A DNA stretch of 64,000 bases, taken from IMG/VR virus record IMGVR_UViG_3300023245_000013. One strand, written 5' to 3'. Made by a program: the position numbers and the translations under genes. Every line of letters starts with the position of its first letter. Positions within the stretch are counted from its first letter, which is position 1. The notes below the pieces were generated by a model. The model searched no databases, was not told the origin of the DNA, and was given only the letters and a program-made list of their open reading frames with translations. This DNA comes from a virus. This document shows positions 1 through 64,000 of the stretch, piece after piece.

Positions 1-48
1 TTTTCTGAATTCTACCGTATATTGGAGGCACACTAAAAATGTCCCCTT

Positions 49-510
49 ATGTGGTTTAGAGAAATTTGGAAAGAAGACGAGCTTATAACATTAGACGCAC
101 AAAAGAATTCTATTAGTGCAGAGCTCGAAAATGCGCAGGAGTTTAGAATCGAACCCCACCACATCCAATTAGCATCAAGAATAGATATCACATTTGGAGC
201 AGACTACGACGTTTGCTACGAAGGTATATTCTGTACAGACGATAAGCGTCCGTTCGGAAATAAACCGTGGGACCAAGATATTGCAATAGAAATGGGAGAG
301 AAGACCCAGGAAGAGTTTTCAAAAATGGATTTAGAGGAATACAAAGCCTGGTACAAGGAGAATTATTTCCGAATGTATCGAGTATTTCAAGAGACGAAGA
401 TTGTGATGCAAATCGCATTAACAAACATGGCGTCTCCAATCAGATTTGGGACCACATACAAGAGAGGGTTAAATAGTAAAGTTTGGTCGGAAGTGCGCGA
501 CCCGTCATAG
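49..510 (+). CDS. hypothetical protein
   Basis: 153-aa ORF downstream of a CGTATA box at 16-21; no family recognised. Confidence 0.6.
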   Translation: MWFREIWKEDELITLDAQKNSISAELENAQEFRIEPHHIQLASRIDITFGADYDVCYEGIFCTDDKRPFGNKPWDQDIAIEMGEKTQEEFSKMDLEEYKAWYKENYFRMYRVFQETKIVMQIALTNMASPIRFGTTYKRGLNSKVWSEVRDPS

Positions 511-527
511 ATACAGAGTAGAGACTT

Positions 528-965
528 ATGGAAATAGATGATGCAGAATTAAAGAGTGCATGCGAACATTTGGGGGCGGACTTTGAAATACTTCGAGGAA
601 AGAAGTGTCCTTACTGCAAAGGCGAAACAAAATACGTGGATTCATCCCTTGTGTATGGTCGTAGTTATGGGATGATGTATTTATGCGAGCCCTGTGATGC
701 TTATGTTGGGGTTCACCATAAGACCTCAAAGGAGAGCTTAGGCAGTGTTGCCAAAGGAGAGCTTCGCAACTGGAGGAAGCAAGCCCACGCGGCTTTCGAC
801 CCCATTGCTTACGAGAGGAGAAAGAACTGGAACAGAAGAGAAGCCTACAGTTGGCTTAGAAAGAAAATGGGAATCCCCAAAGCATTGTGTCACATAGGCA
901 TGTTTTCTGTAAATAGATGCAAGAAGGTAATAGAAATTTGTAAAAAAACACCTTGGAATGAATAA
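528..965 (+). CDS. DUF3268-like zinc-finger protein
   Basis: CPYC...YLCEPCDAYVGVH...LRNWRKQAHAAFDP...CHIGMF pattern typical of the phage DUF3268 family. Confidence 0.7.
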   Translation: MEIDDAELKSACEHLGADFEILRGKKCPYCKGETKYVDSSLVYGRSYGMMYLCEPCDAYVGVHHKTSKESLGSVAKGELRNWRKQAHAAFDPIAYERRKNWNRREAYSWLRKKMGIPKALCHIGMFSVNRCKKVIEICKKTPWNE

Positions 966-1305
966 AATAATGGAGCTATGGGAGAAGTCAGGACTACTTA
1001 ACCATCTCAATGATTCGAAAAAAGTAGCATGCACAAGCAAGATGGAGGCGATGAAGAATTTTCTTCTATCTCCAGGCTATGAAAAAATGATTAAACAGGT
1101 GAAGTCGATAACAGTTAATCCTGCAATGGTGATGTTCCCAATCGTGCGACGGTTGTTCGACAAGGGCCAAGAGTTTGATTCAGCAAACCTGGTCAAAAAC
1201 TTTCTTGATTTTTGCGAAGAAAACCAGTTCAAAGCAAAATACGCAGCAGCGGAAGACCCAGAGCTTGAACTCACTTTTGATTTCTGCGATGAATACGCAG
1301 TATGA
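958..1305 (+). CDS. hypothetical protein
   Basis: 115-aa ORF coupled to both neighbours; N-terminus LWEKSGLLNHL resembles large-phage capsid leader segments (recalled). Confidence 0.6.
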   Translation: MNKIMELWEKSGLLNHLNDSKKVACTSKMEAMKNFLLSPGYEKMIKQVKSITVNPAMVMFPIVRRLFDKGQEFDSANLVKNFLDFCEENQFKAKYAAAEDPELELTFDFCDEYAV

Positions 1306-1751
1306 TGCCCCCAGTTAAAAAGTTTGTATCCGAATTTAAAAAGTTTGCTCTCAAAGCGAACTTCGTAGACATGGTCGTGGGAATCATAGTCGGAATGAAA
1401 TTCAGTGTCTTAATTAATTCTTTAGTCAAAGACATTATAATGCCTCCTTTCTCTTTGTTTACATCTTATGCAAATTTTGCTGATATGCAATTAACATTAA
1501 GGAATGAAACAAAACTAAATGGAGACGTCATAAAAGAAGCGGTGTCGATAAATTATGGACAGTTTATAGAGGTTGCAATTGACTTTTTAATTGTAGCTTT
1601 GGTAATGTATTTTGTAGTAAAAGGATATAACCTATATAAGGCTCGCCGAGAGGACCCAGACGACAAGACTGAGGAGACTCCAAAAGATATAGAATTACTC
1701 AAATCCATCGATGATGGTTTAAAGGAGCTCAACAATAACCTTACTAAATGA
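1302..1751 (+). CDS. mscL: large-conductance mechanosensitive channel MscL
   Basis: EFKKFALKANFVDMVVGIIVG, LVKDIIMPP, INYGQFIEVAIDFLIVA and C-terminal ELLKSIDD motifs. Confidence 0.9.
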   Translation: MMPPVKKFVSEFKKFALKANFVDMVVGIIVGMKFSVLINSLVKDIIMPPFSLFTSYANFADMQLTLRNETKLNGDVIKEAVSINYGQFIEVAIDFLIVALVMYFVVKGYNLYKARREDPDDKTEETPKDIELLKSIDDGLKELNNNLTK

Positions 1752-2830
1752 CGAAAATAAAACTCCAAAAGAAATTTTTAAAAGAATACCTGAACACATG
1801 CTCGCCTAGTGGGTTTGAAGTTCAGATGGGTGGACAGCAAGTGTGGGTAAAACACATTTCAGATTACGTGGATAATGTTTACCTGGACACATATGGAAGC
1901 GCCATAGCCGAAATGGGAGATATGGATTCCGATTACACAGTAATGATTGAGGCCCATGCTGACGAGATTGCTTGGTATGTTCAACAAGTTGACAGCCGAG
2001 GTTATCTTAAAGTGATTCGCAACGGAGGAAGCGATACTCAAATAGCCCCATCTATGCGAGTAGATGTATGGGGAACCAAAGGAAAAATTCAAGGAGTGTT
2101 CGGTCATCCAGCAATTCATGTAAAAGGGCGAGCGAAAGAATCGACATTGGAAAGCATCTTTGTGGACATCGGAGCAAAAAATAAGAAGGATGCCGAGAAA
2201 ATGGGAATCGAAGTAGGAACCATCATCACATTCCAAGCGGACTTCATGAGGCTCGGAAAAGATTACTTCACCGCAAAAGCTCTCGACAACAAGATTGGCG
2301 GATTTGCAATAGCGGAAGTCGCAAGACTCTTGAAGGAGAACAATGTGGAATTACCATTTAAGCTTTGTGTGGTGAACGCCGTACAAGAGGAGATTGGTTT
2401 GCGTGGAGCAGGTATGGTTGCGAAGCGAATAGAGCCCGATGTGGCGTTCGTAGTGGATGTTTGTCACGAAACCACGTCACCAGCATACAACTCGTCAAAA
2501 CAAGGCTTGTTTGAGGCTGGGCAAGGCGGTGTGTTGACTATCGCTCCAGCGGTTCAAAATAATCTTCTTAAAATGGTTCGAGAGGTTTGTGACAGCAACG
2601 CCATCCCGTATCAGTTAGCAGCGTCTTCTAACCACACTGGAACAGATACAGACGCAATTGCTTATGCTGGTGAAGGAACAGCATCTGTTCTAATGTCTTT
2701 CCCGCTAAAATACATGCACACAACAGTTGAGACTGTACATAAAGAAGATGTAAAAAGTGTTATCGCATCAATGTACGAGTTTTTAATTCAATTGAAAGCG
2801 GGCCACGACTTCAAATACAAGATGTCATAA
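1748..2830 (+). CDS. M42 family aminopeptidase
   Basis: EAHADEI, KALDNKIG, VQEEIGLRGA, VDVCH, GTDTD and YMHTTVE metal-binding motifs. Confidence 0.9.
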   Translation: MTKIKLQKKFLKEYLNTCSPSGFEVQMGGQQVWVKHISDYVDNVYLDTYGSAIAEMGDMDSDYTVMIEAHADEIAWYVQQVDSRGYLKVIRNGGSDTQIAPSMRVDVWGTKGKIQGVFGHPAIHVKGRAKESTLESIFVDIGAKNKKDAEKMGIEVGTIITFQADFMRLGKDYFTAKALDNKIGGFAIAEVARLLKENNVELPFKLCVVNAVQEEIGLRGAGMVAKRIEPDVAFVVDVCHETTSPAYNSSKQGLFEAGQGGVLTIAPAVQNNLLKMVREVCDSNAIPYQLAASSNHTGTDTDAIAYAGEGTASVLMSFPLKYMHTTVETVHKEDVKSVIASMYEFLIQLKAGHDFKYKMS

Positions 2831-3264
2831 TGGGAGATATAGAAAAATGTTTGACAGTTCAAATTTTCGGAGACACCGAGATTTCTGACTTAGATTTCGA
2901 AACCAGAGAGTCTCTCCCTGGCTGGAATGAGCCAGGCGCAGATTGCGTTTACTGTAAGCGTGAGATTCGCCTTGATAAAGATGGTGAGATTCTCAATAGA
3001 TACCTAACTGCAGGAGGGGCGTGGGTCTCTATTGAACAAATAGAAAAGCTTCTTGCTGACTTTAAATCCAAAGGAGCAACCCACGTAAAAATTGAACATC
3101 ATTCCGACCACAGTGGGTATATGTTTGACTATGGAGTGCTCCGATTATCTACTCAAGAGGATATTGCCACGGCAGATTTGCATGAAGAGAAGCATCAGCT
3201 TTCACGAAACGAATCCAGGATTAAACAATTAGAAAACGAATTGGCCATTCTAAAAGGAAAATAA
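2830..3264 (+). CDS. hypothetical protein
   Basis: 144-aa ORF, start overlaps upstream stop. Confidence 0.6.
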   Translation: MGDIEKCLTVQIFGDTEISDLDFETRESLPGWNEPGADCVYCKREIRLDKDGEILNRYLTAGGAWVSIEQIEKLLADFKSKGATHVKIEHHSDHSGYMFDYGVLRLSTQEDIATADLHEEKHQLSRNESRIKQLENELAILKGK

Positions 3265-3268
3265 GGAT

Positions 3269-3577
3269 ATGGGATTCAAAGTATACAAACGTCCGTGCAA
3301 AAACTGCTTGCTCACAAAAAACAGAATTGTCTCTCCAGAACGAGCTAGTGAAATCATTCAAACATGTGTAAAAGAGCAAACGTATTTCACTTGCCATAAA
3401 GACATGACAGGGGAAGGAAAAGAAGGGGTTTGTTGCAAAAAGTTCTACGATGACCTAGGGCACGTGAGTCAGATGATTAGAATTTCAGAACGTCTTAATA
3501 TGATTGAGATGGTGGACCAGCCAGATACAGAAAGGCTAATAACATGGGAAGAGATGGACGCTAACAAGAAAAGGTGA
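3269..3577 (+). CDS. hypothetical Cys-rich protein
   Basis: PCKNC, FTCHK and VCCKKF putative metal ligands. Confidence 0.6.
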   Translation: MGFKVYKRPCKNCLLTKNRIVSPERASEIIQTCVKEQTYFTCHKDMTGEGKEGVCCKKFYDDLGHVSQMIRISERLNMIEMVDQPDTERLITWEEMDANKKR

Positions 3578-3602
3578 AACTTTTTAAGCTGAGGCTCGTA
3601 TA
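3576..3602 (+). promoter_or_regulatory. phage promoter motif GWAAC-N16-CGTATA (representative of 17 copies)
   Basis: Exact 16-nt spacer in copies starting at 3576, 4957, 5948, 15243, 29181, 31116, 40304, 41551, 43061, 45297, 45878, 46484, 47724, 47797, 49670, 56064 and 59965; all lie upstream of + strand ORF starts. Confidence 0.85.
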
Positions 3603-3621
3603 TTGATAATAAATCAGTCTT

Positions 3622-4404
3622 ATGAGTTTATACAAAAAGTTTCAAAAGCGCATAGAAGATGAAATGAACCATCATTCAGATGCGCATGCGCATGACATAA
3701 TTGGTGTGTGGGGCACATTCATGAAAATGATGGGTGAGGCCAATTTCAATAAGATGCTCTCCTGTTACATGAAACCAGAACCAGGGCACTGGGAAAACTC
3801 AGAAGACGCATTTCAAGGCTTCCACAAAGGATTGCGCCAAGGAGATATTTTTAGCTGTTTTGTACGAACTAAAGAAGTTCCAGTTCCAGATGTGGAAGGG
3901 AAAAAGAAAGGAAGAACAAGAGCAGTCATTGACGAGCATATTGACGGCCACATCGAAAGCTTAATTTGGACAATGATTCACTTGGACCAAAACGACTCAT
4001 TTCAAAAAACCTTTAGGCTCTACTGGGACCTGCATCAACAAGAAGTTCCAATAGTGGACTTTGTTTTTGAGAGAAAATCAGATAAAGATTGGGATGATAA
4101 CTTCAACGGGTTAGTTGGAGTTAGGATTGAAGGCCAGGAGGAATTCTTGAGCAAAAAGCAGTTCGACGAGCTGTTCCCTAAGCTAGACACCATCTCGCTC
4201 AAGATTGAGCATGGAATCAAAAAATACAAATGGAACACTGGTCAAGAGGTGAAGCCTAAAGATGCAACCAACTATGCTGCGTTTGACTACCCACTTTACG
4301 AAGGAAGCAGAGACATAGGAGACATTATCTCTTGGGAATCGACAACCAACACCCCATTTAAATTCATTCAAACTATTGTTCTCCCTAAACCTCAGAAAGC
4401 ATAA
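3622..4404 (+). CDS. hypothetical protein
   Basis: 260-aa ORF behind promoter motif. Confidence 0.65.
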   Translation: MSLYKKFQKRIEDEMNHHSDAHAHDIIGVWGTFMKMMGEANFNKMLSCYMKPEPGHWENSEDAFQGFHKGLRQGDIFSCFVRTKEVPVPDVEGKKKGRTRAVIDEHIDGHIESLIWTMIHLDQNDSFQKTFRLYWDLHQQEVPIVDFVFERKSDKDWDDNFNGLVGVRIEGQEEFLSKKQFDELFPKLDTISLKIEHGIKKYKWNTGQEVKPKDATNYAAFDYPLYEGSRDIGDIISWESTTNTPFKFIQTIVLPKPQKA

Positions 4405-4955
4405 TGCGGATATTTTCAACAAAATGGTGGCGCGATAGGGCCCTGAAGAAAGTTCGCCCAGAGCGAAGCAAGTTGTTTTCCGATGGCTCCGTTATAAGAG
4501 CAACAAGAGGAGCGCCAAACAAAACTAAGAAGACCTGGATTCTAATCGTGGATAGAGTCGATAAGGACCAGTTGAGACTGTTAACGGATTACGGAATAAT
4601 CTGGTACAGAGTAGACGGAACGAGAGTAGTAGACCTCCCAGAAGGTGTAAAGACTGCTTGGAATTACATGTCTAACAATGACGTAAACGATTACGACCGA
4701 GAAAAGATTGTAGCAGAGCAACTTCAAGAAGCCAAAGGAGCCAACGGCTCAGACGTTTTGGAATTCGATATGTTTTGTATATTCCTTCCCGAACACCCTA
4801 AGTCTATCTATGCAGGATTTGCCTTAGAGGATGATTGCATGGGATTCCTAACGAAAATCAACATCACACGCCAGGCCCAGGATGAAAAATTAGCCTACTG
4901 GAAAAATCAGAAAGTGAGATATTTATTCACCACAGAGCATATCACAGAAGCCTAA
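4404..4955 (+). CDS. hypothetical protein
   Basis: 183-aa ORF, start overlaps upstream stop. Confidence 0.6.
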   Translation: MRIFSTKWWRDRALKKVRPERSKLFSDGSVIRATRGAPNKTKKTWILIVDRVDKDQLRLLTDYGIIWYRVDGTRVVDLPEGVKTAWNYMSNNDVNDYDREKIVAEQLQEAKGANGSDVLEFDMFCIFLPEHPKSIYAGFALEDDCMGFLTKINITRQAQDEKLAYWKNQKVRYLFTTEHITEA

Positions 4956-4985
4956 TGTAACCTTTTTAAATTCTCACCGTATACT

Positions 4986-5951
4986 GTGAATGAGCACTAT
5001 ATAAATATAATCATGGAAGAACAAGACTTAGCAGACCAATTAAAACCACAGTTGACGCCGTCTACCAAAGTGATAGACATTCCTTTACAAGTTTTTCTCA
5101 CAGAACACAATCTTCTTAATGATTTATTTTCGTTTGATGGAGGAATCGTTAAAGAGCAAGTGTATTTTGTAACTGGCTCCTCAGGGGCAGGCAAAACCAC
5201 ACTATTTACTCAACTACAATGTGAGCTTAAAAGCATGAAGTCCGCACAATATCAAAGAGAGTCTAGCGCAGGTAAAGTGCGCTCTCGTAATCAAAACATG
5301 GACTTCCATGCTAATGCTCATTTGGACGACGAGAGAAGCATTCCTACGCTTGTCTCTTTTTTGGAATTGACAAAAGAAAACAAAACAGAGTTCATCATTG
5401 TGGACTCACTTCAAACTGCTGCATCTGATATTCCAGGCGGAAAATTAGAGCGCGAAGTAGAGGCGGTTCGTATGCTTCTTAAATGGGCGAAAGAAACTGG
5501 GGGAACAGTGTTCGTTATTGGCATGGTAACCAAGGAAGAGGATTTTGCAGGTTCTCAAGAAGCAATGCAATTGGTTGATGCTCACTTGCACTTGACTTTC
5601 GATAAGAAAGCAAACGAACGCTACTTAGAATTCCAGCAAAAAAACCGAGATGGAGAGGTTTATAAGCGATTATACTACTCGTTCCGTGAAGACAGAAAAG
5701 GTGTCCAGTTTTGGTCACCCTCAGAATGGATGGTGCACAAACGAGGATATACTTTGGCTGATATGATTCAATCTGCAATGCAAGGCTACATTGATGCGTG
5801 GAGGAATCATGACAATTACGAGGATTTCAAGGCTGAAATGACTATTAGTCAAAACAAGCTAGTGAAAGAAGGGTTTGATAGCCAAGTTGAATACCAGTGT
5901 GGTTTGCTTATGATTTGTCAATCTTCAATGGAGACTCATTTTGGAATGTAA
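4986..5951 (+). CDS. RadA/Sms-like RecA-superfamily ATPase
   Basis: Walker A GSSGAGKTT, Walker B IIVDSLQT, GMVTKEEDFAGS and LVDAHLHL resemble the RadA/Sms ATPase core; no Zn finger or Lon-like domain. Confidence 0.7.
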   Translation: MNEHYINIIMEEQDLADQLKPQLTPSTKVIDIPLQVFLTEHNLLNDLFSFDGGIVKEQVYFVTGSSGAGKTTLFTQLQCELKSMKSAQYQRESSAGKVRSRNQNMDFHANAHLDDERSIPTLVSFLELTKENKTEFIIVDSLQTAASDIPGGKLEREVEAVRMLLKWAKETGGTVFVIGMVTKEEDFAGSQEAMQLVDAHLHLTFDKKANERYLEFQQKNRDGEVYKRLYYSFREDRKGVQFWSPSEWMVHKRGYTLADMIQSAMQGYIDAWRNHDNYEDFKAEMTISQNKLVKEGFDSQVEYQCGLLMICQSSMETHFGM

Positions 5952-5996
5952 CTTAATTCAATTTCTTGCGTATATTGAGCATTAAAAACAATAGCA

Positions 5997-6611
5997 ATGG
6001 GATGTGATATTCACATGTTTTCAGAGCGCAAGCCACAACGGCCAGCAATGGATGAAGACAAAGAAGTTTGGGAAAATTGTGACCTGTTCACGATGAATAA
6101 ATACTTCGAGAGAGATAACGAAGAAGGTGAAAGCCAGTTTAATGTTGTCGAGGTCTGCGGAGGAAGGAATTACGATTTGTTCGGAGTCTTGGCCAACGTC
6201 AGAAACGAAAGGGATAATAATTTTATATGCGAACCCAAAGGCATTCCTAGCGATTGTTGTGCGTACATCATGGAACAACAAGAGTATTGGGGCGGTGATG
6301 GTCATTCGCATTCCTGGTTAACTTTGGCAGAGCTAAAAGAATACAGAAAAAACCAGAAAGAGACTAAATACTCTGGGTTTATGTCGCCAGACGATGCAGC
6401 ACGAGTAGATGCGGGAGAAATGCCTAAATTTTGGTGGCACGGTGGAAACGCACCAAGCCAAATTTTTAGAAAGTGGGAATCTCAAAGAGATACTCTCAAA
6501 GGCCTGATTGAGGCGATGGAGCAAAGAAAAGAAGAAGTTTTTAGATACGATAATAGGTCAAATGAAAAAAAAGATTTGGAGTACCGAATTGTTTTCTGGT
6601 TTGACAACTAA
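5997..6611 (+). CDS. conserved phage hypothetical protein
   Basis: MGCDIH...RNYDLFGVLANVRN...GHSHSWLTLAEL...RIVFWFDN, a widespread phage family. Confidence 0.7.
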   Translation: MGCDIHMFSERKPQRPAMDEDKEVWENCDLFTMNKYFERDNEEGESQFNVVEVCGGRNYDLFGVLANVRNERDNNFICEPKGIPSDCCAYIMEQQEYWGGDGHSHSWLTLAELKEYRKNQKETKYSGFMSPDDAARVDAGEMPKFWWHGGNAPSQIFRKWESQRDTLKGLIEAMEQRKEEVFRYDNRSNEKKDLEYRIVFWFDN

Positions 6612-6622
6612 CATAAGCGAAC

Positions 6623-7249
6623 ATGAGTCAGTTTAAAAAAGGAATATTCGACCTCACACCAGAGCAAGAATCAATGTCAAAGATGTTTTACAATGGTAAA
6701 ATAATCAAATTCATCATCGTCCCATACTCTTCTTACAACGACCTAGAGAAGATGATTCCCATCACCAAGACGACATTCTTATTTCCAGAGAGAGAAATGA
6801 ATATGGAACAAATCAGAGGATTTGTATCTATGATTGTGGCTCAAGATACTCAAGAGGAAACAATCGTGTTCACTAAGGAACAGTCGATTATCTTAGATAT
6901 GATTGACGGCTGTGTGAGAGTCATGGACTACAAAGGGGAGCTTCACGATTGCCCTTGTAAGACAATGATGGCCAACATCCACACTATTCAGTATGACATT
7001 CTCCGAAACAAAGAGTTTGCTCCACCAGAAGGTTTTCGTGATTTAATGAGAGACGCCATCAACGTCCTAATTAAATCTGTCAATGACAAAAAGGAAGCTA
7101 AGGACCAATTTGAGATTGGTGAGTATAACTCACTCCAAATGAAGATTGAAAACATCGGGGAGCAGCTAATTAGAGTCAAACTCTTGGAAATGTTGAAAGA
7201 CGTTGGATATAAAGGGCAGACTACTCAAAACAAGATTGACTTTATCTAA
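6623..7249 (+). CDS. hypothetical protein
   Basis: 208-aa ORF. Confidence 0.6.
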   Translation: MSQFKKGIFDLTPEQESMSKMFYNGKIIKFIIVPYSSYNDLEKMIPITKTTFLFPEREMNMEQIRGFVSMIVAQDTQEETIVFTKEQSIILDMIDGCVRVMDYKGELHDCPCKTMMANIHTIQYDILRNKEFAPPEGFRDLMRDAINVLIKSVNDKKEAKDQFEIGEYNSLQMKIENIGEQLIRVKLLEMLKDVGYKGQTTQNKIDFI

Positions 7250-7267
7250 GCTGAAATAGACAGGCTA

Positions 7268-7295
7268 GAGGCGACTAAATAGAGGCGACTAAATA
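7268..7295 (+). repeat. 14-nt tandem duplication GAGGCGACTAAATA x2
   Basis: Direct read of intergenic sequence. Confidence 0.7.
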
Positions 7296-7312
7296 GGTTT
7301 TCGTGCCTATTT

Positions 7313-7714
7313 ATGGGAAACCAAATAGGCGTGAAATTAATCCGTTCCATAGTAAGAAGTGCTCTTTTTGAGAAATACGCAATTCATGAAAATGATGGGC
7401 AAGCCCATGTGTATGCGACAAACGACAAGGGTAAGTTTCCTTATGAAGGAAGGGAGGCGACACAGGTTCCTCAAGACGTAGACCCCGTAGCAGATTATCT
7501 GTGGGACTATGCTCAACTAGCTGACAATAAAGAGATTTATGAATTTCCAACAACGGAATTCAATCTCGGATTGAAAATCGAAAAACAGAGAAACCCAGAA
7601 TTTAACATCTTAGAAGTGGCCGACAAGGTGATTTCACAACTGAAAGGCAACCCTCAATTCTATTCTGAATTAAGGGAGAAATACCGCTTTGGCACAAAGC
7701 CAGTTCAGTGGTGA
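7313..7714 (+). CDS. hypothetical protein
   Basis: 133-aa ORF preceded by TATTTAT, a candidate late-promoter motif. Confidence 0.55.
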   Translation: MGNQIGVKLIRSIVRSALFEKYAIHENDGQAHVYATNDKGKFPYEGREATQVPQDVDPVADYLWDYAQLADNKEIYEFPTTEFNLGLKIEKQRNPEFNILEVADKVISQLKGNPQFYSELREKYRFGTKPVQW

Positions 7715-7734
7715 TAACTTTTAAAAAGGTGGTT

Positions 7735-7923
7735 ATGAAAATTATAACACGTAGTGTAAAGAAGATTGTTTTTGAAGCAACTGCAGACGAGCTAAGAAGA
7801 AGAGGTTTCGATTCTTTGTGGGATGAAATTCGAAAGAACTATCCTGAAAAAAAATTTGACCTTCATACAATTGAAGAAGAAGACAGCATTTATTTTGAAT
7901 TAAAGCCGTCACTGGTGGTATAG
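7735..7923 (+). CDS. hypothetical protein
   Basis: Short ORF; ATG at 7735 preferred over GTG at 7708. Confidence 0.5.
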   Translation: MKIITRSVKKIVFEATADELRRRGFDSLWDEIRKNYPEKKFDLHTIEEEDSIYFELKPSLVV

Positions 7924-7958
7924 TGAACTACCCACAAACGTAAAAACGATTTGTGGGC
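7924..7958 (-). mobile_element. IS200/IS605-like end remnant
   Basis: Reverse complement reads CCCACAAATCG...GTTTGTGGGTAGTTCAC: a hairpin followed by GGGTAGTTCAC, the same terminus as at 25931-25941. Confidence 0.45.
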
Positions 7959-8031
7959 ATCATGAATAAATTTGAATTTGTCCCATTTTATGTCTATTGT
8001 TGTACTACAATATAACAATAGACATAAAAAA

Positions 8032-10077
8032 ATGGCAGGACGAGCATTTTCTCAAGACCCTGATGACGATGAAAAAGGGATGGGCCCTTCTTTCACAGAG
8101 GGTTCCACGCAGGTATTAGAACATTTTGGTAGAGACCTAACGCTGCTAGCAGCAAAAGGAGAACTCGACCCTGTAATAGGGCGAGAAGAAGAAATCGACA
8201 TGATGGTCCAAATTCTCAACAAAAGAAAGAAGAATAACCCCATAATCGTAGGAGAGGCTGGAACAGGAAAAACAGCATTAGTCGAAGGGCTGGCTTTGCG
8301 AATCGTAAATCGCAAAACTGATAGATGGTTACTCAATAAAAGAATTATTGAATTAAATTTGTCCTCCTTGGTCGGAGGAACAAAGTACCGTGGCCAGTTC
8401 GAAGAGCGAATGAAGGCTATTATTGACGAAGCAGTAAAAAATGACGATGTTATCATATTTATTGATGAAATTCACAATCTCATGGGAGCTGGTGGTGCAT
8501 CTGGTTCAATGGATGCATCTCAAATCATTAAACCAGAGCTAGCTCGTGGTACAATGCGTGTTATTGGAGCAACAACTTTAGAGGAACACAAAAAAACAAT
8601 TGCTAATGACTCAGCGCTTGATAGAAGATTTCAGAAAGTCATGCTGTCGGTTCCAACTGCGAAGCAGACGGTTGAAATTCTAAAACAAATAAAGGAACGC
8701 TATGAAGATTATCACGGCGTATCATTTTCAGACGAAACATTAGAATTTATAGTTGAGCTGTCAGATAGATATATTAACTACAGGAATTTCCCAGATAAAG
8801 CAATAGATGTCTTAGATGAAGTCGGCTCAAAAGCAAAGCTTGGATTTAGAGAAATACCTAAAGACCTAAAAGATGCCGAAGAAGGTCTTCAAGAGATTGA
8901 ACAAGATAAGAAAAAAGCCGTAGCGAAGCAGCAATATGAAGTCGCAGCAAAACTTCGCGATAAAGAGCGAAGCACTAAGCAGAACATCCAGAATATGACT
9001 GAAAAATGGAAGCAGTCCTTAAAAGATGACAAACAACCTATCACAAAAAAAGACGTAGCAGCAATCATCGCATCCCACACAGGTATACCTGTGTCTAAGC
9101 TTACAGATAATGAAAGCAATAAGCTCTTGAAAATGCAAACATACCTTTCAGATAGAGTCATCGGACAGAAAGTAGCTATTGAAAAAATTTGTGAGGCAGT
9201 CCAAAGGTCTCGCGTAGGCATACAGGACCCAAACAAACCAATTGCATCTTTATTGTTTTTAGGTTCAACAGGAGTAGGTAAGACATACTTAAGCAAAATG
9301 CTAGCTGAGTACATGTTTGACCTCCCAGAGTCTTTCATTAGGTTTGATATGAGTGAATACATGGAGAAGATATCGGTCGCTAAGTTGATTGGGTCTCCCC
9401 CTGGTTACATTGGCCATGAAGACAAGGGTTTGTTGACTGAAAAAATTAAGAACCAACCTTACTCCATACTATTGTTTGATGAAATAGAGAAAGCGCATCC
9501 AGACGTATTCAATATTATGCTTCAAATTTTTGACGAAGGCAAACTGACGGATAATCATGGGCAAGAGATTAACTTTAAAAACACTGTCATCATTATGACA
9601 TCAAATATTGGAACTGATAAGCTGTTTAAGAATAAATCACTTGGATTTGCTGCAAAAGAAACAGAGCAAGAAGATATTGAGAAACTTATCATGGGAGAGC
9701 TTGGAAATTTTTTCAGACCAGAGCTAATCAACCGCATTGACGAGAAAATAATCTTCATGCCACTTACAAAGGACGAGATAATGGACATTGTTAGCTTGGA
9801 ACTACAAGTTGTTATAAGCAGAATTGAACAAAGAGGTTATAAGGTTAAAGTGTCAGACAGTGTGAAAGATTTCATAGCAGACGTAGGTTATGATAAGAAG
9901 TTTGGAGCAAGACCCCTTAAAAGAGCTATAACATCACATTTGGAGAACACTTTTGCGCAAGCTGTCCTCAAGGGCGAAATAAAAGAAGGAGCCTCAATAA
10001 CCTTCTCTTATAGAGAGAAAGATAAAAAGGTGTTTATCCAAAAAAGAAATACGAATGCTAAAAATAAAGCCGAATAA
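8032..10077 (+). CDS. ClpC/ClpA-like Hsp100 ATPase lacking the N-terminal Clp-N domain
   Basis: LDPVIGREEEI, GEAGTGKT, FIDEIH, UVR-like [41 protein letters not shown]; ATG 8032 preferred. Confidence 0.9.
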   Translation: MAGRAFSQDPDDDEKGMGPSFTEGSTQVLEHFGRDLTLLAAKGELDPVIGREEEIDMMVQILNKRKKNNPIIVGEAGTGKTALVEGLALRIVNRKTDRWLLNKRIIELNLSSLVGGTKYRGQFEERMKAIIDEAVKNDDVIIFIDEIHNLMGAGGASGSMDASQIIKPELARGTMRVIGATTLEEHKKTIANDSALDRRFQKVMLSVPTAKQTVEILKQIKERYEDYHGVSFSDETLEFIVELSDRYINYRNFPDKAIDVLDEVGSKAKLGFREIPKDLKDAEEGLQEIEQDKKKAVAKQQYEVAAKLRDKERSTKQNIQNMTEKWKQSLKDDKQPITKKDVAAIIASHTGIPVSKLTDNESNKLLKMQTYLSDRVIGQKVAIEKICEAVQRSRVGIQDPNKPIASLLFLGSTGVGKTYLSKMLAEYMFDLPESFIRFDMSEYMEKISVAKLIGSPPGYIGHEDKGLLTEKIKNQPYSILLFDEIEKAHPDVFNIMLQIFDEGKLTDNHGQEINFKNTVIIMTSNIGTDKLFKNKSLGFAAKETEQEDIEKLIMGELGNFFRPELINRIDEKIIFMPLTKDEIMDIVSLELQVVISRIEQRGYKVKVSDSVKDFIADVGYDKKFGARPLKRAITSHLENTFAQAVLKGEIKEGASITFSYREKDKKVFIQKRNTNAKNKAE

Positions 10078-10594
10078 CGTACTAGAGTTTGACGGGCAGA
10101 CAGTAAAGCTGGGTGGCGATGAGCTACCCAGCTTTTTACTGGCAAATCTATCAGAGAAAACATTTATCGACCCAGGAGTGACTGTAGCGGAGATAATGAA
10201 CTTAATGTTTCACATAAAGGACTTTATTGAAAATTATACTTGCGAGGATTACTATGTGGTGAACACCGTTTACTCCGCTATGGATATGTCTTTTTTTCAA
10301 GATGTTTCTAATATCACAGTCAGGAGAGAAATAGTTGTATCTCACGAAAATGAAGTAATAAATCCTTTTTTTGCAGACTTCACCCTCAAAGAAGGAGAAG
10401 AGCCTAGAAAGATGTTTCGAGACTTAACCTTAGATATAAACACGCGCTTTTCTATAAAGAACCACGACGGTGTCATTATTCTTTCAGACCTTAATCAGAG
10501 CTTTTCATTTTTAGAGTTGATAGTTTTCGTTTTCGATGAACTCTATTATACCGCAACGAGTAAGAGCGAAGATGCGACCCCAATAGAAATGTAA
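10055..10594 (+). CDS. hypothetical protein
   Basis: 179-aa ORF overlapping the clp stop. Confidence 0.55.
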   Translation: MLKIKPNNVLEFDGQTVKLGGDELPSFLLANLSEKTFIDPGVTVAEIMNLMFHIKDFIENYTCEDYYVVNTVYSAMDMSFFQDVSNITVRREIVVSHENEVINPFFADFTLKEGEEPRKMFRDLTLDINTRFSIKNHDGVIILSDLNQSFSFLELIVFVFDELYYTATSKSEDATPIEM

Positions 10595-11351
10595 ACACCA
10601 GACTCATAACCATCAACATTGTTGTTGGCAGATGGATAAAGTATCCTTTAAACAGTTCAAACGACTCGTGGCTATCGGCAGTTATTAGTAAGTAGTCAAA
10701 AGTCCCGTGATACATCATTCCTCCAAAAAAACCAATTAAGGGATAGAGAATCTTCCTAAACCCAGACTTAATGCTACCTACAGCAAAACCATAGCCCATA
10801 ATTAATCCTGCTATCATGTGTGAGGTGACTGAAAAAATACTACGTTGAGACATTAAATATTGAGTAGCAACATCTCCTTGAGCAGGAAGGAATCTCATGG
10901 CATAGGTAACATTTTCAAAAATTGCAAACCCCACAGCCACGCAACAACTATAAAACATGATTGCGAACAAAGAGTCCTTCTCTTTCCGTAGCTTGTGACG
11001 TCTAGGCAGTGAAGTAAGTTTAAAAGCTGCCCCCTTAATAATTTCTTCTAGCAAAGCAATTTGAATGAAAGCTAAACACACCCAACTCCACACGGTAGGA
11101 GAGTAGTTTACTTGCATTGTATTAAAATCAATCTCCACCAAATCTTTATTCACGAACATTAAGTCTTGAATATGTGGGAAAATAAACTGAATCATTTCTA
11201 CAAAAAAAATGGACACAAATCCGAAAAGGAGATATATGATAGATGATTTCCAGTTGATTAGTTTTCGACCAAAAAAGTAGATAAAACCCAAATAACTTAA
11301 CGCTGGGACAGTTGCTGCTAAAAACAAGTGTAGATTAGTATCTTCGAACAT
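10491..11351 (-). CDS. prsW: PrsW family intramembrane metalloprotease
   Basis: Multi-TM protein with ALLEEIIKG, AVGFAIFEN, HMIAG and HGTFD motifs. Confidence 0.8.
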   Translation of the reverse strand: MFEDTNLHLFLAATVPALSYLGFIYFFGRKLINWKSSIIYLLFGFVSIFFVEMIQFIFPHIQDLMFVNKDLVEIDFNTMQVNYSPTVWSWVCLAFIQIALLEEIIKGAAFKLTSLPRRHKLRKEKDSLFAIMFYSCCVAVGFAIFENVTYAMRFLPAQGDVATQYLMSQRSIFSVTSHMIAGLIMGYGFAVGSIKSGFRKILYPLIGFFGGMMYHGTFDYLLITADSHESFELFKGYFIHLPTTMLMVMSLVFTFLLGSHLRSYSLRYNRVHRKRKLSTLKMKSSD

Positions 11352-11354
11352 ACA

Positions 11355-11630
11355 TCAGTCTTGAAACTTTCTCAACTGAGCCACAAAAGCTTTTTCAACT
11401 TCTTTATCAACGCTTTCTGGAACAAACCCCTTGACAACGCCTGTCTTCTTTTTCCAATCATCGCCATCAATTTCAGACTCGTCTGTATAATAATCTAAAA
11501 TACTGTTGATAAGGCAAGCCATTTCAAGCATGCTTACTTCTCCCGATTCTTCTATTTGAAATTCCGTAGTCTGCGGAGTTTGTGGCGCATCAGGTGCGCT
11601 ATCTGGTTGTTCTTGCTTCTCGCTCATCAC
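11355..11630 (-). CDS. hypothetical acidic protein
   Basis: 91-aa ORF preceded by TATTTATA on its strand. Confidence 0.55.
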   Translation of the reverse strand: MMSEKQEQPDSAPDAPQTPQTTEFQIEESGEVSMLEMACLINSILDYYTDESEIDGDDWKKKTGVVKGFVPESVDKEVEKAFVAQLRKFQD

Positions 11631-11756
11631 TTTTCTTTTCTATAAATATGAATCTATAACGATAATATCTAAAGACTCATAAATTATTCCACCGCTGTAA
11701 TCTTTTAACCCTAATAGTCAGATAGTTATAAGAAAAGTATATTTTTTTTGCAATTA

Positions 11757-11790
11757 TGCTTGTGGTTTCCAAAAACATAATTATATTTGC
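11757..11790 (+). promoter_or_regulatory. Bacteroidota primary-sigma-type promoter
   Basis: TATATTTG (-7 box TAnnTTTG) with upstream TTG; precedes the ncRNA/Ro60 locus. Confidence 0.65.
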
Positions 11791-11894
11791 AGAGCGATTG
11801 AACGAGAGACGAGTTTCTAAAATTTGTCCCTATTTAATTTCACTGGTAGGAACAACGGTTCCGATTGCCATATTGAAATACAACTTAAGGTAAG

Positions 11895-11951
11895 AATGGT
11901 AAAGAGAGTTACTTCATTTCCACATTTAACAATTTTTTTCCAAAATATACC
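11895..11951 (+). ncRNA. GAGUUACUUC motif RNA copy 1 (degenerate)
   Basis: AGAGAGTTACTTC at 11903-11915, weak closing stem, ends ATATACC. Confidence 0.4.
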
Positions 11952-11968
11952 AAGAGTTTACGACTTTC

Positions 11969-12232
11969 AGAGTGTTGAGAGGTGTGAACGTTTTTGACGT
12001 TTCCTAGGGGTTACTTCAACTATAAACAAACAAGCAAACAGGCTTTTTTGGAATAGTCGAAAGACCGTTTCGAAAAGACCATAAACAGAAACCCAGACAC
12101 CAAGGATAGACTTGGATTTTCAGCCATTAATGAGCTGGTGACGGATTGGAACAGTACAATCACGATTACGGTAGACCGTATGACCGAAAGAGAAAGAACT
12201 TTCAACCTTATCACCCCCCTCTATTTTACCTC
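11969..12232 (+). ncRNA. GAGUUACUUC motif RNA copy 2 (long variable loop)
   Basis: AGTGTTGA-GAGG...GGGG-TTACTTC-(~195 nt)-CA-CCCCCCTC-TATTTTACC; GAGG/GGGG pair with CCCCCCTC. Confidence 0.65.
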
Positions 12233-12250
12233 GAACAGTTATTTGCCTTA

Positions 12251-12314
12251 CGGTGTTAAGGAGATGAGTTACTTCAACTACAAATAGAAAAACCACTCTC
12301 TCCAGGATTACCCG
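12251..12314 (+). ncRNA. GAGUUACUUC motif RNA copy 3 (candidate Y-like RNA)
   Basis: GGTGTTAA-GGAGATGAG-TTACTTC-loop-CA-CTCTCTCC-AGGATTACC directly upstream of the Ro60 gene. Confidence 0.7.
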
Positions 12315-12335
12315 ACCAAGGCATTATATTTTTCG

Positions 12336-12373
12336 AAAAAGCACCCTCTGCAAAGATGTGGTGCTTTTTTTTT
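12336..12373 (+). terminator. intrinsic terminator between the motif RNAs and Ro60
   Basis: AAAAAGCACC...GGTGCTTTTTTTTT. Confidence 0.6.
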
Positions 12374-12427
12374 ATGCGCCAAAAACAAAGAATTAATAGA
12401 ATAACAACAATTATAAACAACGACGAG

Positions 12428-13948
12428 ATGTCAAAATTTAACGAAAAATCAAAGGTAGAAATGACTACCAACAAAGCGGGAGGAGAGGCTTATAAGTCGA
12501 CTCCAGAGTTAGAGCTTGTGACGATTCTGTTGAACTCGTTTGTGTCTGATGACTTCTATTCGAAGGCAGGAGACCAAATAAAGGAGTTGACATCCGTTCT
12601 TAGCAAAGTGGACCCAGAGTTCGCAGCAAAGGCGGCTGTCTATGCCCGTAACGAGTTTGGAATGCGTTCTATCACCCACGTACTTGCGGGTGAAATCGCT
12701 AAGCACGCCTCAGGTAAGGCCTGGGCTAAAGAGTTTTACGCAGCTATTGTACGTCGTCCAGACGACATGACTGAGATTATGTCCTACTACTTCGGTAGAG
12801 AGGGTAAGAAAGCATCTTTGCCAAACGCGCTAAAGAAAGGTTTCAAGAAAGCTTTCGGAAAGTTCGATGCATACCAGCTTGCCAAGTACAGAGGAGACAA
12901 GAATGAAGTATCGCTTGTTGACGTTGTAAACTTGGTTCGTCCAAAAGGAACGGCTAGAAACGAGAAGGCACTTGCCGAGCTTGTTGCTGGAACCCTAAAG
13001 AGTGAAAACACTTTCGAGTCTAAGCTGTCCGCAGCTGGCCAGGGAGCGAAGACCTCTGAGGAGAAAGCCGCAAACAAAGCTGAGGCTTGGTCTGACTTGG
13101 TTATGTCAGGTAAGATTGGACAGTTTGCTCTTCTAAGAAACCTTAGAAACATCATCCAAGATGCTTCTGACGAGGTTCTTAACAAGGCATGCGAGCTGTT
13201 GACTACAGAGGCAAGAATTAAGAAGTCACTGATTCTTCCATTCAGATACATCACTGCACTCGACGAGATTACAGTGTTGACTGGAACAAAGTCTAAGAAA
13301 GTTCAAAGAGCGCTTAACACCGCCGTAGACCTAGCTTGTTCTAACATTCCAAAGTTTGATGGAAACACTGCAGTCGTAATTGACCTGTCAGGTTCTATGG
13401 ATTGCCCAATTGCTGGAGGTAAAACTTACAGGAATAAAGTGGCAGCTCTATTTGGAGCCATGATGGCCAAGGCTAGTGATGCTGATGTAATGTCGTTTGG
13501 AACACACGCAATGTACCTTCCAGTTAACGTGAATGACTCAGTAATGGGTATGGCAAACTGGATTGTTGATACAAACCAAGGCTACGGCAACGTTGGCAAG
13601 TACAGGGTTGGTCACGGAACGAACTTCCAAGACATCTTCGTTAAGATGAAGGCGAAATACGACCGTGTATTCATCTTCTCGGACATGCAAGCGTGGATGG
13701 AGTACAATACTCCAAAAACTCAGTTTGCAGCGTACAAGAAGAAGTACGGTGCTCAGGACTGTAAAGTTTACGAGTTCAACTTGGCTGCAAGCGGAAGCAT
13801 GCAGTTCCCAGAGAAGAACGTATTCGCGCTAAGAGGATTCTCTGAAAAGATTTTTGATGTCATTGACAATCTAGAAGTCGACAAAAGAGCGCTTATCAAC
13901 ACTATCAACAATTATGTTGATTTTGCTGAGCTTGCAACTAAGGAATAA
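12428..13948 (+). CDS. rsr: Ro60/Rsr TROVE-vWA RNA-binding protein
   Basis: NKAGGEAY, ARNEFGMRSI, YQLAKY, FALLRNLRNI, ILPFRYITA, vWA DLSGSM, GTNF and IFSDMQ; ATG 12428 preferred. Confidence 0.92.
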   Translation: MSKFNEKSKVEMTTNKAGGEAYKSTPELELVTILLNSFVSDDFYSKAGDQIKELTSVLSKVDPEFAAKAAVYARNEFGMRSITHVLAGEIAKHASGKAWAKEFYAAIVRRPDDMTEIMSYYFGREGKKASLPNALKKGFKKAFGKFDAYQLAKYRGDKNEVSLVDVVNLVRPKGTARNEKALAELVAGTLKSENTFESKLSAAGQGAKTSEEKAANKAEAWSDLVMSGKIGQFALLRNLRNIIQDASDEVLNKACELLTTEARIKKSLILPFRYITALDEITVLTGTKSKKVQRALNTAVDLACSNIPKFDGNTAVVIDLSGSMDCPIAGGKTYRNKVAALFGAMMAKASDADVMSFGTHAMYLPVNVNDSVMGMANWIVDTNQGYGNVGKYRVGHGTNFQDIFVKMKAKYDRVFIFSDMQAWMEYNTPKTQFAAYKKKYGAQDCKVYEFNLAASGSMQFPEKNVFALRGFSEKIFDVIDNLEVDKRALINTINNYVDFAELATKE

Positions 13949-14052
13949 GGGATAATAGTACTTGTGGCAAACGTGTATCCCCGAAAAACACATCGGTTCA
14001 CCTACGGGTGGATGCCAATCACTTAGGTCACACAAGGATTAAAAGCTTTTAG

Positions 14053-14086
14053 AAAACCCTGTCGATTAATTTTGGCAGGGTTTTCT
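14053..14086 (+). terminator. intrinsic terminator
   Basis: AAAACCCTGTC...GGCAGGGTTTT. Confidence 0.6.
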
Positions 14087-14119
14087 TTACTTTTACATCG
14101 ATGTAGAGTATTCTTCTTT

Positions 14120-14467
14120 ATGAGAAAAGGATATGTTTATCTAGTGCGACAAGGAGATACGGACCTATATAAAATAGGACACACATCTAACCACCCTAAA
14201 GCCAGGCTAGGAGAACTTCAAACTGGAAACCCAACCCAACTTCATCTAATAAACTACTATAGCACTTGTAATTACAAAGAGGTTGAGCAGTTGATGCATA
14301 TTTCAAAAACCGCCAATCATCATTGGAGAGAATGGTTTAGGTTTGACCTTTCAATAGAGGATGCTTTTTTAACTGAATGTAAAGAAAAAGAAGTTAGCGC
14401 CAACTTCTTAGTGGAGCGTAAAAAAGCCCAGTCGGATTGGGAAAAAACGCTTAGTAGAAAAATTTAA
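14120..14467 (+). CDS. GIY-YIG (T5orf172/MUG113-like) nuclease domain protein
   Basis: GYVYLV...YKIGHT...RLGELQTGNP...EWF. Confidence 0.8.
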   Translation: MRKGYVYLVRQGDTDLYKIGHTSNHPKARLGELQTGNPTQLHLINYYSTCNYKEVEQLMHISKTANHHWREWFRFDLSIEDAFLTECKEKEVSANFLVERKKAQSDWEKTLSRKI

Positions 14468-14916
14468 TCCACCTCTTCATCGTCCTGCGCATAATACTCG
14501 TCCTCATTAGGAGAGTCTGAATAATCATCGTGATATGTGTCAGCATCATCAAAGGTCGGCTTCCCTCCCCCAGGGTGCGAGTGGCCTCCATATGGCGGAT
14601 AATAACCTCCGCTAGGGTATTGAGCTTCGTGCTGGTAGTCATTTGATATTCCAGTTTGTTTATCCCTAAAAGCACCAATGCCTTTACCGCCAAGAACATA
14701 GAGTCCAAACGTACCTAAAGCCCATCTCAAGTTCTCAGACACCACAAGAAGTGTGTCTTTATCCTCTAGAGTATAATTCGTAATAGCACAAAATGCTAAA
14801 ATGACATTCAAGAGAAAAAAAACACCAAAGGAAACGAACAAGTAGATACGACCCTGGCTGTACTTTGTCCGCCCTTTACTGGTCTCAGTAAGCATGTCCT
14901 TTAGGATTCTGCTCAT
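14464..14916 (-). CDS. two-TM membrane protein with acidic tail (holin-like, unproven)
   Basis: Two hydrophobic segments followed by a Pro/Gly/Asp-rich C-terminus. Confidence 0.55.
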   Translation of the reverse strand: MSRILKDMLTETSKGRTKYSQGRIYLFVSFGVFFLLNVILAFCAITNYTLEDKDTLLVVSENLRWALGTFGLYVLGGKGIGAFRDKQTGISNDYQHEAQYPSGGYYPPYGGHSHPGGGKPTFDDADTYHDDYSDSPNEDEYYAQDDEEVD

Positions 14917-15182
14917 TTTTTATCTTGCGTTTTAAGCTTGTATGTAACCTTGTAATATGTGCTGTATAGCTGAGCAGCATTTAAAAACCACCAACCAACA
15001 GCTATTGCTGAGCCGCCTATTTTCCAACCAACACTTGGAAAATCTTTAATGCATGAGAAAATGGCATAAGTCACAAGTGCTGTAACAAGAACAAGTCTCC
15101 ATTTTTTAGACTTGCTCAAGAGTGTGAAGTCCCAGAAATCTTTTGTAAAAAGGTCTCGCCAGAATTGTTTAAAAGCTTTCAT
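14913..15182 (-). CDS. small membrane protein
   Basis: Two hydrophobic segments; coupled to the downstream gene. Confidence 0.55.
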   Translation of the reverse strand: MKAFKQFWRDLFTKDFWDFTLLSKSKKWRLVLVTALVTYAIFSCIKDFPSVGWKIGGSAIAVGWWFLNAAQLYSTYYKVTYKLKTQDKK

Positions 15183-15282
15183 GTATTTCGTTTTTAATAA
15201 ATAGCCTGTAAAGAAATAGTGGTTTCCAAACTATTGATTTATGTAACTTTTTTTATATATTACCGTATATATAAAAATCAAA

Positions 15283-15504
15283 ATGGAAAATCCAATTAAA
15301 GAAAACAGAATAATAAACGACAAAACATTTGCAAGACGACTTAAATCTCACTTACAAGAAACGAAAGCAAGCTGTGCAATGGGAGAAGAAGAAATTGAAT
15401 ATCTAAAAACAGTTGCGGAAAAACTATTAAGATATCAAATAGAAACTTCTCCGAAAGACGAGCAACAGTACCACTCAGACTGTGACGAAAAAACAAAATC
15501 TTAA
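15283..15504 (+). CDS. hypothetical protein
   Basis: Behind promoter motif at 15243. Confidence 0.6.
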   Translation: MENPIKENRIINDKTFARRLKSHLQETKASCAMGEEEIEYLKTVAEKLLRYQIETSPKDEQQYHSDCDEKTKS

Positions 15505-15558
15505 CTGTATCTTAGCATTTATTTTAAAGCTGCAATCAGCTAAAAACTTTTCCTCATT

Positions 15559-15768
15559 ATGAGAATAGAAAATATAAAAGAAGTTGAATCGGAAATAGAA
15601 AGATTTCTAAAAAGATTGAAAGAATTCAAAAAAAGTGATTCAAATAAACACCTTTTTGAAAAAAACCCCAAACATTCCTGGATTAGAGGAGACAAAACTT
15701 CTGGAGCCTTAAAAAGAGCGTCTTTAGACTTAACAAGGTCTTTATCTAAAATGAGAATCGATACCTAA
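15559..15768 (+). CDS. hypothetical protein
   Basis: 69-aa ORF, conserved-looking GALKRASLDLTRSL. Confidence 0.55.
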   Translation: MRIENIKEVESEIERFLKRLKEFKKSDSNKHLFEKNPKHSWIRGDKTSGALKRASLDLTRSLSKMRIDT

Positions 15769-15956
15769 CGCTGCATGACCAATAAAATTAAACAATTATT
15801 AATTGATTGTGCAAACTTCATACAGCCTTGGGATGATGGAGGCAATGAGGCTGAAAGATTAATAAAAAGAATAGACGAAGCCTTGAAGGAAGAGTAAAAT
15901 TACCAACAAACGCTATCTACCAGGAGCTCAAACCCTGGCAATGTGAATAAAATTAT

Positions 15957-16427
15957 ATGAAAAACTTAAGACCAATCATAGACATAGACATGGACCATTG
16001 TGCAGTTGATTTTGCGAAAGGTACATCAGAGTGGCGAAAAAGACATCCTGATGAACAGTTCCCACATTCACATTTGGATTTCTGGATTAATCTTGACCCT
16101 ATGTTTGGATTTATGGAGGCTTACGAAAAACTTAAAGACCACTACGACATTAAATTTCTGACAGCTCCTTCAATTCGAAACAATGCCTGTTGGACAGGAA
16201 AAGCAATGTGGGTCCAAAAACACTTTGGGGAATCATTTCTAAAAGAACTTACGATTACATCCTACAAAGGAAGACTCTCTGGAGCAGCGCTTGTTGATGA
16301 TGGAAACGAACACGGTCAGCCAGATTACGGTGGTGAACACATCCATTATGGCCACGATGAAAGATTTACAAACTGGAGTGACATAACATTACACCTACTA
16401 CAAAAAGCAAATGAGCGCAAAGAATAG
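15957..16427 (+). CDS. 5'(3')-deoxyribonucleotidase (NT5C/HAD family)
   Basis: IDIDMD, FWINLDPM, IKFLTAP, KAMWVQKHFG and LVDD motifs. Confidence 0.8.
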   Translation: MKNLRPIIDIDMDHCAVDFAKGTSEWRKRHPDEQFPHSHLDFWINLDPMFGFMEAYEKLKDHYDIKFLTAPSIRNNACWTGKAMWVQKHFGESFLKELTITSYKGRLSGAALVDDGNEHGQPDYGGEHIHYGHDERFTNWSDITLHLLQKANERKE

Positions 16428-16704
16428 ACCTAAATTCAAAGAGCTGGAATCAGCGTTGAATGAATTAAATCTCAAAACGGAGGCAACTACGGTTGTTGAT
16501 TTGAGGAAAAAAACCGCTGCGGCACTAGATGAAGCAGAAGCAAGCGCGAAAAACGACAAATCTTTCGCGGAAGTGTTAAAGAAAAACATAGTTCCTTTGG
16601 GGTTGATTGCAGGAGCAGTCGCTCTATACTCCCTAGATAAGAGTGGTGGTGGATGGTTGTTATTCTTCCTACTCCTTCACGGGGTAAGCAATTATGATTG
16701 GTAA
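16411..16704 (+). CDS. hypothetical membrane protein
   Basis: C-terminal hydrophobic segments ending GWLLFFLLLH. Confidence 0.55.
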   Translation: MSAKNRPKFKELESALNELNLKTEATTVVDLRKKTAAALDEAEASAKNDKSFAEVLKKNIVPLGLIAGAVALYSLDKSGGGWLLFFLLLHGVSNYDW

Positions 16705-16923
16705 AAAACAAAGACGCATTGCTGCCAGTATTGCAGCTTCCTTTGTCAGGTACTTGTTAGCGGACTAGGAGCAGACAACACTGACGAAAAGAGTCCGTTC
16801 CGAGTATAAAAAAAGAAGAGGAGTTGCAATAAATACAGAATTTGAGAGTAATGATGAAATCTCTGAAAACACAAAGGGAATGGACTTCTCAGGGCTGTCG
16901 GATGATTTATTTTCAAAAAAAGA

Positions 16924-16954
16924 TTGAAATAAGTGAAACTTTTTTATATCTTTG
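16924..16954 (+). promoter_or_regulatory. Bacteroidota-type promoter ahead of the pth2/tRNA cluster
   Basis: TATCTTTG at 16947-16954 with upstream TTG. Confidence 0.6.
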
Positions 16955-17063
16955 TCGTAGATTGTATTGAGAGCCAACTCTACAGCCTGACAAAATGACA
17001 TCTAATATCAGATGGCACGGAAGTTGAAGAAGTAGGTTCAGAAACAAACAAAAAATAAGAGTC

Positions 17064-17483
17064 ATGAAAAAAGCATTAGACAACCAGTAAGTACACCCTT
17101 CTACAGAGAAGAAAAACTTAAAGCTTTACATCGTCGTAAGACGAGACCTCGCTCCTGGAGCGCAGGCAACTCAAGGAATGCATTCATTCCACGTATTCAA
17201 TCAAGAATACACAGCCATTTATGAAAAATGGTTATCGAATCCATATTTAGGATTCTTATCAGTCAAAGACGAGCAAGAACTCATCGAGCTCCGAGACAAA
17301 CTCACGCAAAAAGGTATTAATTTCAGTTCCTTCCAGGAGCCTGACCTCGACAACCAGTTCACGTCTATTACCGTAGAACCAGGGAAAGAATCTGCCCGTT
17401 GGTTATCTAGTCTACCACTTGCTTTCAAAGAATTTACGAATCAACCAACTCTCAAGAGTTGTAATTGTAAAGAAGCCGCATGA
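17064..17483 (+). CDS. Pth2-like peptidyl-tRNA hydrolase with in-frame TAA at codon 9
   Basis: MKKALDNQ*VHPSTEKKNL-KLYIVVRRDLAPGAQATQGMH...VKDEQELIEL...FQEPDLDNQFTSI...LSSLPL; the Pth2 first strand lies upstream of the next ATG (17178), so only ATG 17064 covers the domain. Confidence 0.7.
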
Positions 17484-17504
17484 TGATGCAGGTTTCCATA
17501 TCAC

Positions 17505-17551
17505 GGTGCGAGAGCTTTTGGCTCATGGGACATTCGATTGTCCCCGCACCA
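17505..17551 (+). ncRNA. anticodon-less mini-tRNA, type A1
   Basis: GGTGCG/CGCACC acceptor, one hairpin GAGC/GCTC, T-like arm GGGAC-ATTCGATT-GTCCC. Confidence 0.65.
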
Positions 17552-17555
17552 CTAC

Positions 17556-17604
17556 GGCGGATGCATAAGCACCAGTTCAGGTTAAAGTCCTGAATCCGCC
17601 ACCA
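17556..17604 (+). ncRNA. anticodon-less mini-tRNA, type B1
   Basis: GGCGGAT/ATCCGCC acceptor plus ACCA, GCATAAGCAC linker, T-like arm TCAGG-TTAAAGT-CCTGA. Confidence 0.7.
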
Positions 17605-17678
17605 GACGGGATAGCTCAGCGGTTAGAGCACCAGGCCTTAAAAACCTGGGGACGAGAGTTCGAATCTTTCTCCTGTCA
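17605..17678 (+). tRNA. atypical tRNA with 9-nt anticodon loop CCUUAAAAA (UUA or UAA reading)
   Basis: Acceptor GACGGGA/TCCTGTC, canonical D arm, CCAGG/CCTGG stem, short variable loop, GTTCGAAT T loop. Confidence 0.8.
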
Positions 17679-17714
17679 CAACAAAAGTTCATTGACGTGT
17701 TGGAATTTAAAAAA

Positions 17715-17768
17715 GGCGTGAGAGTCCATTAGGGATTCGCGGGAGATTCGTTTCTTCCCACGCCACCA
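17715..17768 (+). ncRNA. anticodon-less mini-tRNA, type A2
   Basis: GGCGTG/CACGCC plus ACCA, hairpin GAGTCC/GGATTC, T-like arm GGGAG-ATTCGTTT-CTTCC. Confidence 0.7.
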
Positions 17769-17769
17769 C

Positions 17770-17815
17770 GGCCCCTGCATTAGCACTAGAGGAAGAGAAA
17801 GTCTTCCTGGGGCCT
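17770..17815 (+). ncRNA. anticodon-less mini-tRNA, type B2
   Basis: GGCCCC/GGGGCC, GCATTAGCACTAG linker, AGGAAG-AGAAAGT-CTTCCT. Confidence 0.65.
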
Positions 17816-17818
17816 CTT

Positions 17819-17898
17819 GGTGAGGTAGCTCAGTTGGTTCAGAGCACCAGGCTTTAAAACCCTGGAGGTCGAAGGTTCAAGTCCTTCCCTCACCACCA
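17819..17898 (+). tRNA. atypical tRNA with 9-nt anticodon loop CUUUAAAAC (UUA or UAA reading)
   Basis: GGTGAGG/CCTCACC plus ACCA, canonical D and T arms, CCAGG/CCTGG stem. Confidence 0.8.
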
Positions 17899-17899
17899 C

Positions 17900-17945
17900 G
17901 CCGCTTGCATTAGCACTAGAATAGGTGAGATTCCTGTTAGCGGCA
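17900..17945 (+). ncRNA. anticodon-less mini-tRNA, type B3
   Basis: GCCGCT/AGCGGC, GCATTAGCACTAG linker, AATAGG-TGAGATT-CCTGTT. Confidence 0.65.
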
Positions 17946-17948
17946 CTT

Positions 17949-18091
17949 CCTGGAGTAGCTCAGTTGGTTAGAGCACCACCCTGATAAATGAGGAAAAGGA
18001 TTGAAACGCAACCTGCGTGGCCACAAGGGTTGTGAAGTAGAGAATTGGAATCGAACGGTGGGGGTCGGGGGTTCGAGCCCTTCCTCCAGGA
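17949..18091 (+). tRNA. tRNA-Ile(GAU) with ~69-nt insertion at the 3' side of the anticodon loop
   Basis: CCTGGAG/CTCCAGG, D arm, CCACC-CTGATAA-[insert 17988-18056]-GGTGG, GGTTCGAGC T loop. Confidence 0.8.
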
Positions 18092-18097
18092 CAATTT

Positions 18098-18264
18098 CCT
18101 GCGATAGCTTAGATATGTTAAAGCACCACACTGATAATGTGGAAGACGAACCGAAAGGACTCAGTTCGGGATGCAAACACAAAAACTCACTTGCGTGGCC
18201 ACAAGAGTGAGTTAGTAGTTGATGTTGAAGAAATGATGGGGGGCAGAACCCTCTCGCGGGACCA
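18098..18264 (+). tRNA. tRNA-Ile(GAU) with ~89-nt insertion at the variable loop/T-stem junction
   Basis: CCTGCGA/TCGCGGG plus ACCA, CCACA-CTGATAA-TGTGG, insert ~18149-18237, non-canonical T loop GGCAGAA. Confidence 0.7.
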
Positions 18265-18324
18265 TTATAATGAGCAGTGAGATGCTTGGGGAGGCGCTGT
18301 TCTCATAAACAACTTCCCCCACAT

Positions 18325-18376
18325 GGCGTGAGAATCTGAAAGAAGATTCGCGTGAGATTCGTTTCTCCCCACGCCA
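18325..18376 (+). ncRNA. anticodon-less mini-tRNA, type A3
   Basis: GGCGTG/CACGCC, hairpin GAATCT/AGATTC, GTGAG-ATTCGTTT-CTCCC; clear paralogue of A2. Confidence 0.65.
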
Positions 18377-18433
18377 CAACATGGGCGGATTGCACCAAGA
18401 TTTTTAAGGAAATGTTCGAACGAGTACTTAAAA

Positions 18434-18508
18434 GGATGGAAGGCGCAAAACTAGATGGCTTAGCGGCCATAAGAAAAGTTGTAGGTTCGATTCCTATTCC
18501 GTTCACCA
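18434..18508 (+). tRNA. degenerate tRNA (UAG-containing 6-nt loop)
   Basis: GGATGGA/TCCGTTC plus ACCA, good T arm, poor D arm, ATGGC-TTAGCG-GCCAT. Confidence 0.5.
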
Positions 18509-18530
18509 AACAATAAAAAAAACGAAAGCT

Positions 18531-19043
18531 ATGGTAGAGACAAACAGAATTACACCCCAAGTGGTGATTGATGCTTTATGTGAGAGATTAAACCCGAAGC
18601 CTGGAGCGAGAATACTAGAACCATCTGCAGGCACAGGAGTATTGGCGGACGGGGTTCAAGAAAAATTCCAACAGTGTAAAATTGACTGTGTAGAACTTAA
18701 TCAAGAATGCCGAGTCACACTGAAAGAAAAAGAATATGAGTTGGTTGGCTCAGACTTCTTCCGATTCGAAGCCCAGACACCATATGATTACGTCATTGCC
18801 TGTCCTAACTTTCGAGACAATGTCGATTGCAAACACATCATGCACATGTATGACCAACTTGCACCAGGCGGAACAATCTCAAGCTTAACATCTCCTTTTT
18901 GGATGGTTGGAGAGACTTAACTGCACAAAGAATTCCGTGAGTGGCTTCAAGATAAGAACTACTCCGTGACAATGGTCCCAGATTATTCATTTGTTGAGGA
19001 TTACAAAACTGTACCCTCAGCTATAATCCGAATCAAGAAATGA
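18531..19043 (+). CDS. class I SAM-dependent (DNA adenine) methyltransferase with in-frame TAA at 18918-18920
   Basis: RILEPSAGTG, DCVELN, SDFF, VIACPNF; after the TAA the frame continues LHKEFREWL...DYSF...VPSAIIRIKK to TGA overlapping the next ATG. Confidence 0.65.
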
Positions 19044-19456
19044 AAAAGTTCAGACCAATTCAGTTCAGATGGAACGAAGCTTTAGGTGAAAAAAGTTGCC
19101 CGTATGCTTACAGATGGGTGTTCAATTTCTACTTATTTTCGTTCCGAGTTCACAACTTCATAAGAAGTGAACCAATCGCGCACCAGCATGACCATGCTTG
19201 GGATTTTATCACTTTCATACTGAAAGGAGGCTATTTAGACATAAGCCCAAATGGAATCGATAAGTTAAGACAAGGAAGCATTCGCTTTAGAAAAGCAGAA
19301 CATATACATAATGTAGTGCTTCCTAAAGATGTGTCTTGCTGGACATTTGTATTAGCGTTTAAGCCACGACGAAAATGGGGTTTTTGGATTAATGGAAAAT
19401 TGAAACGTCCATTAAAGTATTTTCATAAATATGGTCACTTGCCTTGCGAGGATTAA
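19040..19456 (+). CDS. cupin-like hypothetical protein
   Basis: HQHDHAWDFITFILKGGY...FRKAEHIHNV. Confidence 0.55.
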   Translation: MKKFRPIQFRWNEALGEKSCPYAYRWVFNFYLFSFRVHNFIRSEPIAHQHDHAWDFITFILKGGYLDISPNGIDKLRQGSIRFRKAEHIHNVVLPKDVSCWTFVLAFKPRRKWGFWINGKLKRPLKYFHKYGHLPCED

Positions 19457-20202
19457 AAACAAAAAAAATAATGGATTGGTTTAAAAAAGTAATGGATTAT
19501 AATGACAAGTTTGAGTGTGTGGATATTAATTTTGGCACCGAGTTGGGTGGTGAAATTAGTTTTGAAGTCCAATACTGGAATGGAGACAGAATGTCTTACA
19601 ACTTTGTACTGATGTACTACATGAGCCCAATGGCATCAAACTTCTTTGATATAATAGATGAGTTTTGTGAAAAAACAGATTTAATCTTCTCTGAGTATGG
19701 AGATGTGTTTAAAAAAATAGACCAATTAAATGCTAAAGAAGAATCAGCGCAAGAAATGGCAAGCAAAATATCAAAACAGACTTACATTGTAAAAGACACA
19801 GAGTTTAATCCAGAAAGAAATCCTTCGTGGATGAAATCCTTGTACAGTATCGGAGAATCTTTGTCCGTGGAAATATTCGAGTTAGAAAGTCCAGAGAAAT
19901 CAAAGTATGGTATACATATGTCAACAAACTGCAATGACGCCATTCCATGCTGCTCTTATTTTCCAACCATTGTATTGACGCATATTGATGAATCAAAAAC
20001 CATTGATGAAGAAATAGAGAGAACACTAGAATATGCGATATGGTACTTTAAAGAGAATCCAGGCATAATAGACTACATCTATGATAGAAAAAACAAAGAT
20101 AAAATCAACATAAAGTTAGCCAAACTAGAAAATTCTGTCCCAGGTAAGGTGAAAGAATTCATGACATTAAAAGAATGGTTGATAACTTCAAAACCTAGTT
20201 AG
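19444..20202 (+). CDS. hypothetical protein
   Basis: 252-aa ORF. Confidence 0.6.
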   Translation: MRGLKTKKIMDWFKKVMDYNDKFECVDINFGTELGGEISFEVQYWNGDRMSYNFVLMYYMSPMASNFFDIIDEFCEKTDLIFSEYGDVFKKIDQLNAKEESAQEMASKISKQTYIVKDTEFNPERNPSWMKSLYSIGESLSVEIFELESPEKSKYGIHMSTNCNDAIPCCSYFPTIVLTHIDESKTIDEEIERTLEYAIWYFKENPGIIDYIYDRKNKDKINIKLAKLENSVPGKVKEFMTLKEWLITSKPS

Positions 20203-20221
20203 TAACCACTATTTTAATGCT

Positions 20222-20425
20222 ATGGCTACTGTAGATAACACGAGATATTATATAGAATGGACTTCAAACTATACAGCTAAGCATCGCCCCAGGGTGGCTT
20301 GGACCAAATACTCTGGTCCATATTCCTCGTTACGAAGAGTTATGCAGGCTAAGAAAGATATTCTATCTTCACCGTATTGTGGAGACTGGCTGTATCGGAT
20401 AGCACATTACCACAAGGGGCGTTAG
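20222..20425 (+). CDS. hypothetical protein
   Basis: 67-aa ORF; stop overlaps the tRNA 5' end. Confidence 0.45.
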   Translation: MATVDNTRYYIEWTSNYTAKHRPRVAWTKYSGPYSSLRRVMQAKKDILSSPYCGDWLYRIAHYHKGR

Positions 20426-20487
20426 TTCAGAGGTAGAACATCAGGCTTTAACCCTGTACGTCAGGGGTTCGAACCCCCTACGCCCCT
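20416..20487 (+). tRNA. ochre suppressor tRNA (anticodon UUA)
   Basis: Canonical cloverleaf GGGGCGT/ACGCCCC, GTTC/GAAC D stem, TCAGG-CTTTAAC-CCTGT, AGGGG-TTCGAAC-CCCCT; anticodon TTA at 20448-20450. Confidence 0.85.
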
Positions 20488-20559
20488 CTTGAATTACAGA
20501 TAGAAAAAGGCCGCCCTTCGAACAGTTTTTATATTTGTAAAATTGATTACATTTGTAGA

Positions 20560-21249
20560 ATGCGAAACCCCACAAAGAAGTTTGAAAACGATAATATATC
20601 ATTTTATAGATACAGCTGGGGAAAACCAGTTGCTTTTCACTTAACTTACGAGTGCCACGGGTATTCTGATGATGAGAGACCCCAAATCCATATAGCATTC
20701 CTATTCTGGAGCCTGTTTTGGAGTATGCCCTGGTCACACAAGAGAAAGGATTACGGCGACTCAGAACAGTACGGCTGTTATTGGTATCAGGATGGTTGGC
20801 AGAGTCAGAGCTTTGTTATTCGTTACGGAAAGAAATCTAAATACATTAATATGCCCTGGAATCTCGACCACGTTCGCCACAGCATTAAACTGAAGGATGG
20901 AACATGGGTTCATTCAATAAAAGGCGACAAACAAGACTTTTATAAAGACGAATGGAAAGAGAAAATGTGGAGAACTAATATGCCGTATGTTGATAAGCAC
21001 ACTCCAAATGGAGAACTGAACGTGGTTAATGCCGATATATCCATCTCGGAGAGAGAATGGAGAATGAGATGGTTCAAACGAACAACTATGTTCAGCCAAG
21101 TGAGTCGTACAATTGACGTTGAATTCTCTTCAGAAGTAGGAAAGAGAAGAGGAAGCTGGAAAGGTGGAACCACTGGTTGTGGTGAAAGATTTGATAAACA
21201 CGAAACATGGAAGGACGGATTTGAGAGACTAACACAGAGAGTTTTTTAA
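20560..21249 (+). CDS. hypothetical protein
   Basis: 229-aa Trp-rich ORF. Confidence 0.6.
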   Translation: MRNPTKKFENDNISFYRYSWGKPVAFHLTYECHGYSDDERPQIHIAFLFWSLFWSMPWSHKRKDYGDSEQYGCYWYQDGWQSQSFVIRYGKKSKYINMPWNLDHVRHSIKLKDGTWVHSIKGDKQDFYKDEWKEKMWRTNMPYVDKHTPNGELNVVNADISISEREWRMRWFKRTTMFSQVSRTIDVEFSSEVGKRRGSWKGGTTGCGERFDKHETWKDGFERLTQRVF

Positions 21250-21304
21250 TGGACGATTTGACCCAAGTTCAAAGACCTGTTCTTGCAGCACTAAATTTAA
21301 AATT

Positions 21305-21550
21305 ATGAATAGAATTAAGCAATGTTTTTTATACAATGTTAGTTGCCGTTTTTCCTTACACTTTTGGGAGATAAGCAAATGGACTAGATTTAAAGATAAA
21401 AAATGTAAACAGATATACGAACAAGGATTTAGACGAGAGTGTAAGGTTTGCGATAAAAGCCAATATTTAGGAAAGCCAAAAAAGTATGACCCGACAGCTT
21501 ATGTTTGGTTAAACTCTAATGGCAACGCCCCTTGTATGGTGGCGTTGTGA
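21305..21550 (+). CDS. cassette ORF, Cys-rich hypothetical
   Basis: Start codon lies within the upstream attC half. Confidence 0.5.
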   Translation: MNRIKQCFLYNVSCRFSLHFWEISKWTRFKDKKCKQIYEQGFRRECKVCDKSQYLGKPKKYDPTAYVWLNSNGNAPCMVAL

Positions 21551-21615
21551 GGAACGAACTATGCACTATACAAAGTGCTGTGTGTAGTGCGGATTATTAA
21601 TTAAATAATATTGAA

Positions 21616-21798
21616 ATGGAAAGAAAGATAAATTGTAAATATAATAACAAAGGTGCTTGGTGTACCAATGAAAATATTAAACGCTCATTGTTTGGAATAG
21701 GCGCAAGATGTTGTAGTAAATTTTACGACAAAGAGTGTGACTTCCAAGAAATCAGAACCAAAAAATCTAAGCCACCGCCAAGACGTACAAAAGTGTAG
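21616..21798 (+). CDS. cassette ORF, Cys-rich hypothetical
   Basis: Fills cassette 2. Confidence 0.5.
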   Translation: MERKINCKYNNKGAWCTNENIKRSLFGIGARCCSKFYDKECDFQEIRTKKSKPPPRRTKV

Positions 21799-21929
21799 CA
21801 TTACACACAGCGTTAAATGTATGTTATCGGTTTTGTTTTTCACAAAACTGGAATATACATAGCGTTATGCTACGTGTTGAATTATTAAAGGATGATGTTT
21901 ATTTGAAACTATTTTTATATAAAGATACT

Positions 21930-22448
21930 ATGAGCGAAGATGTGAGAAAAATGATTGATAAAGTTAAGAACTTTAAGGAATTTGTAAATGAAAATCTTAA
22001 TAATTCCAAATATTTTCTAAGATGGACAAGCGATGCAGATGATGATACTAGACGTAATTTTAGTGGAAATATGCAAGCATGGTTTGAAACGGAGAAAGAT
22101 GCTATGGATGATTACAACGAGAGAGTTGGGGACGGTAAATATGTACCATATCCACCAAGAAAAGATGTTACAAATGGTATGTGGAATAGTGAACCCGAAT
22201 GGGGTTTATCAGGATATGGATTTGATGATGAAAAATCGTTCAATAAGGCTATTGAAGAAATTGAAGATATTTCTTGGCATCATAAAGATAGTCTACAACA
22301 AGAACTTGTAGTGTTTAAAAGTTCAAATTTTATACTTGGAGATGGATTTGATGGTGAAGATGTTTTTAAGGATGTAATTAATTATTACGATGTCGAACCT
22401 AATATGAATTATAGTGAAGTGATGAAAGAAATTAATAAACAGAGATAG
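21930..22448 (+). CDS. cassette ORF, hypothetical
   Basis: MSEDVRKMIDKVKNFKEFVNE N-terminal motif; fills cassette 3. Confidence 0.6.
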   Translation: MSEDVRKMIDKVKNFKEFVNENLNNSKYFLRWTSDADDDTRRNFSGNMQAWFETEKDAMDDYNERVGDGKYVPYPPRKDVTNGMWNSEPEWGLSGYGFDDEKSFNKAIEEIEDISWHHKDSLQQELVVFKSSNFILGDGFDGEDVFKDVINYYDVEPNMNYSEVMKEINKQR

Positions 22449-22651
22449 TCTTGAAAAATAAGGTGCGTTGGCAAAATTCTTTTTGTTTTTTATCACAAAT
22501 GTTAAATTGAAGAACTGAACTAAGGCATGGAGCATAACGTTAAATGTATGTTATCGGTTTTGTTTTTCACAAAACTGGAATATACATAGCGTTAGCACCA
22601 GTACGGTTTGTTTGTCAGAAATTTAATTTTGGAATATCTATATATAAAAGA

Positions 22652-23227
22652 ATGGAATTGAGAAAGTTTATAGTGACAACGATTAGAGAATATCTTAATG
22701 AGCAACTTATAGTAAATGATAATACTTGGTATCACGGTTCTAAAGAAAAATTCGATAAATTCAAGATAAAAAACGGAACTTTATTTGATATAAATTACAA
22801 ATCACCAATATTTTTAACATCAAATATTGAATTTGCTAAATACTATGCTGGTAATTATTCACCACATATTTACAAAATTCAAGTTTTAACTAATAATATT
22901 ATAGATTTTAGAAAGTTACCATCAACCTATGATTTATTAATGTATTATGAAAAAAGTAAAGTAAATGATAAAATTGGCGTAGAATATTATGTAATTGGTA
23001 AAAATCTTTTAGAATATATCGAGGATAAATTTCCTGATGATGACATTGATAGAAAGTATAATAATTTATTGGATGGTGATTATTCATCAATTGAGCAAAC
23101 TTGGGTATATGATTGGTTGAAACTTAATGGTTATGACGGAACATATATCATCGAAACAAAAGAATTAAATTTATTGATATTCGATGAAACTAAAATTAAA
23201 ATACTTTCAATCGAAGTACTTTCGTAG
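22652..23227 (+). CDS. cassette ORF, ADP-ribosyltransferase-like fold
   Basis: WYHGSKEKFDKF, IFLTSNIEFAKYYA, GYDG pattern of phage ART-like domains; ATG 22652. Confidence 0.5.
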   Translation: MELRKFIVTTIREYLNEQLIVNDNTWYHGSKEKFDKFKIKNGTLFDINYKSPIFLTSNIEFAKYYAGNYSPHIYKIQVLTNNIIDFRKLPSTYDLLMYYEKSKVNDKIGVEYYVIGKNLLEYIEDKFPDDDIDRKYNNLLDGDYSSIEQTWVYDWLKLNGYDGTYIIETKELNLLIFDETKIKILSIEVLS

Positions 23228-23286
23228 TATTGGTGCTAATGACTAGTATAAGAAACGTTGCGACTTGCAGCACTAAATTTAAAACT

Positions 23287-23487
23287 ATGAACCTAATTAA
23301 GCAATGTTATTTATACTTTGTTAGCAAACCGTTTGAGTACGGAGAGCTAAACGGTATAAAAGCAAGGAGAAATAAAATTACGAGAAATGTTTATATAAGG
23401 GTTTGGAAAAAAGGAGAGCAAGCCCACAAAGAAGACTTTTACCATATTTGCGGAGAAGGTAGAGAGGTGGATTTTAATGTTTGCTAA
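23287..23487 (+). CDS. cassette ORF, hypothetical
   Basis: MNLIKQCYLY start inside attC, paralleling MNRIKQCFLY at 21305. Confidence 0.45.
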   Translation: MNLIKQCYLYFVSKPFEYGELNGIKARRNKITRNVYIRVWKKGEQAHKEDFYHICGEGREVDFNVC

Positions 23488-23596
23488 TGCTTAGTATAAG
23501 TGGCGTTTTAATGCACTTTATACGTTGTTAGCATTAGCAGATGTAAAATTATCCCTTTTGAGCGTGGGATGCTCGTAAATATAAATTGAAACAAAA

Positions 23597-23803
23597 ATGA
23601 AAATCAAAGACGGGGGACAAACGGAAACACTGAAAACGAAGATTGAAACAATTCGTATCTATCATTCAACTGGTAGAAGGTCATTTGAACTATGGCTGAA
23701 TGAAGATAGTTTAAGTTACTTAACAATGGATGAATTGTTGGACTTGCGAGATGAAATAAATGTTGAACTACGAAAGGTTATTGATGGTGTGGTGGCTGGA
23801 TAA
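23597..23803 (+). CDS. cassette ORF, hypothetical
   Basis: Fills cassette 6. Confidence 0.55.
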   Translation: MKIKDGGQTETLKTKIETIRIYHSTGRRSFELWLNEDSLSYLTMDELLDLRDEINVELRKVIDGVVAG

Positions 23804-23989
23804 TTTTATTTCTGCTAACGTACATGTATAAGAAATGTTGCGTTTAGAAAGCACAGAATTAACGATTAGAAATAAAGTAAATTAATATTAACAGACCTTT
23901 GATATTGCACAATTTAGCAATGTTTTTTATACGGTGTTACCCACTTTTTAAAAAGCCGTGCGTGAGGTACGAGGGCAAATACATACAGA

Positions 23990-24508
23990 ATGGGAATAGA
24001 TAAAATTGGAAATAAAAACAACTCTTTTGAGAGTAAAAGCATTGAGTATAGTACACCTAAAACGATTGTACAACCTTTAATAAAAGAGTTTGCAATAACT
24101 ACTGATGTTTGTGCAAGTTCATTAAATCATAAATTACCAAAATACTGGACTAAAGAAGATAATTCTTTAAATAAAGATTGGATTGGTAATTGTTGGATGA
24201 ACCCTCCATTTGATAGAAATTTAAGTAAATGGGTTAAAAAAGCACATAACGAAGCGTTAATAAATGGTGGCACAAAAGTTTGCTTAATACCAGTAAGAAG
24301 TAATACAAAATGGTGGGCAGAAACTATGATTGATGCAGAAATACGTTTTATAAACGGTGAAGTAAATTTTAATGATGAACCACGAGGTTTATGGATGGGA
24401 ATGAGTATTATAATATTTGGCGAAAAAGCGAATAAAGGAACACATAACTTTATAGATTATAGAAGTATTAGAAAAAGAGAAAAAGAGTTGCTAAACATAC
24501 AGCCGTAA
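23990..24508 (+). CDS. phage Dam-like DNA N6-adenine methyltransferase
   Basis: YSTPK, TTDVCAS, WMNPPF, CLIPVRSNTKWW, IRFING. Confidence 0.8.
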   Translation: MGIDKIGNKNNSFESKSIEYSTPKTIVQPLIKEFAITTDVCASSLNHKLPKYWTKEDNSLNKDWIGNCWMNPPFDRNLSKWVKKAHNEALINGGTKVCLIPVRSNTKWWAETMIDAEIRFINGEVNFNDEPRGLWMGMSIIIFGEKANKGTHNFIDYRSIRKREKELLNIQP

Positions 24509-24711
24509 AGCTTGGCGGCTTTTTACATTGTGGGTAACGAATGGGTGTATGAGAAGGTTTGCTTAGATGAACTTTTAAATTACCACTGAACTTGATAGCA
24601 AACTTTATTATACACGTTGTTATGTGTGGGTGTGGTTAATTAAGGTAAAATGTTGATACGAAGAAATAAACAAAAATTTAAATTCTAAGTATTTATATAT
24701 AAAAGAAAACA

Positions 24712-25107
24712 ATGAAAGATTTGAGAGGATTTATTAAAACAACTATAAGAGAATTTTTGAATGAAGGTTTAGAAGATACATCTTGGACAAATAATGACAA
24801 CCAAACAGTTACGTTAGTTCAGATATTAGACCTTACAAAAAACATTAAAGTTCAAGAAATGGATACCAATAAACTAAAAAATATTGTATTAACTTGGGAC
24901 GGAAACACAGAAGAAATTGATAAAATAGAAAAATCCGACATACAATACCCAGTATTGATTTTGATGAATGATGATAAATCTATTAAATATATTCTTGATG
25001 GAAATCACAGGATTCAAAAATCAATTAGAAATAATTTACCAACAGTAAAATGTAAATTAATTAAATTTAGTAAATTACCTGATTGGGTTCAAAAAATATT
25101 GGGGTAA
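24712..25107 (+). CDS. ParB/Srx-like domain protein
   Basis: YPVLI...ILDGNHRIQK. Confidence 0.65.
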   Translation: MKDLRGFIKTTIREFLNEGLEDTSWTNNDNQTVTLVQILDLTKNIKVQEMDTNKLKNIVLTWDGNTEEIDKIEKSDIQYPVLILMNDDKSIKYILDGNHRIQKSIRNNLPTVKCKLIKFSKLPDWVQKILG

Positions 25108-25363
25108 ATTGTCTTTTAAATTTTTTAACCTAAATGTTGATTAGAACGATGAATGTAACACTTACACATAACAAGCGAATAAATTCAATACAGTGTACGG
25201 CATACACTAACAAACAACCAAGAAAATGAACAGACCAGTGAGTAAAGATATGAGAGAAATGATTGATAAAGTTAAGAACTTTAAGCAGTTTGTAAATGAG
25301 AATATTGGTGATAAAATTTTCACAAATGAAAAGTGGCGTTATACACAATACTACATTCGTGTT

Positions 25364-25681
25364 TTAATTATCTATATCTTCCCAACCTACCAACTGATTT
25401 AATTTAACCCCTATGGGTCTTAAACCGTGTGGTTCAGCATCTAATCCACTATCAAACGTATAACCTATTTTATAAACTGCATCGTGAAATTTCTTAATCA
25501 CATCATAACCTTTACGTTTATCTAATAAATTCAAATATTTATCTACAATTACCTTTAATTCTTTTGGTTGTTTTTCATAATATTCAAATAAATCATAATG
25601 TTGAATATTTTCATATTGTTCATTAAAAAACTCTATGATTGTAGTTTTAATGAAGTTCTTTAATTTTTTTTCTTGTTCCAT
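25364..25681 (-). CDS. cassette ORF, hypothetical (inverted)
   Basis: KLKNFIKTTIIEFFNEQ N-terminal motif. Confidence 0.6.
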   Translation of the reverse strand: MEQEKKLKNFIKTTIIEFFNEQYENIQHYDLFEYYEKQPKELKVIVDKYLNLLDKRKGYDVIKKFHDAVYKIGYTFDSGLDAEPHGLRPIGVKLNQLVGWEDIDN

Positions 25682-25759
25682 ATGATTTAGCGTGGGTGAG
25701 ATGTAAGCGTTTTTTATATATTTACAAATAAGTTCTTTTTCGTTGTTTGCATAAAATCA

Positions 25760-25941
25760 TAAGCGAAACAAAATATTAAGCTGTGGGTTGGGGCCAACTT
25801 CGCAGGATAAATAAAAAGGCGGTGAGGCGTTGCCAATGGGCAAGTCTACGAAACGCTGTAAATTCTGAATATGTATCTGCTCTTTGCATTTATATTTTTT
25901 TAGAAGCCCTTCCATCAGCTTGCTGTAGATGGGTAGTTCAC
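25760..25941 (+). mobile_element. IS200/IS605 (tnpB) right-end/omega-RNA-like remnant
   Basis: AATATTAAGCTGTGGGTTGG...GAAGCCC-hairpin-GGGTAGTTCAC; no tnpA or tnpB ORF. Confidence 0.5.
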
Positions 25942-26141
25942 ATATAAATATTCAGAATTAAAATTTTCACCGCACATTTTTAAAAAGTTTATTCTTTCTT
26001 CGTATCAAAATTCTACCTTAAATAACCGTACTGTGTATAACTAACAAGGTGTATAATAAAGTTTGCTATCAGCATTGTGCGTATGCACCGTTTTATTATT
26101 TGTTCCTTTCTTTTTTTTACGCTCATGCTCATATTAAAAGC

Positions 26142-27758
26142 ATGACTATCACATTGGATAAAAAGAAAAGAGAAGGCGAATTTTATACACCTCAAATATG
26201 GGTGGACGAAGCACATAGGCTGATTCAGGACAACTTGGGAAAAAACTGGAAACAAGAGTATGTGGTGTGGGACTGTGCTTCGGGCTTTATGAACCTTACC
26301 CAAGGATATGAATTTAAAGAATTGTATAGTTCAACTCTTCATAAAGCTGATATTGATAAGTGTGAAACAGTTTCAAATCAGCAAGCTTTTCAGTTTGACT
26401 TCCTTAATGATGACTCTGAAAAGCTAACGACTCAGTCGCCAGCTTTAAAACAAGCAATAAAAGATGACAAACCAATCGTCTTTTTAATAAATCCTCCATA
26501 CGCAACCGCTAACAATAAAGGAGCAACCTCAAGCCATAAATCAGGAACAGCCAAGACTTGGATTAATAATGAAATGCGAGAAAACGGTTGGGGAAAGTCA
26601 TCTCAACAGCTCTACGCTCAGTTTCTTTATCGCATCAATGCGATAAAAGAAGCATATGGTATTTCCAATGTTGTAATTGCCGTGTTTTCACCACCTCTTT
26701 TTTTAACTGGGTCAAGTTTTAAAACTTTTAGAGAAAGGATGTTTAAGAATTTTAGGGTCCAAGACGGTTTTTTGTTTCCAGCATCAGAATTCATGGAGGT
26801 AAAGTCAGACTGGGGAATAACCTTCACTTTGATGACCCCAGGATTAGATGAACGAACATCTTGGAGTTATGAAGTGATTGCAGACCCTCGCATCAAAGGA
26901 GTTCTTCCAAAACGTAAAGAATTATACAACACAGACCAAAGAGAAGCAGCATCTATCTGGGCAAGGGAAGAGACAAAAGGATTAAGGTCAAATAAAAACA
27001 TTCCTCAGTTCACAAGTGCATTAAAATGGAAAGTGGAAGGCAAAACAATGCGAGGAAGCCTTGTTGATGGAGCGATTGGATATTTTCTGAATGCATCAAA
27101 CAATATTTATGAAAACCCACAACAAGTAGCGCTATATAGCTGGGCTGCGTCAAAAGGAAACGGGTTCTCTATTATACCAGATAATCTAAAGAAGGTTTGT
27201 AGCTTGTTTGCGGCACGAAAGACTCACGTGGGACCGTATTCCACCTGGATTAACCAAAAAGACGAATACATGGCCCCAAACACCTCTGCTGAACTATGGA
27301 ATCAATACGCTGCAGACTCTTTAGTTTACTCTTTGTTCCATTCAGCGTCACATCAAAGTTCGATAGGCGGAATTGTTTTTAAAAAGCAGGAATATGATGT
27401 AAGAAACAGCTTTTTCTGGGGCGACCCATGTCTAATAGACATTGAACATAAACAAGACAGGTCAGCCACGATAATGAACAGTATGATTCAGAGCAATGTG
27501 AAACACATGTCTCAAGATGCAGTAGATGTGTTGGAGATAGCTAATAAAATGCTATATTGGAGCGGCCCAGAACGAATGGTTTATGCCAAAGCTCACCCAG
27601 AACTCCATTTGGACAGGTGGGATGCGGGTTATTCTCAACTAAAGGAGCATTGGAAAAAAGACAAGCCAGATTTATTTAAAAAACTAACGGTAGCCTATAA
27701 AATCCTTGAAGAAAAACTCAGATGGATGACTTATGAAGTTGGTTTCTTAGTTAAGTAA
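26142..27758 (+). CDS. large N6-adenine DNA methyltransferase (restriction-modification-like)
   Basis: GEFYTP, VVWDCASG, FDFLND, FLINPPY; ATG 26142. Confidence 0.75.
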   Translation: MTITLDKKKREGEFYTPQIWVDEAHRLIQDNLGKNWKQEYVVWDCASGFMNLTQGYEFKELYSSTLHKADIDKCETVSNQQAFQFDFLNDDSEKLTTQSPALKQAIKDDKPIVFLINPPYATANNKGATSSHKSGTAKTWINNEMRENGWGKSSQQLYAQFLYRINAIKEAYGISNVVIAVFSPPLFLTGSSFKTFRERMFKNFRVQDGFLFPASEFMEVKSDWGITFTLMTPGLDERTSWSYEVIADPRIKGVLPKRKELYNTDQREAASIWAREETKGLRSNKNIPQFTSALKWKVEGKTMRGSLVDGAIGYFLNASNNIYENPQQVALYSWAASKGNGFSIIPDNLKKVCSLFAARKTHVGPYSTWINQKDEYMAPNTSAELWNQYAADSLVYSLFHSASHQSSIGGIVFKKQEYDVRNSFFWGDPCLIDIEHKQDRSATIMNSMIQSNVKHMSQDAVDVLEIANKMLYWSGPERMVYAKAHPELHLDRWDAGYSQLKEHWKKDKPDLFKKLTVAYKILEEKLRWMTYEVGFLVK

Positions 27759-27776
27759 AAACATTGTATTTACAGC

Positions 27777-28190
27777 ATGATGTCAAATAGTAGCATAACA
27801 CCTTTTAAAGAGAGAGAACTCAATTACTCTCAGTCAGTCGACGTATATCGATGTTTAAATAGAAAAGGCACAGTTTTTAGCATTAAACAGAAAAGCCTGG
27901 TTGTGGCCCATGCGACTGAGCTAGAGATGAAAAACGTTAACTTTATTGTAAATCCAGCAGGAAAGAAAAAAGCTATAACGTCTAAAATTAAAAATGTGCA
28001 CGCCTTTATACGAGGAAAGATTGGGCGCCACGTTCAGGAAGAGGTTTTAATCTTATACCCTCTAGTTTACGACTCTTTTTCAGAAAAAGGTTTTATCATT
28101 GAAGGTGAAGAGGTTGGCTCAAGTCCAATGGTGACAATACGAACACATGGAATATACGCGATGAAGCCTTTGCAAAGCTTCCTTGCATAG
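27777..28190 (+). CDS. conserved phage hypothetical protein
   Basis: VDVYRCLN...FSI...VVAHA...KNVHAFIRG. Confidence 0.6.
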   Translation: MMSNSSITPFKERELNYSQSVDVYRCLNRKGTVFSIKQKSLVVAHATELEMKNVNFIVNPAGKKKAITSKIKNVHAFIRGKIGRHVQEEVLILYPLVYDSFSEKGFIIEGEEVGSSPMVTIRTHGIYAMKPLQSFLA

Positions 28191-28202
28191 AGAATACACC
28201 TG

Positions 28203-28559
28203 CTATTTGTACTCCTTTGCTTCGACAATTAAATCCCCAACAAGCTTTTCAGCCCTTATCTTGTTTCCGTGTTTATCGAAGTATATAACATAGGAAGACT
28301 TCTCAAGTGTTGAATATGTAATCCAAACTCCTACTCGAACTCCGTGCGAGAATTCTCCAACTCCAAGTATTTCTCCGCTTTTTCGGAACTCAACAAACTT
28401 TCCGTGAGCTCTTTCTTGACAATCAGCTGTTCCTTTAAATTTGACTTCACCACTTTCATAATAACTGAAACAGCTAAAAAGTGAGTCACATTCCAACTCC
28501 CCTTGAGCTGTAGTGGTGAGAGTACATAGTATAATAAGTAAAATTAATATCTTTTTCAT
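28203..28559 (-). CDS. secreted MORN-variant repeat protein
   Basis: Signal peptide; YYESGEVK, HGKFVEFRKSG, HGVRVGVWITY. Confidence 0.6.
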   Translation of the reverse strand: MKKILILLIILCTLTTTAQGELECDSLFSCFSYYESGEVKFKGTADCQERAHGKFVEFRKSGEILGVGEFSHGVRVGVWITYSTLEKSSYVIYFDKHGNKIRAEKLVGDLIVEAKEYK

Positions 28560-28742
28560 AATGTATGTTTTGTGCGATTACTCCAATAAATAGTTCATAA
28601 CATTAACTTAACATTGGAAACACAAATTTAACATAATAAAAAACAAACGCAAAGTAAAATGCTTTTTTCTGTATCTTTGGTAGCTAAACATGGGAATCAC
28701 GAAAAGCATAGACTTTAAAATTTAACGCTTAATAAGTATTTT

Positions 28743-29180
28743 TTGCAAAACACAAAAAGCATGACTTGGACAGATATAATTAACAAAGCCATTGATGAAG
28801 CTGAGAAAGGTGGACACAAAATAGACAGAACAAAAATACACTGGGGTCAGATGACTACTAACGGAGGCTATAACAGCTTAATCTTTAAGCATGAGTTCGC
28901 CGAAGCTATTTTTGGTAACGGAGAACATTATGATAGATTATTGGAAGTGGAAACACAGAACGCAGAAACAGCAGGAACAGAAATTGATTTTGATTTCCTG
29001 CCACTTCCAACTTGGAAAAAAATGCTTCAGCAGCTGGTAATTCAAGAAGAGCCTTTAGAGTGGTTGTCTAAAGCAATTGACAACAAGGCTAACCTGGAGA
29101 ACATAGGAAAAGGAGTCGTTGAGGGAACAAGAGATACCTCCGCAATCCGAGAGATGCTCAAAAAGCAATTCAACCAATAA
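28743..29180 (+). CDS. hypothetical protein
   Basis: Behind TATCTTTG at 28673. Confidence 0.6.
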   Translation: MQNTKSMTWTDIINKAIDEAEKGGHKIDRTKIHWGQMTTNGGYNSLIFKHEFAEAIFGNGEHYDRLLEVETQNAETAGTEIDFDFLPLPTWKKMLQQLVIQEEPLEWLSKAIDNKANLENIGKGVVEGTRDTSAIREMLKKQFNQ

Positions 29181-29215
29181 GAAACTTTTTCTTAATTTCT
29201 TCGTATATTCAAAAA

Positions 29216-29650
29216 ATGGGAACAAACTACTACGCAATCAGAATCGTGAGCAATGATGAAAAAGAGGTGCTCAAATCTCTTGTGGACCAAGAACGCTTAA
29301 AAGAGCTAAAAAAAGCTTTTTTTGATACGATAATCCACATTGGAAAGTCTTCTCATGGTTGGGAGTTTTGTTTCAACCACAATAATTGGATGCACTATGA
29401 TTCATTAGAGTCTCTGACAAAGTTTCTGTTGAATCATCAAATTTTAGACGAGTACGATACACCCATTACTGCAGATGATTTTTGGAAGCAGGTTAAAGCG
29501 AAACGAGGAGGCCTTACTGGTGATAAATATGCAGACCAGTGGGAAGAAATGCATCCAGAAATCTCAAAACCTTATTATATGGTGGATGGCACAAAGACTG
29601 ATAACAAGTGGTTTGGGTTGAGGTTTTCAACCTCAACAGAGTTTTCTTGA
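29216..29650 (+). CDS. conserved phage hypothetical protein
   Basis: MGTNYY...IHIGKSSHGWEF...ILDEYD...RFSTSTEFS. Confidence 0.65.
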   Translation: MGTNYYAIRIVSNDEKEVLKSLVDQERLKELKKAFFDTIIHIGKSSHGWEFCFNHNNWMHYDSLESLTKFLLNHQILDEYDTPITADDFWKQVKAKRGGLTGDKYADQWEEMHPEISKPYYMVDGTKTDNKWFGLRFSTSTEFS

Positions 29651-29704
29651 AACCCACATAAGGCTTATATCTAAAAAAAAAGAGAATCACTATACTTTTT
29701 TTAA

Positions 29705-30139
29705 ATGAACAAATTAATTAAATTATTTATGGCAATTTTTAGAATTGATTCAAATAAGTACGAAGGTAAAGTTGTTAATATTAGTGGAGACGGAGAAATT
29801 TACATCGATGGAGAACAAGTTCATGTTGGAGATAGCAAGCGGGTCGTGAATATTACTGTTGAAGGCGATGTAGAGCTGGTCCAAGGAGCCTTTGGAAATT
29901 TAAACGTCACAGGTAACTCAGGGCGAATAACCTCAGCAAGCGGAGACATTGAAGTAGGAGGAGATATTCGCGGAGACGTTCAAAGCGCTTCTGGTGATAT
30001 CGAAGTCGGAGGAAACATTGAAGGCAGCGTTAAAACAGCTTCTGGAGATGTTGATGTAAAAGGAGACATTGCTGGTTTGGTATCAACTAAAAGTGGAGAC
30101 ATTGATGCTAAGACAATTAGCGGAGGCATCAGTATGTAG
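29705..30139 (+). CDS. beta-helix repeat protein (DUF4097-like)
   Basis: Repeated TSASGDIEVGG units. Confidence 0.65.
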   Translation: MNKLIKLFMAIFRIDSNKYEGKVVNISGDGEIYIDGEQVHVGDSKRVVNITVEGDVELVQGAFGNLNVTGNSGRITSASGDIEVGGDIRGDVQSASGDIEVGGNIEGSVKTASGDVDVKGDIAGLVSTKSGDIDAKTISGGISM

Positions 30140-30235
30140 CTTTAACAGAAAGCATTAAATAGCCAGTAATACGGCAAAAAACAGCTGGTTTCAATATGGC
30201 TAGTTTTTGATTTTAGACCTGTATTTATTAATACA

Positions 30236-30493
30236 ATGAAAGGTCGAACAAACATAACCAGCGTAGATATTAAAATGTACAACTTACTTTTTGAAGCAGT
30301 AAGTGCACATCCAGGAACACTTGGAAAACTGATTCCCACTTTTCTAATAAATGAATCCATTTTCTTTTTTGAGAACGGTGAAGAGTATGAAAAGTGTGGC
30401 GCCCTCAAGAAGTTTTTTGACAAGCACCCAAGAAAACGCTTAATTATATCTAGAAAAGATTATCTAGATTTTGGATGGCAACTCATAGAATGA
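30236..30493 (+). CDS. hypothetical protein
   Basis: 85-aa ORF with EEYEKC motif. Confidence 0.55.
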   Translation: MKGRTNITSVDIKMYNLLFEAVSAHPGTLGKLIPTFLINESIFFFENGEEYEKCGALKKFFDKHPRKRLIISRKDYLDFGWQLIE

Positions 30494-30497
30494 ACAC

Positions 30498-31103
30498 ATG
30501 GAGATAGAGAATACAAAGTTTGAAGGAGTATACATTATAACACCTAAAGTTTTTAAAGATATACGAGGCTCATTTTTTGAATCATTCAATCACGAGAAGT
30601 TTGCATTAGCTACTGGAGCAGCCCCAGTGTTTATCCAAGATAACATATCTCACTCCACCAGAGGCACTCTAAGAGGGCTTCATTACCAGCTCCCACCACA
30701 TGCCCAAGCAAAGCTTGTTAGTGTAATACAGGGTAGCGTCACGGATTTTATCGTAGACTTGCGCCCATACTCAAAAACATTTACTCAGCACGCAGAGTTC
30801 GAATTGTCTGGAGACAATAAGAAACAGCTGTACATCCCCAAAGGATTTGCGCATGGTTTCTTTTGTTCATTAGATTGCATTATGCATTATAAAGTAGCAG
30901 GGAAGTACAACCCAAAAGTGGAGCGCACTTTAAGGTGGGATGAGCCCCAGTTTGGATTCAAGAATGCGGTCGAGTGCTGCGTAAACCCAGATGGTGTGAT
31001 TCAATCTTCGAAGGACCAAGTGGGAATAACCATGAAGGAATGTTTGGCGGAGATTAAAGAGATAGGTCGGGACCCAAAACAATTATCCATAGTAGAGTGG
31101 TAA
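30498..31103 (+). CDS. rfbC: dTDP-4-dehydrorhamnose 3,5-epimerase
   Basis: DIRGSFFESF, QDNISHS, LRGLHYQ, VDLRP, YIPKGFAHGF, SSKD. Confidence 0.92.
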   Translation: MEIENTKFEGVYIITPKVFKDIRGSFFESFNHEKFALATGAAPVFIQDNISHSTRGTLRGLHYQLPPHAQAKLVSVIQGSVTDFIVDLRPYSKTFTQHAEFELSGDNKKQLYIPKGFAHGFFCSLDCIMHYKVAGKYNPKVERTLRWDEPQFGFKNAVECCVNPDGVIQSSKDQVGITMKECLAEIKEIGRDPKQLSIVEW

Positions 31104-31176
31104 ACAACGTTAGTTGAAACTTTTTTATTAATTCATCGTATATTAAACCAAGGCTAATGAAAAAGTCTTTTTATTT

Positions 31177-33504
31177 ATGGATGAGTTATTAGCAAAAAGT
31201 ACTGGCGAAACCCTGATTGAGCACAGTCGAAAGGTTGCTGAGGTTGCGGAATATATTGCCGACTCAGTTATAGTTACCTCAGATACAGAAAAAAAACATT
31301 TTATATCAGTTATCCGCAAAGCGGCGCTTCTTCATGATATTGGAAAAGCCGAAACCGAGTTTCAAACTTTACTCCGAAACTCTTTAAATGGTAAATCCAC
31401 TAAAACAAAGAAAAAAGACATTATTTTTTCGCACAATGAAGTGGGATGGGCATTTGTAAGAATGTACATCAGCTTTGACTCAGAGGAGCTAAGACAAGTT
31501 GCTGAAGCAGTATACTGGCATCACGGCATTAACAATGTAATGGGCAAGCACACAGATGCGTCTATTCTTGAGTGGGTTCGGAAGAAGAAAGATAATTCTA
31601 TCGATAGAATGATTGAATTCGTCGAAGAATTATTTCCTGGCCAAGTCCTTGATAGGCCAAGAATAGCTGAAACATCAAGCCCTCATTACTATATTAGAGA
31701 TTTTAACGAGACGAGCGACCTCAACGTTGACAACACGATTATTCGCATGTGCGTGGTAAGAGCTGACCACTTAGTTAGTGAATTAGGAGATTTTACAGTT
31801 GATGAAATTAAAAAAACTATAAATGAACGACTGATTCAACAACACCGTTACGCTTTTACTAAATGCCCATATCCTGGACATGAAAAAAGATGGACACAAC
31901 AAGTTGCTTTAGCATCTAGGACGACCTCGTTTAAGACTGTTCAAATCAACGCCCCTGCTGGATACGGAAAAACACTTCTAGGTTTACTTTGGAGCACTGT
32001 CAACAATAAACGGCTTATTTGGGTGTGTCCAAGAAATGCTGTGGCACAATCAGTGTACCACAACATCTTAAGAGAGCTTAAAAATGCAGGAATTGAAACT
32101 TCAGTAGAATTATATTACGCTGGAAAACAACAGGCCTCAAATTCAGATTTAGGAATAAAGTTTTCAAGCGATATCATTGTAACCAACGTAGATAACTTTT
32201 TACGTCCGACAAAAGAGCATTGTAACGATATTGATTTATTAATGGTATCCGATGCAGATGTTGTATTTGATGAGTATCATGAGCTAGTGTCGGACGGGGC
32301 TTTACTGGCTGGTTTTATAAATCTAATGAAGGTAAGACATCAGATGACAAACGGACGCTCTTTACTGCTGTCCGCAACCCCACTTGATTTATCAGTTTAT
32401 TGGGATTCATTTGACAACTCAACAGCCCATTTGCCTGGAAAATTTGAACATGCTCCTGCTGTCCACAATAAATCATACAAACTCACTACAAAAGAGGGGC
32501 GTTCTAGAATATCTGAAAGTAAAAAAAGCCCTGTTCTTTTTATCTCTAATTCTATAGTTGAGTGTCAAAGAAATAAGCACAAACACAATGAAGATACTAT
32601 TTTGTTTCATGGAAAATTTGAGGACGACGACAATCAAGCGCGATTAAGCGTTATTCTTCAAAACTATGGAAAGCAATCCGACAGAAATATTGAAAAAGAA
32701 CACGTAATAGCGAGCCCAATAGCACAGGCATCTTTAGATGTTTCTTTTAGGCATTTGATTGAAAGTTGCCTGTCTCCAGAAGCTACTCTTCAAAGAGTAG
32801 GCCGTGTCGACAGGTGGGGAGATTATGATGACCAGTCTGAAATTCTAACATATCGAATCCCTTCAGATAATTCTGGACGAAGTGAGAATAGAGCCCGCGA
32901 AACAATGTACTCACGAGAACTGTCTGACTTATGGTTTAATTTTCTAACACAAAGTCAAGGGGAAACAACTTTAGATAACCTATATTCTTTGTATAATAAA
33001 CATTGTAAAGAAAATGAAGCCTTAAGAAGAATCTGGTTAAACACAAAATATCGACAAAGCCGCATGGATTTACATGAGAAAATTTATCCTAATAGGTTAA
33101 CGATTAAAAGTGAAAACTCGGAAGTCCATAAAATACAAGAAACTAGCTATAGAAGCAAAGGAAATGAAATCTTTTTTACTGCTAAAAAATGGGCAAAAAA
33201 AGAATGGACACAGCCTAAATCAACTCCTATTTATGATTCTATACCCGAAGACTTCCATGAAGACTCCAACGCACTAGCAAAAGTATTTAAGATAATTAAA
33301 CATCTTAACGATGAGCCAGATTGCGCTTTTGATTACACTAGATTTTTAAAAGTTCCAAAGCATAGCACAAATCTTGAATTATTGCGTATAATGGCGAAAT
33401 ACAAATCAATGCCGTATCCGAGGATGGATATGGAATATCATGACATTTACGGATATATTAAAAAAACTTTACTGGAAGAGTTTGACCAGCCAATTTACGA
33501 GTAA
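31177..33504 (+). CDS. cas3: Cas3 HD nuclease-helicase
   Basis: HD domain (EHS, LLHDIGK, HNE, WHHG, ADH), Walker A APAGYGKT, VFDEYH, LSAT, FHGKF, QASLDV, QRVGRVDR; next to a CRISPR array. Confidence 0.92.
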   Translation: MDELLAKSTGETLIEHSRKVAEVAEYIADSVIVTSDTEKKHFISVIRKAALLHDIGKAETEFQTLLRNSLNGKSTKTKKKDIIFSHNEVGWAFVRMYISFDSEELRQVAEAVYWHHGINNVMGKHTDASILEWVRKKKDNSIDRMIEFVEELFPGQVLDRPRIAETSSPHYYIRDFNETSDLNVDNTIIRMCVVRADHLVSELGDFTVDEIKKTINERLIQQHRYAFTKCPYPGHEKRWTQQVALASRTTSFKTVQINAPAGYGKTLLGLLWSTVNNKRLIWVCPRNAVAQSVYHNILRELKNAGIETSVELYYAGKQQASNSDLGIKFSSDIIVTNVDNFLRPTKEHCNDIDLLMVSDADVVFDEYHELVSDGALLAGFINLMKVRHQMTNGRSLLLSATPLDLSVYWDSFDNSTAHLPGKFEHAPAVHNKSYKLTTKEGRSRISESKKSPVLFISNSIVECQRNKHKHNEDTILFHGKFEDDDNQARLSVILQNYGKQSDRNIEKEHVIASPIAQASLDVSFRHLIESCLSPEATLQRVGRVDRWGDYDDQSEILTYRIPSDNSGRSENRARETMYSRELSDLWFNFLTQSQGETTLDNLYSLYNKHCKENEALRRIWLNTKYRQSRMDLHEKIYPNRLTIKSENSEVHKIQETSYRSKGNEIFFTAKKWAKKEWTQPKSTPIYDSIPEDFHEDSNALAKVFKIIKHLNDEPDCAFDYTRFLKVPKHSTNLELLRIMAKYKSMPYPRMDMEYHDIYGYIKKTLLEEFDQPIYE

Positions 33505-33546
33505 ACAATTCATAGAAATTACATATTAACCTTTAAACAGATTACC

Positions 33547-34629
33547 ATGAGCAAAGTAAAGTCAATTCTTTTTAAAATTGAAATTGAAGGCAATGGCGTT
33601 GTTAATTACGATAGCAATGAGCAACGGTTCCATATTGGAGAAAAATTCCCTTTCTTAAAATCATACCATAGCAACGTAATGTATGCAAAGAGAAACATTT
33701 ACAACGATGGAAAAGAGCCTCGTTACAAATTAGTTATTTCGCCTACCTGCATGAAGCATGCGATGTATGATAAAGTGTCTCAAACACCAAAGCTTACACA
33801 CAATAAAGATTTACTTTATGCAAACCTTGCCCATCCAGAAAGCATTCTTAATGGGCACTTGCATGCCATTAAAAACGATACGTTAAAAAGAAAAGGAGCC
33901 ATTACACTAGTAGCTGCCGAACAAACGTGCGATGCTCTTTCGCGTCTCGAATTCCATTCAAAGTCTGGTGAGAAAATCAGCTATGAAGCAGACGAAGAAA
34001 AAAGTGATAATTCTATCTACAAAAAAGAAACAATTGGGAAGATTAAGTATTCATCTCAAGGTGCTATAAACCTGAAAGAGCTTCAGTTTTACTCTTGTGA
34101 CGAAATCATGGGACGTTATGGTTTTAATCCCGACCATTTTGATTTATTCAAAAAGTACGCCGACATTCACTTTGGCTCATTTGATAATGAGCTTGGATTT
34201 TTCCAAATGAGAGGAAGTTCTGTAAACATTGCTGAGCGTGGATTCAAATTCACAGATGACCAGGTTCGTTTATTAGTTTCTGTATTTTTAGAAAAGCTTC
34301 TTACGTTGGACATCAGTCGAAGCAGTGCTTATGCACGCAAAGAGAAGCTGATGGTGAAACTGGTTTCCAATCCTTTGATTGACAGGTTTAACAGCGAAGA
34401 GGGTTGGGTCGAAATCAATTCAATAGAAAATATTCAAGCTCTGCAGTATGAAGTGTTTGAAGCATATACGGAAGATGTTACTGGAGATGCAAAAAAACTT
34501 CATGAAGAATTAAAGAAGTACGCGGAAGAAGAACGAGCAACTTTAAAAAAGAATAGCGTGGAAAAGAAAGCCAAAGCCGCAAAGCAAAAAGCAGAGAAAG
34601 TAAAGAAAACCGAAACCACCCCAGCATGA
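33547..34629 (+). CDS. cas7: Cas7 backbone subunit, Cas7fv (type I-F2)-like
   Basis: KSILFKIEIEGNGVVN, VISPTCMKH, KRKG, SIYKKETIG..Y...GAINLKELQFYSCD, ERGFKFTDDQV align with recalled Shewanella Cas7fv blocks. Confidence 0.75.
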   Translation: MSKVKSILFKIEIEGNGVVNYDSNEQRFHIGEKFPFLKSYHSNVMYAKRNIYNDGKEPRYKLVISPTCMKHAMYDKVSQTPKLTHNKDLLYANLAHPESILNGHLHAIKNDTLKRKGAITLVAAEQTCDALSRLEFHSKSGEKISYEADEEKSDNSIYKKETIGKIKYSSQGAINLKELQFYSCDEIMGRYGFNPDHFDLFKKYADIHFGSFDNELGFFQMRGSSVNIAERGFKFTDDQVRLLVSVFLEKLLTLDISRSSAYARKEKLMVKLVSNPLIDRFNSEEGWVEINSIENIQALQYEVFEAYTEDVTGDAKKLHEELKKYAEEERATLKKNSVEKKAKAAKQKAEKVKKTETTPA

Positions 34630-35507
34630 AAGAATTTATGGTTTTGAAGTTTAAAGATGCAGTTTTGTTTCGTAACCATAAAGACACGAAAGATAAATTG
34701 TTTCTTGGAAATAAAGACGCAGGTGAGATTCGAAAGGGGCTCCCTCAATTTGAGTCCTACTTAACACATCATCAGATTTCAAATGTCTTGCACGTGCTTT
34801 TTAATGAAAGACCAGTCCCTTTTTTTGGGGCCTGTGTCTATCAGAAGCAGGATAGATTGATTGAGAAGGCAAAAAACAGCTTCCTAAAGATTGAAGTGCC
34901 CACTTGGGTTACTAAAAAAGGGGATGTTCGAGAAATTAAAGAGATATGCCGCACAAGGAAAGCTTTTTGGAACTCAAACGCCAAAATAACAAACCTCACT
35001 TGGGATTTGATTGAAGCCTACCTAAAAGAGCATTATGGTGATTTCATCACAATGCTCATAGAGGCAACGGGCCACTCAAATATTAGAAAAGTTCCAGTAG
35101 AAGATGTGCCTGATATTTTTAAGCAATCTTTAAACTCAGCCTCTAAACAAGCTTTGCTCTCTCATTTTAGAGAACGTAAAGTTGGAAAAACGGGTGTCGT
35201 TAACTGGCTGAGAAATAAGACTCCTACTGATAAAAACGACCCTATGGAGATGGCTAAGGACTCTATCGCAAAAGGACTTATGCTGGTTGTTCCCAATGGC
35301 ATAGATAAAACGATTCGCTTGAGCGGAACCCTTATTGTGCCGCTTGATGAAGAAGACAAAGAAGTCCTTGAAAACTCAGCTGGTGTGGCAACTATATTGG
35401 ATGGAGGCTTGGTTTGGATTGAAAGAGTGGTATCGGGAAACAGGCTAAGCATTGAGGGTTATGATAGAGTAGGAGATATATCCACTAAACTTACAATAGA
35501 GTCATGA
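34626..35507 (+). CDS. cas5: Cas5-like subunit, Cas5fv-like
   Basis: Lies between cas7 and cas6; THHQISNVLHVL and RLSGTLIV...ENSAGV..LDGGLVWI resemble recalled Cas5fv. Confidence 0.6.
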   Translation: MKEFMVLKFKDAVLFRNHKDTKDKLFLGNKDAGEIRKGLPQFESYLTHHQISNVLHVLFNERPVPFFGACVYQKQDRLIEKAKNSFLKIEVPTWVTKKGDVREIKEICRTRKAFWNSNAKITNLTWDLIEAYLKEHYGDFITMLIEATGHSNIRKVPVEDVPDIFKQSLNSASKQALLSHFRERKVGKTGVVNWLRNKTPTDKNDPMEMAKDSIAKGLMLVVPNGIDKTIRLSGTLIVPLDEEDKEVLENSAGVATILDGGLVWIERVVSGNRLSIEGYDRVGDISTKLTIES

Positions 35508-36220
35508 GAATACAGTTAAAATTTAGCTCCGCAAAGGAGTTGGTTCCAAATAACCTTAAGCACGTTGTGAGTTACATTCATAAATGCTTAGGAAAAGATA
35601 ATCTCTATCACAATCAACCTTCTAACTATGTTATCTCTAGGATGATTGGAGGAACGATTACAGAAGGCGGAACATCCATTGAGTACGCTCATGGAGGCAG
35701 TTTGTTTATATCCTCTGGAGACGAGAGCTTTTTAAATAAACTTCTCGCAGGAGCAGGAGCAAATAAAGATTTTGGATTTGGAATGAAACTGACGGGCATT
35801 GAGTTCATCCAAGAAGACTTGTATGATGGTTTTACTGTTTTTAAAACCACTGAAACTGGCATTTTGCTAAAGAAAAAAAATGGAGGCCGTTATGAATTTC
35901 ACACCCTAAATGATGATGGGTTTGAAGAGGAGTTGTCTGAACAAACAAAAAGACGTTTGTCAAACATTGACAACACTTTAAAATTTGACGGCTTTAGAAT
36001 TGAAGTTCAGAAATCAAACCACAATAAGGTTAGAGATATTTTGATGAGTTCTTCTGGAGCCCCAAGTAAAACCAGTGTGAACAAAGCAAATGTATGCAGC
36101 GTTGTTGTACATTGCAACAAAAAGATTGCTCAAGCTATTCACGACTATGGTTTGGGACAATCTACAGGAATAGGGTTTGGAATGGTTATGGAGATTACAA
36201 ACTCAAAACTCTACATCTGA
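35504..36220 (+). CDS. cas6: Cas6 endoribonuclease
   Basis: G-rich C-terminal loop YGLGQSTGIGFG; YIHKCLG..N.YH resembles Bacteroidota Cas6. Confidence 0.85.
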   Translation: MRIQLKFSSAKELVPNNLKHVVSYIHKCLGKDNLYHNQPSNYVISRMIGGTITEGGTSIEYAHGGSLFISSGDESFLNKLLAGAGANKDFGFGMKLTGIEFIQEDLYDGFTVFKTTETGILLKKKNGGRYEFHTLNDDGFEEELSEQTKRRLSNIDNTLKFDGFRIEVQKSNHNKVRDILMSSSGAPSKTSVNKANVCSVVVHCNKKIAQAIHDYGLGQSTGIGFGMVMEITNSKLYI

Positions 36221-36306
36221 CTCCTTGTGCAAGCGCTCTTTGACGTCTTTTTTCCATCCAGTACATGTGGTTGTTGCTTGTTTATTAGCGCATTAGCCAC
36301 AGGTAC

Positions 36307-38318
36307 CCTGTTTATCATCTCATTCTGCAAGGGAATCACAACTCTTAGAATCAAGTTCGCCAACTTCAAACACCTGTTTATCATCTCATTCTGCAAGGGA
36401 ATCACAACGTGAACCTTTGATAATTAAAGCTTTGTGCACCTGTTTATCATCTCATTCTGCAAGGGAATCACAACATGCGCGGGTTATTTGGGTTGAGTGG
36501 TCCACCTGTTTATCATCTCATTCTGCAAGGGAATCACAACTTGGTTTGTTTTTTGCATTGTTTAAATAAACCTGTTTATCATCTCATTCTGCAAGGGAAT
36601 CACAACCTTTAGTCACAGCACCCAACATGAAATTGACCTGTTTATCATCTCATTCTGCAAGGGAATCACAACTTTAATGCGTTTATCATGAATTGGACTG
36701 CACCTGTTTATCATCTCATTCTGCAAGGGAATCACAACTGTATGTCTTTTTGGGTCAAGTTGAAGTAGCCTGTTTATCATCTCATTCTGCAAGGGAATCA
36801 CAACAGCGCAATGATATTTTGAATGCATACCGTCCCTGTTTATCATCTCATTCTGCAAGGGAATCACAACGATTGGTCTTGAAGACTAAGATTTAATCTA
36901 CCTGTTTATCATCTCATTCTGCAAGGGAATCACAACAAAAGGAACGTACTAAAGGAATTCGATTCCCCTGTTTATCATCTCATTCTGCAAGGGAATCACA
37001 ACTCGATTAGCGGAATTAGTTCCAAAAGCTTCCCTGTTTATCATCTCATTCTGCAAGGGAATCACAACAGACAAAAACCACCTCGAAACGAAGGTGAACC
37101 TGTTTATCATCTCATTCTGCAAGGGAATCACAACTACTCTCTTGCTTCCATTCGATGTTGCTTTGCCTGTTTATCATCTCATTCTGCAAGGGAATCACAA
37201 CTAATAGCTACACGCCCTTCTTATCCTTTGTCCTGTTTATCATCTCATTCTGCAAGGGAATCACAACTATATCTGCTTGCAAGCTCCCGACCTTTGCCTT
37301 GTTTATCATCTCATTCTGCAAGGGAATCACAACTCTTCCTCAAATCGGTATTCATTATAGTCTCCTGTTTATCATCTCATTCTGCAAGGGAATCACAACT
37401 GAACAGCAAAATTATTCAAGGCGATTGCCCCTGTTTATCATCTCATTCTGCAAGGGAATCACAACATAAAGGCTTTCTGATGTATCAATTCCCTCCTGTT
37501 TATCATCTCATTCTGCAAGGGAATCACAACATGGCAAGCAAATATGTTTCTGTTTTGGTACCTGTTTATCATCTCATTCTGCAAGGGAATCACAACACCA
37601 TCTTGGTAATTCTTTATTTGGCTGTGCCTGTTTATCATCTCATTCTGCAAGGGAATCACAACTGTTGGGTGCTGTGGCTAATCGTAATCCGCCTGTTTAT
37701 CATCTCATTCTGCAAGGGAATCACAACTACCTGCCATCTGTTTGAAATATTTTATCTCCTGTTTAAAACGGAATTTCTGCTGATTATTTTTTAGTTTAAG
37801 AAGGATGTCTTCGATTTGCTTTATATCTCTGAAATTCTTTGACTTTTGACAGCAGATTTTGGTGATTTCAGCAAGTGCAAGCCCTTTCAATGTGTTCTCT
37901 GTGTTTACAGCTGTTAAAAGATAATTTAGACGGTCGATTTCATTTTCCATTGTTGTTGTTTAATCTGAAATAGGCTGAAATTTATTCGAGATAAATTTTG
38001 TTTAGAGAATAATGCTCACCTGTTTATCATCTCATTCTGCAAGGGAATCACAACGGGATGCACGGGGCGCATTCAACTTTTAAACCTGTTTATCATCTCA
38101 TTCTGCAAGGGAATCACAACTTCGCCTAAGGTGGTTATTCCATCGTTAGACCTGTTTATCATCTCATTCTGCAAGGGAATCACAACAGCTTGTAGGTATT
38201 TGAAGTTGCTCCCTCCCCTGTTTATCATCTCATCCTGTAAGGGAATCACAACATTTTGCACTTCTTGGTTTGACATCATACCCCTGTTTATCACCTCATC
38301 CTGTAAAGGAATAATTTA
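36307..38318. CRISPR. CRISPR array: 27 repeats of 36 nt (CCTGTTTATCATCTCATTCTGCAAGGGAATCACAAC) plus one partial; spacers 29-31 nt
   Basis: 22 repeats 36307-37727, partial repeat 37758-37765, insertion, then 5 repeats 38019-38318 of which the last two are degenerate; transcription direction unresolved. Confidence 0.97.
37705..37950 (-). CDS. small ORF inserted in the CRISPR array
   Basis: ATG preceded by A-rich ATTAAACAACAACA; 81 aa, runs through a spacer into a repeat. Confidence 0.5.
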   Translation of the reverse strand: MENEIDRLNYLLTAVNTENTLKGLALAEITKICCQKSKNFRDIKQIEDILLKLKNNQQKFRFKQEIKYFKQMAGSCDSLAE

Positions 38319-38382
38319 CTACTATTTCACAATACACTAAAAATCAGTAAATTGTAAAATAATTTTTAAATATTTACATAAA

Positions 38383-38417
38383 AACTTGGAATAGATGCAA
38401 CTTATTGTATATCTTTG
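38383..38417 (+). promoter_or_regulatory. Bacteroidota-type promoter for the Ser/Arg/Trp tRNA operon
   Basis: TATCTTTG box with upstream TTG. Confidence 0.65.
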
Positions 38418-38520
38418 CGTCTCAATTATAGAACGAGAAAATATTTTTCCCAACTATATATTGACAACTAATTCCTTCTCGTCCCTGAGAAATAAAACTT
38501 GAAGGTAAAGAACAAAAACA

Positions 38521-38604
38521 ATGAAAACACTCCCAAACATAAATTGGTCGTCATCAAGATGGAGTTCTAGGAAAAACCTAGGGCCTGACCGAGTTATGCG
38601 TTAA
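38521..38604 (+). CDS. leader peptide MKTLPNINWSSSRWSSRKNLGPDRVMR
   Basis: A-rich upstream region; nine consecutive Trp/Ser/Arg codons at 38545-38571; followed by a terminator. Confidence 0.75.
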   Translation: MKTLPNINWSSSRWSSRKNLGPDRVMR

Positions 38605-38661
38605 TGTGAATTCATAAACGATATCAAGGAAAGCCCTAGGAGAAATCTTAGGGCTTTTTTT
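38567..38661 (+). promoter_or_regulatory. transcription attenuator (1:2, 2:3 and 3:4 helices)
   Basis: 1 CTAGG 38567-71; 2 CCTAGGGC 38577-84; 3 GCCCTAGG 38633-40; 4 CTTAGGGC 38647-54 followed by a T run. Confidence 0.75.
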
Positions 38662-38676
38662 GTGTCCAAAAAATAA

Positions 38677-38762
38677 GGAAGGTACCTCGCAAGTGGTGTG
38701 GAACAGGGCTTGAACCCCTGGGTGTCGTTTGCTCGGCAGGGGTTCGAACCCTCTATCTTCCT
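38677..38762 (+). tRNA. tRNA-Ser(UGA)
   Basis: CAGGG-CTTGAAC-CCCTG, long variable arm. Confidence 0.85.
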
Positions 38763-38794
38763 CAATACAGTTCTTTGACATGTTGGGTTTTTAT

Positions 38795-38882
38795 GGAAGT
38801 GACGCGAATGTTGTCATTGTCGCACCAGTCTTGAAAACTGGCTCACTTAATTGTGACGAGGGTTGGATTCCCTTCGCTTCCT
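38795..38882 (+). tRNA. tRNA-Ser(UGA)
   Basis: CCAGT-CTTGAAA-ACTGG, long variable arm. Confidence 0.85.
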
Positions 38883-38918
38883 CAAAGTCGTGACTCTCGA
38901 CTCAAACTAGAGCCATAT

Positions 38919-39008
38919 GGCGAGGTACTCAAATGGTAAAGAGGCCGCTTTGCTAAAGCGGTAGGGCAGTAAAATGTTACGTGGGTTCGACCCCCATCTT
39001 CGCCTCCA
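38919..39008 (+). tRNA. tRNA-Ser(GCU)
   Basis: CCGCT-TTGCTAA-AGCGG, encoded CCA. Confidence 0.9.
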
Positions 39009-39011
39009 TAT

Positions 39012-39096
39012 GGATAGATACTCAAATGGTAAAGAGGCTGTCTTGGAAAGGCAGTAGGCCCTTCGGGGTGCGAGAGTTCGAACCCCACTTCGTCCA
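39012..39096 (+). tRNA. tRNA-Ser(GGA), mismatched T stem
   Basis: CTGTC-TTGGAAA-GGCAG; T stem GAGAG/CCCAC has two mismatches. Confidence 0.7.
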
Positions 39097-39147
39097 CCCC
39101 TGGGCGGTTTTGTACTTTTTGAAGCTATGTATTAGAAATAATACACC

Positions 39148-39972
39148 ATGCCTAGAAAAGAAAAGAAGTTTCATTACATCTACAAAACCACTAATACCCT
39201 AACGGGTAGATATTATATTGGGATGCATTCCACCGATGTAGTTGAAGATGGATACCTGGGTTCAGGTAAGCGTCTTCGACGTTCTGTCAATAAGCATGGA
39301 GCTGAATGTCACTCCAGAGAGATACTTGAGTTTTGCAATTCTCGAAAGGAGTTGATTGATAAGGAAAAAGAGGTCGTGACATTGGAGGAAATTGCTAAGA
39401 ATGACTGTATGAATCTAATGCCAGGAGGCAGAGGGGGATTTATCAGTGATGAGCATCAGAGGCATAGGTCTATTTGTGCTGCTAAAGCAGCTAAGAAAAA
39501 AGCAGATGAAAACCCGAAGTTTAAAAAGAAATGGGAGGAAGCTAGGTTAAAAGGATTAAAAAAAGCCTACAAAGAGGGAAGAATACCAAACATTCAAGAC
39601 CATTATGATTGGTCAGGAAAAGAGCATACACCTGAGACAATTAAAAAGTTGAGAATAGTAAAGAAAGGAAAAGGAATTGGTAAATCTAATTCTCAATTTA
39701 ATACTTGCTGGATTAATAATGGAGTTGATTCTAAAAAAGTTAACAAACAGACTATTGAAGATTTCTTTAGTCAAGGGTGGGTAAAAGGTAGAAAGATGAA
39801 AGATGGGTTTAAAAACAAATTTAAGCTCTCACAGGAAGAAGTTAATAAAAGAAAAAACCTCATGTCTCATATTGATTTTAATAAAAGAGGTTGGGTGAAA
39901 CAAGCTTGCGAAGCTTTGAATATGAAGCCTGGGGGAGTTAAAAGATTTGTAAACACATATATAAGAAATTAA
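39148..39972 (+). CDS. GIY-YIG homing endonuclease
   Basis: HYIYKTTN...RYYIGMHST...GYLGSG, NUMOD3-like GKEHTPETIKKL; inside the tRNA cluster. Confidence 0.85.
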   Translation: MPRKEKKFHYIYKTTNTLTGRYYIGMHSTDVVEDGYLGSGKRLRRSVNKHGAECHSREILEFCNSRKELIDKEKEVVTLEEIAKNDCMNLMPGGRGGFISDEHQRHRSICAAKAAKKKADENPKFKKKWEEARLKGLKKAYKEGRIPNIQDHYDWSGKEHTPETIKKLRIVKKGKGIGKSNSQFNTCWINNGVDSKKVNKQTIEDFFSQGWVKGRKMKDGFKNKFKLSQEEVNKRKNLMSHIDFNKRGWVKQACEALNMKPGGVKRFVNTYIRN

Positions 39973-39974
39973 AT

Positions 39975-40048
39975 GGCTCCGTAATTCAATTGGACAGAAT
40001 ATCAGTTTTCTAAACTGAGGGTTCCGAGTTCGAATCTCGGCGGGGTCA
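39975..40048 (+). tRNA. tRNA-Arg(UCU)
   Basis: TCAGT-TTTCTAA-ACTGA, canonical arms. Confidence 0.9.
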
Positions 40049-40102
40049 CTTATGGTTTGTATCGACCAGGTCAGGATTAACCTGACCAAACAGATACGAT
40101 AC

Positions 40103-40185
40103 GCTGGTCCTACTTCATAGGTGAGAGAGACAGATTCCAACCCTGTCGCCTTCGGGATTTGTGGGTTCGACTCCTACGACCAGCG
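40103..40185 (+). tRNA. tRNA-Trp(CCA) with long variable arm
   Basis: GCTGGTC/GACCAGC, ACAGA-TTCCAAC-CCTGT, variable region CGCCTTCGGGATTT. Confidence 0.75.
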
Positions 40186-40211
40186 CTAAAATTACAACGT
40201 TAGAATTAATA

Positions 40212-40297
40212 CACGTCGGCTATTCATTGGTGAGACAGAGGGTCTCCAAAACCCTTGCCCGTAAGGGATGTGCAGATTCGACTTCTGCTCGGCGTGC
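40212..40297 (+). tRNA. tRNA-Trp(CCA) with long variable arm
   Basis: AGGGT-CTCCAAA-ACCCT, variable region TGCCCGTAAGGGATGT. Confidence 0.8.
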
Positions 40298-40339
40298 TTA
40301 TTTGAAACAAAACCCAATTGAATGCGTATATTTGCTTAC

Positions 40340-41341
40340 ATGAGAAAACTAGCAACCATTCGGAGAATAGAATCACTACATCCTATTAAAAAAGCTGACC
40401 GTATCGAACTTGCAAAAGTTGGTGGTTGGAGGTCAGTGGTCAAAAAAGGAGAATTCAATGTTGGCGACATGGTAGTTTATTGTGAGATAGATTCTTTATT
40501 GCCTGTGAAAGAAGAATTTGAGTTTCTTCGAAAATCTTGTTTTAGAGAATTGCCATATGGAGTTTCGGGGTTCCGATTAAGAACAATGAAACTTCGAGGT
40601 CAAATATCACAAGGCCTCATACTTCCTTTGTCAGTTCTTTCTTCAGGAGATTTTAAAATTGGAGAAGATGTAACTGAGCAGTTACAGATAATCAAGTACG
40701 ACCCACCTATTCCAAAAGAAATGATGGAAAGTGCAATTGGAGTTTTTCCGTCGTTTATTAAAAAGACAGAAGAGGAAAGAATTCAAAACTTAGATTCGGA
40801 GATAGAGCTTTTAAAGGGGCGAACTTTTTTCGTAACTGAAAAACTTAATGGACTCTCGATGACAGTTTTTCATAACGCAAACGAATTTGGCGTTTGTGGA
40901 AGAAACTATCAATATAAAAAACTTGAAAGCAATGCTTTGTGGTCTTCGGCGATAGAAGAAGGGCTAGAAGAGAAATTAAAAGCTTACGGTAAAAATATTG
41001 CTATTCAAGGCGAGTTGGTTGGGCCTGGAATCAGCGATAATCCATATGAGCTTGTGACAAAAGAATACCGAGTTTATAACATATTCAACATTGATGAATA
41101 CGCATACCTCTCGAAAAAAGATTGTCAAGAATTAGCCACTCAAATGAGCCTAAAGTTAGTTCCACTTGTCTCAGCGTCTATGGCATTGCCTGAATCTGTA
41201 GATGCCATCCTAGAAATGGCTGATGGACCAAGCCAGTTAAATCCAGAGACTCAGAAAGAAGGAGATGTTTGGGTAAGCGGCGATGGACAAGATAGAGTCT
41301 CTTTTAAAGTTATTTCGAATCATTTTTTATTGGAGGAATGA
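40340..41341 (+). CDS. ATP-dependent RNA ligase, DRB0094/Rnl2-like family
   Basis: RKLATIRRI, ADRIELA, VYCEIDSLLP, LRGQISQGL, motif I TEKLNG, IQGELVG, KEG, SFKVIS. Confidence 0.9.
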   Translation: MRKLATIRRIESLHPIKKADRIELAKVGGWRSVVKKGEFNVGDMVVYCEIDSLLPVKEEFEFLRKSCFRELPYGVSGFRLRTMKLRGQISQGLILPLSVLSSGDFKIGEDVTEQLQIIKYDPPIPKEMMESAIGVFPSFIKKTEEERIQNLDSEIELLKGRTFFVTEKLNGLSMTVFHNANEFGVCGRNYQYKKLESNALWSSAIEEGLEEKLKAYGKNIAIQGELVGPGISDNPYELVTKEYRVYNIFNIDEYAYLSKKDCQELATQMSLKLVPLVSASMALPESVDAILEMADGPSQLNPETQKEGDVWVSGDGQDRVSFKVISNHFLLEE

Positions 41342-41360
41342 TTTTCGTATATTTACATTT

Positions 41361-41432
41361 GGCCCCGTAGCTCAGTGGAAGAGCAATTCCCTTCTAAGGA
41401 ATCGGTCCCAGGTTCGAATCCTGGCGGGGTCA
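41361..41432 (+). tRNA. tRNA-Arg(UCU)
   Basis: ATTCC-CTTCTAA-GGAAT. Confidence 0.9.
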
Positions 41433-41608
41433 CTAAATGCAAGAATGGAGATTTATCTCCTGAGACGCCTAATGCTTTACACACCCTGGGTTCCTAGCCC
41501 AGGCAATGTGGTGCTAGTAAAGCTTCTTGTGTTTTTTAAAGACAGCAAATGAAACTTTTTTCGAAAAGCTCCGTATAATAGTAATATAAACAAAAACAAA
41601 TAACGCTT

Positions 41609-42019
41609 ATGAAATCTTACGCATCTATTATCATTGTATTTATTTCAATGTTTTTTCTGCCCTCTGCTTTTGCAGCAGAACCCGTCTATAACGACGAAGA
41701 ATCCATTGCCGTGTATGAACCCGTCGTTACAATCACTGCTCTAGGAGGAAATGAATATCAAGTTAAGATTGAGGTCTGGCTGCCAAAAAACACCACAGGA
41801 GGCGTTGTTTCTAATACTGTCAATGGTGACACACGCTCTATTGACATCGATATTGTTGGAGGAGTACCTATCAACGGGCCTCATCTTGAAACTTATAGTT
41901 TAGTTGTTACACGCCTTTCAGGGGAAAACGAAATACTTACAGAAGTTTTTGAGTTAACACAAGGTAAGCCTAAGAAGAAGAAAGGGCAGACTGTTGTGGT
42001 TTATTCAGGTGTAATTTAA
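41609..42019 (+). CDS. secreted hypothetical protein
   Basis: Signal peptide ending AFA; behind promoter motif at 41551. Confidence 0.6.
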   Translation: MKSYASIIIVFISMFFLPSAFAAEPVYNDEESIAVYEPVVTITALGGNEYQVKIEVWLPKNTTGGVVSNTVNGDTRSIDIDIVGGVPINGPHLETYSLVVTRLSGENEILTEVFELTQGKPKKKKGQTVVVYSGVI

Positions 42020-42020
42020 A

Positions 42021-42127
42021 AATACTTGGAATGTAGGCTTGGAAGCAGCCATCATCTAAAGAGTAGCGACGTGAGGTGTTAAAGGGACCATCTGAGAGCT
42101 TTTAGCGTAATAGCACACCGAGTATTT
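42021..42127 (+). ncRNA. 23S rRNA L11-binding domain (H42-H44) mimic with internal insertion
   Basis: ATGTAGGCTTGGAAGCAGCCATCATCTAAAGAG...AGCGTAATAGCACAC closed by AATACTTGG/CCGAGTATT; no flanking rRNA sequence. Confidence 0.8.
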
Positions 42128-42582
42128 TTGGTATTATTTTAACTGGCACTGAAAAGCCCATAACGGATGACAACTCCAAGGGTAGTTCCATCGAAAGATG
42201 GCGGTGTAGCGGGTGGAGATACAGTGACTCCGTAAAGAAATGGCACGATAGCTATGCGCCTCAGTTAAAGACCTTGTGTCGTCCTCTGCTCTGTTCCTCG
42301 GAACAGCAAGACGGTCCCGCTGGACAGAAGGCCTCTGATTCCAGCCGCTGACATTTAAGAAACGGGCCCTAATAAATATCCCCACAGGAGGCTAGTGTGT
42401 CGTCGCATGAATAGAAGTGGGTAGTGCCACAGAGATGGGTAGTTGATGCCGTATCACGAAATCAGACAGGAACGATTCCCTGACAACAAGCGTAGCTCTA
42501 ACCCTATTGTGGGGACATCTTAAAAGCAAGGCTCCTTCGGGAATGTGGAAGCATAAGTTCTTGTATTTGTTGGGTGAGATTT

Positions 42583-42666
42583 GGCCAGGTGGCAGAATGG
42601 ATATTGCGCCAACCTCCTAAGTTGGTGTCCGAAAGGCACTTGTGGGTTCGAATCCCTCCTTGGTCA
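42583..42666 (+). tRNA. tRNA-Arg(CCU) with long variable arm
   Basis: CCAAC-CTCCTAA-GTTGG, variable region TGTCCGAAAGGCACT. Confidence 0.8.
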
Positions 42667-42686
42667 CAAAAATTTTACCGTTTTGA

Positions 42687-42989
42687 ATGGAATACATAAT
42701 ACCTTTTCAAATAGTGCACATCAAAAGCAGGAGCTTCATTCATGAATATAAAAATCCGCCTGAATTAAGCGACCTGACTCCTGGAGATGTATTTTTGATA
42801 GAATCACAGTTGTCATCTATTGGGCCTCATAGTTTGCATCCTATAGTTTTTATGGGTGGAGTTAAGACTCGTTCTATAACGCGCTCAGGATTTAAACTTA
42901 CCACTTTCAAATATAAATTTCTAGGCACAGCAAGAGTAGAGGTTGGAAACATGATAATGACAAACATATATCTGGAGACATGGCCATAA
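42687..42989 (+). CDS. hypothetical protein
   Basis: 100-aa ORF. Confidence 0.4.
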   Translation: MEYIIPFQIVHIKSRSFIHEYKNPPELSDLTPGDVFLIESQLSSIGPHSLHPIVFMGGVKTRSITRSGFKLTTFKYKFLGTARVEVGNMIMTNIYLETWP

Positions 42990-43202
42990 TCGGAGCTACT
43001 TATAATAAAACGATTTGGAAGACTTCCCATATTGCGAGGATTACCCTGGCTGCGACGAGTGAAACTTTTTAAAGTTTTATACGTATATTACAAATAAAAA
43101 CTCCATGCCAAAGTTAAGATGGTTCATTCCCTTGGGGAATACAAAACTCATGTAACGAGCTGTGGTCGGAAGAAACCGACTGCGGCTGTAACCACATGAG
43201 TC

Positions 43203-43460
43203 ATGAAAAACACGAAGAGGGCGTATCGACGCAACAAGAAACGAGTGAAGTTCGAAAAGCGGCTTAACGACTGGTTCTCTCACTGGGGTGATACTCCCTG
43301 GAAGTACGAGAACATCGAGAAAGCTCGCTTGGGAGAAGACTGGACCTTTCTGCGCACTACTTGGAAATCATGCAGTTGTGATGGGTGTTCACCTAATTAT
43401 AAGCGGCCACCGAAGCCTAAAACCCAAAAAGAGATATGGGACGAATTATACGACTGCTGA
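43203..43460 (+). CDS. basic Zn-finger-like hypothetical protein
   Basis: RAYRR...WKSCSCDGC. Confidence 0.55.
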   Translation: MKNTKRAYRRNKKRVKFEKRLNDWFSHWGDTPWKYENIEKARLGEDWTFLRTTWKSCSCDGCSPNYKRPPKPKTQKEIWDELYDC

Positions 43461-43567
43461 TTGTAGCAGTTGTCCTAATAACAATGTCAGGCTGCGCGTC
43501 GAAGGAAAGATGCGCAGCGTATGACGATATTCATCTGCAAGAGTAACATTTGCGTCTATTTATAGGC

Positions 43568-43930
43568 ATGAATAAGCTTAGAAGTCAAATACGCAAGGCG
43601 CTACTGGAAATTGAATTTCCTAGCCAGGATTACTCTCAAGAGAATGAGTCTATGGGTACGCCAGTCATGATTGAGACTGAACCTCTTAAGGCGTTCTTGG
43701 ACCAAGAAGGAATTTTTGGCATGGAGTCAGAACTTATATCCATACTAGAGAAGCAGCCTACTCCAGAGGTTAAGTCAGCTTTGGAATCAGAGATTAAATT
43801 TAAACAATCCAACAAACAAGTTGAAACACTTTCCGTTGAGGAAATGTTAAACTTGTATTTGGAGTTGAATAATCTTCAACAATACTTTGGCGATATAATA
43901 TCTTTTGCACACAACAGCTACAACGTATAG
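43568..43930 (+). CDS. hypothetical protein
   Basis: MNKLRSQIRKALLE N-terminal motif; upstream TATTTATA. Confidence 0.6.
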   Translation: MNKLRSQIRKALLEIEFPSQDYSQENESMGTPVMIETEPLKAFLDQEGIFGMESELISILEKQPTPEVKSALESEIKFKQSNKQVETLSVEEMLNLYLELNNLQQYFGDIISFAHNSYNV

Positions 43931-43933
43931 CTT

Positions 43934-45055
43934 ATGAAAGAGATATCATTAGACCGTTCATTCAATCTTCCACACTACAATCGTTTAGACGAAAAAAGAA
44001 TGGAAGGACTAAGAAAAATAGTACGAAAGACACTTTTAGAAATCTCTTCGACTGAGTGCGATGGGTGTGCTTATTTTGATATGGATTCTATTTTAAAATA
44101 TGTAGAATTTGAGTATCCTCTATATTCAATTTTAGAAAAATGGAAAACTGCTAAACTTGTTTTTATTAGCCCTAAACAGTACATTTACAAAATTGCAAGC
44201 GGCTTTGGAGGCCTTAGTTATGATGATGCTATGGGACCAGCTGAGCTTGATGATAGAAAAAAAGTAAAGACGTATGCTGAGGCAATGAAACAAGGAGATA
44301 AGTTTCCTATTGGATTTTACACAAAAGGAAAAAGCAATCAAGAAGGACGACATAGAGCTATAGCAGCCATGTTGCTTGGGGCTAAATTAATCCCTGTCAT
44401 TGAAAAAGTTGATTTATCTGATAAAGATGTTTCTTTTTTAATAGAAAAATGGAAAAACATGGAGTTCGAAGAGCTTAATCAGCTTTTTATCAAAATGGGT
44501 TTTGATGAAGGCATTTCCAGTCTAGGATATAACTCTCTTAAAAGGAGAGTTGCGAATAAAAAGAAAGAGAAAGGTATTGACTTACATGAATCTTCAATGG
44601 ATTTTAGAACTTTTATTCACAAAGCAATTCACAGTGTAATTCATGGACGAGTTAAGAAAACTCACATGGTTATCGCTATGATAGAGGTTCATGACCCTAA
44701 AGAAGTGAACAAGCTAATAAAAGCCGCAAGAGAAGCCATGAGAGGCATGGGTGTCAAAGTTCCGTTCAAATGGAAGTTTCCACAAGGGTATCACATGACT
44801 GTTAAACTTGGTCAATTGCCTTTAGGCATTAAAATGCGTGGCGATGTAAACAAGGACATAGAGCTTAGCGTTGAAACACTAGGGATTAGCGATGACGCAA
44901 TTGCTTTTGGGGTAAAGGGGTACTTTAGTAAAAATGAAATCCAACATATAACGCTTAGATTTAAAGACGTGCCAAGCGCATCTAATAGTATTGAAAACTG
45001 GATTCCCCTGGCAAGTCCTTTTTCAGTAATAGGAACAGTAAAACAATTAACTTAA
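43934..45055 (+). CDS. ParB-like domain fused to 2H-phosphoesterase-like domain
   Basis: QEGRHRAIAA (ParB/Srx); C-terminal YHMTV and QHITL HxT pair. Confidence 0.6.
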   Translation: MKEISLDRSFNLPHYNRLDEKRMEGLRKIVRKTLLEISSTECDGCAYFDMDSILKYVEFEYPLYSILEKWKTAKLVFISPKQYIYKIASGFGGLSYDDAMGPAELDDRKKVKTYAEAMKQGDKFPIGFYTKGKSNQEGRHRAIAAMLLGAKLIPVIEKVDLSDKDVSFLIEKWKNMEFEELNQLFIKMGFDEGISSLGYNSLKRRVANKKKEKGIDLHESSMDFRTFIHKAIHSVIHGRVKKTHMVIAMIEVHDPKEVNKLIKAAREAMRGMGVKVPFKWKFPQGYHMTVKLGQLPLGIKMRGDVNKDIELSVETLGISDDAIAFGVKGYFSKNEIQHITLRFKDVPSASNSIENWIPLASPFSVIGTVKQLT

Positions 45056-45057
45056 TC

Positions 45058-45300
45058 ATGCACGACGGAAAACTAGACCACTCAAAAGACAATGAGGAGG
45101 TGACAGCAAGGTTCACTTTATCTCAAGAAGACCGAGAAGGTTTTCAAAAAATAAACTGTGACGGATGTTGCACAGGCATCAAGGTAAACGTAGACTCCTT
45201 CAATGCTCCCAAAGAGATGGTTAACCTTCTCACCACAGCTCAGCTAGTAAGAGCAATAGAGGAGCTTGTCGAATACCGTAACAGCGGACTTCGAGAGTAA
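45058..45300 (+). CDS. hypothetical protein
   Basis: 80-aa ORF. Confidence 0.5.
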   Translation: MHDGKLDHSKDNEEVTARFTLSQEDREGFQKINCDGCCTGIKVNVDSFNAPKEMVNLLTTAQLVRAIEELVEYRNSGLRE

Positions 45301-45329
45301 CCTTCTCCTACAATACCCGTATATAGGGC

Positions 45330-45881
45330 ATGAGTTATACAGAAATTTACAAGTTTAAGAAAGATGGTGACGCTGAGGAAATCGGCGAAGTCAAAAATGC
45401 TTTCAGAGGAGCTATGGCCATCTGGACCCATTTAGAAAAGAAATATCTCCCCAAGTTTATTCCAGAATGGGCGAAATCTATAGGCGAAGACCTAACTAAA
45501 GACTACTCTAGAATATCCTCAATGAAACAAGAGGACATGAAAGAGGTATGGGATATTATCAAACACCCATACATCACCGATACCCACAAGATAGCTATGA
45601 ACTCCACTTTCGACAATGTCGTTGTGAAGCGAGAGAATCTAGAGAAGCTAGTTTTGGCGTTCCGTGAGTTTGAGTTTGAAACATCGCTCAAAGAACAAGC
45701 AGATTTAATAGAGGAGGCTCTCAAAGATGACCCAGACCTGCTTGGATTGGGCTGGAATCAAACTTCTGTCAATGGAGACACTTGGGCAAACTCTGGTGAG
45801 TATAACGAGGAAACAGAGGAACATGCTTCTTATAATCTATTAAAAGAGAAGAAGCATTGGTTCATGTTTGACGACATGTAA
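45330..45881 (+). CDS. hypothetical protein
   Basis: Behind promoter motif at 45297. Confidence 0.65.
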   Translation: MSYTEIYKFKKDGDAEEIGEVKNAFRGAMAIWTHLEKKYLPKFIPEWAKSIGEDLTKDYSRISSMKQEDMKEVWDIIKHPYITDTHKIAMNSTFDNVVVKRENLEKLVLAFREFEFETSLKEQADLIEEALKDDPDLLGLGWNQTSVNGDTWANSGEYNEETEEHASYNLLKEKKHWFMFDDM

Positions 45882-45914
45882 CCAAAAAGTAGTATATTCG
45901 TATACTAAATTATA

Positions 45915-46121
45915 ATGTCACTGTCACGCAAATATGGCCGCAACGGCAAAACTTACCACGTAACTTTCTCTCCTGGAACAGATTCCACCGATAGAAAGAA
46001 CTGGAAGTTTTGGGATAACATCGTAAATGGTGTTGTGCAGGAGGATTATGCTGATACAAAATTGTTTAAGGATGTATTGGCTCAACCTCCCATAGAGACT
46101 ATTTTGGAGGCCAGCGTTTAA
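45915..46121 (+). CDS. hypothetical protein
   Basis: Behind promoter motif at 45878. Confidence 0.55.
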   Translation: MSLSRKYGRNGKTYHVTFSPGTDSTDRKNWKFWDNIVNGVVQEDYADTKLFKDVLAQPPIETILEASV

Positions 46122-46216
46122 ACGTTGGGAGCTAGAAGCGTTTGCTAATAAGAAGGGAATGACCCAAGAGCAATACCGCGAAGCAATTATTGGTCTAGAG
46201 GCAAAACGAGCTAATT

Positions 46217-46471
46217 ATGGCAAGAAAAAGAACGTTTGAAACCTGGTCTAAAAGCGAACAGTATAAAACTTTACTGAACTGCATTCAATTCGCAGCAGGC
46301 GAAGTTACAGACAACGCCTCTATTTTAAATAAGTTCAAAGACCACAAGCTTTTTCGTCTTGCCGCGCAGCACAATAAACACGTGCGCCACAAAGATTTCG
46401 AAATATTAAAAACTATTACTGTATTCGAGCTGGTCCAAAACATTATTTCTTCAGAGCTTAAAGAGTCGTAA
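46217..46471 (+). CDS. hypothetical protein
   Basis: 84-aa ORF. Confidence 0.5.
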   Translation: MARKRTFETWSKSEQYKTLLNCIQFAAGEVTDNASILNKFKDHKLFRLAAQHNKHVRHKDFEILKTITVFELVQNIISSELKES

Positions 46472-46665
46472 CCTTTCATAGTCGTAACCTTTCATAGTAA
46501 ACACCGTATATTACACTATGAACAGCATTGATAAACGTCATATTAAAATGGAAATTCAATACGGAATTATGGCAGCAGTCGGCTTAGAAAAAACAGACCC
46601 GACTTCTTCATGTCAAGCAAAGGAATCGGAGATGCCAGATTGGTGTCCCATTAAAGAAGAAGAAG

Positions 46666-47283
46666 ATGAAAGATAGACTCCAAAACCACAAGCGAGACAA
46701 CCCAGGACACGCAACTCCACTAACGCCGAGAAACATCATCCCTTGGGAGAGACTATTAAGAGACGCAAGAAGCATTTCACTCAGAGCGCACTTCATGCAA
46801 GACTGGAGCGGCTGGAACTACCAAGTTCATCTAGACCGAGTTGATGATGCAATCTGTGATTTCGGATTCGGAGACAAAACCATACCTGGCTACAGACGAA
46901 GAGTCGCAGCAATCTTTCATGATATGATTGAGGATTGTGGTTGGACCTACAATGATATTGTTGAGTTTGTCAACTCAACAATCGGAAGCTCATGGGGAGA
47001 CCCGAAAGTGATTGCAGACATATGCTACGCTTTGACTGATGAAAAAGGTCGCAACCGAAAAGAGAGAAAACCAGATAAGCTTTATGATGAAATGGCTATC
47101 GAACGAGATTACATCGTTGGAAAAAACGCTGACCGTATTGTCAACCGAGAACGCGCTGGAAAAGCGTCCCTTTACAACAAAGAATATCCTGAGTACAGGG
47201 CCAAGCTTTACACGAAAGGTCACTGCGATAATATGTGGACCTACATGGACGAGCTACATAGCTTTACTCCGCTGGTGGTGTAG
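46666..47283 (+). CDS. HD-domain (p)ppGpp hydrolase-like protein (Mesh1/SAH-like)
   Basis: YQVHLDRV, AAIFHDMIEDC, ALTDEKGRNRKERK, KNADRIVN. Confidence 0.75.
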   Translation: MKDRLQNHKRDNPGHATPLTPRNIIPWERLLRDARSISLRAHFMQDWSGWNYQVHLDRVDDAICDFGFGDKTIPGYRRRVAAIFHDMIEDCGWTYNDIVEFVNSTIGSSWGDPKVIADICYALTDEKGRNRKERKPDKLYDEMAIERDYIVGKNADRIVNRERAGKASLYNKEYPEYRAKLYTKGHCDNMWTYMDELHSFTPLVV

Positions 47284-47390
47284 TACATTGCTCCAAATAT
47301 AGCTATAAAAAGTATTTCACAAGCCCCGTTTTTTGGGGCTTTGTGCTTATTTATAATTGAAGAAACGTTCTTTGATTAATATTAATAGCT

Positions 47391-47705
47391 ATGGAAAAAA
47401 TGCAGAAAATGTATAGTCCACAAATGTTTCAATATGAGGCATTTGACGAGAGTCCTTTTTTGGGAATCCGCGAAATTAAAAAAGGCGATATCTTTTACGA
47501 ATGTGAAAGAGGCGTCAATGTTAAACTGGAAGCATTAAGCGACGCCAGGAAAACAGGAAGCGGGTGGCTCTGTAAAGTTAAAACAAACGAAAAAATTATG
47601 ACAATTTACAGCTCAACAACTAATATGTACGGGCCGAGTTTATATAGAATTCCGTACTATCTTACAACGAACGAAAAAAACCAACACGGATTTATCGTAG
47701 AATAA
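47391..47705 (+). CDS. hypothetical protein
   Basis: 104-aa ORF. Confidence 0.5.
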   Translation: MEKMQKMYSPQMFQYEAFDESPFLGIREIKKGDIFYECERGVNVKLEALSDARKTGSGWLCKVKTNEKIMTIYSSTTNMYGPSLYRIPYYLTTNEKNQHGFIVE

Positions 47706-47859
47706 GGAAAAATAAATATTTATGTAACCAAATTGCCTGTCCACCGTATACTGGTGTGACAGGCAATTTGCGTTTAAGACCTTTTTGCCGAACATTGTAA
47801 CCTTTTAATTTTGTATTCGTATATTTAAACCGTAACGCATTTAACGAAATAAATAAATC

Positions 47860-48573
47860 ATGGCAGAAAAGAGAAAATTGAGCTGGTTTGAATCCACTCT
47901 AATAAAAACGGGTCTTGCAAAATTAAGCGACCAAACTGTTCTCGGCGATAAAGCGCCGACGGGTATAGTGGAGCCAATTCCATCAGCGTCAACATTCCCT
48001 GCAGCAGATGGCGAAGTAAAAGGGATAGTTGACTCTGAGATTAGAAAAACACTCGATGAAGAGCTTTTAAACTTTAACAACACCGACCCTCGAACTAAAG
48101 GAATCGACTTTTTTGAATTCAAAGAGGGACTAAAAATTGCTACTGGCGCAACAGCTGAATCAAGGGCTGCAAATGCTTTTAAAACTGCTCAGGCGTATTC
48201 AGGTGGATTGCTCACTAAAGAGCGTTTGTTGAGCACTGCAAAATTGTATCGAGAAATCATTGAAGGAGAAGCTGATGGCTTTGAAGCTCATGTGAAAAAC
48301 TTGATTGGAGAAACAGTTGGACAACAAGAGAACGAAGCTCGTGAACTTGAGGAACAAAACAAATCAATCAGCAGCCAAATCGACGCGCTCAACACTGAAA
48401 AAAATAAGAACATTGAGCGATTAAACACTTTGAAAGGTGAAATCTTCACTGGACGTCGTAACATCGACCAAAAAGCAGCAAACTTTGAATCAACTCTGCT
48501 CGTCCTTGTAAACGAGCACAAACTAGCTGTTGAAGCAGTTGAATCACTACAAGATGCGGCTGCATCTGTTTAA
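47860..48573 (+). CDS. coiled-coil hypothetical protein
   Basis: First gene of the operon behind promoter motifs at 47724 and 47797. Confidence 0.65.
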   Translation: MAEKRKLSWFESTLIKTGLAKLSDQTVLGDKAPTGIVEPIPSASTFPAADGEVKGIVDSEIRKTLDEELLNFNNTDPRTKGIDFFEFKEGLKIATGATAESRAANAFKTAQAYSGGLLTKERLLSTAKLYREIIEGEADGFEAHVKNLIGETVGQQENEARELEEQNKSISSQIDALNTEKNKNIERLNTLKGEIFTGRRNIDQKAANFESTLLVLVNEHKLAVEAVESLQDAAASV

Positions 48574-48592
48574 CCACTAAAACCCGAAACAG

Positions 48593-49666
48593 ATGTTAGG
48601 AGAAGAAAATTACGAAGAAAGAAAAAAGTCGTTCTGGAAAAAACCAGAAGGGATAGGAGCGATAATTTTACTAGCAATAGGTGCCGTTGCTGCGGCGTTT
48701 TCAGCCTCAGCGATTATTGCTTTTGTGTCAAGCATTCTGGCCTCAGTGGTCGGAATTGTGGTTCTAGGATTCATTGCGGCTTTAATTATCTTCGCATGGA
48801 GAGATGAAAGATTAAAAACTTCCATCCGATACGTTATGAAGTCTTGGATGAAAAACCTTGCGGGAGCAGTTGGTGTGAAAACCAACCCGATAGCTATTCT
48901 TGAAGGCTACGTTGATGACCTTAAAAAGAAGAGAATAAAAATGGTTAAAGGGCGCAAGGTTATGATGCGTCAGATTTCCAATGTTGAAGGAAAGCGGCAA
49001 AAGCGCTCAGAGGAGTACGAAGAGTATAAAAGCTTAGCACTAGCGGCTCGAAAAAGAGGTGATAAAACTCTAGAAGGTAGAAATGCTGGAAGAGCTATAC
49101 AACTTGAGACTATAATCCAGAAGTACCAGGCGATGGTAGACAAGATGTCATTTTTGCTGAAAGTCATTAAGAGAATGGAGAAAGCCAGTGACACGATGAT
49201 TTCAGAAATTTCATTCAAGGTTGGACTTAAGAAAGAGGAGTACGAAATGATGAAGACTTCTCACGGAGTTATATCTGATGCATGGGCCATTGTTAAGGGC
49301 GGGACATCACAGAAGCAGCTTTATGACGAAGCTTGGGATTATGTCACTGAACAAACTGAGTTCCGAGTTATGGATATGGAGAACATGCTTCACGGAATGC
49401 AAGACTTCATGGATAATGTAGACCTTAAAAACGAAGCCTCTTTGGAAAAAGGCTTAATTAAACTTGACGAGTGGGAGAAGAGTTTAAACAACTCATTTGA
49501 TGAAGGATTCGACTTTTTAAATGCCACTGACAAGCCTGTCGAGTTCGCTAAGGCGCAACGAGAAAGCAAAGAGAGCGGTAGAGAAAAAGTGAAAATGCAA
49601 GCGCAAACACAATCTGCATCTAGCGAAGCTTCATCAGGAGGAAGCGGGAGTAAGTATTTTAACTAA
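48593..49666 (+). CDS. membrane-anchored PspA/IM30-like coiled-coil protein
   Basis: Two N-terminal TMs, then PIAILEGYVDDL and a long coiled coil. Confidence 0.55.
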   Translation: MLGEENYEERKKSFWKKPEGIGAIILLAIGAVAAAFSASAIIAFVSSILASVVGIVVLGFIAALIIFAWRDERLKTSIRYVMKSWMKNLAGAVGVKTNPIAILEGYVDDLKKKRIKMVKGRKVMMRQISNVEGKRQKRSEEYEEYKSLALAARKRGDKTLEGRNAGRAIQLETIIQKYQAMVDKMSFLLKVIKRMEKASDTMISEISFKVGLKKEEYEMMKTSHGVISDAWAIVKGGTSQKQLYDEAWDYVTEQTEFRVMDMENMLHGMQDFMDNVDLKNEASLEKGLIKLDEWEKSLNNSFDEGFDFLNATDKPVEFAKAQRESKESGREKVKMQAQTQSASSEASSGGSGSKYFN

Positions 49667-49757
49667 ATCGAAACCTTTACCGTTCATGCACGTATATTAA
49701 AGCATATTCAAACAATCATAAACCGCGCATAAGTGCACAATTTTAAAATCGAAAATC

Positions 49758-51374
49758 ATGGCAGTACAAGTCAGTAAAGGGCGTATCACGTCAATCCTCT
49801 TAGTGATTGCACTAATAGGGGGTCTCTACTTCGCATATAGCAATGGCTATATTGGACAAGGAGGAGACAATATTGTCGTCGCAGGAGACGACGAAACACA
49901 GATTTTAGAGCCAATGGCTCCAGTGTCTGAGGATGGAACTCAAGTGTTCCGAATTGGAGTTGTAACGTGGCCTGGCTACCTTGCAGCACAATACTGGAAC
50001 AACGGATTTTCTCCTAACTCTGGCTCAAGGTTCCGTTCAAACTATGGCTTTGATGTCCAGTTTGTTCTTCTTGAAGACCAATTAGCATCTCGTTCAGCTC
50101 TTATTGGGGATGAAGTGGACTTGCTCTGGTCAACAGTGGAAAGTTTTCCTGCGGAAGCGGCAGGACTAGCTAAGTCAGGAGTAGAGTATGTATGGCAATC
50201 AGATTTCTCACGTGGTGGAGATGCCTGTGTGGTTCGAACGGATGCTGGAATTAATTCAGCCCAGGACTTACGAGGAAAAACGATAGCCTACTCAGAGAGA
50301 ACACCATCACACGCATTTTTGATGTATGTATTAGAAGCAGGAGGACTGACATTGGATGACATCGTCCCAGCACCATGCCCAAGTGCTTTAGATGCAGCTC
50401 AAGTATTTAATTCAGGACAAGCGGATGCCGCAATTGTATGGGCACCAGACAACTTCAACTGTGTTGAGACAATCAACGCTAAGATGAAGGACTCAAATGC
50501 AGCAAGAGTGTTGATGGATACAAAAACCGCAACACATATTATCGCCGATGGATTCCTTGTGAAGAAAAGCTTTAAAGATGCAAACTTCGAAAACCTTGTA
50601 AACCTTTTCGAAGGATGGGCAATGGGAGCAGCTGAACTTCAAACCTCAGATGAAGCACGTCAAAAAGGAGCGCAAATTCTTGTAGACAATCTTGAAGGGT
50701 TTGTTACTTACGAAGATGCCTACGCTTCACTTAGCGATGTATACTACACATCAATAGCGGACAACGTTAACTTCTTTGGCCTTAACCGAGCATATGAAAA
50801 TGTAACCGCACAAGAGCTGTACGATGAAACTGGAAAACGATTTGTAAAATCAGGAGTGATTGCTTCATTCCCGAATTGGGGGCAGGTTTCTGACCGAAGC
50901 ATCGTCCAGGAAGTTGCTAAACGTATGGAGGAAAAAGGATTAATGAATAAGCCAGGTTATGTTGCTGAAAACACAGTGATTGAAAATGCGCCTTCACCAA
51001 CCTTTGCCAACACAGAGACTGTGGCAGCAATATCCTCTAAAGCACTTCAAGTGTACTTTAAAACAGGAAGCTCAAACCTAGATTTCAATGCAAAAAATTA
51101 CATTAAATCTGAATTTGGAACAGTTGCCCGAACAAACATGGGAGCGACCATTCGAATTGTAGGAAACACTGATGCACAAGGCTCGTCAATGATTAACGAG
51201 CGCCTTTCAAAGGAACGTGCCGAGTCAGTTAAAGACTATATGGTTACAGCGTGGAGCATCGACCCAAACAGAATAGTAGCTGTTGGCAATGGTCCAAAGA
51301 AAGCTGTTAAAGCAGGAGCTCAAGGAGCTAACCAGGCTTACAGAACGGTTGACTTCGAATTGATTACCCAGTAA
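49758..51374 (+). CDS. ABC substrate-binding (NMT1/SsuA-like) protein fused to OmpA-C domain
   Basis: VTWPGY, QSDFSRGGDA, DLRGKTIA, AAIVWAPD; C-terminal VYFKTGSS, VGNTDAQG..NERLSKERAESV, YRTVDF. Confidence 0.8.
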   Translation: MAVQVSKGRITSILLVIALIGGLYFAYSNGYIGQGGDNIVVAGDDETQILEPMAPVSEDGTQVFRIGVVTWPGYLAAQYWNNGFSPNSGSRFRSNYGFDVQFVLLEDQLASRSALIGDEVDLLWSTVESFPAEAAGLAKSGVEYVWQSDFSRGGDACVVRTDAGINSAQDLRGKTIAYSERTPSHAFLMYVLEAGGLTLDDIVPAPCPSALDAAQVFNSGQADAAIVWAPDNFNCVETINAKMKDSNAARVLMDTKTATHIIADGFLVKKSFKDANFENLVNLFEGWAMGAAELQTSDEARQKGAQILVDNLEGFVTYEDAYASLSDVYYTSIADNVNFFGLNRAYENVTAQELYDETGKRFVKSGVIASFPNWGQVSDRSIVQEVAKRMEEKGLMNKPGYVAENTVIENAPSPTFANTETVAAISSKALQVYFKTGSSNLDFNAKNYIKSEFGTVARTNMGATIRIVGNTDAQGSSMINERLSKERAESVKDYMVTAWSIDPNRIVAVGNGPKKAVKAGAQGANQAYRTVDFELITQ

Positions 51375-51461
51375 GGGAAAATAGTTCATAAACAAACTGC
51401 AAAGGGCGCAGAGGCTGAGTAGAAACACCAGAACTGCGCCCTTTTTATATCCAGTCACACC

Positions 51462-52295
51462 ATGAAAATATTCACTACAAAACACATCTGGAAGATAAAG
51501 GCTCAGTTGACAAAGCGAGAGAAAACCTTCATAGGATTCTTAGGGTTGCTTGTAATATTAGCAGGATGGTACCTACTAACTGAGTTCGGTGGAATACCAG
51601 AACAAATTCTTCCAAAGCCGCTAGATGTGCTAGGCGCATTTGACGGACTTATTGACCCTGAAGCAACAAGACAGAAAGGCTTATTGGAACACATCGAGAA
51701 AAGTCTTGTAAGGAACTTTTTAGGGTTTCTTGAGGCCGCAATCATCGCTATCCCATTAGGCTTCTTAATCGCTCTTAAATCACCTATAAGAGCAATTTTT
51801 GAAAAGTACATCCAGTCTGCTCGTTACTTACCAATTGCGGCATTGATTGCTCTCTTTATTATCTGGTTTGGAATCGGAGAGACAATGAAGATTCAATTTC
51901 TTGCATGTGGCATAATTGTTTACTTGCTTCCTGCGATGATTGCTAGAGTAGACGAAGTCAAAAAAATGTATGAGAACACAGCTAGAACACTTAATGCTTC
52001 TGAGTGGGAAATATTTAAAACAATCTATTTGCCAAAAGGCTTAGGGCTGGTATTTACGGATATCATCAATCTTACAGCAATTTCATGGACCTACATCATC
52101 ATTGCTGAGAACATTAATTCAGCGCAAGGCGGAGTTGGAGTGCTGTGTTGGCAAATGGCTCGACAGAGCGAATACGCAAGTGTATTCGCGGTGTTGTTTG
52201 TTATTTTCTTAATTGGATTCCTTCAGGATAAAATTCTAACTCTAATTGATAGAAAAATATTCCCTTGGAAGCATCAAAACAAATCTAACAAATGA
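51462..52295 (+). CDS. ABC transporter permease (SsuC/TauC-like)
   Basis: [28 protein letters not shown]-like loop, SWTYIIIAE. Confidence 0.85.
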
Positions 52296-53134
52296 GCAAT
52301 ATCTTAGAACTAAGAAACGTGTGCAAGTCATACGACAGCGGCGAGGTCAAAATCATTGAGAATCTGGATTTGGTCGTTCCTAAAAAAGAAAAAGGAAACC
52401 TGATTGTTATCCTGGGACCATCTGGTTGCGGAAAGAGTACACTTCTACGATTCATATCGGGACTAGATATTCCTACCTCTGGAACTGTAATGGTGAACGG
52501 AAAGCCAGCACAAGACAAGTCAAATAAAGTTGGACAAGTTTTTCAAAAGTATAGTTCATACGACTGGTATTCTGTGTTGAGAAATGTTCAACTGGGATTG
52601 GAGTATCGAAATAATGCTTTCATGGAGAGCCCGTTGCGGTTCGTAAAAGAAAGGCTTGGCAAATCAAGCGAAACCTATTTAAGCAAAGCTGAACGAAACA
52701 GGCAGGCTTTGGAGATTATTGAAAAGGTTGGACTTAAAGGTCATGAAAACAAATTTGCTCAGTATCCGCTTTTGAGTGGTGGTCAACTTCAGCGTGTTGC
52801 AATTGCCCGAAGCATCTTGGCGAACCCAAGCATCATGTTAATGGATGAGCCGTTTGGAGCCCTTGATGTTAAGACTCGTAACCAGATGCAACAACTGACG
52901 TTAAACCTATTTTATGAATACAAACCGACAATCCTTTTTATTACGCACGACATCCGCGAAGCTGTTTATTTGGCGGATGAAATCTATGTCATGGGGAACG
53001 CTCCTGCTAAGTTTGTGAAAAAAATTGATGTCACAGCTGAAATAGGATATGAACGACCAGTAGAGATTAAACAGTCAAAGAAATTCTACGACGTTTATAA
53101 CCTAGTTTATGATATCATGATGTCGATGGAGTAA
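52292..53134 (+). CDS. ABC transporter ATP-binding protein (TauB/SsuB-like)
   Basis: [32 protein letters not shown]. Confidence 0.92.
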
Positions 53135-53290
53135 GCCACCCTTAAAGCTTGTAAGATTTAGGCTCGTGTTTTTAAAGTAAAAAAACAAGACCATGATTTT
53201 CTACTGAAAAAACACAAGCCAAAAAGCCTCGTAATTAATTACGAGGCTTTTGTTGTTTTTATCATTATAATCCTTAGTTTTGTTATAGAA

Positions 53291-53953
53291 ATGAGAGAAA
53301 AAGCAAGTTTAGGCTCAATAATTAAAGAAAACTGGAAGTTGACTCTTCATAAGCTTTGGGTAGCCAGGTACATGTGGAAGGTTTGTCGGGCTCTAATGAA
53401 AAGAGCATGGAGACATGATTTTTCTAAATACTCAAAACACGAGGCACCTTACTTTGCTAAAGCGAGCTCTTTAAAGAAACTCAAGTATGGCACAGAAGAT
53501 TATAAAAAGAACTTAGAGTCAATTCAACCAGCTCTTGAACATCATTACAAGAACAATTCTCATCATCCACAGCACTACGCTAAAGGAATAATGACAATGT
53601 CAATACTTGATTGGTGTGAAATGCTTTGTGATTGGAAAGCAGCAACAAGAAGAACAAAATCAGGAAGCATAAAAGTCTCTTTGGAAGAGGGTCAAGAAAG
53701 ATATAAATACTCTAATGAGACCAAGAGTAAATTTTCTGACTTTCTTCGTGAAGTAGGCATCTGGAAACCATCTTATAATGTTTACAGAAAACCTAAAGGA
53801 GAAGGCGAATACGATTATACAATGATTCCTGATGATGCAGGATGGATTTACGAGCAGTGTGAAAAAGAATGTGAAATGATATTCTCATCAGAGAGTGAGA
53901 AACAAGTTAGAAGATATTTTGAAGCAGTCTCAGAACGAGCTATAAAACAATGA
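53291..53953 (+). CDS. DUF5662-like HD-related protein
   Basis: RHDFSKYS..E, ALEHHYKNNSHHPQHY, EMLCDWKAA. Confidence 0.65.
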   Translation: MREKASLGSIIKENWKLTLHKLWVARYMWKVCRALMKRAWRHDFSKYSKHEAPYFAKASSLKKLKYGTEDYKKNLESIQPALEHHYKNNSHHPQHYAKGIMTMSILDWCEMLCDWKAATRRTKSGSIKVSLEEGQERYKYSNETKSKFSDFLREVGIWKPSYNVYRKPKGEGEYDYTMIPDDAGWIYEQCEKECEMIFSSESEKQVRRYFEAVSERAIKQ

Positions 53954-54540
53954 GTAAACATAGACCATCAAACAATTTAACAGTGTTAGACCAGGATAAC
54001 TTTATCCTTGACGGTACACTTGTGGTTATTGACCAGTTAACTGGCGAACATAAAGACGCCAAACTTGACGAAAACAGCGTCAAGCAAACTGTTTTTGAAT
54101 ACAAGAGAACAATGATAGACCGAGGCCTTGCTTTTGGTGTCTTGGAAAAAAGCATGATTGCAGACAAGGAAGACGAAATAAGCGCTCAAGAGCTTTTGAA
54201 TGTCAATGACTTCGAAATAAAGCTTGCTCAAGACTGGGAGGAAGAAGAACTTAATGAAGACGATATCGCTTTCCAAATTATGGACATGATGTATGACGCT
54301 GAGGGAAGGAGGGTTGTTGGACGAATCCATCTTTTAGATACTCCTCAAGGTTTAATTGCTAGAGAAAACATAAGCAAAGGATTAAAGTGCTATATCAGCT
54401 CTAGCGGAGTAGAAGATGTAGTGACCAGAGATAAATCAGTACCACTAGAAGTAGATTTTGCGTTTTTACACAAACTGCAATCCTTTAAAGAGGGGTGGAA
54501 ATTATCTTTCATTGGACGTGGCGGAAAATATGGATTCTAA
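53950..54540 (+). CDS. hypothetical protein
   Basis: 196-aa ORF; RIHLLDTPQG resembles prohead-protease-like phage proteins (weak). Confidence 0.55.
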   Translation: MSKHRPSNNLTVLDQDNFILDGTLVVIDQLTGEHKDAKLDENSVKQTVFEYKRTMIDRGLAFGVLEKSMIADKEDEISAQELLNVNDFEIKLAQDWEEEELNEDDIAFQIMDMMYDAEGRRVVGRIHLLDTPQGLIARENISKGLKCYISSSGVEDVVTRDKSVPLEVDFAFLHKLQSFKEGWKLSFIGRGGKYGF

Positions 54541-54586
54541 TGGTGGAATTTAGGGCAAACAAAAGCATAACACAACACAGTAAAAA

Positions 54587-56014
54587 ATGGACGAAAAAAA
54601 ACAAACTCCACCAGCCTCTAGAGCTGATGAGTTAAGAGATGCAACTTTGGAATACTTTACGTCTCACGCAACTAAGACTAATACAGAGTTTAGAGAAGAG
54701 GATTTATTGGTGACACTAACCAATGAATATGAGCTAAATATGTTTATAGAACTCAAAAAAAGAACAGAAAAAACAAGAGGCAATAAGTTTAAAATAACAA
54801 ACATCACGCCGATTGAGCAGAGTTCAATTACGGACTACTGTTTTTCTCTAGCCACAAAAGACCATGACCAAGGCGGGCGAAAACTAAAGCAGAAGGAGCT
54901 TTATTTAGGAGATAGAATGGGTGCGTATAGAGTTGATTTTTCTGACGGAAGCTTTATGTGTTTTTCAAAATGGATGATTGGAGAAGGAAAAACTAAATGC
55001 TTAGAAGGTGTTTATGTAGCCACAAAAGAGACTTGGTTGAACTTTTTCGAAATCCTCTCTGAGGAGAATAAGAGAATCACCAGGCCTAAGAAAGGAGTCT
55101 TCCGTATTCGAGGTGGAGCTGGAGGGGAGCTTGAATATGAAAGAGTTAAGGAGTTAAAAGAGACACCAGTTGTCCACCCATCGACCTCAATTTTAAAAGA
55201 TGACATGGAATTCTTTTACAGCAACGTAACCATGTTTACGAAGTTCAATCAGCCAGGGACCAGAAAAGTAATGCTTGTCGGGCCTCCTGGAACAGGAAAG
55301 TCGTCCATTTCTATGCGCTTAGCCACAAGTCTAAGTAAAGAAAAATGTGTTGTTTTCTCCACAGACTTATCAGCAGTTGCGTATCATTTAGACAGATGCG
55401 CAAAGTATAAAATGTCAACATTTGTCATCTTGGAAGACGCAGAATCAACTTTAAGAGATGCTACATCTTCTATCTTAAATTTCTTAGATGGAATAGACCA
55501 GCCAATCAACAAAAGTGGAGCATACATTGTAATGACAACTAATCACCCAGACCGAATTGAGCCTAGAATTCTAAAGCGCCCAGGAAGAGTGGATAAAATA
55601 ATTCACTTTGGAGCTTTAAAAGGAATGGACGCATTGCTGTGTGCTGACATATACTTTGAAGACATCATCTTTTTCAAAGAGATGTCTAAAAAAGAAAAAG
55701 ACACCCTTCGAGAAGAGCTTCTACCAGTTGTTCACAACAAAGGTGAAGGAATGACAGGCGCAGAGATTAAGCAACTATCAGAAGCCACAATAGCTTACGC
55801 AGTGTCTAATCAAATTGAGAAAATCACTGTAAAAATTATAAGCGAGGTAAAAGAAAAGCTCTCAGAAGACCTTAAGAATGTCTATGAGCTAGCAGAGGAA
55901 GAAGGATTAGGTAAGTCAAGTTCTGGGAAACCAGTTTTCCATCCAAAATACAAAAAGGAACAAGAAAAACAATCCTTTGATTTTGACCCGTTAAGAAAGC
56001 AGGAAAGCTTCTAA
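54587..56014 (+). CDS. AAA+ ATPase
   Basis: GPPGTGKS, ILEDAES, LNFLDGID, MTTNHPDRIEPRILKRPGRVD, TGAEI. Confidence 0.88.
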   Translation: MDEKKQTPPASRADELRDATLEYFTSHATKTNTEFREEDLLVTLTNEYELNMFIELKKRTEKTRGNKFKITNITPIEQSSITDYCFSLATKDHDQGGRKLKQKELYLGDRMGAYRVDFSDGSFMCFSKWMIGEGKTKCLEGVYVATKETWLNFFEILSEENKRITRPKKGVFRIRGGAGGELEYERVKELKETPVVHPSTSILKDDMEFFYSNVTMFTKFNQPGTRKVMLVGPPGTGKSSISMRLATSLSKEKCVVFSTDLSAVAYHLDRCAKYKMSTFVILEDAESTLRDATSSILNFLDGIDQPINKSGAYIVMTTNHPDRIEPRILKRPGRVDKIIHFGALKGMDALLCADIYFEDIIFFKEMSKKEKDTLREELLPVVHNKGEGMTGAEIKQLSEATIAYAVSNQIEKITVKIISEVKEKLSEDLKNVYELAEEEGLGKSSSGKPVFHPKYKKEQEKQSFDFDPLRKQESF

Positions 56015-56136
56015 AACAGCTCAATACAAAAAGGCAACTTTCCTCAAAGTTGCCTTTTTTTTTGTAACCTTTTGACAAAGTGCTCGTATATTAAAAGAAA
56101 ACATTCAGAAACGCAGAACCTAAAAACAAAAGAATC

Positions 56137-58818
56137 TTGAATAACGAACAATTTTCCCCAGGGGCACATGATACGCTTGCAAGAGCACAGCGTCAAGCAA
56201 TGTCATTCTCTCACAAACAAGTTGAGCCAATACACGTTTTACGTGCTATACTGGTTGAACAAGATAATTTGGTTGCAATTATCCTAGATAAAGTAAACGA
56301 AGACAGCGGTAAGACATATACCATCGAAGAGATGAACACGTTGTCAAAGACTTTCTTAGAGAACACCAAAGTTGTTCAGTACGAAGGTCGTCCAGAGATG
56401 TCTGAGGTGATGAATCAACTTCTGGTAATAGCAATTGGGTTTGGAGAAAACGAACAAGGTGGAGAACAACTCTGCCAACCAAAACACTTGCTTCGAGCAT
56501 TTTTCCGTGTGAACTCCACTGCCACAAATGTACTTATCTCGATGGATATCGAAGAGAAGCACCTCGATTCAGCGCTTGAAGATATTCAAGGTGAGAATGA
56601 ATTCATCGCAGAAGGAGGAGAAAGCAAAACTCCCAACTTGGATGCATACGCCGTCAACTTAAACGAACGTGCGGAGCAAAACAAGCTTGACCCAGTTATT
56701 GGGCGAGACACGGAAATGCGTCGTGCCCTTCACATCCTTTCAAAACGCACCAAGAACAATCCAATTTTGATTGGAGAGGCAGGAGTTGGTAAAACAGCTA
56801 TTGTTGAAGGATTGGCACAAAGAATATTTAGCGGAGATGTCCCAGTCAATATGAAAGGGTGCACTTTGTTCTCTCTTGACATGGCTTCTCTAATTGCAGG
56901 GGCTTCATTTAAAGGAGAATTTGAACAACGTCTTAAAGGTGTTATCAAAGAAGTTGAGGACTCTAACAAAGAGTTCATTTTGTTCATTGACGAGATTCAC
57001 ACAATCTTGGACGCAGGTTCAGGTGGTGGAGCTTTGAGTGCAGGAGAGCTTTTGAAGCCCGCTTTGGCTCGTGGAGAAATGGCAACGGTTGGAGCAACAA
57101 CTCTGAACGAGTACCAGAAACACATCGAGAAAGATTCAGCTTTGGAGCGTAGATTTCAAAAAGTAATGGTCGAAGAACCAACTCCTGGAACAACAGTTGC
57201 AATATTACGCGGTCTTCAAAGTAGGTATGAAAACTTTCACAAGGTTCAGTTTTCAGATGATGCCTTGATTGCGGCAGTGAAGATGTCGGACAGATACATT
57301 ACCGATAGAAACCTTCCAGACAAAGCAATCGACCTGATTGATGAAGCTGCATCTAAAATTCGTTTGGAGATTAACTCCAAGCCAGAAGTGCTGGATGAAG
57401 TTGACAGAGAAATCACACAAATTCGAATTGAGCTCGCAGCAATGGGCTCAGATTCAAATGCATCTGAGAAGCGCAAGCGAGAGATGCTCGACAAATTGTC
57501 TGAGCTAATTGAGACGCAAGAAGATTTGAATGCGAAGTGGCTTCGTGAAAAGAAGTACATTGACGAGATTCAAGAACTCAAGCGAGCCCAAGAAGAATTG
57601 TCTTTCCAGGCGGAGCAGTTCACAAAGAACTCAGACCTTGAAGGAGCTGCAAAGCTCCTTCACGGTGAGTTGCCAGAGAACGAAAAGCAACAAGCAGTAG
57701 CTAGAGAGAAACTGATTGAGATTCAATCTCACCACAAGCTTCTAAAAGAAGTTGTGACTGAGTTAGAGATTGCAGAAGTTGTTTCGGCTTGGACTGGAAT
57801 TCCAGTCTCGAAAATGACAAAGAGTGATAATGAGAAACTTCTTTACATTGAAGATGAATTGCAAAAGCGAGTTATCGGACAAATAGAGGCTGTATCAGAA
57901 GTTGCGAAGTCAATCCGAGTGAATCGTGTCCCAGGTATTGGTGACCCAAAGAAGCCTATTGGTTCATTTCTATTCTTGGGAACAACGGGAGTTGGAAAAA
58001 CAGAGTTGGCAAAAGCGCTTGCTGAGTACCTATTTGATGACGAAACTCACATGATTCGAATTGACATGTCTGAGTACCAAGAGAAGCACACTGTTTCTCG
58101 ACTTGTAGGTTCGCCTCCAGGGTATATTGGATATGACGAAGGAGGTCAATTGACGGAGCCAGTCCGAAAGCGCCCATACAATGTTGTGTTGTTGGACGAG
58201 ATTGAGAAGGCTCACCCAGATGTGTTGAACGTGCTTCTGCAGGTTCTAGACGATGGACGTCTAACAGACAACAAAGGACGATTGGTGAACTTTAAGAACA
58301 CCATCATCATCATGACTTCAAACATTGGGTCCAGAGTTATCCAAGATGAATTCGAGGATTCAGGAAACGTAATAACGCCAGAGCTTGTCAAAGCAATCAA
58401 CGAGGACGTTATGGAAGAACTCAAGCAAACAATGCGCCCTGAGCTTCTTAACCGACTTGACGAGGTTGTTATTTTCAACCCGCTCGACCAAACCGCAATT
58501 AACCAGATTGTTGAATTGCAACTCAAATCTTTCAGAAAGAACATGGAAGAGGAAGAGTACGAGTTGAACTGGACCGCAGAGGCAGTGGAGTTGCTTGGAA
58601 TAAAAGGCTACGACCCACAGTTTGGAGCGAGACCAGTTAAAAGAGCGATTACGGAACTTGTCCGTGAGCCATTGAGTTTTGAGATTCTAGGCGGTAACGT
58701 TGGGAAGAAAACACCAATCCTTATCGGAAGAAAAGGAGAAGAGTTGTCTTTCAAAAACGAGAAGACTTTGAAGCCTAAGAAAGAGGTGAAAGAAATAAAA
58801 ACAGAAGTAGAAGCATGA
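56137..58818 (+). CDS. clpB: chaperone ClpB
   Basis: Clp-N repeats, [15 protein letters not shown]-domain [11 protein letters not shown]...[33 protein letters not shown]; TTG start. Confidence 0.92.
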
Positions 58819-59666
58819 GAATCTACGTAACAGACTTTGCAGGGAACGCCCACTTTAAAGGTGGCGGTGGAACGCAGATAGATACATCAAAAGAAGAGTT
58901 CGCCACACAGGTGAACTCTCTTTTGGATTCAGGTAAGGCCACAGTAAAACCTTCTCTGTATCCTTTTTGCAAGTACATCATCGTTCCTAATTTCACAACT
59001 GCGAAGCCTGGCACGGTTGAAATAACTCAAGACAATCAGAAGTATCTCCGTTGCGCCTGGAAGGCTAGACGAGAAGGAGAGCTTCCGTTCCTGTCTAAAA
59101 ATCTTTTGTTGCCACACAACTACAAACTGCCCACAGCCACTCATTTGGTTGTTATCGTTTACAGTCGTGAGCAATTAGAGAAAGAAGAGTCTGATTTTGA
59201 GACTGGAGAAACTGTCGCATCTGACTTTGGAGTGGTTGCCATCCAGGCAAACATGTATCCAGACGTAGAGCTAATGACTCCAGCCACAATGATTCGAAAC
59301 GCAATGGGCAAAGAGCTCGGAGGCAATGGAGAAGACATCGTGCAGGAGTACATTTTGGAGTCAGAAAAGTTCTGGGCCACTCACGCATCTGCAATGCTTC
59401 AAAAGCAACACCCAGAGTACATCGATAGATTTCAAGGTTCTGCTGAACAATTAGCAGAGGACATTGGAAATTTAAGGTATGATGCCTTATCGGAGTTCCT
59501 AGGCAAGCTTAGCACAAAGCTCAAGACGGATGCTAAAGCAGATGCCAAAGCAGGAAAGAAACTGCTGTCGGAGTTTCTTTCCAGAATGGGTGACGACATA
59601 AATAACGCAAAGTTTCAGAGCGATTCGGCATGGTTGATTAGTGAGCCACACATGAACCAAAAGTAA
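58815..59666 (+). CDS. DUF3228-like protein with C-terminal extension
   Basis: FCKYIIVPNFT, ARREGELPFL, IVYSREQL, MTPATMIRNAMGKELGGNG. Confidence 0.7.
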   Translation: MRIYVTDFAGNAHFKGGGGTQIDTSKEEFATQVNSLLDSGKATVKPSLYPFCKYIIVPNFTTAKPGTVEITQDNQKYLRCAWKARREGELPFLSKNLLLPHNYKLPTATHLVVIVYSREQLEKEESDFETGETVASDFGVVAIQANMYPDVELMTPATMIRNAMGKELGGNGEDIVQEYILESEKFWATHASAMLQKQHPEYIDRFQGSAEQLAEDIGNLRYDALSEFLGKLSTKLKTDAKADAKAGKKLLSEFLSRMGDDINNAKFQSDSAWLISEPHMNQK

Positions 59667-59678
59667 TATACTGTAACA

Positions 59679-59966
59679 ATGGATATCGATAAAAGCAAGC
59701 TTACCTTCACGGGCAGCATGAACTACATACTTCAAATTTTCTCTGAGAAGGATTCAGAGCAAGTAATTGTTGACCAATATCAACCTCGAAAGAATAAGGT
59801 CTGGACTGGCGAGATGACGAAAGAGGAATTAAAACCTCAAGTCGAAGAAACTATTGAGAGAATGAAGATAGCAATGATGCATCTTCAGGAGTATCTAGAC
59901 GGGAAGCGAGAAACAGTGTACTACTGGGAGTTCAAAGATGAGCAGCACACCCCTAAAGGTGAATGA
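59679..59966 (+). CDS. hypothetical protein
   Basis: 95-aa ORF. Confidence 0.55.
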   Translation: MDIDKSKLTFTGSMNYILQIFSEKDSEQVIVDQYQPRKNKVWTGEMTKEELKPQVEETIERMKIAMMHLQEYLDGKRETVYYWEFKDEQHTPKGE

Positions 59967-59998
59967 AACCTTATTTATAATCCTACGTATATTTAAGC

Positions 59999-60412
59999 AT
60001 GGAAAACTACACTCAAGAAGAAGCTCAAAACATCCTGAACCAGATTAGTTTCGCACCATCTGGAATCCAAATGCACGAAACAGGAAAACCTCAGTTCGAG
60101 ATACAGAAGACAGACGACATATTCTTGCTGAGATGTAGATTCTGGAGACCAGACACTTTAACTGGGGAAATGGGCACTGGCTTTGGCCGAGACTACACAG
60201 CTCCACTAGATACTAGCGAAAAAGGCTTAGTGATGACAGCGTGGCTTGCTTTCGAGCAAATCGTTAAGCATGAGATGATGGAGTCCTTTTTATATAAAGG
60301 AGTTCGCTTATTTAATCCACACAAATCACTAGAAGAACTTGCATATCCAGAGACAATACCAGACAAAAAGCGCTCGTGGTTCAAGAGACAGCTTAGGAAA
60401 ATCTCCGAATAA
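59999..60412 (+). CDS. hypothetical protein
   Basis: Behind promoter motif at 59965. Confidence 0.6.
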   Translation: MENYTQEEAQNILNQISFAPSGIQMHETGKPQFEIQKTDDIFLLRCRFWRPDTLTGEMGTGFGRDYTAPLDTSEKGLVMTAWLAFEQIVKHEMMESFLYKGVRLFNPHKSLEELAYPETIPDKKRSWFKRQLRKISE

Positions 60413-60539
60413 ACAGTTTACTTTACCCCTAAAATGAAGCACTTTTTACCAAAGACATATTTTTTTGAAAAAAACTTTTACTTTTAAAATGCTAACTATC
60501 ATTGAATTACATAATAAATTGAAAATAAACGAGAAAAAA

Positions 60540-60572
60540 CTTGTGAGTTCTAAGTAATCTTTCTATTTTTGC
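60540..60572 (+). promoter_or_regulatory. Bacteroidota-type promoter for the Pro/Asp/Ala/Tyr tRNA operon
   Basis: TATTTTTG box with upstream TTG. Confidence 0.6.
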
Positions 60573-60634
60573 CTCGTATTTATTACCAAGAGCAACTCTT
60601 TTGAGAAGCACTTTTAAAAAACAAAACACATTCA

Positions 60635-60760
60635 ATGTTCAACTTTACAGACATAGCGATTTCAAACCAACCGATGCCGATGGCAGCGACTGGCTGTGCG
60701 CCCGATTATAGCGGGAGCAAGCAGAATGACCTGGTTATGTCTAAACTGAACAACAGTTGA
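60635..60760 (+). CDS. leader peptide MFNFTDIAISNQPMPMAATGCAPDYSGSKQNDLVMSKLNNS
   Basis: A-rich upstream region; contains the antiterminator segment; followed by a terminator. Confidence 0.7.
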   Translation: MFNFTDIAISNQPMPMAATGCAPDYSGSKQNDLVMSKLNNS

Positions 60761-60831
60761 TGTAGAGACATAAACCATTAGGGAAAACCCCCAGGTCATT
60801 CAATCAAACGAATGACCTGGGGGTTTTTTTT
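60724..60831 (+). promoter_or_regulatory. transcription attenuator
   Basis: Terminator CCCCCAGGTCATTC/GAATGACCTGGGGG plus T8; leader GAATGACCTGG (60724-34) duplicates the 3' arm. Confidence 0.8.
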
Positions 60832-60877
60832 GTTTCTGGACTCAACGGAGCCAGAAGATTAATTGAAATATTAATAT

Positions 60878-60951
60878 CGGGAGGAAGTGCAGTCAGGTAG
60901 CACGGGGCATTTGGGATGCTCAGGTCGAGGGTTCAAATCCCTCTCTCCCGA
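60878..60951 (+). tRNA. tRNA-Pro(UGG)
   Basis: GGGCA-TTTGGGA-TGCTC. Confidence 0.9.
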
Positions 60952-61104
60952 CACAAAGTGTTAGTTTACAAGAGTTTCTAGTAAATGTCCACACGAGTAG
61001 GAGTTTTTGAAAACAATAAGAGTTCTTTGACATATTGATAATAAAGTTAATTAAAAAACCCAAGATATTACACCGATGTAATCGTCATAATATCTTGGGA
61101 AAAT

Positions 61105-61178
61105 GGTGGCGCATCATATTGGCGCATGTTGCCTCCCTGTCACGGAGGAGATTGAGGATTCGAATTCCTTCGTCACCG
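61105..61178 (+). tRNA. tRNA-Asp(GUC) copy 1
   Basis: CCTCC-CTGTCAC-GGAGG. Confidence 0.8.
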
Positions 61179-61208
61179 CTTTGGTGCATTAAAGTACCAC
61201 AATTTATT

Positions 61209-61330
61209 ATGGGGAGGAATAATTAATACTTTTTCGCTTTTTACCTGGCAACAGTGTTGATAGAAAGAGTTACTTCGAAAATTAGTATCATAAACTATAA
61301 TTGCAGATTAAGACCTGCCCTCCCCACCAT
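61209..61330 (+). ncRNA. GAGUUACUUC motif RNA copy 4, circularly permuted
   Basis: 3' half (CTTTTTC..TTACCTG), GCAA loop, 5' half (CAGTGTTGATAGAAAGAGTTACTTC), enclosed by GGGGAGG/CCTCCCC. Confidence 0.65.
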
Positions 61331-61341
61331 ATTTAAAAATT

Positions 61342-61409
61342 TTCAGTGTTGAAAGAAGAGTTACTTCGTTATAGGAACATAAAATCACTCTTCTTAGAAT
61401 TACCTGAAA
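61342..61409 (+). ncRNA. GAGUUACUUC motif RNA copy 5
   Basis: TTCAGTGTTGA-AAGAAGAG-TTACTTC-loop-CA-CTCTTCTT-AGAATTACCTGAA. Confidence 0.75.
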
Positions 61410-61413
61410 AAAT

Positions 61414-61487
61414 GGTGGCGCATCATATTGGCGCATGTTGCCTCCCTGTCACGGAGGAGATTGAGGATTCGAATTCCTTCGCTACCG
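61414..61487 (+). tRNA. tRNA-Asp(GUC) copy 2
   Basis: Near-identical to 61105-61178. Confidence 0.8.
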
Positions 61488-61534
61488 CCCTTGGTCATTT
61501 ACGCTTATGACCTTAATAAACAAAAAAACGACAC

Positions 61535-61610
61535 GGTGTGGAGGTGTTGATGGTAACATTTGTCCCTGTCACGGATGAGATTGTGGGTTCGACTCCCATG
61601 CACACCGCCA
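61535..61610 (+). tRNA. tRNA-Asp(GUC)
   Basis: TGTCC-CTGTCAC-GGATG, encoded CCA. Confidence 0.8.
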
Positions 61611-61734
61611 ATTCAATCTTAGGTGCCTTAGGTAGCCGAGTCGCTTCGTCAGCGAAAAAGGACTCACTGAGATGTAGGCGCATTGAGCGTCGCATTAAAG
61701 GCTTGGGGATGACGCCCTGAGATTGATTGTTTAT

Positions 61735-61809
61735 GGGGTTGAAGCATGTGCTGGCTAATGCATCTGTCTGGCAGACAGAAGACCGTGGGTTCAATTCCCA
61801 TCTTCTCCA
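61735..61809 (+). tRNA. tRNA-Ala(GGC), weak acceptor stem
   Basis: TCTGT-CTGGCAG-ACAGA; two U-U mismatches in the acceptor stem. Confidence 0.7.
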
Positions 61810-61902
61810 CAATAAAAGATTAAAGAAAACAGGATATGCGACGAGCGTCTGGTGGGTATTCCCCTCATCAGGTTAAGCCGTTGGGGAACATGTCCTGCTA
61901 AT

Positions 61903-61977
61903 GGGGATGTAGCTCAATTGGCTGAGCGGCTGCCTTGCACGTAGCGTCGTATGTGGGTTCGAGTCCCATCATCTCCA
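61903..61977 (+). tRNA. tRNA-Ala(UGC)
   Basis: GGGGATG/CATCTCC, GCTGC-CTTGCAC-GTAGC. Confidence 0.9.
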
Positions 61978-61980
61978 CAA

Positions 61981-62069
61981 ATTCCAAAACGGTTCGAATC
62001 CGTTGCAGAGAGAAGGCCTCTACTCTGCCCAGTTGTTCGCGACATGCTGGTCCTTGGTTGGTGAGGAAT
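61981..62069 (+). ncRNA. permuted tRNA-like element
   Basis: T arm AACGG-TTCGAAT-CCGTT precedes a loop-closed GCAGAG/CTCTGC stem; enclosed by ATTCC/GGAAT. Confidence 0.45.
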
Positions 62070-62081
62070 CAATTTTTAAAT

Positions 62082-62171
62082 GGGAGTGAGGCAACTATCG
62101 GTTGTGTTGTGCCAGGTTGTAACCCTGGTCCCTCTGGGTAAACGTTGGGGGTTCGAGTCCCTCCACTCTCA
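62082..62171 (+). tRNA. tRNA-Tyr(GUA)
   Basis: CCAGG-TTGTAAC-CCTGG. Confidence 0.85.
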
Positions 62172-62235
62172 CATGGCAGTCATGCCACTTTCTTCGGAAG
62201 TAACCTCAATAGGGGTTGTGAAAAATGACTATTAT

Positions 62236-62326
62236 GGAAGTGAGGTCGACTATCGGTTGTGTCGCACTAGACTGTAAATCTAGTCCCTTTGGGTAAACAA
62301 TGGGGGTTCGAGCCCCTCCGCTTCCA
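62236..62326 (+). tRNA. tRNA-Tyr(GUA)
   Basis: CTAGA-CTGTAAA-TCTAG. Confidence 0.9.
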
Positions 62327-62459
62327 CTTTGATTTCATAAACAAAAGTAACAGTTATGAAATCTTTGTTACTTTTGTAGTCTATTTATAGTAAATTAAAA
62401 ACTTGTGAGTAGAAAAGGAAAGGTTGACCTACAGTCAGTAAGTGATTTTAAAGTCATAG

Positions 62460-62684
62460 AACCAGGTTCAGAAGAAAGAAATCCCAGCTGTTATTAAAAA
62501 TATTGAAGCAAAAGACTTGATTCAAGCTGTAGTTGCAGTCAGAGATTGTAGCAACTCAGCAGCAAGAAGATTGATTTCAGAAGGAGGTGTTCAGGTGGAA
62601 GGAGGTGCGGTAACTGAAAACGGCCCAGTAGAGTCGGGTCAGGTTGTCAAAGTTGGCAAAAGAGAATTCGTTAAGATTTTATAA
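62460..62684 (+). pseudogene. S4 RNA-binding domain resembling the TyrRS C-terminus (no clean start)
   Basis: VQKKEIP...SNSAARRLISEGGVQVEG...VVKVGKREFVKI; in-frame TAG at 62457; upstream GTG 62405 is in another frame. Confidence 0.6.
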
Positions 62685-62687
62685 GTA

Positions 62688-63322
62688 TCAACCCCTCTGA
62701 TTTATTGACCTAATAAGAGCTGTAGAAACACCATTTATTGATTGAATTTGACTCGGAGTTCTTTGGCTTTTAGATTGAATACCAGATATTGGAGCTATTT
62801 CTTGACTATCGGTATAATAAACTTTCAATGCACAACCACGACTTGCAATTGCAATTGGTGTTCCCACAACAGAAGAGACTTCTATGTCAAATCCAAAATC
62901 TGCCTGGTCACCATCTGCCCAAGATAAGCCAGACAAGTCGTTGGGGCCTCCGAGTGTGCCGCCGTAGTAATCGTTCCCACCAACAAAAGTGTTTGTGTAA
63001 AGTATGTTTGAGTATGCTGTTCCATTATACAGGCGAATATTATAAGTTGCCTCTTCATTGGCTCCAGTGGAGCCAGCTGTCCCAATCGCATTAGATGACG
63101 TGCTTCCCGTTAAAACTAATTCTACGCCGTCTATGGTGGCGCCTTCTGGAATCTGAGAGGAATCAAAACAGTTATACCAAGTATTCCGTCTATTAGCTGA
63201 TACAGTAAAGGCAACAGAAGAACCCGCTTGATTTCTGTGTAAACGGATTGCTTGACCCCAAGAACTTGACCTCCCAGGCACAAAATTTGAAAGAGGTCCC
63301 AAAGTTAATGTCTCAGCCATGA
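62688..63322 (-). CDS. hypothetical, probably virion-associated beta-rich protein
   Basis: MAETLTLGP start; G/S/T-rich with IPEGATIDGVEL. Confidence 0.55.
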
Positions 63323-63870
63323 TGGGTATATTTAGGCATGTGATACTCCTTATGGTTAAAGTAATCATTCTGAGGAGGGTTCACATGCAGTGTTTCAAAC
63401 TCTACATTTTTAAACTTATGCTCATTCCAGTCTCTAGGAAGATTGTTCCACCAAGTCACTTTAGCTTGGTCATTGCATATTTTAGGAATCAATTTTTTAA
63501 AACTACTTGCCTTTGCATCAAGGTATGTATCAAAAAACACTCCATCATAAGCCTCAAGAAGCTCTCTATTCTCCCACCAACACCCAGTAATGATTTTAAC
63601 ATTTTCTCTATTATCTGCCCATTCTTCCAATAATGGAATTACTTCTGAATGAATCTCACATATAGTATGCGATTTAATGTGGTGCTGTTGTATAAAATTA
63701 GCTGATATTCCCATGCCAAATCCCATTTCTATTATATCACCTCCGTCTTGACAAACAAAATTTGCCACATGCTGCATGATAGGAGACTCCCATTCATGCA
63801 TAACAATGTTGCCTCCTTCAGTTTGAATGCTCTCTTTGTTAAATAATATTTTTGAGTCTTTATAAATCAT
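63313..63870 (-). CDS. GAMT/Rmt2-like SAM-dependent methyltransferase
   Basis: MHEWESPIM, IIEMGFGMGISA, HTICEIH, YDGVFFDTY. Confidence 0.75.
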   Translation of the reverse strand: MIYKDSKILFNKESIQTEGGNIVMHEWESPIMQHVANFVCQDGGDIIEMGFGMGISANFIQQHHIKSHTICEIHSEVIPLLEEWADNRENVKIITGCWWENRELLEAYDGVFFDTYLDAKASSFKKLIPKICNDQAKVTWWNNLPRDWNEHKFKNVEFETLHVNPPQNDYFNHKEYHMPKYTHHG

Positions 63871-64000
63871 GAAATAACAAAATAATCATGGCTTGGGTTA
63901 AAATAGATACTATAATAAGCGCTTCTGCCAGAAGAAAAGTCCTCTATAAAATGTCCAACCGCCCTAACAACGGCCCCAGATGTTGTTGGTGGAGCAAATG

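Follow-up and report, generated by a model that had tools for sequence, protein, structure and literature searches.

The stretch of DNA analysed here (the window, 64,000 nucleotides in length) is the reverse complement of bases 869-64868 of a 141,051-bp IMG/VR virus record with 38.7% G+C, which is 64% complete according to CheckV. The source belongs to the tailed phages, encodes a tail sheath and a large terminase, and is a giant myophage from salt lakes; the runs in which the window sequence is contained are salt-lake metagenomes, no RNA run being listed among them. At 17949-18264 the plus strand carries two adjacent genes derived from tRNA-Ile(GAU), referred to below as copy 1 (17949-18091) and copy 2 (18098-18264), each of which holds extra sequence at a different position of the tRNA. 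They are separated by a spacer of 6 nt (18092..18097). Conserved neighbours on the plus strand are a gene for a Pth2-like protein upstream (17178..17483, weak Pfam match) and a gene for a small SAM-methyltransferase-like protein downstream (18531..18920), and a Ro60/TROVE gene (12356-13948, same strand as the tRNA pair) lies about 3.6 kb upstream in conserved synteny. Other RNA-related genes of the phage encode an ATP-type RNA ligase, a Cas3-type helicase and an Acb3-family protein. Genes for T5orf172 and GIY-YIG-like nucleases are located within the window as well, and suppressor tRNAs occur nearby in these phages. The phage furthermore encodes OmpA and ClpB domains besides the Acb3 domain, and its tRNA-Tyr genes have long variable arms. 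Judging from the long variable arm of tRNA-Tyr together with the OmpA and ClpB domains, its host is most likely a bacterium.

An earlier reading, made from the letters alone (hereafter the sequence-only reading), had named two enzymes in the window that could join exons: an RNA ligase and a 2H phosphoesterase. The ATP-dependent RNA ligase is real (40322..41341, plus strand; PF09414 with a PHA02142 OB domain); it is encoded 22 kb from the tRNA pair, among other tRNA genes of the phage, and would be a candidate sealing enzyme only if splicing occurs. The gene most likely meant by the phosphoesterase (20560-21249, with the two HxT motifs HLT and HET) falls in the Acb3 family instead (Pfam 'CBASS inhibitor Acb3', E 7e-34), and the LigT-type families PF13563 and PF02834 gave no match in the 141-kb record (control genomes were positive).

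Copy 1 is recognized by the Rfam tRNA model (RF00005) with 49.9 bits over the full model (positions 1-71), some 70 nt being skipped after position 37. This is well above the cut-off of 29 bits (the gathering score) and places the gene in the family, as does the score of 52.2 bits for its homologue in the related phage L258. ARAGORN, run with introns allowed, likewise calls a tRNA-Ile(GAU) with an insert of 69 nt at 17988-18056 ('gataa-Intron-ggtgg'), located between nt 38 and 39. Both programs therefore bear out the sequence-only reading of a tRNA-Ile(GAU) with 69 nt inserted 3' of the anticodon. That reading had placed the insert at the classical 37/38 position, which is right as to the anticodon loop; the junction is at the adjoining site, 38/39. 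In the same metagenomes, ordinary tRNA-Ile genes from other organisms align with 17955-17987/8, beyond which they continue directly into a normal 3' half, and in this way fix the insertion point.

The 5' part of copy 1 (17949..17987, plus strand, nt 1-38) comprises the acceptor strand, the D arm, the 5' strand of the anticodon stem and the loop CUGAUAA, and its stems covary across relatives. It is identical at 38 of 39 positions to that of the distant phage L270, the single change being compensated in the acceptor stem. The 3' part (18057..18091, plus strand) supplies the 3' strand of the anticodon stem, the variable loop, a canonical T arm (GGGGG-UUCGAGC-CCUUC), the acceptor strand and A73. 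Over the whole gene 95.9% of the positions concerned are paired, with 20 compensatory pairs among seven lineages. Copy 1 is the only tRNA-Ile in the 141-kb record, and with 69 nt in its anticodon loop it would not be able to decode unless the insert is excised.

The insert itself (17988..18056, plus strand; ARAGORN intron call, consensus fold and pair counts from seven lineages) forms a rod in the consensus fold, made up of a base helix (P1), two short helices, an internal loop GAAAC/GAAGUA and a hairpin. The base helix abuts the anticodon stem across a bulge of 2-3 nt, opposite which the seven anticodon-loop nucleotides are unpaired. Identity of the insert ranges from 67% to 93% among six lineages and falls to 36-46% for L268, where the exons are still 71-82% identical. 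Within the six lineages the insert is about as conserved as the exons; the idea that it is more conserved than the exons was dropped, as this is true only for the window compared with L253 and not for the family as a whole. A resemblance of the 3' tail of the insert to a T arm weakens in L253 and was taken as a coincidental match to the consensus of T loops.

Copy 2 (18098-18264) likewise adopts a cloverleaf fold, in which the acceptor stem has 7 bp, a D arm is present, the anticodon arm is intact and the 3' end reads A73-CCA. Its 5' part (18098..18142, plus strand) contains the acceptor strand, the D arm and the anticodon arm CCACA-CUGAUAA-UGUGG; its 3' part (18237..18264, plus strand) contains a weak T arm (UGGGG-GGCAGAA-CCCUC), the 3' acceptor strand, A73 and an encoded CCA. 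Between them lies a variable-region domain of 94 nt (18143..18236, plus strand; consensus fold and pair counts), which is about 89 nt above the usual 5. The sequence-only reading of copy 2 as a tRNA-Ile with some 89 nt inserted is thus correct as to the cloverleaf and the extra nucleotides, but the Rfam tRNA model stays below its cut-off: RF00005 reaches 21.4 bits in the window (on the 5' part only) and 23.8 bits in L258, against the 29 bits required for membership.

The extra domain of copy 2 is well ordered. An 11-nt sequence in the variable region, ACCGAAAGGAC (18150-18160), is unchanged in six of seven lineages. It is followed by a helix UCA/UGA (18161-18163 with 18234-18236) that closes the domain, with the module shared by both copies inside, and this closing helix covaries (CCA/UGG or UCG/CGA elsewhere). 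In the consensus fold, helix 72-78/145-151 has changes on both sides in four of five pairs, and over the whole of copy 2 96.6% is paired, with 19 pairs changed on both sides. A CGAAC/GUUCG hairpin that appears when the single sequence is folded is absent from relatives and was rejected. The parts of the tRNA body that serve decoding have fared differently. In the window the D loop lacks GG and the T loop (GGCAGAA) lacks UUC, both features being lost in three lineages including this one; L253, L266, L267 and L268 have canonical loops and a mismatched T stem, and the U49xC65 mismatch of the T stem is retained in all lineages. Position 37 varies as well (A, G or U). Given the covarying stems on the one hand and the variable position 37, mismatched T stem and lost loop sequences on the other, copy 2 is under selection, though not as a decoder; it is certainly not an ordinary tRNA. 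Because the T-stem mismatches are conserved in all lineages, excision of the extra domain would not yield a good tRNA either.

As to self-splicing, a group I catalytic core takes at least 200 nt and a group II intron consists of domains I-VI. The inserts of 69 and about 89 nt are far too short for either, as had already been stated from the letters, and this candidate was rejected; Rfam intron families gave no match at gathering score in the window and none at E<=1 in 17500-18700.

The same tandem pair is present in six other phage lineages, with a partial copy 2 in a seventh (L265). Relatives were located through the neighbouring proteins, namely Ro60 and the small methyltransferase. In L253 the Ro60 homologue is 92% identical, the whole array is syntenic and the DNA is 82% identical; homologues of the methyltransferase led to L258/L259, L263/L264, L265 (the partial one), L266, L267 and L268. 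The methyltransferases next to related pairs are 65-86% identical to that of the window, and the synteny of the Pth2-like gene is kept in L253, L263 and L269. In all seven lineages the order is copy 1 followed by copy 2, at a distance of 5-10 nt. Two phages, L269 and L270, are more distant (their neighbouring methyltransferase homologues are 41% identical) and carry in the same tRNA, at exactly the same site, an unrelated insert of 103-106 nt with a covarying T-arm-like hairpin.

Other searches had less to offer. Queries with the exact motif (the 14-mer described below, the 14-mer with AGTAG and a 15-mer of the spacer) gave no copy in a hairpin context among the matches listed in IMG/VR, the JGI metagenomes and the GTDB genomes, the matches listed being coding or due to chance. 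Single-protein searches of IMG/VR with the two small neighbours gave no match, and a search of IMG/VR with the large terminase returned only 100% identical records of the same phage. GenBank phages contained no relative of the locus, only generic tRNA matches, and contigs with a Ro60 relative other than L253 were too short or were without the array. DNA contigs from four salt-lake runs have the same sequence as the window, with no joint across either insert and no insert-free variant.

Both inserts contain the arrangement stem-TGCGTGGCCACAAG-stem followed by AGTAG, as the sequence-only reading described it; the distance from the motif to AGTAG is 8 nt in both. In copy 1 the hairpin spans 18008..18033 (plus strand) and consists of a 7-bp stem, an internal loop GC/AA, GU/AC pairs and a GGCC tip, with the 14-mer at 18014-18027 and AGUAG at 18036-18040; in copy 2 it spans 18185..18212 (plus strand), with the 14-mer at 18192-18205 and AGUAG at 18214-18218. 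The 14-mer TGCGTGGCCACAAG has two exact occurrences in the window (starting at 18014 and 18192), matches with three mismatches being at chance level, and the palindrome GTGGCCAC occurs only twice in the 141-kb record. The likeness between the copies exceeds the hairpin: each also has an internal loop (A-rich on the 5' side, NNAGUA on the 3' side) and a short closing helix. The complete module thus measures about 45-50 nt and is composed of a closing helix, the internal loop with A-rich 5' side and AGUA on the 3' side, the 7-bp stem and an apical part, which reads GC-GU-GGCC-AC-AA.

We aligned 15 modules. The apical GCGUGGCCACAA is nearly invariant on top of stems that differ freely, and the core UGGCCA is invariant; in copy 1 of L268 the apical GUGGCCAC is replaced by AUGGCCAU, which is a matched double change. 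For the nine pairs of the hairpin, 94.8% of the cells are standard pairs and six of the nine are changed on both sides. None of 500 shuffles reached the observed level of covariation, and controls in which the partner was slid by one to three columns were only 30-54% paired. The tRNA residues C32-U36 (CUGAU) are unchanged in all 15 sequences seen. Many pairs of the hairpin stem are G.U; since these would be A x C mismatches on the other strand, the fold belongs to the plus-strand RNA. A covariance model of the module (R1), applied to 220 kb, gives exactly two matches in each phage and no others at E<=1; a third copy is absent from the 141-kb genome. With 161 occurrences against some 195-210 expected, the tetranucleotide GGCC shows no avoidance in the genome, and its retention in the loop is therefore uninformative with regard to restriction. 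In conclusion, the module represents a genuine RNA domain of the plus-strand transcript, conserved and specific to the tandem tRNA-Ile-derived pair; what stands as observed is how it is built, that it is conserved, that it is confined to two genes and that it forms in plus-strand RNA.

The reading that we put forward, and to which we give about an even chance of being correct, is that tRNA-Ile bodies serve here to display a functional RNA domain, copy 2 being a non-decoding tRNA look-alike. Both genes would be a conserved tandem pair of tRNA-Ile(GAU)-derived RNAs that each display the same domain, in copy 1 grafted between nt 38 and 39 and in copy 2 placed inside the enlarged, self-closed variable arm. 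The two RNAs would presumably be transcribed as one precursor, their ends might be trimmed by RNase P and RNase Z, and the domain would stay in the mature RNA. There it could serve as a putative binding site for a protein, or for its twin by way of the self-complementary loop. Such loop-loop pairing is a concrete idea given that an invariant, self-complementary UGGCCA is present on both tips and that the two genes are always neighbours. The tRNA body would supply folding, stability and end-processing while keeping the tRNA-Ile marks CUGAU and A73. Copy 1 may be the same kind of RNA as copy 2, or may in addition be a precursor that releases the domain. An adaptor or decoy function in the handling of tRNA-Ile might be argued for from the constant Pth2-like and methyltransferase neighbours; together with the nearby suppressor tRNAs, these neighbours would point to a role in tRNA handling.

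Several observations bear on whether the domain is retained. The presence of the same module at two positions in two genes, with an invariant loop, counts in its favour, and so does the fact that copy 2 is under structural selection yet not built as a decoder. Counting against it, copy 1 without its insert is fully canonical and is the sole tRNA-Ile of the record. Retention and splicing do not exclude each other, as copy 1 could release a domain and a tRNA at once.

Splicing is the main alternative, one that we regard as possible, if clearly less than probable. Copy 1 would then be a true intron-bearing tRNA-Ile, spliced by proteins like the 'enigmatic' tRNA introns of Lak phages: phage or host nucleases would cleave on one side between nt 38 and 39 and on the other within the 2-3 nt bulge adjoining the anticodon stem, an RNA ligase would rejoin the halves, and the conserved rod would be a recognition handle for the enzymes, whereas copy 2 would be a paralogue that has diverged and preserves the handle for a different reason. 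This agrees with exons that form a canonical tRNA with compensatory stem changes, with a 3' junction that always lies in a bulge of 1-3 nt between the anticodon stem and a helix, with the ATP-type RNA ligase encoded among the phage tRNA genes, and with the precedent of short, highly conserved tRNA introns in phages (Devoto et al. 2019, PMC6784885). The 5' exon retains its 38 of 39 identities to L270 although the neighbouring methyltransferase is only 41% identical. Moreover, the insertion site is conserved and the contents differ (the W, L268 and L269/L270 types); a site that is fixed while its content changes (L268, L269, L270) behaves like that of an intron, and on this point the unrelated insert in the more distant phages favours splicing. 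Set against this are the same module in copy 2, where removal leaves a poor T arm, and an insert that is as conserved as the exons among six lineages, which exceeds what a simple spacer would require. The search for an endonuclease gave no candidate, PF01974 and PF01139 being absent from the 141 kb (of a record that is 64% complete), and the BHB motif is not formed in full. The protein-spliced intron of the sequence-only reading is thus possible for copy 1, at the cost of an incomplete BHB and of EndA and RtcB families that were not found in the 141 kb. An extended version, in which the clade runs an undescribed protein-dependent tRNA splicing with the GGCC-tipped rod as handle and the excised module as a small RNA or kissing-loop partner, seems rather doubtful to us; if true, excision of the insert could control when the phage tRNA-Ile becomes available. 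Splicing of the archaeal type, with a BHB cut by an EndA-like endonuclease and ends sealed by RtcB, deserves hardly any credence. We took this motif to comprise two 3-nt bulges with a 4-bp helix between them, flanking helices and both splice sites placed accordingly. In its favour, close to the 3' end of the insert there is an NUCG with which U33-U36 can pair (88.5% of cells, seven lineages), leaving a 3-nt bulge beside the anticodon stem, so the partial TGAT/ATCG pairing noted earlier is a possible 4-bp pairing, albeit one that does not extend to a full BHB. No pair of this helix is changed on both sides, because the anticodon is invariant. The same 3' segment fits the insert's own 5' end (UGA) about equally well (78.6%, against 88.5% for the anticodon), and this pairing between the two ends of the copy 1 insert has compensatory changes in L258. 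What tells against the motif is that the second flanking helix (h') is absent, so that only one bulge and a 4-bp helix can be drawn, that C32 is unpaired, that the bulge is 2 nt in L258 and L263, and that cleavage two nucleotides inside each bulge would leave a loop of 8 nt. In addition, the EndA (PF01974) and RtcB (PF01139) families were not found in the 141-kb record with positive controls, and the phage looks bacterial (long-armed tRNA-Tyr, OmpA, ClpB, Acb3).

The remaining explanations place the hairpins at the level of DNA or of host defence. Insertion into tRNA genes at the DNA level by a small mobile or homing element, an option raised by the sequence-only reading, would account for the same near-palindrome of about 30 bp at different sites of two tRNA genes, and nuclease genes of the T5orf172 and GIY-YIG-like kinds are indeed encoded in the window. 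We nevertheless consider it very unlikely and abandon the claim: each genome has exactly two copies, at fixed sites of the same genes in seven lineages, which is not what a MITE-like element looks like, and no target-site duplication was seen. No other copy was found among the matches listed in three public collections, no insert-free allele in the four salt-lake runs, and the covarying stems with their G.U pairs point to selection at the RNA level. Highly improbable as well is a mimic of a CRISPR repeat (an RNA anti-CRISPR) on tRNA scaffolds, in which a repeat-like unit starts the extra domain of copy 2 and copy 1 contains GGAUUGAAAC, a sequence that many crRNAs usually have as their 5' handle. 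All 37 positions of the Rfam model CRISPR-DR56 can indeed be aligned with 18139-18178, at 14 bits, and the homologue in L258 scores 19.3 bits (E 0.28), but both scores are far under the gathering score of 35; folding as a repeat would be in competition with the anticodon stem, which covaries, relatives do not conserve the handle (AAUCAAAAG, GAUUCAAAAG, GAUGCAAAC), and the phage has a CRISPR repeat of its own to which the module is unrelated. The module loop as a Cas6 site was dropped, its flanking bases not being conserved. We attach next to no weight, finally, to the view that the RNAs are pseudo-tRNAs in decay and that their hairpins serve as terminators on the minus strand or as operators in double-stranded DNA. 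GTGGCCAC is palindromic, and both hairpins come up in a pattern scan as resembling minus-strand terminators, which is due to the A run that precedes them on the plus strand. On the minus strand, however, the G.U pairs become mismatches, and there is no minus-strand gene nearby downstream; what is conserved is complementarity and not the stem sequence, and decay is contradicted by the compensatory changes that all tRNA stems keep.

Compared with class II tRNAs (Ser, Leu and bacterial Tyr), copy 2 is alike in having its extra domain at the position of the variable arm. It differs in that this region is branched and 94 nt long, against a single hairpin of 13-21 nt, in that the anticodon is that of Ile, and in that the T arm and elbow are degenerate. 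In engineered tRNA scaffolds and in the tRNA-miRNA units of murid herpesvirus 68, a tRNA body folds, stabilises and processes a linked RNA. Shared with such scaffolds is the foreign RNA domain in the anticodon arm of a tRNA body, whereas here the genes are natural ones of a phage and the sequence of the anticodon loop is kept. The tRNA introns of archaea and eukaryotes are recognized by EndA/Sen through a BHB or a ruler mechanism, and sealing is done by RtcB or Trl1. Similarities of copy 1 to these protein-spliced introns are an insert that adjoins the canonical 37/38 site, a 3' junction in a small bulge and a possible 4-bp pairing with the anticodon; the 38/39 junction, the incomplete BHB, the bacterial context and an insert as conserved as the exons set it apart.

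Bacterial Y RNAs of the YrlA type combine a tRNA-like body with a protein-binding module, have Ro60 as partner and are known from phages as well (Chen et al. 2014, PMC4201824). The present pair resembles them in the tRNA-like body with a separate module and in the Ro60 gene some 3.6 kb upstream, in conserved synteny. In YrlA the two termini pair into the Ro60-binding stem that carries GNCGAAN0-1G, whereas here they make up the acceptor stem of a tRNA, with free ends; the anticodon arm has been retained as well, and the Ro60 motif is only loosely matched (ACCGAAAG in copy 2). The YrlA model (RF02553, cut-off 69) has no match on either copy, and this candidate was rejected; its best local matches, which lie elsewhere or are partial, reach 22.3 bits in the window (17554-17658) and 14.8 bits in L258.

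The closest parallel concerns the tRNA genes of Lak megaphages, which hold short, highly conserved 'enigmatic' introns with no known mechanism (Devoto et al. 2019, PMC6784885); in the literature after that report we found no paper that gives a mechanism of removal. Copy 1 matches this kind in that it is an otherwise canonical phage tRNA gene with a short insert conserved in seven lineages. The inserts have in common that they are too small for group I, strongly conserved between genomes and partly structured, and that they occur in phages with suppressor tRNAs. They differ in that one module is found here in two tandem paralogues at two tRNA positions, that one of these sites is the variable arm, where excision is not expected, and that the module is not tRNA-shaped; hosts and phage lineage are also different (here a salt-lake myophage with 38.7% GC). 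Short inserts in phage tRNAs have been on record since 2019 without a mechanism, and this locus provides an unusually clean system to study them: a single locus compares the same module at two tRNA positions, covariation from seven lineages defines the fold to the base pair, and a second, unrelated insert at the same site in more distant phages aids the comparison. Either outcome would be new, whether a route of tRNA splicing in phages or bacteria, or tRNA-Ile look-alike RNAs with a putative binding domain.

The tRNA array is interspersed with a structured spacer of about 50 nt, termed D1, which is present in three copies in the window (17540-17604, 17754-17818 and 17884-17948). Each copy directly follows a CCA end and directly precedes the next tRNA, and has an outer stem that encloses, in this order, the conserved sequence TGCAT(T/A)AGCAC(T/C)AG and an inner hairpin; the stems of the three copies are distinguished by compensatory changes. 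One D1-type spacer is found 5' of copy 1, the tRNA-Ile(GAU) gene with an insert, in all relatives. The related contig L253 lacks a 176-nt unit corresponding to window positions 17769-17944 (spacer, the tRNA at 17819 and spacer), showing that whole units are gained or lost in the array.

Two high-scoring tRNA genes of the array (17605-17679 with 59 bits and 17819-17898 with 69 bits) carry 9-nt anticodon loops, CCUUAAAAA and CUUUAAAAC, and are forced by ARAGORN into Leu(UAA). For one tRNA of the relative L266 a four-letter anticodon is called. Directly 3' of copy 2, the neighbouring tRNA-Ile-like gene, lies a stretch (18262-18300, ATTATAATGAGCAGTGAGATGCTTGG) that includes a TATAAT-like hexamer and shows good conservation across all relatives. 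Further downstream we find a weak tRNA-like gene (18418-18505, 23.3 bits) of which the anticodon arm is replaced by about 32 nt. Its inner hairpin changes in a compensatory manner from AUGGC/GCCAU in the window to GUGAC/GUCAC in L253, and AAAAGGAUGGAA in its D-loop region is similar to AAAAGGAUUGAA within the copy 1 insert; the gene is not matched by the covariance model of the module common to copies 1 and 2.

In two more distant phages the same tRNA-Ile(GAU) gene (L269:1066-1243 and L270:3034-3216) has an insert of 103-106 nt at the identical site between nucleotides 38 and 39, unrelated to that of copy 1. Within this insert, a hairpin resembling a T arm (GGUUCGAAAC loop region) shows compensatory changes in its stem. 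The gene adjoins an amber-suppressor tRNA(CUA), and in L269 also a Pth2 gene.

The protein encoded at 20560-21249 belongs to the Acb3 family (Pfam 'CBASS inhibitor Acb3', E 7e-34) and has two HxT motifs, HLT at 27 and HET at 214; it is probably what the sequence-only reading had called a 2H phosphoesterase. The whole 141-kb record shows strong and site-specific restriction avoidance, since neither GATC nor CCGG occurs even once, against about 487 and about 195 expected sites, respectively, while the counts of GGCC and GCGC match expectation.

The copy 1 insert contains GGAUUGAAAC, the common crRNA 5' handle, which is not kept among the relatives. The Rfam repeat CRISPR-DR56 aligns over its full length, below the cut-off of 35 bits, to window positions 18139-18178 (14 bits) and to L258:4039-4078 in a related phage (19.3 bits).

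Follow-up and report, generated by a model that had tools for sequence, protein, structure and literature searches.

The window analysed here is a 64,000-nt (64-kb) stretch read from the minus strand of a 141-kb IMG/VR virus record, which is estimated to be about 64% complete. It carries a compact cas operon followed directly by a CRISPR array, and the array is interrupted near its distal end by a piece of unrelated DNA. The genes of the operon are the following.

31177 to 33504, plus strand: cas3, an HD nuclease and helicase with no Cas2 fusion (Pfam Cas3_HD, DEAD and Cas3-like_C_2; PADLOC Cas3fv, 9.9e-66).
33547 to 34629, plus strand: Cas7fv-like backbone subunit (PF28157; PADLOC Cas7fv, 1.1e-11; NCBIfam cas_Cas7fv, 7e-13, below the curated cut-off).
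34626 to 35507, plus strand: 293-aa protein at the Cas5fv position, its place in the operon being kept in all relatives.
35504 to 36220, plus strand: cas6, Cas6b-like and not Cas6f (PF01881; PADLOC Cas6b, 8.1e-31; TIGR01877, above its cut-off).

These genes make up the minimal type I system, carried by the phage, to which the array belongs: Cas3, a Cas7fv-like backbone, a probable Cas5 and a Cas6b-like Cas6. The probable Cas5 is the 293-aa protein, for which no Pfam, PADLOC or NCBIfam family match was obtained. Neither cas8 nor cas11 was found within the operon, and Cas1 (PF01867) was not found in the 141-kb record, at its estimated completeness of about 64%. The hallmarks of subtype I-Fv (I-F2), namely Cas6f, a Cas2-3 fusion, Cas1 and 28-nt repeats, are all missing from the locus, where a Cas6b-like Cas6, a free Cas3 and 36-nt repeats are found instead; the Cas7fv models match at 1e-11 to 7e-13, yet under the NCBIfam cut-off, and the Cas5 position is left without a match.

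The same order of cas3, cas7fv-like gene, unnamed gene and cas6 was observed on other phage-like contigs, with Cas6 proteins that are 36-73% identical (69-73% in the L009 and L010 lineages) and with 36-nt repeats ending in GGAATCACAAC. Throughout the family represented by loci L014 to L020 the operon is devoid of cas1, cas2, cas4 and cas8, and the number of spacers per array varies between one (L020) and more than 25. The repeat of the window's own array, exact or degenerate, was absent from other viral contigs. The arrays of the relatives end in repeats cut after 21-29 nt with unrelated DNA beyond, so truncated repeats at junctions are normal in this family. In the comparison of arrays that the earlier note on this DNA had proposed, those of the relatives proved regular and those of the closest relatives held no unit of the kind described below; the contig of the closest relative ends at its first repeat.

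The array and the features lying within and beside it are listed here.

36221 to 36306, plus strand: array leader of 86 nt between cas6 and the first repeat, with a core, CTCTTTGACGT, common to the relatives L009 and L010.
36307 to 37727, plus strand: array part A, 22 full repeats and 21 spacers (29-31 nt).
37692 to 37727, plus strand: repeat 22.
37728 to 37757, plus strand: spacer 22, 30 nt, without a complete repeat on its 3' side.
37758 to 37765, plus strand: repeat nucleotides 1-8, CCTGTTTA, interpretable as a repeat cut short or as one copy of an 8-nt duplication.
37766 to 38018, unstranded: insert of 253 nt with 31.6% GC (genome, 38.7%), single copy in the record.
37705 to 37950, minus strand: 81-aa orphan ORF, with ATG at the 37950 end and TGA inside repeat 22.
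37966 to 37974, minus strand: CCTATTTCA, a one-mismatch copy of a promoter-like motif, 23 nt before the ATG of the ORF.
38019 to 38318, plus strand: array part B, 4 full repeats, 4 spacers and a degenerate terminal repeat.

As a whole, the array is composed of 36-nt repeats and 29-31-nt spacers and spans positions 36307 to 38318. Its distal end is degenerate, with two mismatches in the repeat at 38217 and only 27/36 identical positions at 38283-38318; the leader end therefore adjoins cas6, and the plus strand is the one on which the array is read. The leaders of this array (36232-36250) and of the related loci L009 (10740-10760) and L010 (2140-2165) have the core CTCTTTGACGT in common, followed by a T run. 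The word TCTTTGAC of the leader is present also in the insert (37836) and at 38772, and no extended motif around it was found genome-wide.

Several of the spacers show features of their own. Spacers 5 (36607-36636) and 21 (37663-37691) are reverse complements over 19 nt with one mismatch, and hence two guides stem from one target region, one from each strand. Spacer 12 (37069-37098), read as its reverse complement, forms a good intrinsic-terminator-like hairpin with a T run, and this guide was probably taken from a terminator of its target. Downstream of the array, two long-arm tRNA-like sequences (38677-38761 and 38795-38881) lie upstream of two tRNA-Ser genes; they gave weak matches to the tRNA-Sec model (28.7 and 35 bits, below gathering) and no ARAGORN call.

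Past repeat 22, a normal 30-nt spacer is succeeded by CCTGTTTA, by 253 nt of unrelated sequence and finally by a full repeat at 38019-38054, and the exact coordinates at which the earlier note had placed this start, break and restart were reproduced. The probability that an 8-mer equal to the repeat start would occur by chance exactly one spacer length past a repeat is about 1.5e-5, and CCTGTTTA is therefore regarded as the remnant or the duplicate of a repeat. When the 30 nt after the 8-mer were aligned to repeat positions 9-36, no residual likeness to the repeat was detected in the insert, the score being below the mean of shuffles and of other insert windows, which indicates a clean breakpoint and not decay. 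A degenerate repeat was likewise ruled out as the origin of the insert's start, given that the likeness stops at repeat nucleotide 8. The likening of the flanking 8-nt copy to a target-site duplication stands as regards the copy itself; as regards its origin, a truncated repeat beside a full repeat explains CCTGTTTA equally well.

The interruption is a reproducible feature of the population from which the record derives. It was recovered with identical structure in every contig reaching it, from several samples (more than 20 independently assembled contigs), and the only contig to break off earlier still has the insert's first 2 nt at its end. The exact 81-aa ORF is on record in 28-30 contigs, and five loci fetched from different samples carry an identical array and insert at 99.95-100% identity. 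Look-up by means of a neighbouring ORF of the array, which was able to return insert-free alleles, gave no locus without the 81-aa ORF. CRISPR arrays are hard to assemble, and a chimeric join at the 8-nt overlap would be one form of the assembly artefact against which the earlier note had cautioned; however, the same junctions occur with unique spacers alongside in more than 20 contigs belonging to separate assemblies of different samples, and the probability of an artefact is consequently next to nil.

Since the population is nearly clonal, fixation of the insert tells little about selection, either way, and since the array is identical in all samples it is considered static. A C/T polymorphism in spacer 8 (36805-36834), for which the locus L008 and the JGI contig L012 carry AGCGTAATG..., distinguishes some samples from others and is one of very few differences in the otherwise clonal population. 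The longest contig on record with the exact 81-aa ORF has 446,956 bases against the 141 kb of the window's record; the phage genome may be far larger than this record, or the long contig may be a chimera.

The minus-strand ORF of 81 aa that the earlier note had described as running through the spacer into the previous repeat was confirmed (37950..37705, TGA in repeat 22). About 61 of its codons are derived from the insert, and the last 19 or so from the partial repeat, spacer 22 and repeat 22. Its frame is the only open one among the six frames of the insert, and openness by itself is not significant, as 64 codons in 253 nt are equalled by 9.75% of shuffles (p about 0.1). The codon-usage log-odds of the ORF exceed those of composition-matched shuffles (p 0.015; p 0.006 among stop-free shuffles); within the distribution of real gene windows they reach the 19th percentile, and 98% of off-frame windows score lower. 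The genes of this phage have leaders free of Shine-Dalgarno sequences with an A-rich stretch at about -10 to -13, and the leader of the ORF is alike, so that the A-rich start context deemed plausible by the earlier note corresponds to a genome-wide pattern.

Upstream regions of the phage are 14-fold enriched in a promoter-like motif consisting of (C)CTATTTAT and then a GGAAA-like sequence, with a T-rich stretch before it (consensus CCTATTTAT). Thirteen perfect cores are located 22-34 nt before ORFs of 89-930 aa, and many of the phage genes bearing the motif are small (89-118 aa). The motif is probably a phage-specific promoter, perhaps of a late type. Examples of it can be seen at window positions 28593 and 15204 (minus strand). 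The site upstream of the 81-aa ORF, CCTATTTCA, attains a PWM score of 6.74 bits, which places it at rank 101 among the 282,038 positions scored in the genome; a site this good lies 20-27 nt upstream of no more than 0.5% of ATGs genome-wide. It is weaker than all 13 training sites (6.7 vs 11.4-21.4 bits) and alters an otherwise invariant A of CTATTTA.

Codon usage, the phage-type leader and the promoter-like motif agree with one another in presenting the insert as coding-like, in line with its first description as a protein-coding insert. Most likely, it is genuine phage-type DNA which comprises the upstream region and the first 61 or so codons of a small gene. The insert provides neither a stop nor a terminator of its own for the ORF, and the AF2 single-sequence model of the product (four helices, pLDDT 57) has its lowest confidence in the array-encoded tail; the missing stop together with this poorly modelled tail suggests a truncated gene.

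Extensive searches were carried out for homologues of the ORF. No homologue was found in Pfam, PHROGs, PADLOC, NCBIfam or PDB sequences, the best PHROG match having an E-value of 0.088 and no assigned function. Only the ORF itself was returned by a word-based search of 5.8 billion clustered proteins and by an exhaustive phmmer search over 1.84 billion representative proteins. Back-translated six-frame scans of genome and viral collections gave nothing, and the ESM Atlas gave no usable match. The role of regulator, anti-CRISPR or Cas11-like protein that had been suggested for the ORF is thus unsupported by any match in Pfam, PHROGs, PADLOC, NCBIfam or PDB, and the outcome of the homology check, an ORF without homologues, is among those that the earlier note itself had named as speaking against its reading.

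At the nucleotide level, the insert had no match in phage records and no second copy in the 141-kb record, and only low-complexity A-rich matches were seen against the loci of relatives. With respect to structured RNA, neither strand folds beyond its shuffles (z +0.69 and +1.59), and Rfam returned only sub-threshold noise. Nothing convincing was found in the insert in the way of terminators, sigma-70 promoters or Bacteroidota-type promoters. Three further origins were examined and rejected. The insert has no significant similarity to the leader or the trailer of this array or of those of the relatives, which dismisses a second leader. Repeats located at 21-26 kb have no counterpart at the insert ends, which dismisses an integron-like cassette. 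Recombination between a spacer and its target is dismissed because the 8-nt repeat start separates spacer 22 from the insert, which is hence not contiguous with the spacer; no protospacer was found either.

Considering the above, the interruption is most likely a fixed rearrangement scar and not a new CRISPR component. We hold it to be rather probable, with appreciable room for doubt, that a single illegitimate event, be it an insertion or a deletion, left behind an orphan gene which lacks its 3' end and lies antisense to the array. This event would have joined 253 bp of phage-type DNA to an internal repeat, the piece comprising about 68 nt of upstream sequence with the promoter-like motif, an A-rich leader, the ATG and the first 61 or so codons. 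Two routes could be visualized. The fragment may have been captured at an 8-nt staggered break at the repeat start, whereby CCTGTTTA would have been duplicated. Alternatively, an ancestral arrangement of array, gene and array may have suffered a deletion that began at nucleotide 9 of the last repeat of the upstream array and reached into the 3' part of a neighbouring minus-strand gene, with the second array lying beyond it. Both routes would give the exact structure observed, and the data fit either; the deletion route would explain the 3' truncation directly, and it suits the family habit of terminal repeats that are cut after 21-29 nt and continue into unrelated DNA. By either route the gene would have lost its own end, and its frame would now run by chance to the TGA in repeat 22.

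Neither a sequence from which the fragment could derive nor an ancestral arrangement was found, and because the contig of the closest relative ends in its first repeat, a relative with the order array, gene, array was not recovered. Weighing against the scar, the promoter-like motif, the leader and the codon usage are just as much to be expected of a small gene that is intact and functional, and fixation in all samples is compatible with selection, though the population is nearly clonal. The insignificance of the open frame by itself and the weakness of the promoter-like site likewise count against it.

The gene-like signals and the fixation also underlie the likeliest rival. Phage morons are independent promoter-gene units inserted between phage genes, and the insert resembles them in its self-contained gene start, its phage promoter-like motif, its unusual site and its orientation opposite to the surroundings. 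Judged by its signals, it could accordingly be read as a functional unit of this type, an intact and expressed small gene (9.5 kDa, basic and helical) under its own phage promoter, whose protein or antisense transcript would act in infection, for instance by timing or damping the phage's own crRNA. A motif at canonical spacing, a phage-type leader, gene-like codon usage, fixation in all samples and the comparably small size of many motif-bearing genes (89-118 aa) are in keeping with such a role. Unlike a moron, however, the insert has no stop or terminator of its own, its frame ends in a CRISPR repeat, and no homologue was found among 1.84 billion representatives or in any family library. Around 19 of the 81 residues are furnished by the partial repeat, spacer and repeat, exactly where model confidence is lowest; fixation is uninformative in a clonal population; and the arrays of the closest relatives hold no such unit. 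On balance, we regard a functional moron-like gene as rather unlikely.

The remaining candidates concern the way in which the DNA arrived. An exact 8-nt direct duplication surrounds the insert, and several IS families commonly duplicate 8 bp, so a MITE that entered the repeat with an 8-bp target-site duplication would be conceivable. Mobile elements that target CRISPR repeats do exist (PMC11837452), and interruption of arrays has been described for IS elements, prophages and Tn7-like transposons that target repeats (PMC11837452; 10.1101/2020.10.09.333658). As in these cases, the array of the present locus contains foreign DNA that breaks it in or at a repeat and is flanked by a short direct duplication. 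It differs in that the foreign DNA measures 253 nt, encodes no transposase or integrase and has no inverted repeats at its ends (the best pair, 14 nt at 79%, is subterminal); it also differs in being a single copy in the 141-kb record, with no similar DNA in phage records or related loci, and in that the interrupted array is phage-borne and without adaptation genes. A MITE is therefore judged very unlikely, and the case departs from known interrupted arrays in that the fragment is small, non-autonomous and single-copy and the array is carried by a phage.

The aberrant long-fragment integration by Cas1-Cas2 that the earlier note had put forward would act here at an internal repeat, and is of still smaller probability: the break does fall exactly at a repeat boundary, where integrases attack, and host Cas1-Cas2 could act in trans, but no Cas1 was found in the record (about 64% complete) or in any related locus, the array is static and identical in all samples, the 253 nt are far from the 29-31-nt ruler, and 8/36 nt are duplicated in place of a whole repeat. 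Finally, in I-F loci a crRNA-like RNA represses the protein toxin CrePA (10.1101/2024.01.05.574328), and the window likewise shows a small gene beside repeat-like, degenerate sequence inside a type I locus, raising the thought of a CreTA/CrePA-like addiction module whose toxin gene is silenced by a crRNA of the array. When the spacers were compared with positions 37758-38018 on both strands, their complementarity was at background (at most 17/30 overall and 9 of the first 12), by which this notion is largely refuted. A crRNA-promoter complementarity is thereby lacking. There is no pseudo-repeat pair, the 8-nt remnant showing no further repeat likeness; no KilAC or other toxin domain was found, and the gene sits within the array and not between cas genes. 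An addiction module is accordingly considered extremely improbable.

To return to the rearrangement scar, its consequences for the guides can be deduced from the way in which Cas6 systems work. Since Cas6 would cut only full repeats, the transcript should be cleaved in repeats 22 and 23, and spacer 22 should be carried on the intervening product, some 327 nt long and not the usual 66 nt. Such a spacer is probably a poor or dead guide, and the other 25 guides (21 before and 4 after) should be unaffected. The Cascade of Shewanella putrefaciens I-Fv (I-F2) accepts crRNAs of adjustable length, the number of Cas7fv subunits following that length (PMC4937334), and hence the 291-nt inter-repeat RNA could here be coated or trimmed. 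The two systems appear alike in having a Cas7fv-like backbone, and no gene for a large or small subunit was found in the phage operon. They are unlike in that the engineered extensions in Shewanella were small compared with 291 nt, and in that the phage system employs a Cas6b-like Cas6, 36-nt repeats, a free Cas3 and no Cas1. Whether coated or trimmed, the long spacer-22 RNA is unlikely to serve as a normal guide.

If the promoter-like motif is active, antisense transcripts would extend into the array over spacers 22 to about 17. Weak terminator-like hairpins are present on the minus strand at 37433-37417 and 37097-37078. The possibility that the phage maintains the whole as an antisense unit, with a phage promoter directed against the array, a small orphan protein and an antisense RNA over the guides, appears distinctly improbable. 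Were it true, the phage could, at a given point in the infection, lower or remodel the set of crRNAs that it produces, and an active unit would constitute a previously unreported mode of control by a phage over the CRISPR system that it carries.

As a scar, the interruption is of little weight in itself and documents the decay or rearrangement of a static, Cas1-less phage array. The probable disablement of spacer 22 would be useful to know when phage targets are deduced from the array, and the locus offers a natural test case in which a minimal Cas7fv-type Cascade faces a 291-nt inter-repeat RNA. Two by-products of the analysis are possibly more useful, namely the phage promoter-like motif and the repeats with a built-in hairpin that were encountered in a relative.

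The latter touch on another form of split repeat. Type VI-B (Cas13b) arrays contain long direct repeats, in which fragments of the repeat flank a short intervening repeat and which are processed to a 118-nt crRNA (Smargon et al., 10.1101/092577). The interruption in the window shares with them a repeat divided by intervening sequence and a position towards the leader-distal end of an array of 36-nt repeats and 30-nt spacers; it does not match them, as the repeat portion on one side is reduced to 8 nt and the other side begins with a complete repeat. The repeats of a related phage do resemble them: in the array of JGI Ga0102945 (L013), the two repeats at 363-419 and 711-767 are 57 nt long and not 36, owing to a 21-nt hairpin-forming insertion (CTCCTC / GAGGAG stem) after repeat position 21, within the loop of the presumed Cas6 hairpin.

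Follow-up and report, generated by a model that had tools for sequence, protein, structure and literature searches.

The attenuators of the trp and his operons respond to the levels of charged tRNA; in the trp attenuator, the 2:3 helix is slightly stronger than the 1:2 helix, and the 3:4 helix is the strongest. In the pheST attenuator of E. coli, the gene controlled by the leader peptide (PheM) belongs to the translation machinery and serves the same amino acid. T-box riboswitches need no ribosome: their specifier loop and T-box motif bind uncharged tRNA directly. The purpose of tRNA genes carried by phages is debated, codon supply and counter-defence both being discussed; how phages control these genes is, to our knowledge, largely unknown, and our literature search did not retrieve a published description of leader-peptide attenuator control over tRNA genes.

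Judging from its sequence, the region at 38386-42667 of an uncultured salt-lake phage (IMG/VR record IMGVR_UViG_3300023245_000013, 141 kb; “the window” denotes the whole stretch of 64,000 nt analyzed) is fairly likely to be a ribosome-mediated (leader-peptide) transcription attenuator of the trp/his type, fronting a phage tRNA operon. The layout is that of the enterobacterial leaders trpL, hisL, leuL, thrL, and ilvL: after the promoter comes a short ORF in which regulatory codons are clustered, the 1:2, 2:3, and 3:4 helices exclude one another, and the regulated genes are preceded by an intrinsic terminator. The features of this region and of a second unit in the window are as follows.

38386-38417, plus strand: Bacteroidota-type promoter (TTG, 21-nt spacer, TAtcTTTG; motif scan)
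38521-38604, plus strand: leader ORF, 27 codons and stop (ORF listing, start-context comparison)
38544-38571, plus strand: segment 1, the 5' strands of the 1:2 domain (folds, RNAalifold consensus)
38545-38571, plus strand: codon run W S S S R W S S R (TGG TCG TCA TCA AGA TGG AGT TCT AGG)
38577-38592, plus strand: segment 2 (folds, duplexes, RNAalifold)
38633-38661, plus strand: intrinsic terminator, consisting of segment 3 (38633-41), GAAA loop, segment 4 (38646-54), and U7 (38655-61)
38677-39099, plus strand: tRNAs Ser-UGA, Ser-UGA, Ser-GCU, and Ser-GGA (ARAGORN, Rfam)
39148-39972, plus strand: GIY-YIG homing-endonuclease-like gene located between tRNAs (Pfam SegE_GIY-YIG)
39975-40297, plus strand: tRNAs Arg-UCU, Trp-CCA, and Trp-CCA (ARAGORN, Rfam)
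40322-41341, plus strand: RNA ligase of the Naegleria gruberi RNA ligase type (domain search)
41361-41433, plus strand: second copy of tRNA Arg-UCU (ARAGORN, Rfam)
42583-42667, plus strand: tRNA Arg-CCU, 85 nt, with a long variable arm (ARAGORN, Rfam)
60541-60831, plus strand: second unit, from promoter to terminator U-tract (promoter scan, ORF, folding)
60878-62325, plus strand: tRNAs Pro-UGG, Asp-GUC, Ala-GGC, Ala-UGC, and two Tyr-GUA behind the second unit

The original prediction had placed a 27-aa leader ORF with a run of nine regulatory codons behind a host-type promoter. Both ORF and run are present at the positions listed, and the promoter is recognizable as a Bacteroidota-type TTG/TAnnTTTG element. 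Its motif occurs at 11 sites in the window, compared to 1.9 in shuffled sequences, and also matches the phage's own genes. The ATG of the leader ORF lies in an A-rich upstream context without a Shine-Dalgarno sequence, resembling the real genes of the phage, which likewise lack such sequences.

All nine consecutive codons of the run are read by the tRNAs encoded downstream, and each of the six anticodon species is represented by at least one codon. Within coding sequence, the cognate codon set has a frequency of 0.108, so that nine such codons in a row are expected at about 2e-9 per position. Nine-codon runs drawn from this set occur once in the six frames of the 141-kb record (expected, 0.0065), and the leader is the only case of nine out of nine among 1063 small ATG-initiated ORFs.

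The cluster consists of nine tRNAs, namely two Ser-UGA, Ser-GCU, Ser-GGA, two Arg-UCU, two Trp-CCA, and Arg-CCU. ARAGORN called Ser-GCU, Ser-GGA, both Arg-UCU, one Trp-CCA, and Arg-CCU at default settings. The non-canonical Ser-UGA (38677-38761 and 38795-38881) and second Trp-CCA (40212-40296) came up only below threshold, in matches to the Rfam tRNA-Sec model (E values of 1e-2 to 6e-5), and in ARAGORN runs at relaxed thresholds; in a related contig, L016, two Ser-UGA genes at the corresponding places are called at default settings. Both Trp-CCA genes (84-85 nt) have a long variable arm. Decoding of the entire run by the downstream tRNAs, as claimed initially, was confirmed; the further claim that the cluster is free of other tRNA species agrees with ARAGORN and Rfam searches, which found none between 38677 and 42667.

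How far the attenuator reaches beyond the first tRNAs is uncertain: a candidate -7 promoter box at 40327, directly at the RNA ligase gene, may provide that gene with its own promoter element; a terminator-like hairpin is located 3' of the second Arg-UCU gene; and Arg-CCU, whose co-transcription with the leader is uncertain, follows about 1.1 kb further on. A CRISPR array on the plus strand (about 36230-38310), which lacks a terminator of its own, ends just 5' of the leader region. In each of three clusters, the first tRNA is followed by the conserved motif GTTCTTTGACNTNTTG, which could act as promoter or processing site.

Folding and duplex computation recovered all three predicted helices, including the antiterminator (2:3) and the terminator with its U7 tract (3:4). 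Segment 1 contributes the strands UUGGUC (38544-49) and GUUCUAGG (38564-71). In segment 2, CCUAGGGC (38577-84) pairs with either segment 1 or segment 3, while GACCGA (38587-92) closes helix P1. The terminator, GCCCUAGGA-GAAA-UCUUAGGGC followed by U7, has a G+C-rich stem of 9 bp. The minimum-energy fold combines 1:2 with 3:4 (z = -5.6); its 1:2 domain includes the codon run and appears in the RNAalifold consensus as a conserved three-way structure. Segment 2 copies the 3' arm of the terminator, and the 2:3 helix occupies eight of the nine bases of the 5' arm, leaving nearly no toehold for terminator formation. The genome contains 18 perfect-stem terminators, among which the two fronting tRNA clusters stand well apart in the strength of their upstream antiterminator duplexes (-19.0 and -16.6 kcal/mol, as compared to -10.6 kcal/mol or weaker for the others).

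We propose that host RNA polymerase would start at the promoter near 38417 and that a ribosome would translate the 27-codon leader. With plentiful Trp-, Ser-, and Arg(AGR)-tRNAs, it would clear the run and halt at 38602, whereupon the 1:2 domain could re-form behind it, segment 3 would remain free, and formation of the 3:4 hairpin would end transcription at the U-tract. If any codon of the run were decoded slowly, the ribosome would sit on segment 1, CCUAGGGC of segment 2 would pair with eight of the nine bases of the terminator 5' arm, and the polymerase would read into the tRNA genes. The phage tRNAs would thus probably be made only upon slow decoding of the matching leader codons, and since the tRNAs produced read these test codons, the loop would be self-limiting. 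Leader translation, its coupling to transcription, and a response to tRNA supply are inferred components of this scheme.

The stall geometry was explored with a crude ribosome-footprint model. Stalls at run codons 1-7, with the transcript ended before segment 4, gave the 8-bp 2:3 helix; a stall at the penultimate codon, TCT, trimmed it to 7 pairs, and a stall at the last codon, AGG, masked segment 2, suggesting that AGG may not promote read-through. The leader stop codon lies 26 nt upstream of the terminator stem. In equilibrium folding, the terminator always wins as soon as segment 4 exists, so the switch would have to be kinetic.

The diverged phage contigs L016/L017 and L018 (DNA identity about 66-77%; RNA ligase identity 73% and 69%, respectively) retain promoter, ORF, terminator, and tRNAs; the comparison covers a small sample, three distinct homologues that do not differ in their kinds of tRNA. 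L016 and L018 both have an unchanged -7 box. The leader frame is preserved in both (27 aa in L016, 28 aa in L018), because the indel within the ORF comprises 3 nt; a 2-nt indel between the homologues falls past the leader stop codon. The first eight codons and the codons after the run have diverged, while the run itself shows three changes, all of them synonymous (TCG/TCA swapped; AGG to AGA). L016 has an Arg-CCU gene, yet its leader carries AGA instead of AGG. At the position of the GIY-YIG gene, L018 has a gene of equal size, the comparison covering size and place.

The three homologues share twelve terminator pairs, one of them owing to a compensatory change of A-U to G-C, and RNAalifold identified 39 consensus pairs, 4 of which are kept by changes on both sides. 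Since the MAFFT alignment places L018 one base off in segment 2, the 2:3 helix was assessed by per-sequence duplexes rather than by pair counting on the alignment. In the three homologues, the duplex energies were -18.1, -12.1, and -18.3 kcal/mol for a helix of only 8 bp (6 bp in L016), and in L018 a U-A pair is replaced by C-G.

Searches of viral contigs with patterns of the codon run and of the conserved tRNA-Ser stretch yielded no further relatives, and the codon-run pattern had no matches in metagenome contigs and species genomes. The terminator pattern matched 33 sites in metagenome contigs, all of them unrelated ordinary terminators. The attenuator module is absent from RNA-ligase relatives in IMG/VR (39-59% identity), and ligase relatives with about 55% identity proved to be cellular genes. 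Variation of the leader was not seen in four salt-lake runs, and in a brief inspection of Prevotella phage Lak-A1, the tRNA region did not show a perfect-stem terminator ahead of the tRNAs.

The second unit is an independent instance of the same design, in which both the codons and the tRNAs are different. Its promoter (60541-71) precedes a leader ORF of 41 codons (60635-60760, core PMPMAATGCAPDY), an antiterminator (GAAUGACCUGG, 60724-34), and a terminator (60788-60823) followed by U8. Two Asp-GUC genes were called downstream, and a third copy was read by eye. The codon match is modest, 8 of 13 being reached by 4 of the 1063 small ORFs; the residues APDY mark the furthest point at which, in the model, a ribosome can stall without covering the antiterminator. 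Among relatives, contig L021 ends at the promoter, just ahead of the leader, L022 has a TnpB-like gene at the leader position, and L013 contains tRNAs but no leader. In the window, neither the Leu/Ile cluster (from 17605) nor the suppressor tRNA (20416) was found to have such a leader. At the sequence level, anatomy, statistics, the synonymous-only conservation of the run, compensatory helix changes, and the second unit all support the attenuator interpretation advanced in the original prediction. Counting against it are the equilibrium preference for the terminator, the shortness of the 2:3 helix, the effects of stalls at TCT and AGG, the AGA codon of the L016 leader, the small number of homologues with uniform tRNA content, the leaderless Leu/Ile cluster and suppressor tRNA, the modest codon match of the second leader, and the result for Lak-A1.

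As to the signal, the attenuators might, in line with the original prediction, be sensors of tRNA-destroying host defences, forming a damage-inducible counter-defence operon of replacement tRNAs and RNA ligase, a suggestion that we regard as possible but rather doubtful. Anticodon nucleases or tRNA-cleaving toxins would deplete host Ser, Trp, and Arg (or Pro, Asp, Ala, and Tyr) tRNAs, and stalls on the matching test codons would switch on replacement tRNAs, plus RNA ligase for repair. The structurally unusual phage tRNAs (Trp and Arg-CCU, in which the variable arm is long, and Ser, in which the D-arm is odd) may escape the nuclease. A real attenuator could instead report amino-acid starvation or general translation capacity (charged Ser, Trp, and Arg tRNA, or ribosome availability), as classical attenuators respond to charged-tRNA levels and the sequence cannot distinguish low charging from low tRNA abundance. 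However, extra tRNA would presumably not relieve amino-acid starvation, so that the cargo would seem to fit a tRNA-supply signal better, and we consider the starvation or translation-capacity explanation unlikely.

It is likewise improbable that the locus encodes a structured small RNA or a functional micro-peptide (WSSSRWSSR), has a terminator that is simply leaky, and owes its conservation to RNA structure or to the function of the peptide and not to codon sensing. Since the run is part of the conserved three-way structure, its nucleotide conservation could be structural; of the three changes, AGG to AGA has a compensating counterpart in the helix, TCG to TCA turns a G-U into an A-U pair, and the third is located in a loop. 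This explanation, however, leaves unaccounted for the match of all nine codons to the downstream tRNAs, the copy of the terminator 3' arm in segment 2, and the unrelated second unit with its other codons and tRNAs. Very unlikely, in our view, is a chance reading frame preceding an ordinary terminator whose role is to shield the tRNA genes from transcription of the CRISPR array, the tRNAs being expressed from other (phage-specific or internal) promoters. The terminator-less array just upstream and the motif after the first tRNA, if a promoter or processing site, would fit such an arrangement; on the other hand, the codon run is far beyond chance, ORF frame, run, and antiterminator are conserved, L018 has the same module without an array 5' of it, and the first tRNA begins 15 nt past the U-tract, too close for a promoter to fit in between, and a promoter-box scan between terminator and first tRNAs finds none. 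A T-box riboswitch was ruled out, as no T-box or cis-regulatory leader family was detected in Rfam (gathering score, and E values up to 1).

If the ribosome-mediated attenuator is real, a leader switch whose test codons are decoded by its own cargo would sense tRNA supply directly and in a self-limiting manner, putting a classic mechanism to a new use. It would moreover provide a simple sequence rule, searchable across phage genomes, for predicting the tRNAs that are limiting for a phage in its host. T-box elements are comparable as terminator/antiterminator switches which read tRNA status and control translation-related genes, but they are ribosome-free, whereas the phage element has a conserved translatable ORF. 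In pheST, a synthetase is regulated, a single amino acid is sensed, and the system is cellular, whereas the phage unit is viral and regulates tRNAs. Phage tRNA genes have been described as counter-defence to tRNA-targeting nucleases (eLife 2023, PMC10264068; PARIS, PMC11464382); these reports resemble the present case in that phage tRNAs replace host tRNAs, and, judging by title and abstract, deal with matters other than a leader-peptide switch for phage tRNA genes. The new element here is the regulation of these genes. The nearby RNA ligase recalls the T4 repair paradigm. With the ilv and thr leaders, the phage leader shares a multivalent run, covering three amino acids. It differs from the enterobacterial leaders in its Bacteroidota-type promoter and Shine-Dalgarno-free start, shows no sequence similarity to them, and matches no Rfam leader family. 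While attenuators of amino-acid operons repeat one codon and control biosynthetic enzymes, the phage run samples different isoacceptor codons, and its cargo consists of tRNA genes, the product being the sensed molecule itself.

A 27-codon ORF (leader 1, 38521-38604) with nine consecutive Trp, Ser and Arg codons at 38545-38571, as proposed in the original prediction, is present. Nine tRNA genes follow at 38677-42667. ARAGORN recovers six of them with default settings. The other three (both Ser-UGA genes and the second Trp-CCA gene) are non-canonical and were seen only as sub-threshold matches to the tRNA-Sec model and by relaxed ARAGORN; at the corresponding places of L016, a diverged phage contig carrying the module, default settings call two Ser-UGA genes. 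The nine-tRNA set reads TCN, AGY, AGR and TGG, the UGA anticodon reading TCG by standard wobble. A run of nine codons drawn from this set occurs once in the six frames of the whole record, as compared to 0.0065 expected, and leader 1 is the only one among 1063 ATG-ORFs of 15-60 codons to match at nine of nine codons.

Several of these tRNA genes are unusual. Both Trp-CCA genes (40103-40186 and 40212-40297) and Arg-CCU (42583-42667) are 84-85 nt long and have a stem-loop variable arm (type-II-like). In Rfam, the two Trp and the two Ser-UGA genes score best, though below threshold, with the tRNA-Sec model, and Arg-CCU hits the model for ordinary tRNAs. At 42019-42125, within the 560-nt non-coding stretch 5' of Arg-CCU, the archaeal large-subunit rRNA model matches weakly over its positions 1172-1238 (16.6 bits, E 0.075). 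In L018, another diverged contig with the module, a gene for a 238-aa protein of the TrpRS/TyrRS family (PF00579) lies immediately 5' of two Trp tRNAs (region 4532-5422); such a gene is absent from this record.

At minimum energy the leader transcript folds into a three-way domain formed by segments 1 and 2 and a strong terminator formed by segments 3 and 4 (stem 38633-38654, U7 38655-38661), with z = -5.6. The pairings of the 1:2 domain are UUGGUC (codons 9-10) with GACCGA and GUUCUAGG (codons 15-17) with CCUAGGGC. The complement of segment 2 is GCCCUAGG, corresponding to eight of nine bases of the terminator 5' arm, which permits a 2:3 antiterminator. When a ribosome was modelled as a block reaching 12 nt upstream and 14 nt downstream of the first P-site base, on a transcript ended before segment 4, stalls at run codons 1-7 gave an 8-bp 2:3 helix, and a stall at the last codon of the run masked segment 2. 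With segment 4 present, the terminator was the equilibrium structure in every modelled case, so the switch must be kinetic, as it is in trp attenuation. The leader 1 stop codon is 26 nt from the terminator stem, and a terminating ribosome thus leaves the terminator uncovered. Between the end of the U-tract and the first tRNA are 15 nt, in which no -7 box was found. The 5' untranslated region of the leader contains a 42-nt insertion (38478-38519) relative to L016 and L018, with a conserved TTGACAAC box on its 5' side and the A-rich start region on its 3' side.

The record has 18 terminators with a perfect stem and a U-tract, and for each of them the best duplex of the 5' arm with the 100 nt upstream was computed. 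The two terminators ahead of tRNA clusters form upstream duplexes of -19.0 and -16.6 kcal/mol; the remaining ones reach -10.6 kcal/mol or weaker.

Relatives were located through the RNA ligase encoded inside the tRNA cluster (protein identity 73% for L016/L017 and 69% for L018; DNA identity of the region about 66-77%). They keep the -7 box, the position of the ATG, the run, the terminator and the kinds of tRNA. The run differs at three third-codon positions only, all synonymous (two TCG/TCA codons swapped, AGG to AGA), amid wide divergence in the eight codons preceding it and in those following it. The sole indel within the ORF is 3 nt long, and a 2-nt indel directly follows the stop codon. 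RNAalifold predicted 39 consensus pairs, four of them maintained by two-sided changes and two broken in one sequence; the 2:3 helix of L018 retains 8 bp through a U-A to C-G exchange, and that of L016 is down to 6 bp.

Directly 5' of leader 1 are genes for cas3 and cas6 and a repeat array that extends to about 38310. Since L018 has the terminator and no upstream CRISPR array, the terminator is more than the end of the array. The cas genes and the array of 36-nt repeats occupy 31177-38310, with two ORFs lacking a Pfam match between the cas genes. L016 carries a mini-array of seven repeats (4380-4810) without adjoining cas genes.

The record contains a further unit with the same order of elements ahead of a tRNA cluster:

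60541-60831, second unit: promoter, 41-codon ORF (leader 2, 60635-60760) and terminator (14-bp stem, U8)

The tRNAs 3' of it are Pro, Asp, Ala and Tyr. The core of the leader 2 ORF is PMPMAATGCAPDY, in which 8 of 13 codons specify Pro, Asp, Ala or Tyr, a match attained by 4 of the 1063 small ORFs. The ORF also contains GAAUGACCUGG, an exact duplicate of part of the terminator 3' arm, and A-P-D-Y are the last positions at which a modelled ribosome stall keeps the antiterminator free. The match between leader and tRNA set is specific: leader 1 has nine codons for its own set versus three for the other, and leader 2 has 11 versus five. No such leader unit was found at the Leu/Ile cluster or the suppressor tRNA of the same record, nor was the design found in a quick look at the Bacteroidota phage Lak-A1.

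Other tRNA loci have peculiarities of their own. Near-identical Asp-GUC-like copies with repeated flanks (61105-61178 and 61415-61488) are extra to Asp-GUC at 61535-61610. Two tRNA-Ile(GAU)-like genes (17949-18091 and about 18095-18265) have inserts of about 70-90 nt, the first matching in Rfam as a 143-nt tRNA. The tRNA at 20416-20488 has the anticodon UUA (ochre suppressor type), and the ninth codon of a Pth2-like gene at 17066 is an in-frame TAA. The motif GTTC(T/A)TTGAC-N-T-N-TTG, perhaps an internal promoter or processing signal, occurs after the first tRNA of three separate clusters (17687-17702, 38770-38785 and 61022-61037) and is retained in L016 and L018.

The window belongs to a linear virus record (141 kb, 38.7% G+C, estimated completeness 64%), and many salt-lake metagenomes contain near-identical DNA; an identical RNA ligase is also encoded on a 447 kb contig. 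Shine-Dalgarno sequences precede 3.9% of gene starts versus 11.7% in the background, start regions are A-rich at positions -10 to -13, and the window has 11 sites of the promoter motif TTG, 17-21 nt, TAnnTTTG, an enrichment over the 1.9 in shuffles. This start context and promoter motif, both known as signals of the phylum, are consistent with a Bacteroidota host. Two large AAA+ protease/chaperone genes (7972-10077 and 56137-58818) are assigned by PHROGs to ATP-dependent proteases; the counterpart of the latter on L021, a contig ending at the promoter of the second unit, has Clp_N and ClpB-type domains.

Judged from sequence, the region is best explained as a putative ribosome-mediated attenuator of the trp/his type with tRNA genes as cargo, which would sense, in a self-limiting way, how fast the run codons are decoded. 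The RNA ligase and distal Arg tRNAs may be transcription units apart from the leader, given a -7 box at 40327, 5' of the ligase gene, and a hairpin with T-run directly after the second Arg-UCU gene. Cleavage of host tRNAs by anticodon nucleases, suggested in the original prediction, would be a plausible background (PMC10264068, PMC11464382). Full-text literature searches turned up no account of tRNA genes being controlled by a leader peptide. The mechanism itself is known from the trp and his attenuators; what is new here is the cargo of tRNA genes and the predicted feedback logic.

Follow-up and report, generated by a model that had tools for sequence, protein, structure and literature searches.

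Phages encode, often beside their tRNA genes, a non-coding RNA that folds like the uL11-binding part of 23S rRNA. The example from which this analysis starts is 112 nt long (positions 42018-42129, + strand, of the 64-kb stretch of DNA analysed here, hereafter the window) and mirrors 23S rRNA positions 1055-1104, that is, helices H43 and H44 and the end of H42 in the GTPase-associated centre (GAC), with its own 12-bp helix sealing the ends. It mimics the GAC in sequence and in structure, is under selection for its fold, lies in a tRNA array, and belongs to a family of more than 150 distinct stand-alone copies that pattern scans located in viral contigs, metagenome-assembled genomes (MAGs) and five cultured phages. 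We could not find this large family of phage RNAs described before, and define it here as the split-GAC RNA family. The window belongs to a 141-kb virus record in IMG/VR, from a salt-lake phage and 64% complete by CheckV, and the record region carries at least 15 tRNA genes.

The closing helix pairs 42018-42029 with 42118-42129 (12 bp including one G-U, read from the sequence). An earlier note on this DNA, made from the letters alone, had recognised a closing helix of 9 bp; the helix is real and longer. Its 5' strand (42018-42029) replaces the end of H42, with G42029 equivalent to G1055, and its first two bases are also the last two bases of the stop codon of the ORF at 41609-42019. On the same (+) strand there follow, by alignment to E. 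coli 23S rRNA, the H43 equivalent (1056-1081, at 42030-42055), with the 1067 loop at 42039-42047 and position 1067 occupied by G42041; the junction 1082-1086 (CUAAA, 42056-42060), whose 1082-1086 pair is C/A; and GAGU (1087-1090, 42061-42064), the 5' strand of H44 as far as an insertion point. Here a hairpin of 36 nt closed by AGC/GCU and of lineage-specific sequence is inserted (42065-42100), followed by the linker UUUA (42101-42104), the H44 hairpin 1091-1102 (GCGUAAUAGCAC, 42105-42116, with A1095 at 42109), which has A at 1101 where rRNA has U, and A1103 with the 3' strand of the closing helix (42117-42129), complementary to 42018-42029. An insert of about 40 nt had previously been placed before H44; it exists, and sits inside the 5' strand of H44, between 1090 and 1091. 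The TAGCG direct repeat reported around it is in the letters and is incidental: AGC opens the basal helix of the insert, and the linker in this copy runs UUUA-GCG. Since the repeat is missing from most relatives, it is not a target-site duplication.

Once insert and linker (40 nt together) are left out, 46 of 58 aligned positions are identical to E. coli 23S 1051-1108, an identity far beyond chance. The mismatches fall mostly in the closing helix, and 40 of 46 positions are identical within 1057-1102 (counted from the E. coli alignment). A 35-nt core consensus finds its best match in the window with 4 mismatches, against 12-14 in shuffled windows. These counts bear out the GAC-like sequence first noticed at the locus, and BLAST against 5,426 E. 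coli genomes matched 23S rRNA only. The window thus carries H43, H44 and the closing end of H42 in both sequence and secondary structure. The contacts that we take to define the tertiary fold (U1060/A1088, G1071/C1072 and 1082-1086, known from crystal structures and in part from PMC6239185) can also be followed: U1060/A1088 and G1071/C1072 with 1091-1100 and 1092-1099 are present, and 1082-1086 is C/A. A single-sequence minimum free energy fold of the element has a z-score of 0.10, which is no counter-evidence because single-sequence folding is blind to structure stabilised by tertiary contacts.

As the earlier note had also observed, no other rRNA is adjacent: a scan of the whole 64-kb window with Rfam at gathering scores returned tRNAs only, and rRNA was likewise absent from the region of the 141-kb record that was searched. 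Since no LSU rRNA gene surrounds the module, it is a mimic of the GAC and not a member. It shares with the bacterial GAC (H42-H44, E. coli 1051-1108, the 58-60-nt domain that binds uL11 and thiostrepton) its secondary structure, a near-identical core sequence, the nucleotides of the tertiary contacts and the covarying pairs, 1082-1086 included. Unlike the GAC, the phage RNA stands outside rRNA, has an arbitrary closing helix, lies among the tRNA genes of phages, always carries a helix between 1090 and 1091 followed by a UUUR linker, has A or G at 1101, and is relaxed at loop positions 1067-1070 and 1096-1097. The local match to an LSU rRNA model that had been predicted for the window did not appear at E ≤ 10 in Rfam. 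It does occur weakly for the module of Pseudomonas phage pf16 (LSU_rRNA_archaea 1180-1233, 25.3 bits, E = 5.7e-4, sub-threshold in Rfam 15), and it holds in reverse, as a covariance model of the phage family gives the genuine E. coli 23S GAC 47-48 bits. That model (R1, 172 positions) was built from 30 other phages with the window excluded; on the window it scores 100.9 bits (E = 5.5e-28) over its full length (model positions 1-172 of 172, match spanning 42018-42130), and it finds one copy in the 141-kb record.

The extent of the family was gauged with patterns anchored on either side of the insert. The first, 21 nt on the H43 side, occurs at 34 places in IMG/VR viral contigs, one of which is a true 23S gene. 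The other 33 matches (21 distinct sequences) all have the H44 hairpin GCGUANNAGCAC 84-310 nt downstream, and each has its own closing helix. UUUR is conserved in 33 of these 33 copies, which were found by a 5'-anchored pattern that does not specify it, and GCGUA..AGCAC recurs in every one with variation at 1096 and 1097. An H44-side pattern, unbiased for H43, matched at least 119 IMG/VR loci with 119 distinct sequences, 99 of which depart from the 35-nt H43-side consensus at no more than 9 positions. Applied to one genome per prokaryote species, the H44-side pattern gave 112 matches, about 47 of them real modules and the remainder chance. These modules are mostly in MAG contigs of Bacteroidota, Clostridia, Proteobacteria, Chloroflexota, Actinomycetota and others, and the module in an isolate genome lies on a 196-kb contig of Flintibacter muris DSM 110149. 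BLAST together with the covariance model identified cultured carriers: Pseudomonas phages pf16 and UNO-G1W1, Aeromonas phage 4_4572, and Xanthomonas phages XacN1 and XaC1. All five of their modules are full members of the family and are unannotated in those genomes. Carrier phages come from bacteria of the gut, the rumen, soil, lakes, the sea and salt lakes.

Members are built alike, in this order: a closing helix whose sequence is free, a core corresponding to 1056-1090 and ending in GAGU, a helix-closed insert, UUUR, G1091-C1102, and A1103 with the 3' strand of the closing helix. The insert between 1090 and 1091 is 22-365 nt long and has its own basal helix. Position 1101 is A in the family, and G in pf16 and UNO-G1W1. 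The window carries this signature throughout (GAGU, helix-closed insert and UUUR, A at 1101, its own closing helix) and is among the most compact members, with minority states for the family at two positions, G at 1067 and C/A at 1082-1086. A pattern search found no relative with the same insert sequence. In nine among the 119 matches listed, a second helix interrupts the 3' strand of H43 after A1077 (L081, L045, L108, L112 and L109, also L136, L144, L068 and L145). A MAG contig of Candidatus Limenecus (L187) has two GAC-core matches about 1.2 kb apart (~4002-4040 and 5212-5248), possibly a phage with two modules. On the minus strand of the UNO-G1W1 record (L275, 1572-1679), a 'hypothetical protein' (XAI98144.1) is annotated inside the module on the opposite strand and is probably a spurious gene call.

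The fold is maintained across the family by compensatory change. From 30 members without the window, RNAalifold recovered the closing helix, H43, the basal helix of the insert and the top of H44 unaided, with 14 of 21 pairs changing on both sides. Across 100 distinct sequences, standard pairs occupy 92.4% of pair cells, against 67.7% after shuffling (0 of 500 shuffles reach 92.4%), double changes occur in 17 of 21 pairs, and covariation scores 0.584, where sliding the partners gives no more than 0.13. The 100-sequence alignment was fitted to the model and so leans towards structure; the hand-free RNAalifold prediction on 30 sequences agrees with it. Every pair of the closing helix covaries in relatives (8/8), as does every pair of the insert basal helix across 100 members (4/4), and within H43 the family covaries at 1057-1081, 1058-1080, 1062-1076 and 1064-1074. 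Base counts per position, which refer to the 99 H43-matching members among the at least 119 loci listed, make the exchanges visible: 1058-1080 is U-A in 52, G-C in 22, A-U in 15 and C-G in 4; 1057-1081 is A-U in 89 and C-G in 8; and 1064-1074 is C-G in 93 and A-U in 5. The tertiary pair 1082-1086 is U-A in 57, C-G in 26, A-U in 10, and C/A in 4 members, the window included. The earlier note had read the element as a self-contained copy of the GAC domain that binds uL11, set in a tRNA region of a phage, and had suggested a search for covarying homologues in related phages. Many were found, with compensatory pairs where drift without them would have spoken against the idea, and they support both the mimicry and its selection.

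Might the modules simply be functionless scraps of host rRNA, or assembly contaminants? Real rRNA pieces do occur in phage records. That of Paenibacillus phage Pd_22F (L273, MZ092003) contains, at 1988-2060, a true 23S GAC with AGCUCAC and no insert, within a 1.7-kb unannotated stretch; either some host DNA entered the assembly there or a piece of rRNA was captured. For the family as a whole we give this explanation hardly any probability, and the covariation data already contradict it: the modules have their own covarying closing helix and a family signature, purifying selection acts on the fold across more than 150 distinct copies, and the window DNA itself recurs in 20 salt-lake metagenome runs, all of them DNA. 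In Flintibacter muris, the one case in which a module was compared with the 23S rRNA of the isolate assembly containing it, the module differs at 1056, 1078-1086 and 1101 from the GAC in another part of that assembly and is therefore no fresh copy of host rRNA, if the isolate is the host. The same comparison, together with a family signature that persists whatever the host, gives no support to the earlier picture of a freshly excised rRNA piece with a transposon-like insert.

Which nucleotides are kept bears on what the RNA might do. G1059, U1060, G1063, G1071, C1072, C1075, A1077, A1084, A1085, G1087 and A1088 are retained in at least 97 of 99 members, and the four positions of GAGU are matched in 98 (G), 97 (A), 97 (G) and 99 (U). 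Variation is concentrated at 1061, 1067 (A 82, G 15), 1068 (G 74, A 24), 1070 (A 85, G 14), 1078, 1096 and 1097. The family thus retains the nucleotides on which the fold depends and relaxes some that matter to a working ribosome alone.

Genomic context is the second recurrent feature. A tRNA gene lies within 1 kb of 90 of the 151 distinct modules and within 60 nt of 63, and all 133 nearest tRNAs at up to 1 kb share the strand of their module. In pf16 the module occupies the gap between tRNA-Asn and tRNA-Pro, and in UNO-G1W1 that between tRNA-Trp and tRNA-Arg. The window module is likewise at a phage locus and co-oriented with tRNA genes; its nearest tRNAs are tRNA-Arg(CCU) downstream (42583-42667, +) and tRNA-Arg(UCU) upstream (41361-41433, +), at distances of 455 and 585 nt, so that it abuts none, unlike the 63 members above. 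In L008 and L011, tmRNAs lie beside the modules. No conserved protein neighbour was found, the largest cluster being present at 9 of 150 loci. In the window, a GIY-YIG SegE-like homing endonuclease (39148-39972) and an RNA ligase with OB-fold and RNA_ligase domains (40322-41341) are encoded between tRNA genes just upstream of the module; in XacN1 the module follows a 2'-5' RNA ligase. Relatives of the window ligase were found at 12 loci (39-59% identity), none with a module within 4 kb, and a megablast of 3 kb from the window against INPHARED phages gave no match. The close, co-oriented linkage to tRNAs is what might be expected of a processing or punctuation element of tRNA operons, or of a cis-regulatory leader through which a ribosomal protein controls a neighbouring gene. 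We consider such a role very improbable: no protein family recurs next to the module, 61 of the 151 copies have no tRNA within 1 kb, and punctuation does not require the exact tertiary fold of the GAC.

So, what might the RNA do? Judged from sequence, the pattern of conservation favours uL11 and the fold as the target over translational GTPases or ligands of the thiostrepton site, as the fold-defining nucleotides are kept and the factor-contact loops drift. The GAC is a small autonomous fold, and binding by uL11 needs that tertiary fold (PMC6239185); the yeast GAC, too, can assemble with bacterial L11 (PMC2175356). We think it probable that an RNA with these nucleotides kept would bind host uL11. 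That the window RNA acts off the ribosome as a uL11 decoy is a full explanation that we regard as plausible, if just short of probable. A uL11 gene is absent from all of the 50 viral records with a module that were examined, 23 of which are at least 90% complete, and from the record of the window, so any uL11 partner must be the host protein.

Such a decoy could work as follows. The module would be co-transcribed with the neighbouring tRNAs and freed by tRNA-processing nucleases; the gap-filling position in pf16 and UNO-G1W1 suggests release by RNase P and the enzymes that process tRNA 3' ends. Once free, the RNA would adopt the tertiary structure of the 23S GAC, with a stub helix jutting from the 5' strand of H44, and this cytoplasmic GAC fold would be caught by host uL11 through the C-terminal domain that recognises the autonomous fold. 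It might then serve as a sponge that draws uL11 from host ribosomes, or as the source of an off-ribosome uL11-RNA complex. Steps that depend on uL11 (RelA activation, RF1-dependent termination, factor turnover) would be altered during infection. RelA activation depends on uL11. The protein is non-essential in E. coli, so the gain from titrating it is not obvious, and the obligatory helix between 1090 and 1091, or the second helix after A1077, could lie in the uL11 interface. The minority states of the window at 1067 and 1082-1086 likewise count against the decoy reading. A bolder version, which we consider fairly unlikely, holds that large phages of many phyla make an abundant copy of the uL11 domain, processed like a tRNA, that pulls or keeps exchangeable uL11 off host ribosomes. 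Were uL11 pulled from ribosomes in this way, RelA-dependent stringent signalling would be silenced and RF1-dependent termination weakened, which would be a novel means of viral reprogramming of translation. The idea about termination is tied to the contact of RF1 domain 1 with the N-terminal domain of uL11 (PMC3677378) and to amber-suppressor tRNAs at 12 of the 103 tRNA-bearing module loci (a raw count).

Decoys can also protect. The module might divert an enzyme, toxin or small molecule that attacks the host GAC in the course of infection or when bacteria compete, such as an ADP-ribosyltransferase, nuclease, methyltransferase or thiopeptide, and so shield ribosomes that the phage needs. A precedent for such an attacker is the bacterial toxin Tre23, which ADP-ribosylates the H44 loop of 23S rRNA at 1095-1098 (PMC8661411). 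In the phage family U1094, A1095 and A1098 are constant, and neighbours concerned with RNA repair and tRNA (the RNA ligase at 40322-41341 in the window, the 2'-5' ligase of XacN1) fit a programme of protecting translation. However, 1096 and 1097, which lie within the stretch targeted by Tre23, vary freely, as do 1067-1070; the literature searched describes no defence system directed at the GAC; and carriage by phages of very different hosts would call for a widespread attacker. We regard this protective role as unlikely.

EF-G, EF-Tu, RF3 and RelA naturally contact the ribosome at the GAC. A free-standing platform of the RNA and uL11, perhaps with the uL10-bL12 stalk, could bind or activate translational GTPases or RelA off the ribosome, and factor and RF1 contacts with this part of the ribosome are described in PMC8661411 and PMC3677378. 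Motifs resembling the sarcin-ricin loop in a few large inserts (those of L069 and L095) would suit this role and are confined to 2 of 114 inserts. The factor-contact nucleotides of the loops are the least conserved part of the core, and the closing helix has no conserved sequence able to hold uL10. A platform of this kind seems to us quite improbable.

The inserts themselves have to be weighed as candidates for the working part. In the compact members, the window among them, they are plain hairpins of 22-45 nt that share no sequence, so a function common to the family must sit in the GAC core. No motif above the basal helix common to all inserts was found. One subfamily has a CACCCC-hairpin-GGUAAGG motif, present in 23 of 99 members and starting 18 nt before the end of the insert (17-21 nt in six). 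Examples are L025, L138, L057 and L005, and the same motif appears in the alignments of pf16 (L271) and UNO-G1W1 (L275); its small hairpin has 3 bp and a GAAA or UAAC loop, and the middle pair covaries (G-C, A-U, U-A, G-U). The sarcin-ricin-loop-like motifs, UGUACGAGAGGAUC and AGUACGGGAGGAA, are in the ~310-nt inserts of L069 and L095. The sarcin-ricin loop was considered as a general part of the insert and rejected at 2 of 114 inserts, and the insert of the window has none. Inserts of up to 365 nt with subfamily motifs, such as the CACCCC motif and the two sarcin-ricin-like examples, would accord with a GAC fold that is a rigid, nuclease-resistant chassis, possibly stabilised by uL11, for inserts that do different jobs in different lineages. 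We find this distinctly unlikely, in view of the sequence-diverse short hairpins of the compact members and the lack of a motif common to all inserts; moreover, tertiary-contact nucleotides that stay nearly identical to rRNA from host to host would be superfluous in a mere chassis.

Several known systems invite comparison. In the rRNA-mimicking leaders of ribosomal protein mRNAs (the L10 leader, RF00557, and the L1 site of the L11 operon mRNA), an off-ribosome RNA likewise imitates the site of a ribosomal protein. Those leaders act in cis, lie upstream of the ribosomal protein genes that they regulate and copy a small part of the site, whereas the phage module copies the whole domain and has no uL11 gene, other ribosomal protein gene or conserved gene adjacent; the Rfam leader families do not match it. 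Other RNAs of phage tRNA regions include tmRNAs, GOLLD, ROOL and the stable 'species 1 and 2' RNAs of the T4 tRNA cluster. The module shares their setting, co-oriented with the tRNA genes of large phages, but has no kinship with them in sequence or structure, and their Rfam models match neither the window module nor the five cultured-phage loci. Among RNAs that titrate proteins are 6S RNA, a decoy for RNA polymerase, and CsrB/RsmZ, decoys for CsrA. The proposed logic is alike, an abundant RNA imitating the natural nucleic-acid ligand of a protein, with a different protein, a different fold and a viral origin in the present case, where decoy action is inferred. Rfam 15 has no family for the module and gives no match at the window locus at E ≤ 10; at the five cultured-phage loci it reports tRNAs and the sub-threshold LSU fragment of pf16 only. 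We found no published description of such a phage RNA in the literature. New here are the list of relaxed and kept positions, the second insertion site after A1077, the lack of a linked protein or a phage uL11, the Flintibacter comparison with its own GAC, the Tre23 precedent and the five cultured carriers.

If the proposal is right, phages manipulate the ribosome with an imitation of one of its RNA domains, besides supplying tRNAs or proteins, and the modules would represent an unrecognised class of viral non-coding RNA. They would explain hundreds of unannotated gaps in phage tRNA arrays and offer a natural tool to titrate uL11 or to probe the GAC in vivo. With five cultured phage-host pairs, the idea is directly testable.

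No RNA run was found to contain the window sequence, and the data that bear on expression, which are ambiguous, concern the rumen relative L008. Its upstream tRNAs and the 5' half of its module are matched by metatranscriptome contigs (X24, 464 nt long), for which carry-over of DNA is possible. Deep contigs over the core continue into host 23S rRNA and leave the insert uncovered; they are ambiguous because the conserved core attracts contigs of host 23S.

A few features of the surrounding DNA are recorded here. Between the module and tRNA-Arg(CCU), 452 nt (42131-42582) have no ORF on the gene strand and a GC content of 48.5%, against 39% for the window. This stretch has no Rfam match at E ≤ 10, and was rejected as a part of the module RNA given no similarity to any other locus fetched and a z-score of +0.95 for its fold. 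A second RNA, specific to this lineage, or a decayed gene may lie here. Suppressor-type tRNAs occur at 14 of the 103 tRNA-bearing module loci, 12 of them with anticodon CUA, as raw counts for which no enrichment is claimed. A tRNA with anticodon UUA in the window (20416-20488) would read the stop codon UAA. Wholesale recoding nevertheless seems unlikely, with TAA the commonest stop among the long ORFs of the + strand (40 of 66) and ORFs in the standard code apparently intact. Finally, Rfam recovers tRNA matches that ARAGORN missed at 61105-61178 and at 17949-18091, and the 143-nt length of the latter suggests a tRNA gene with a long insertion or an intron.
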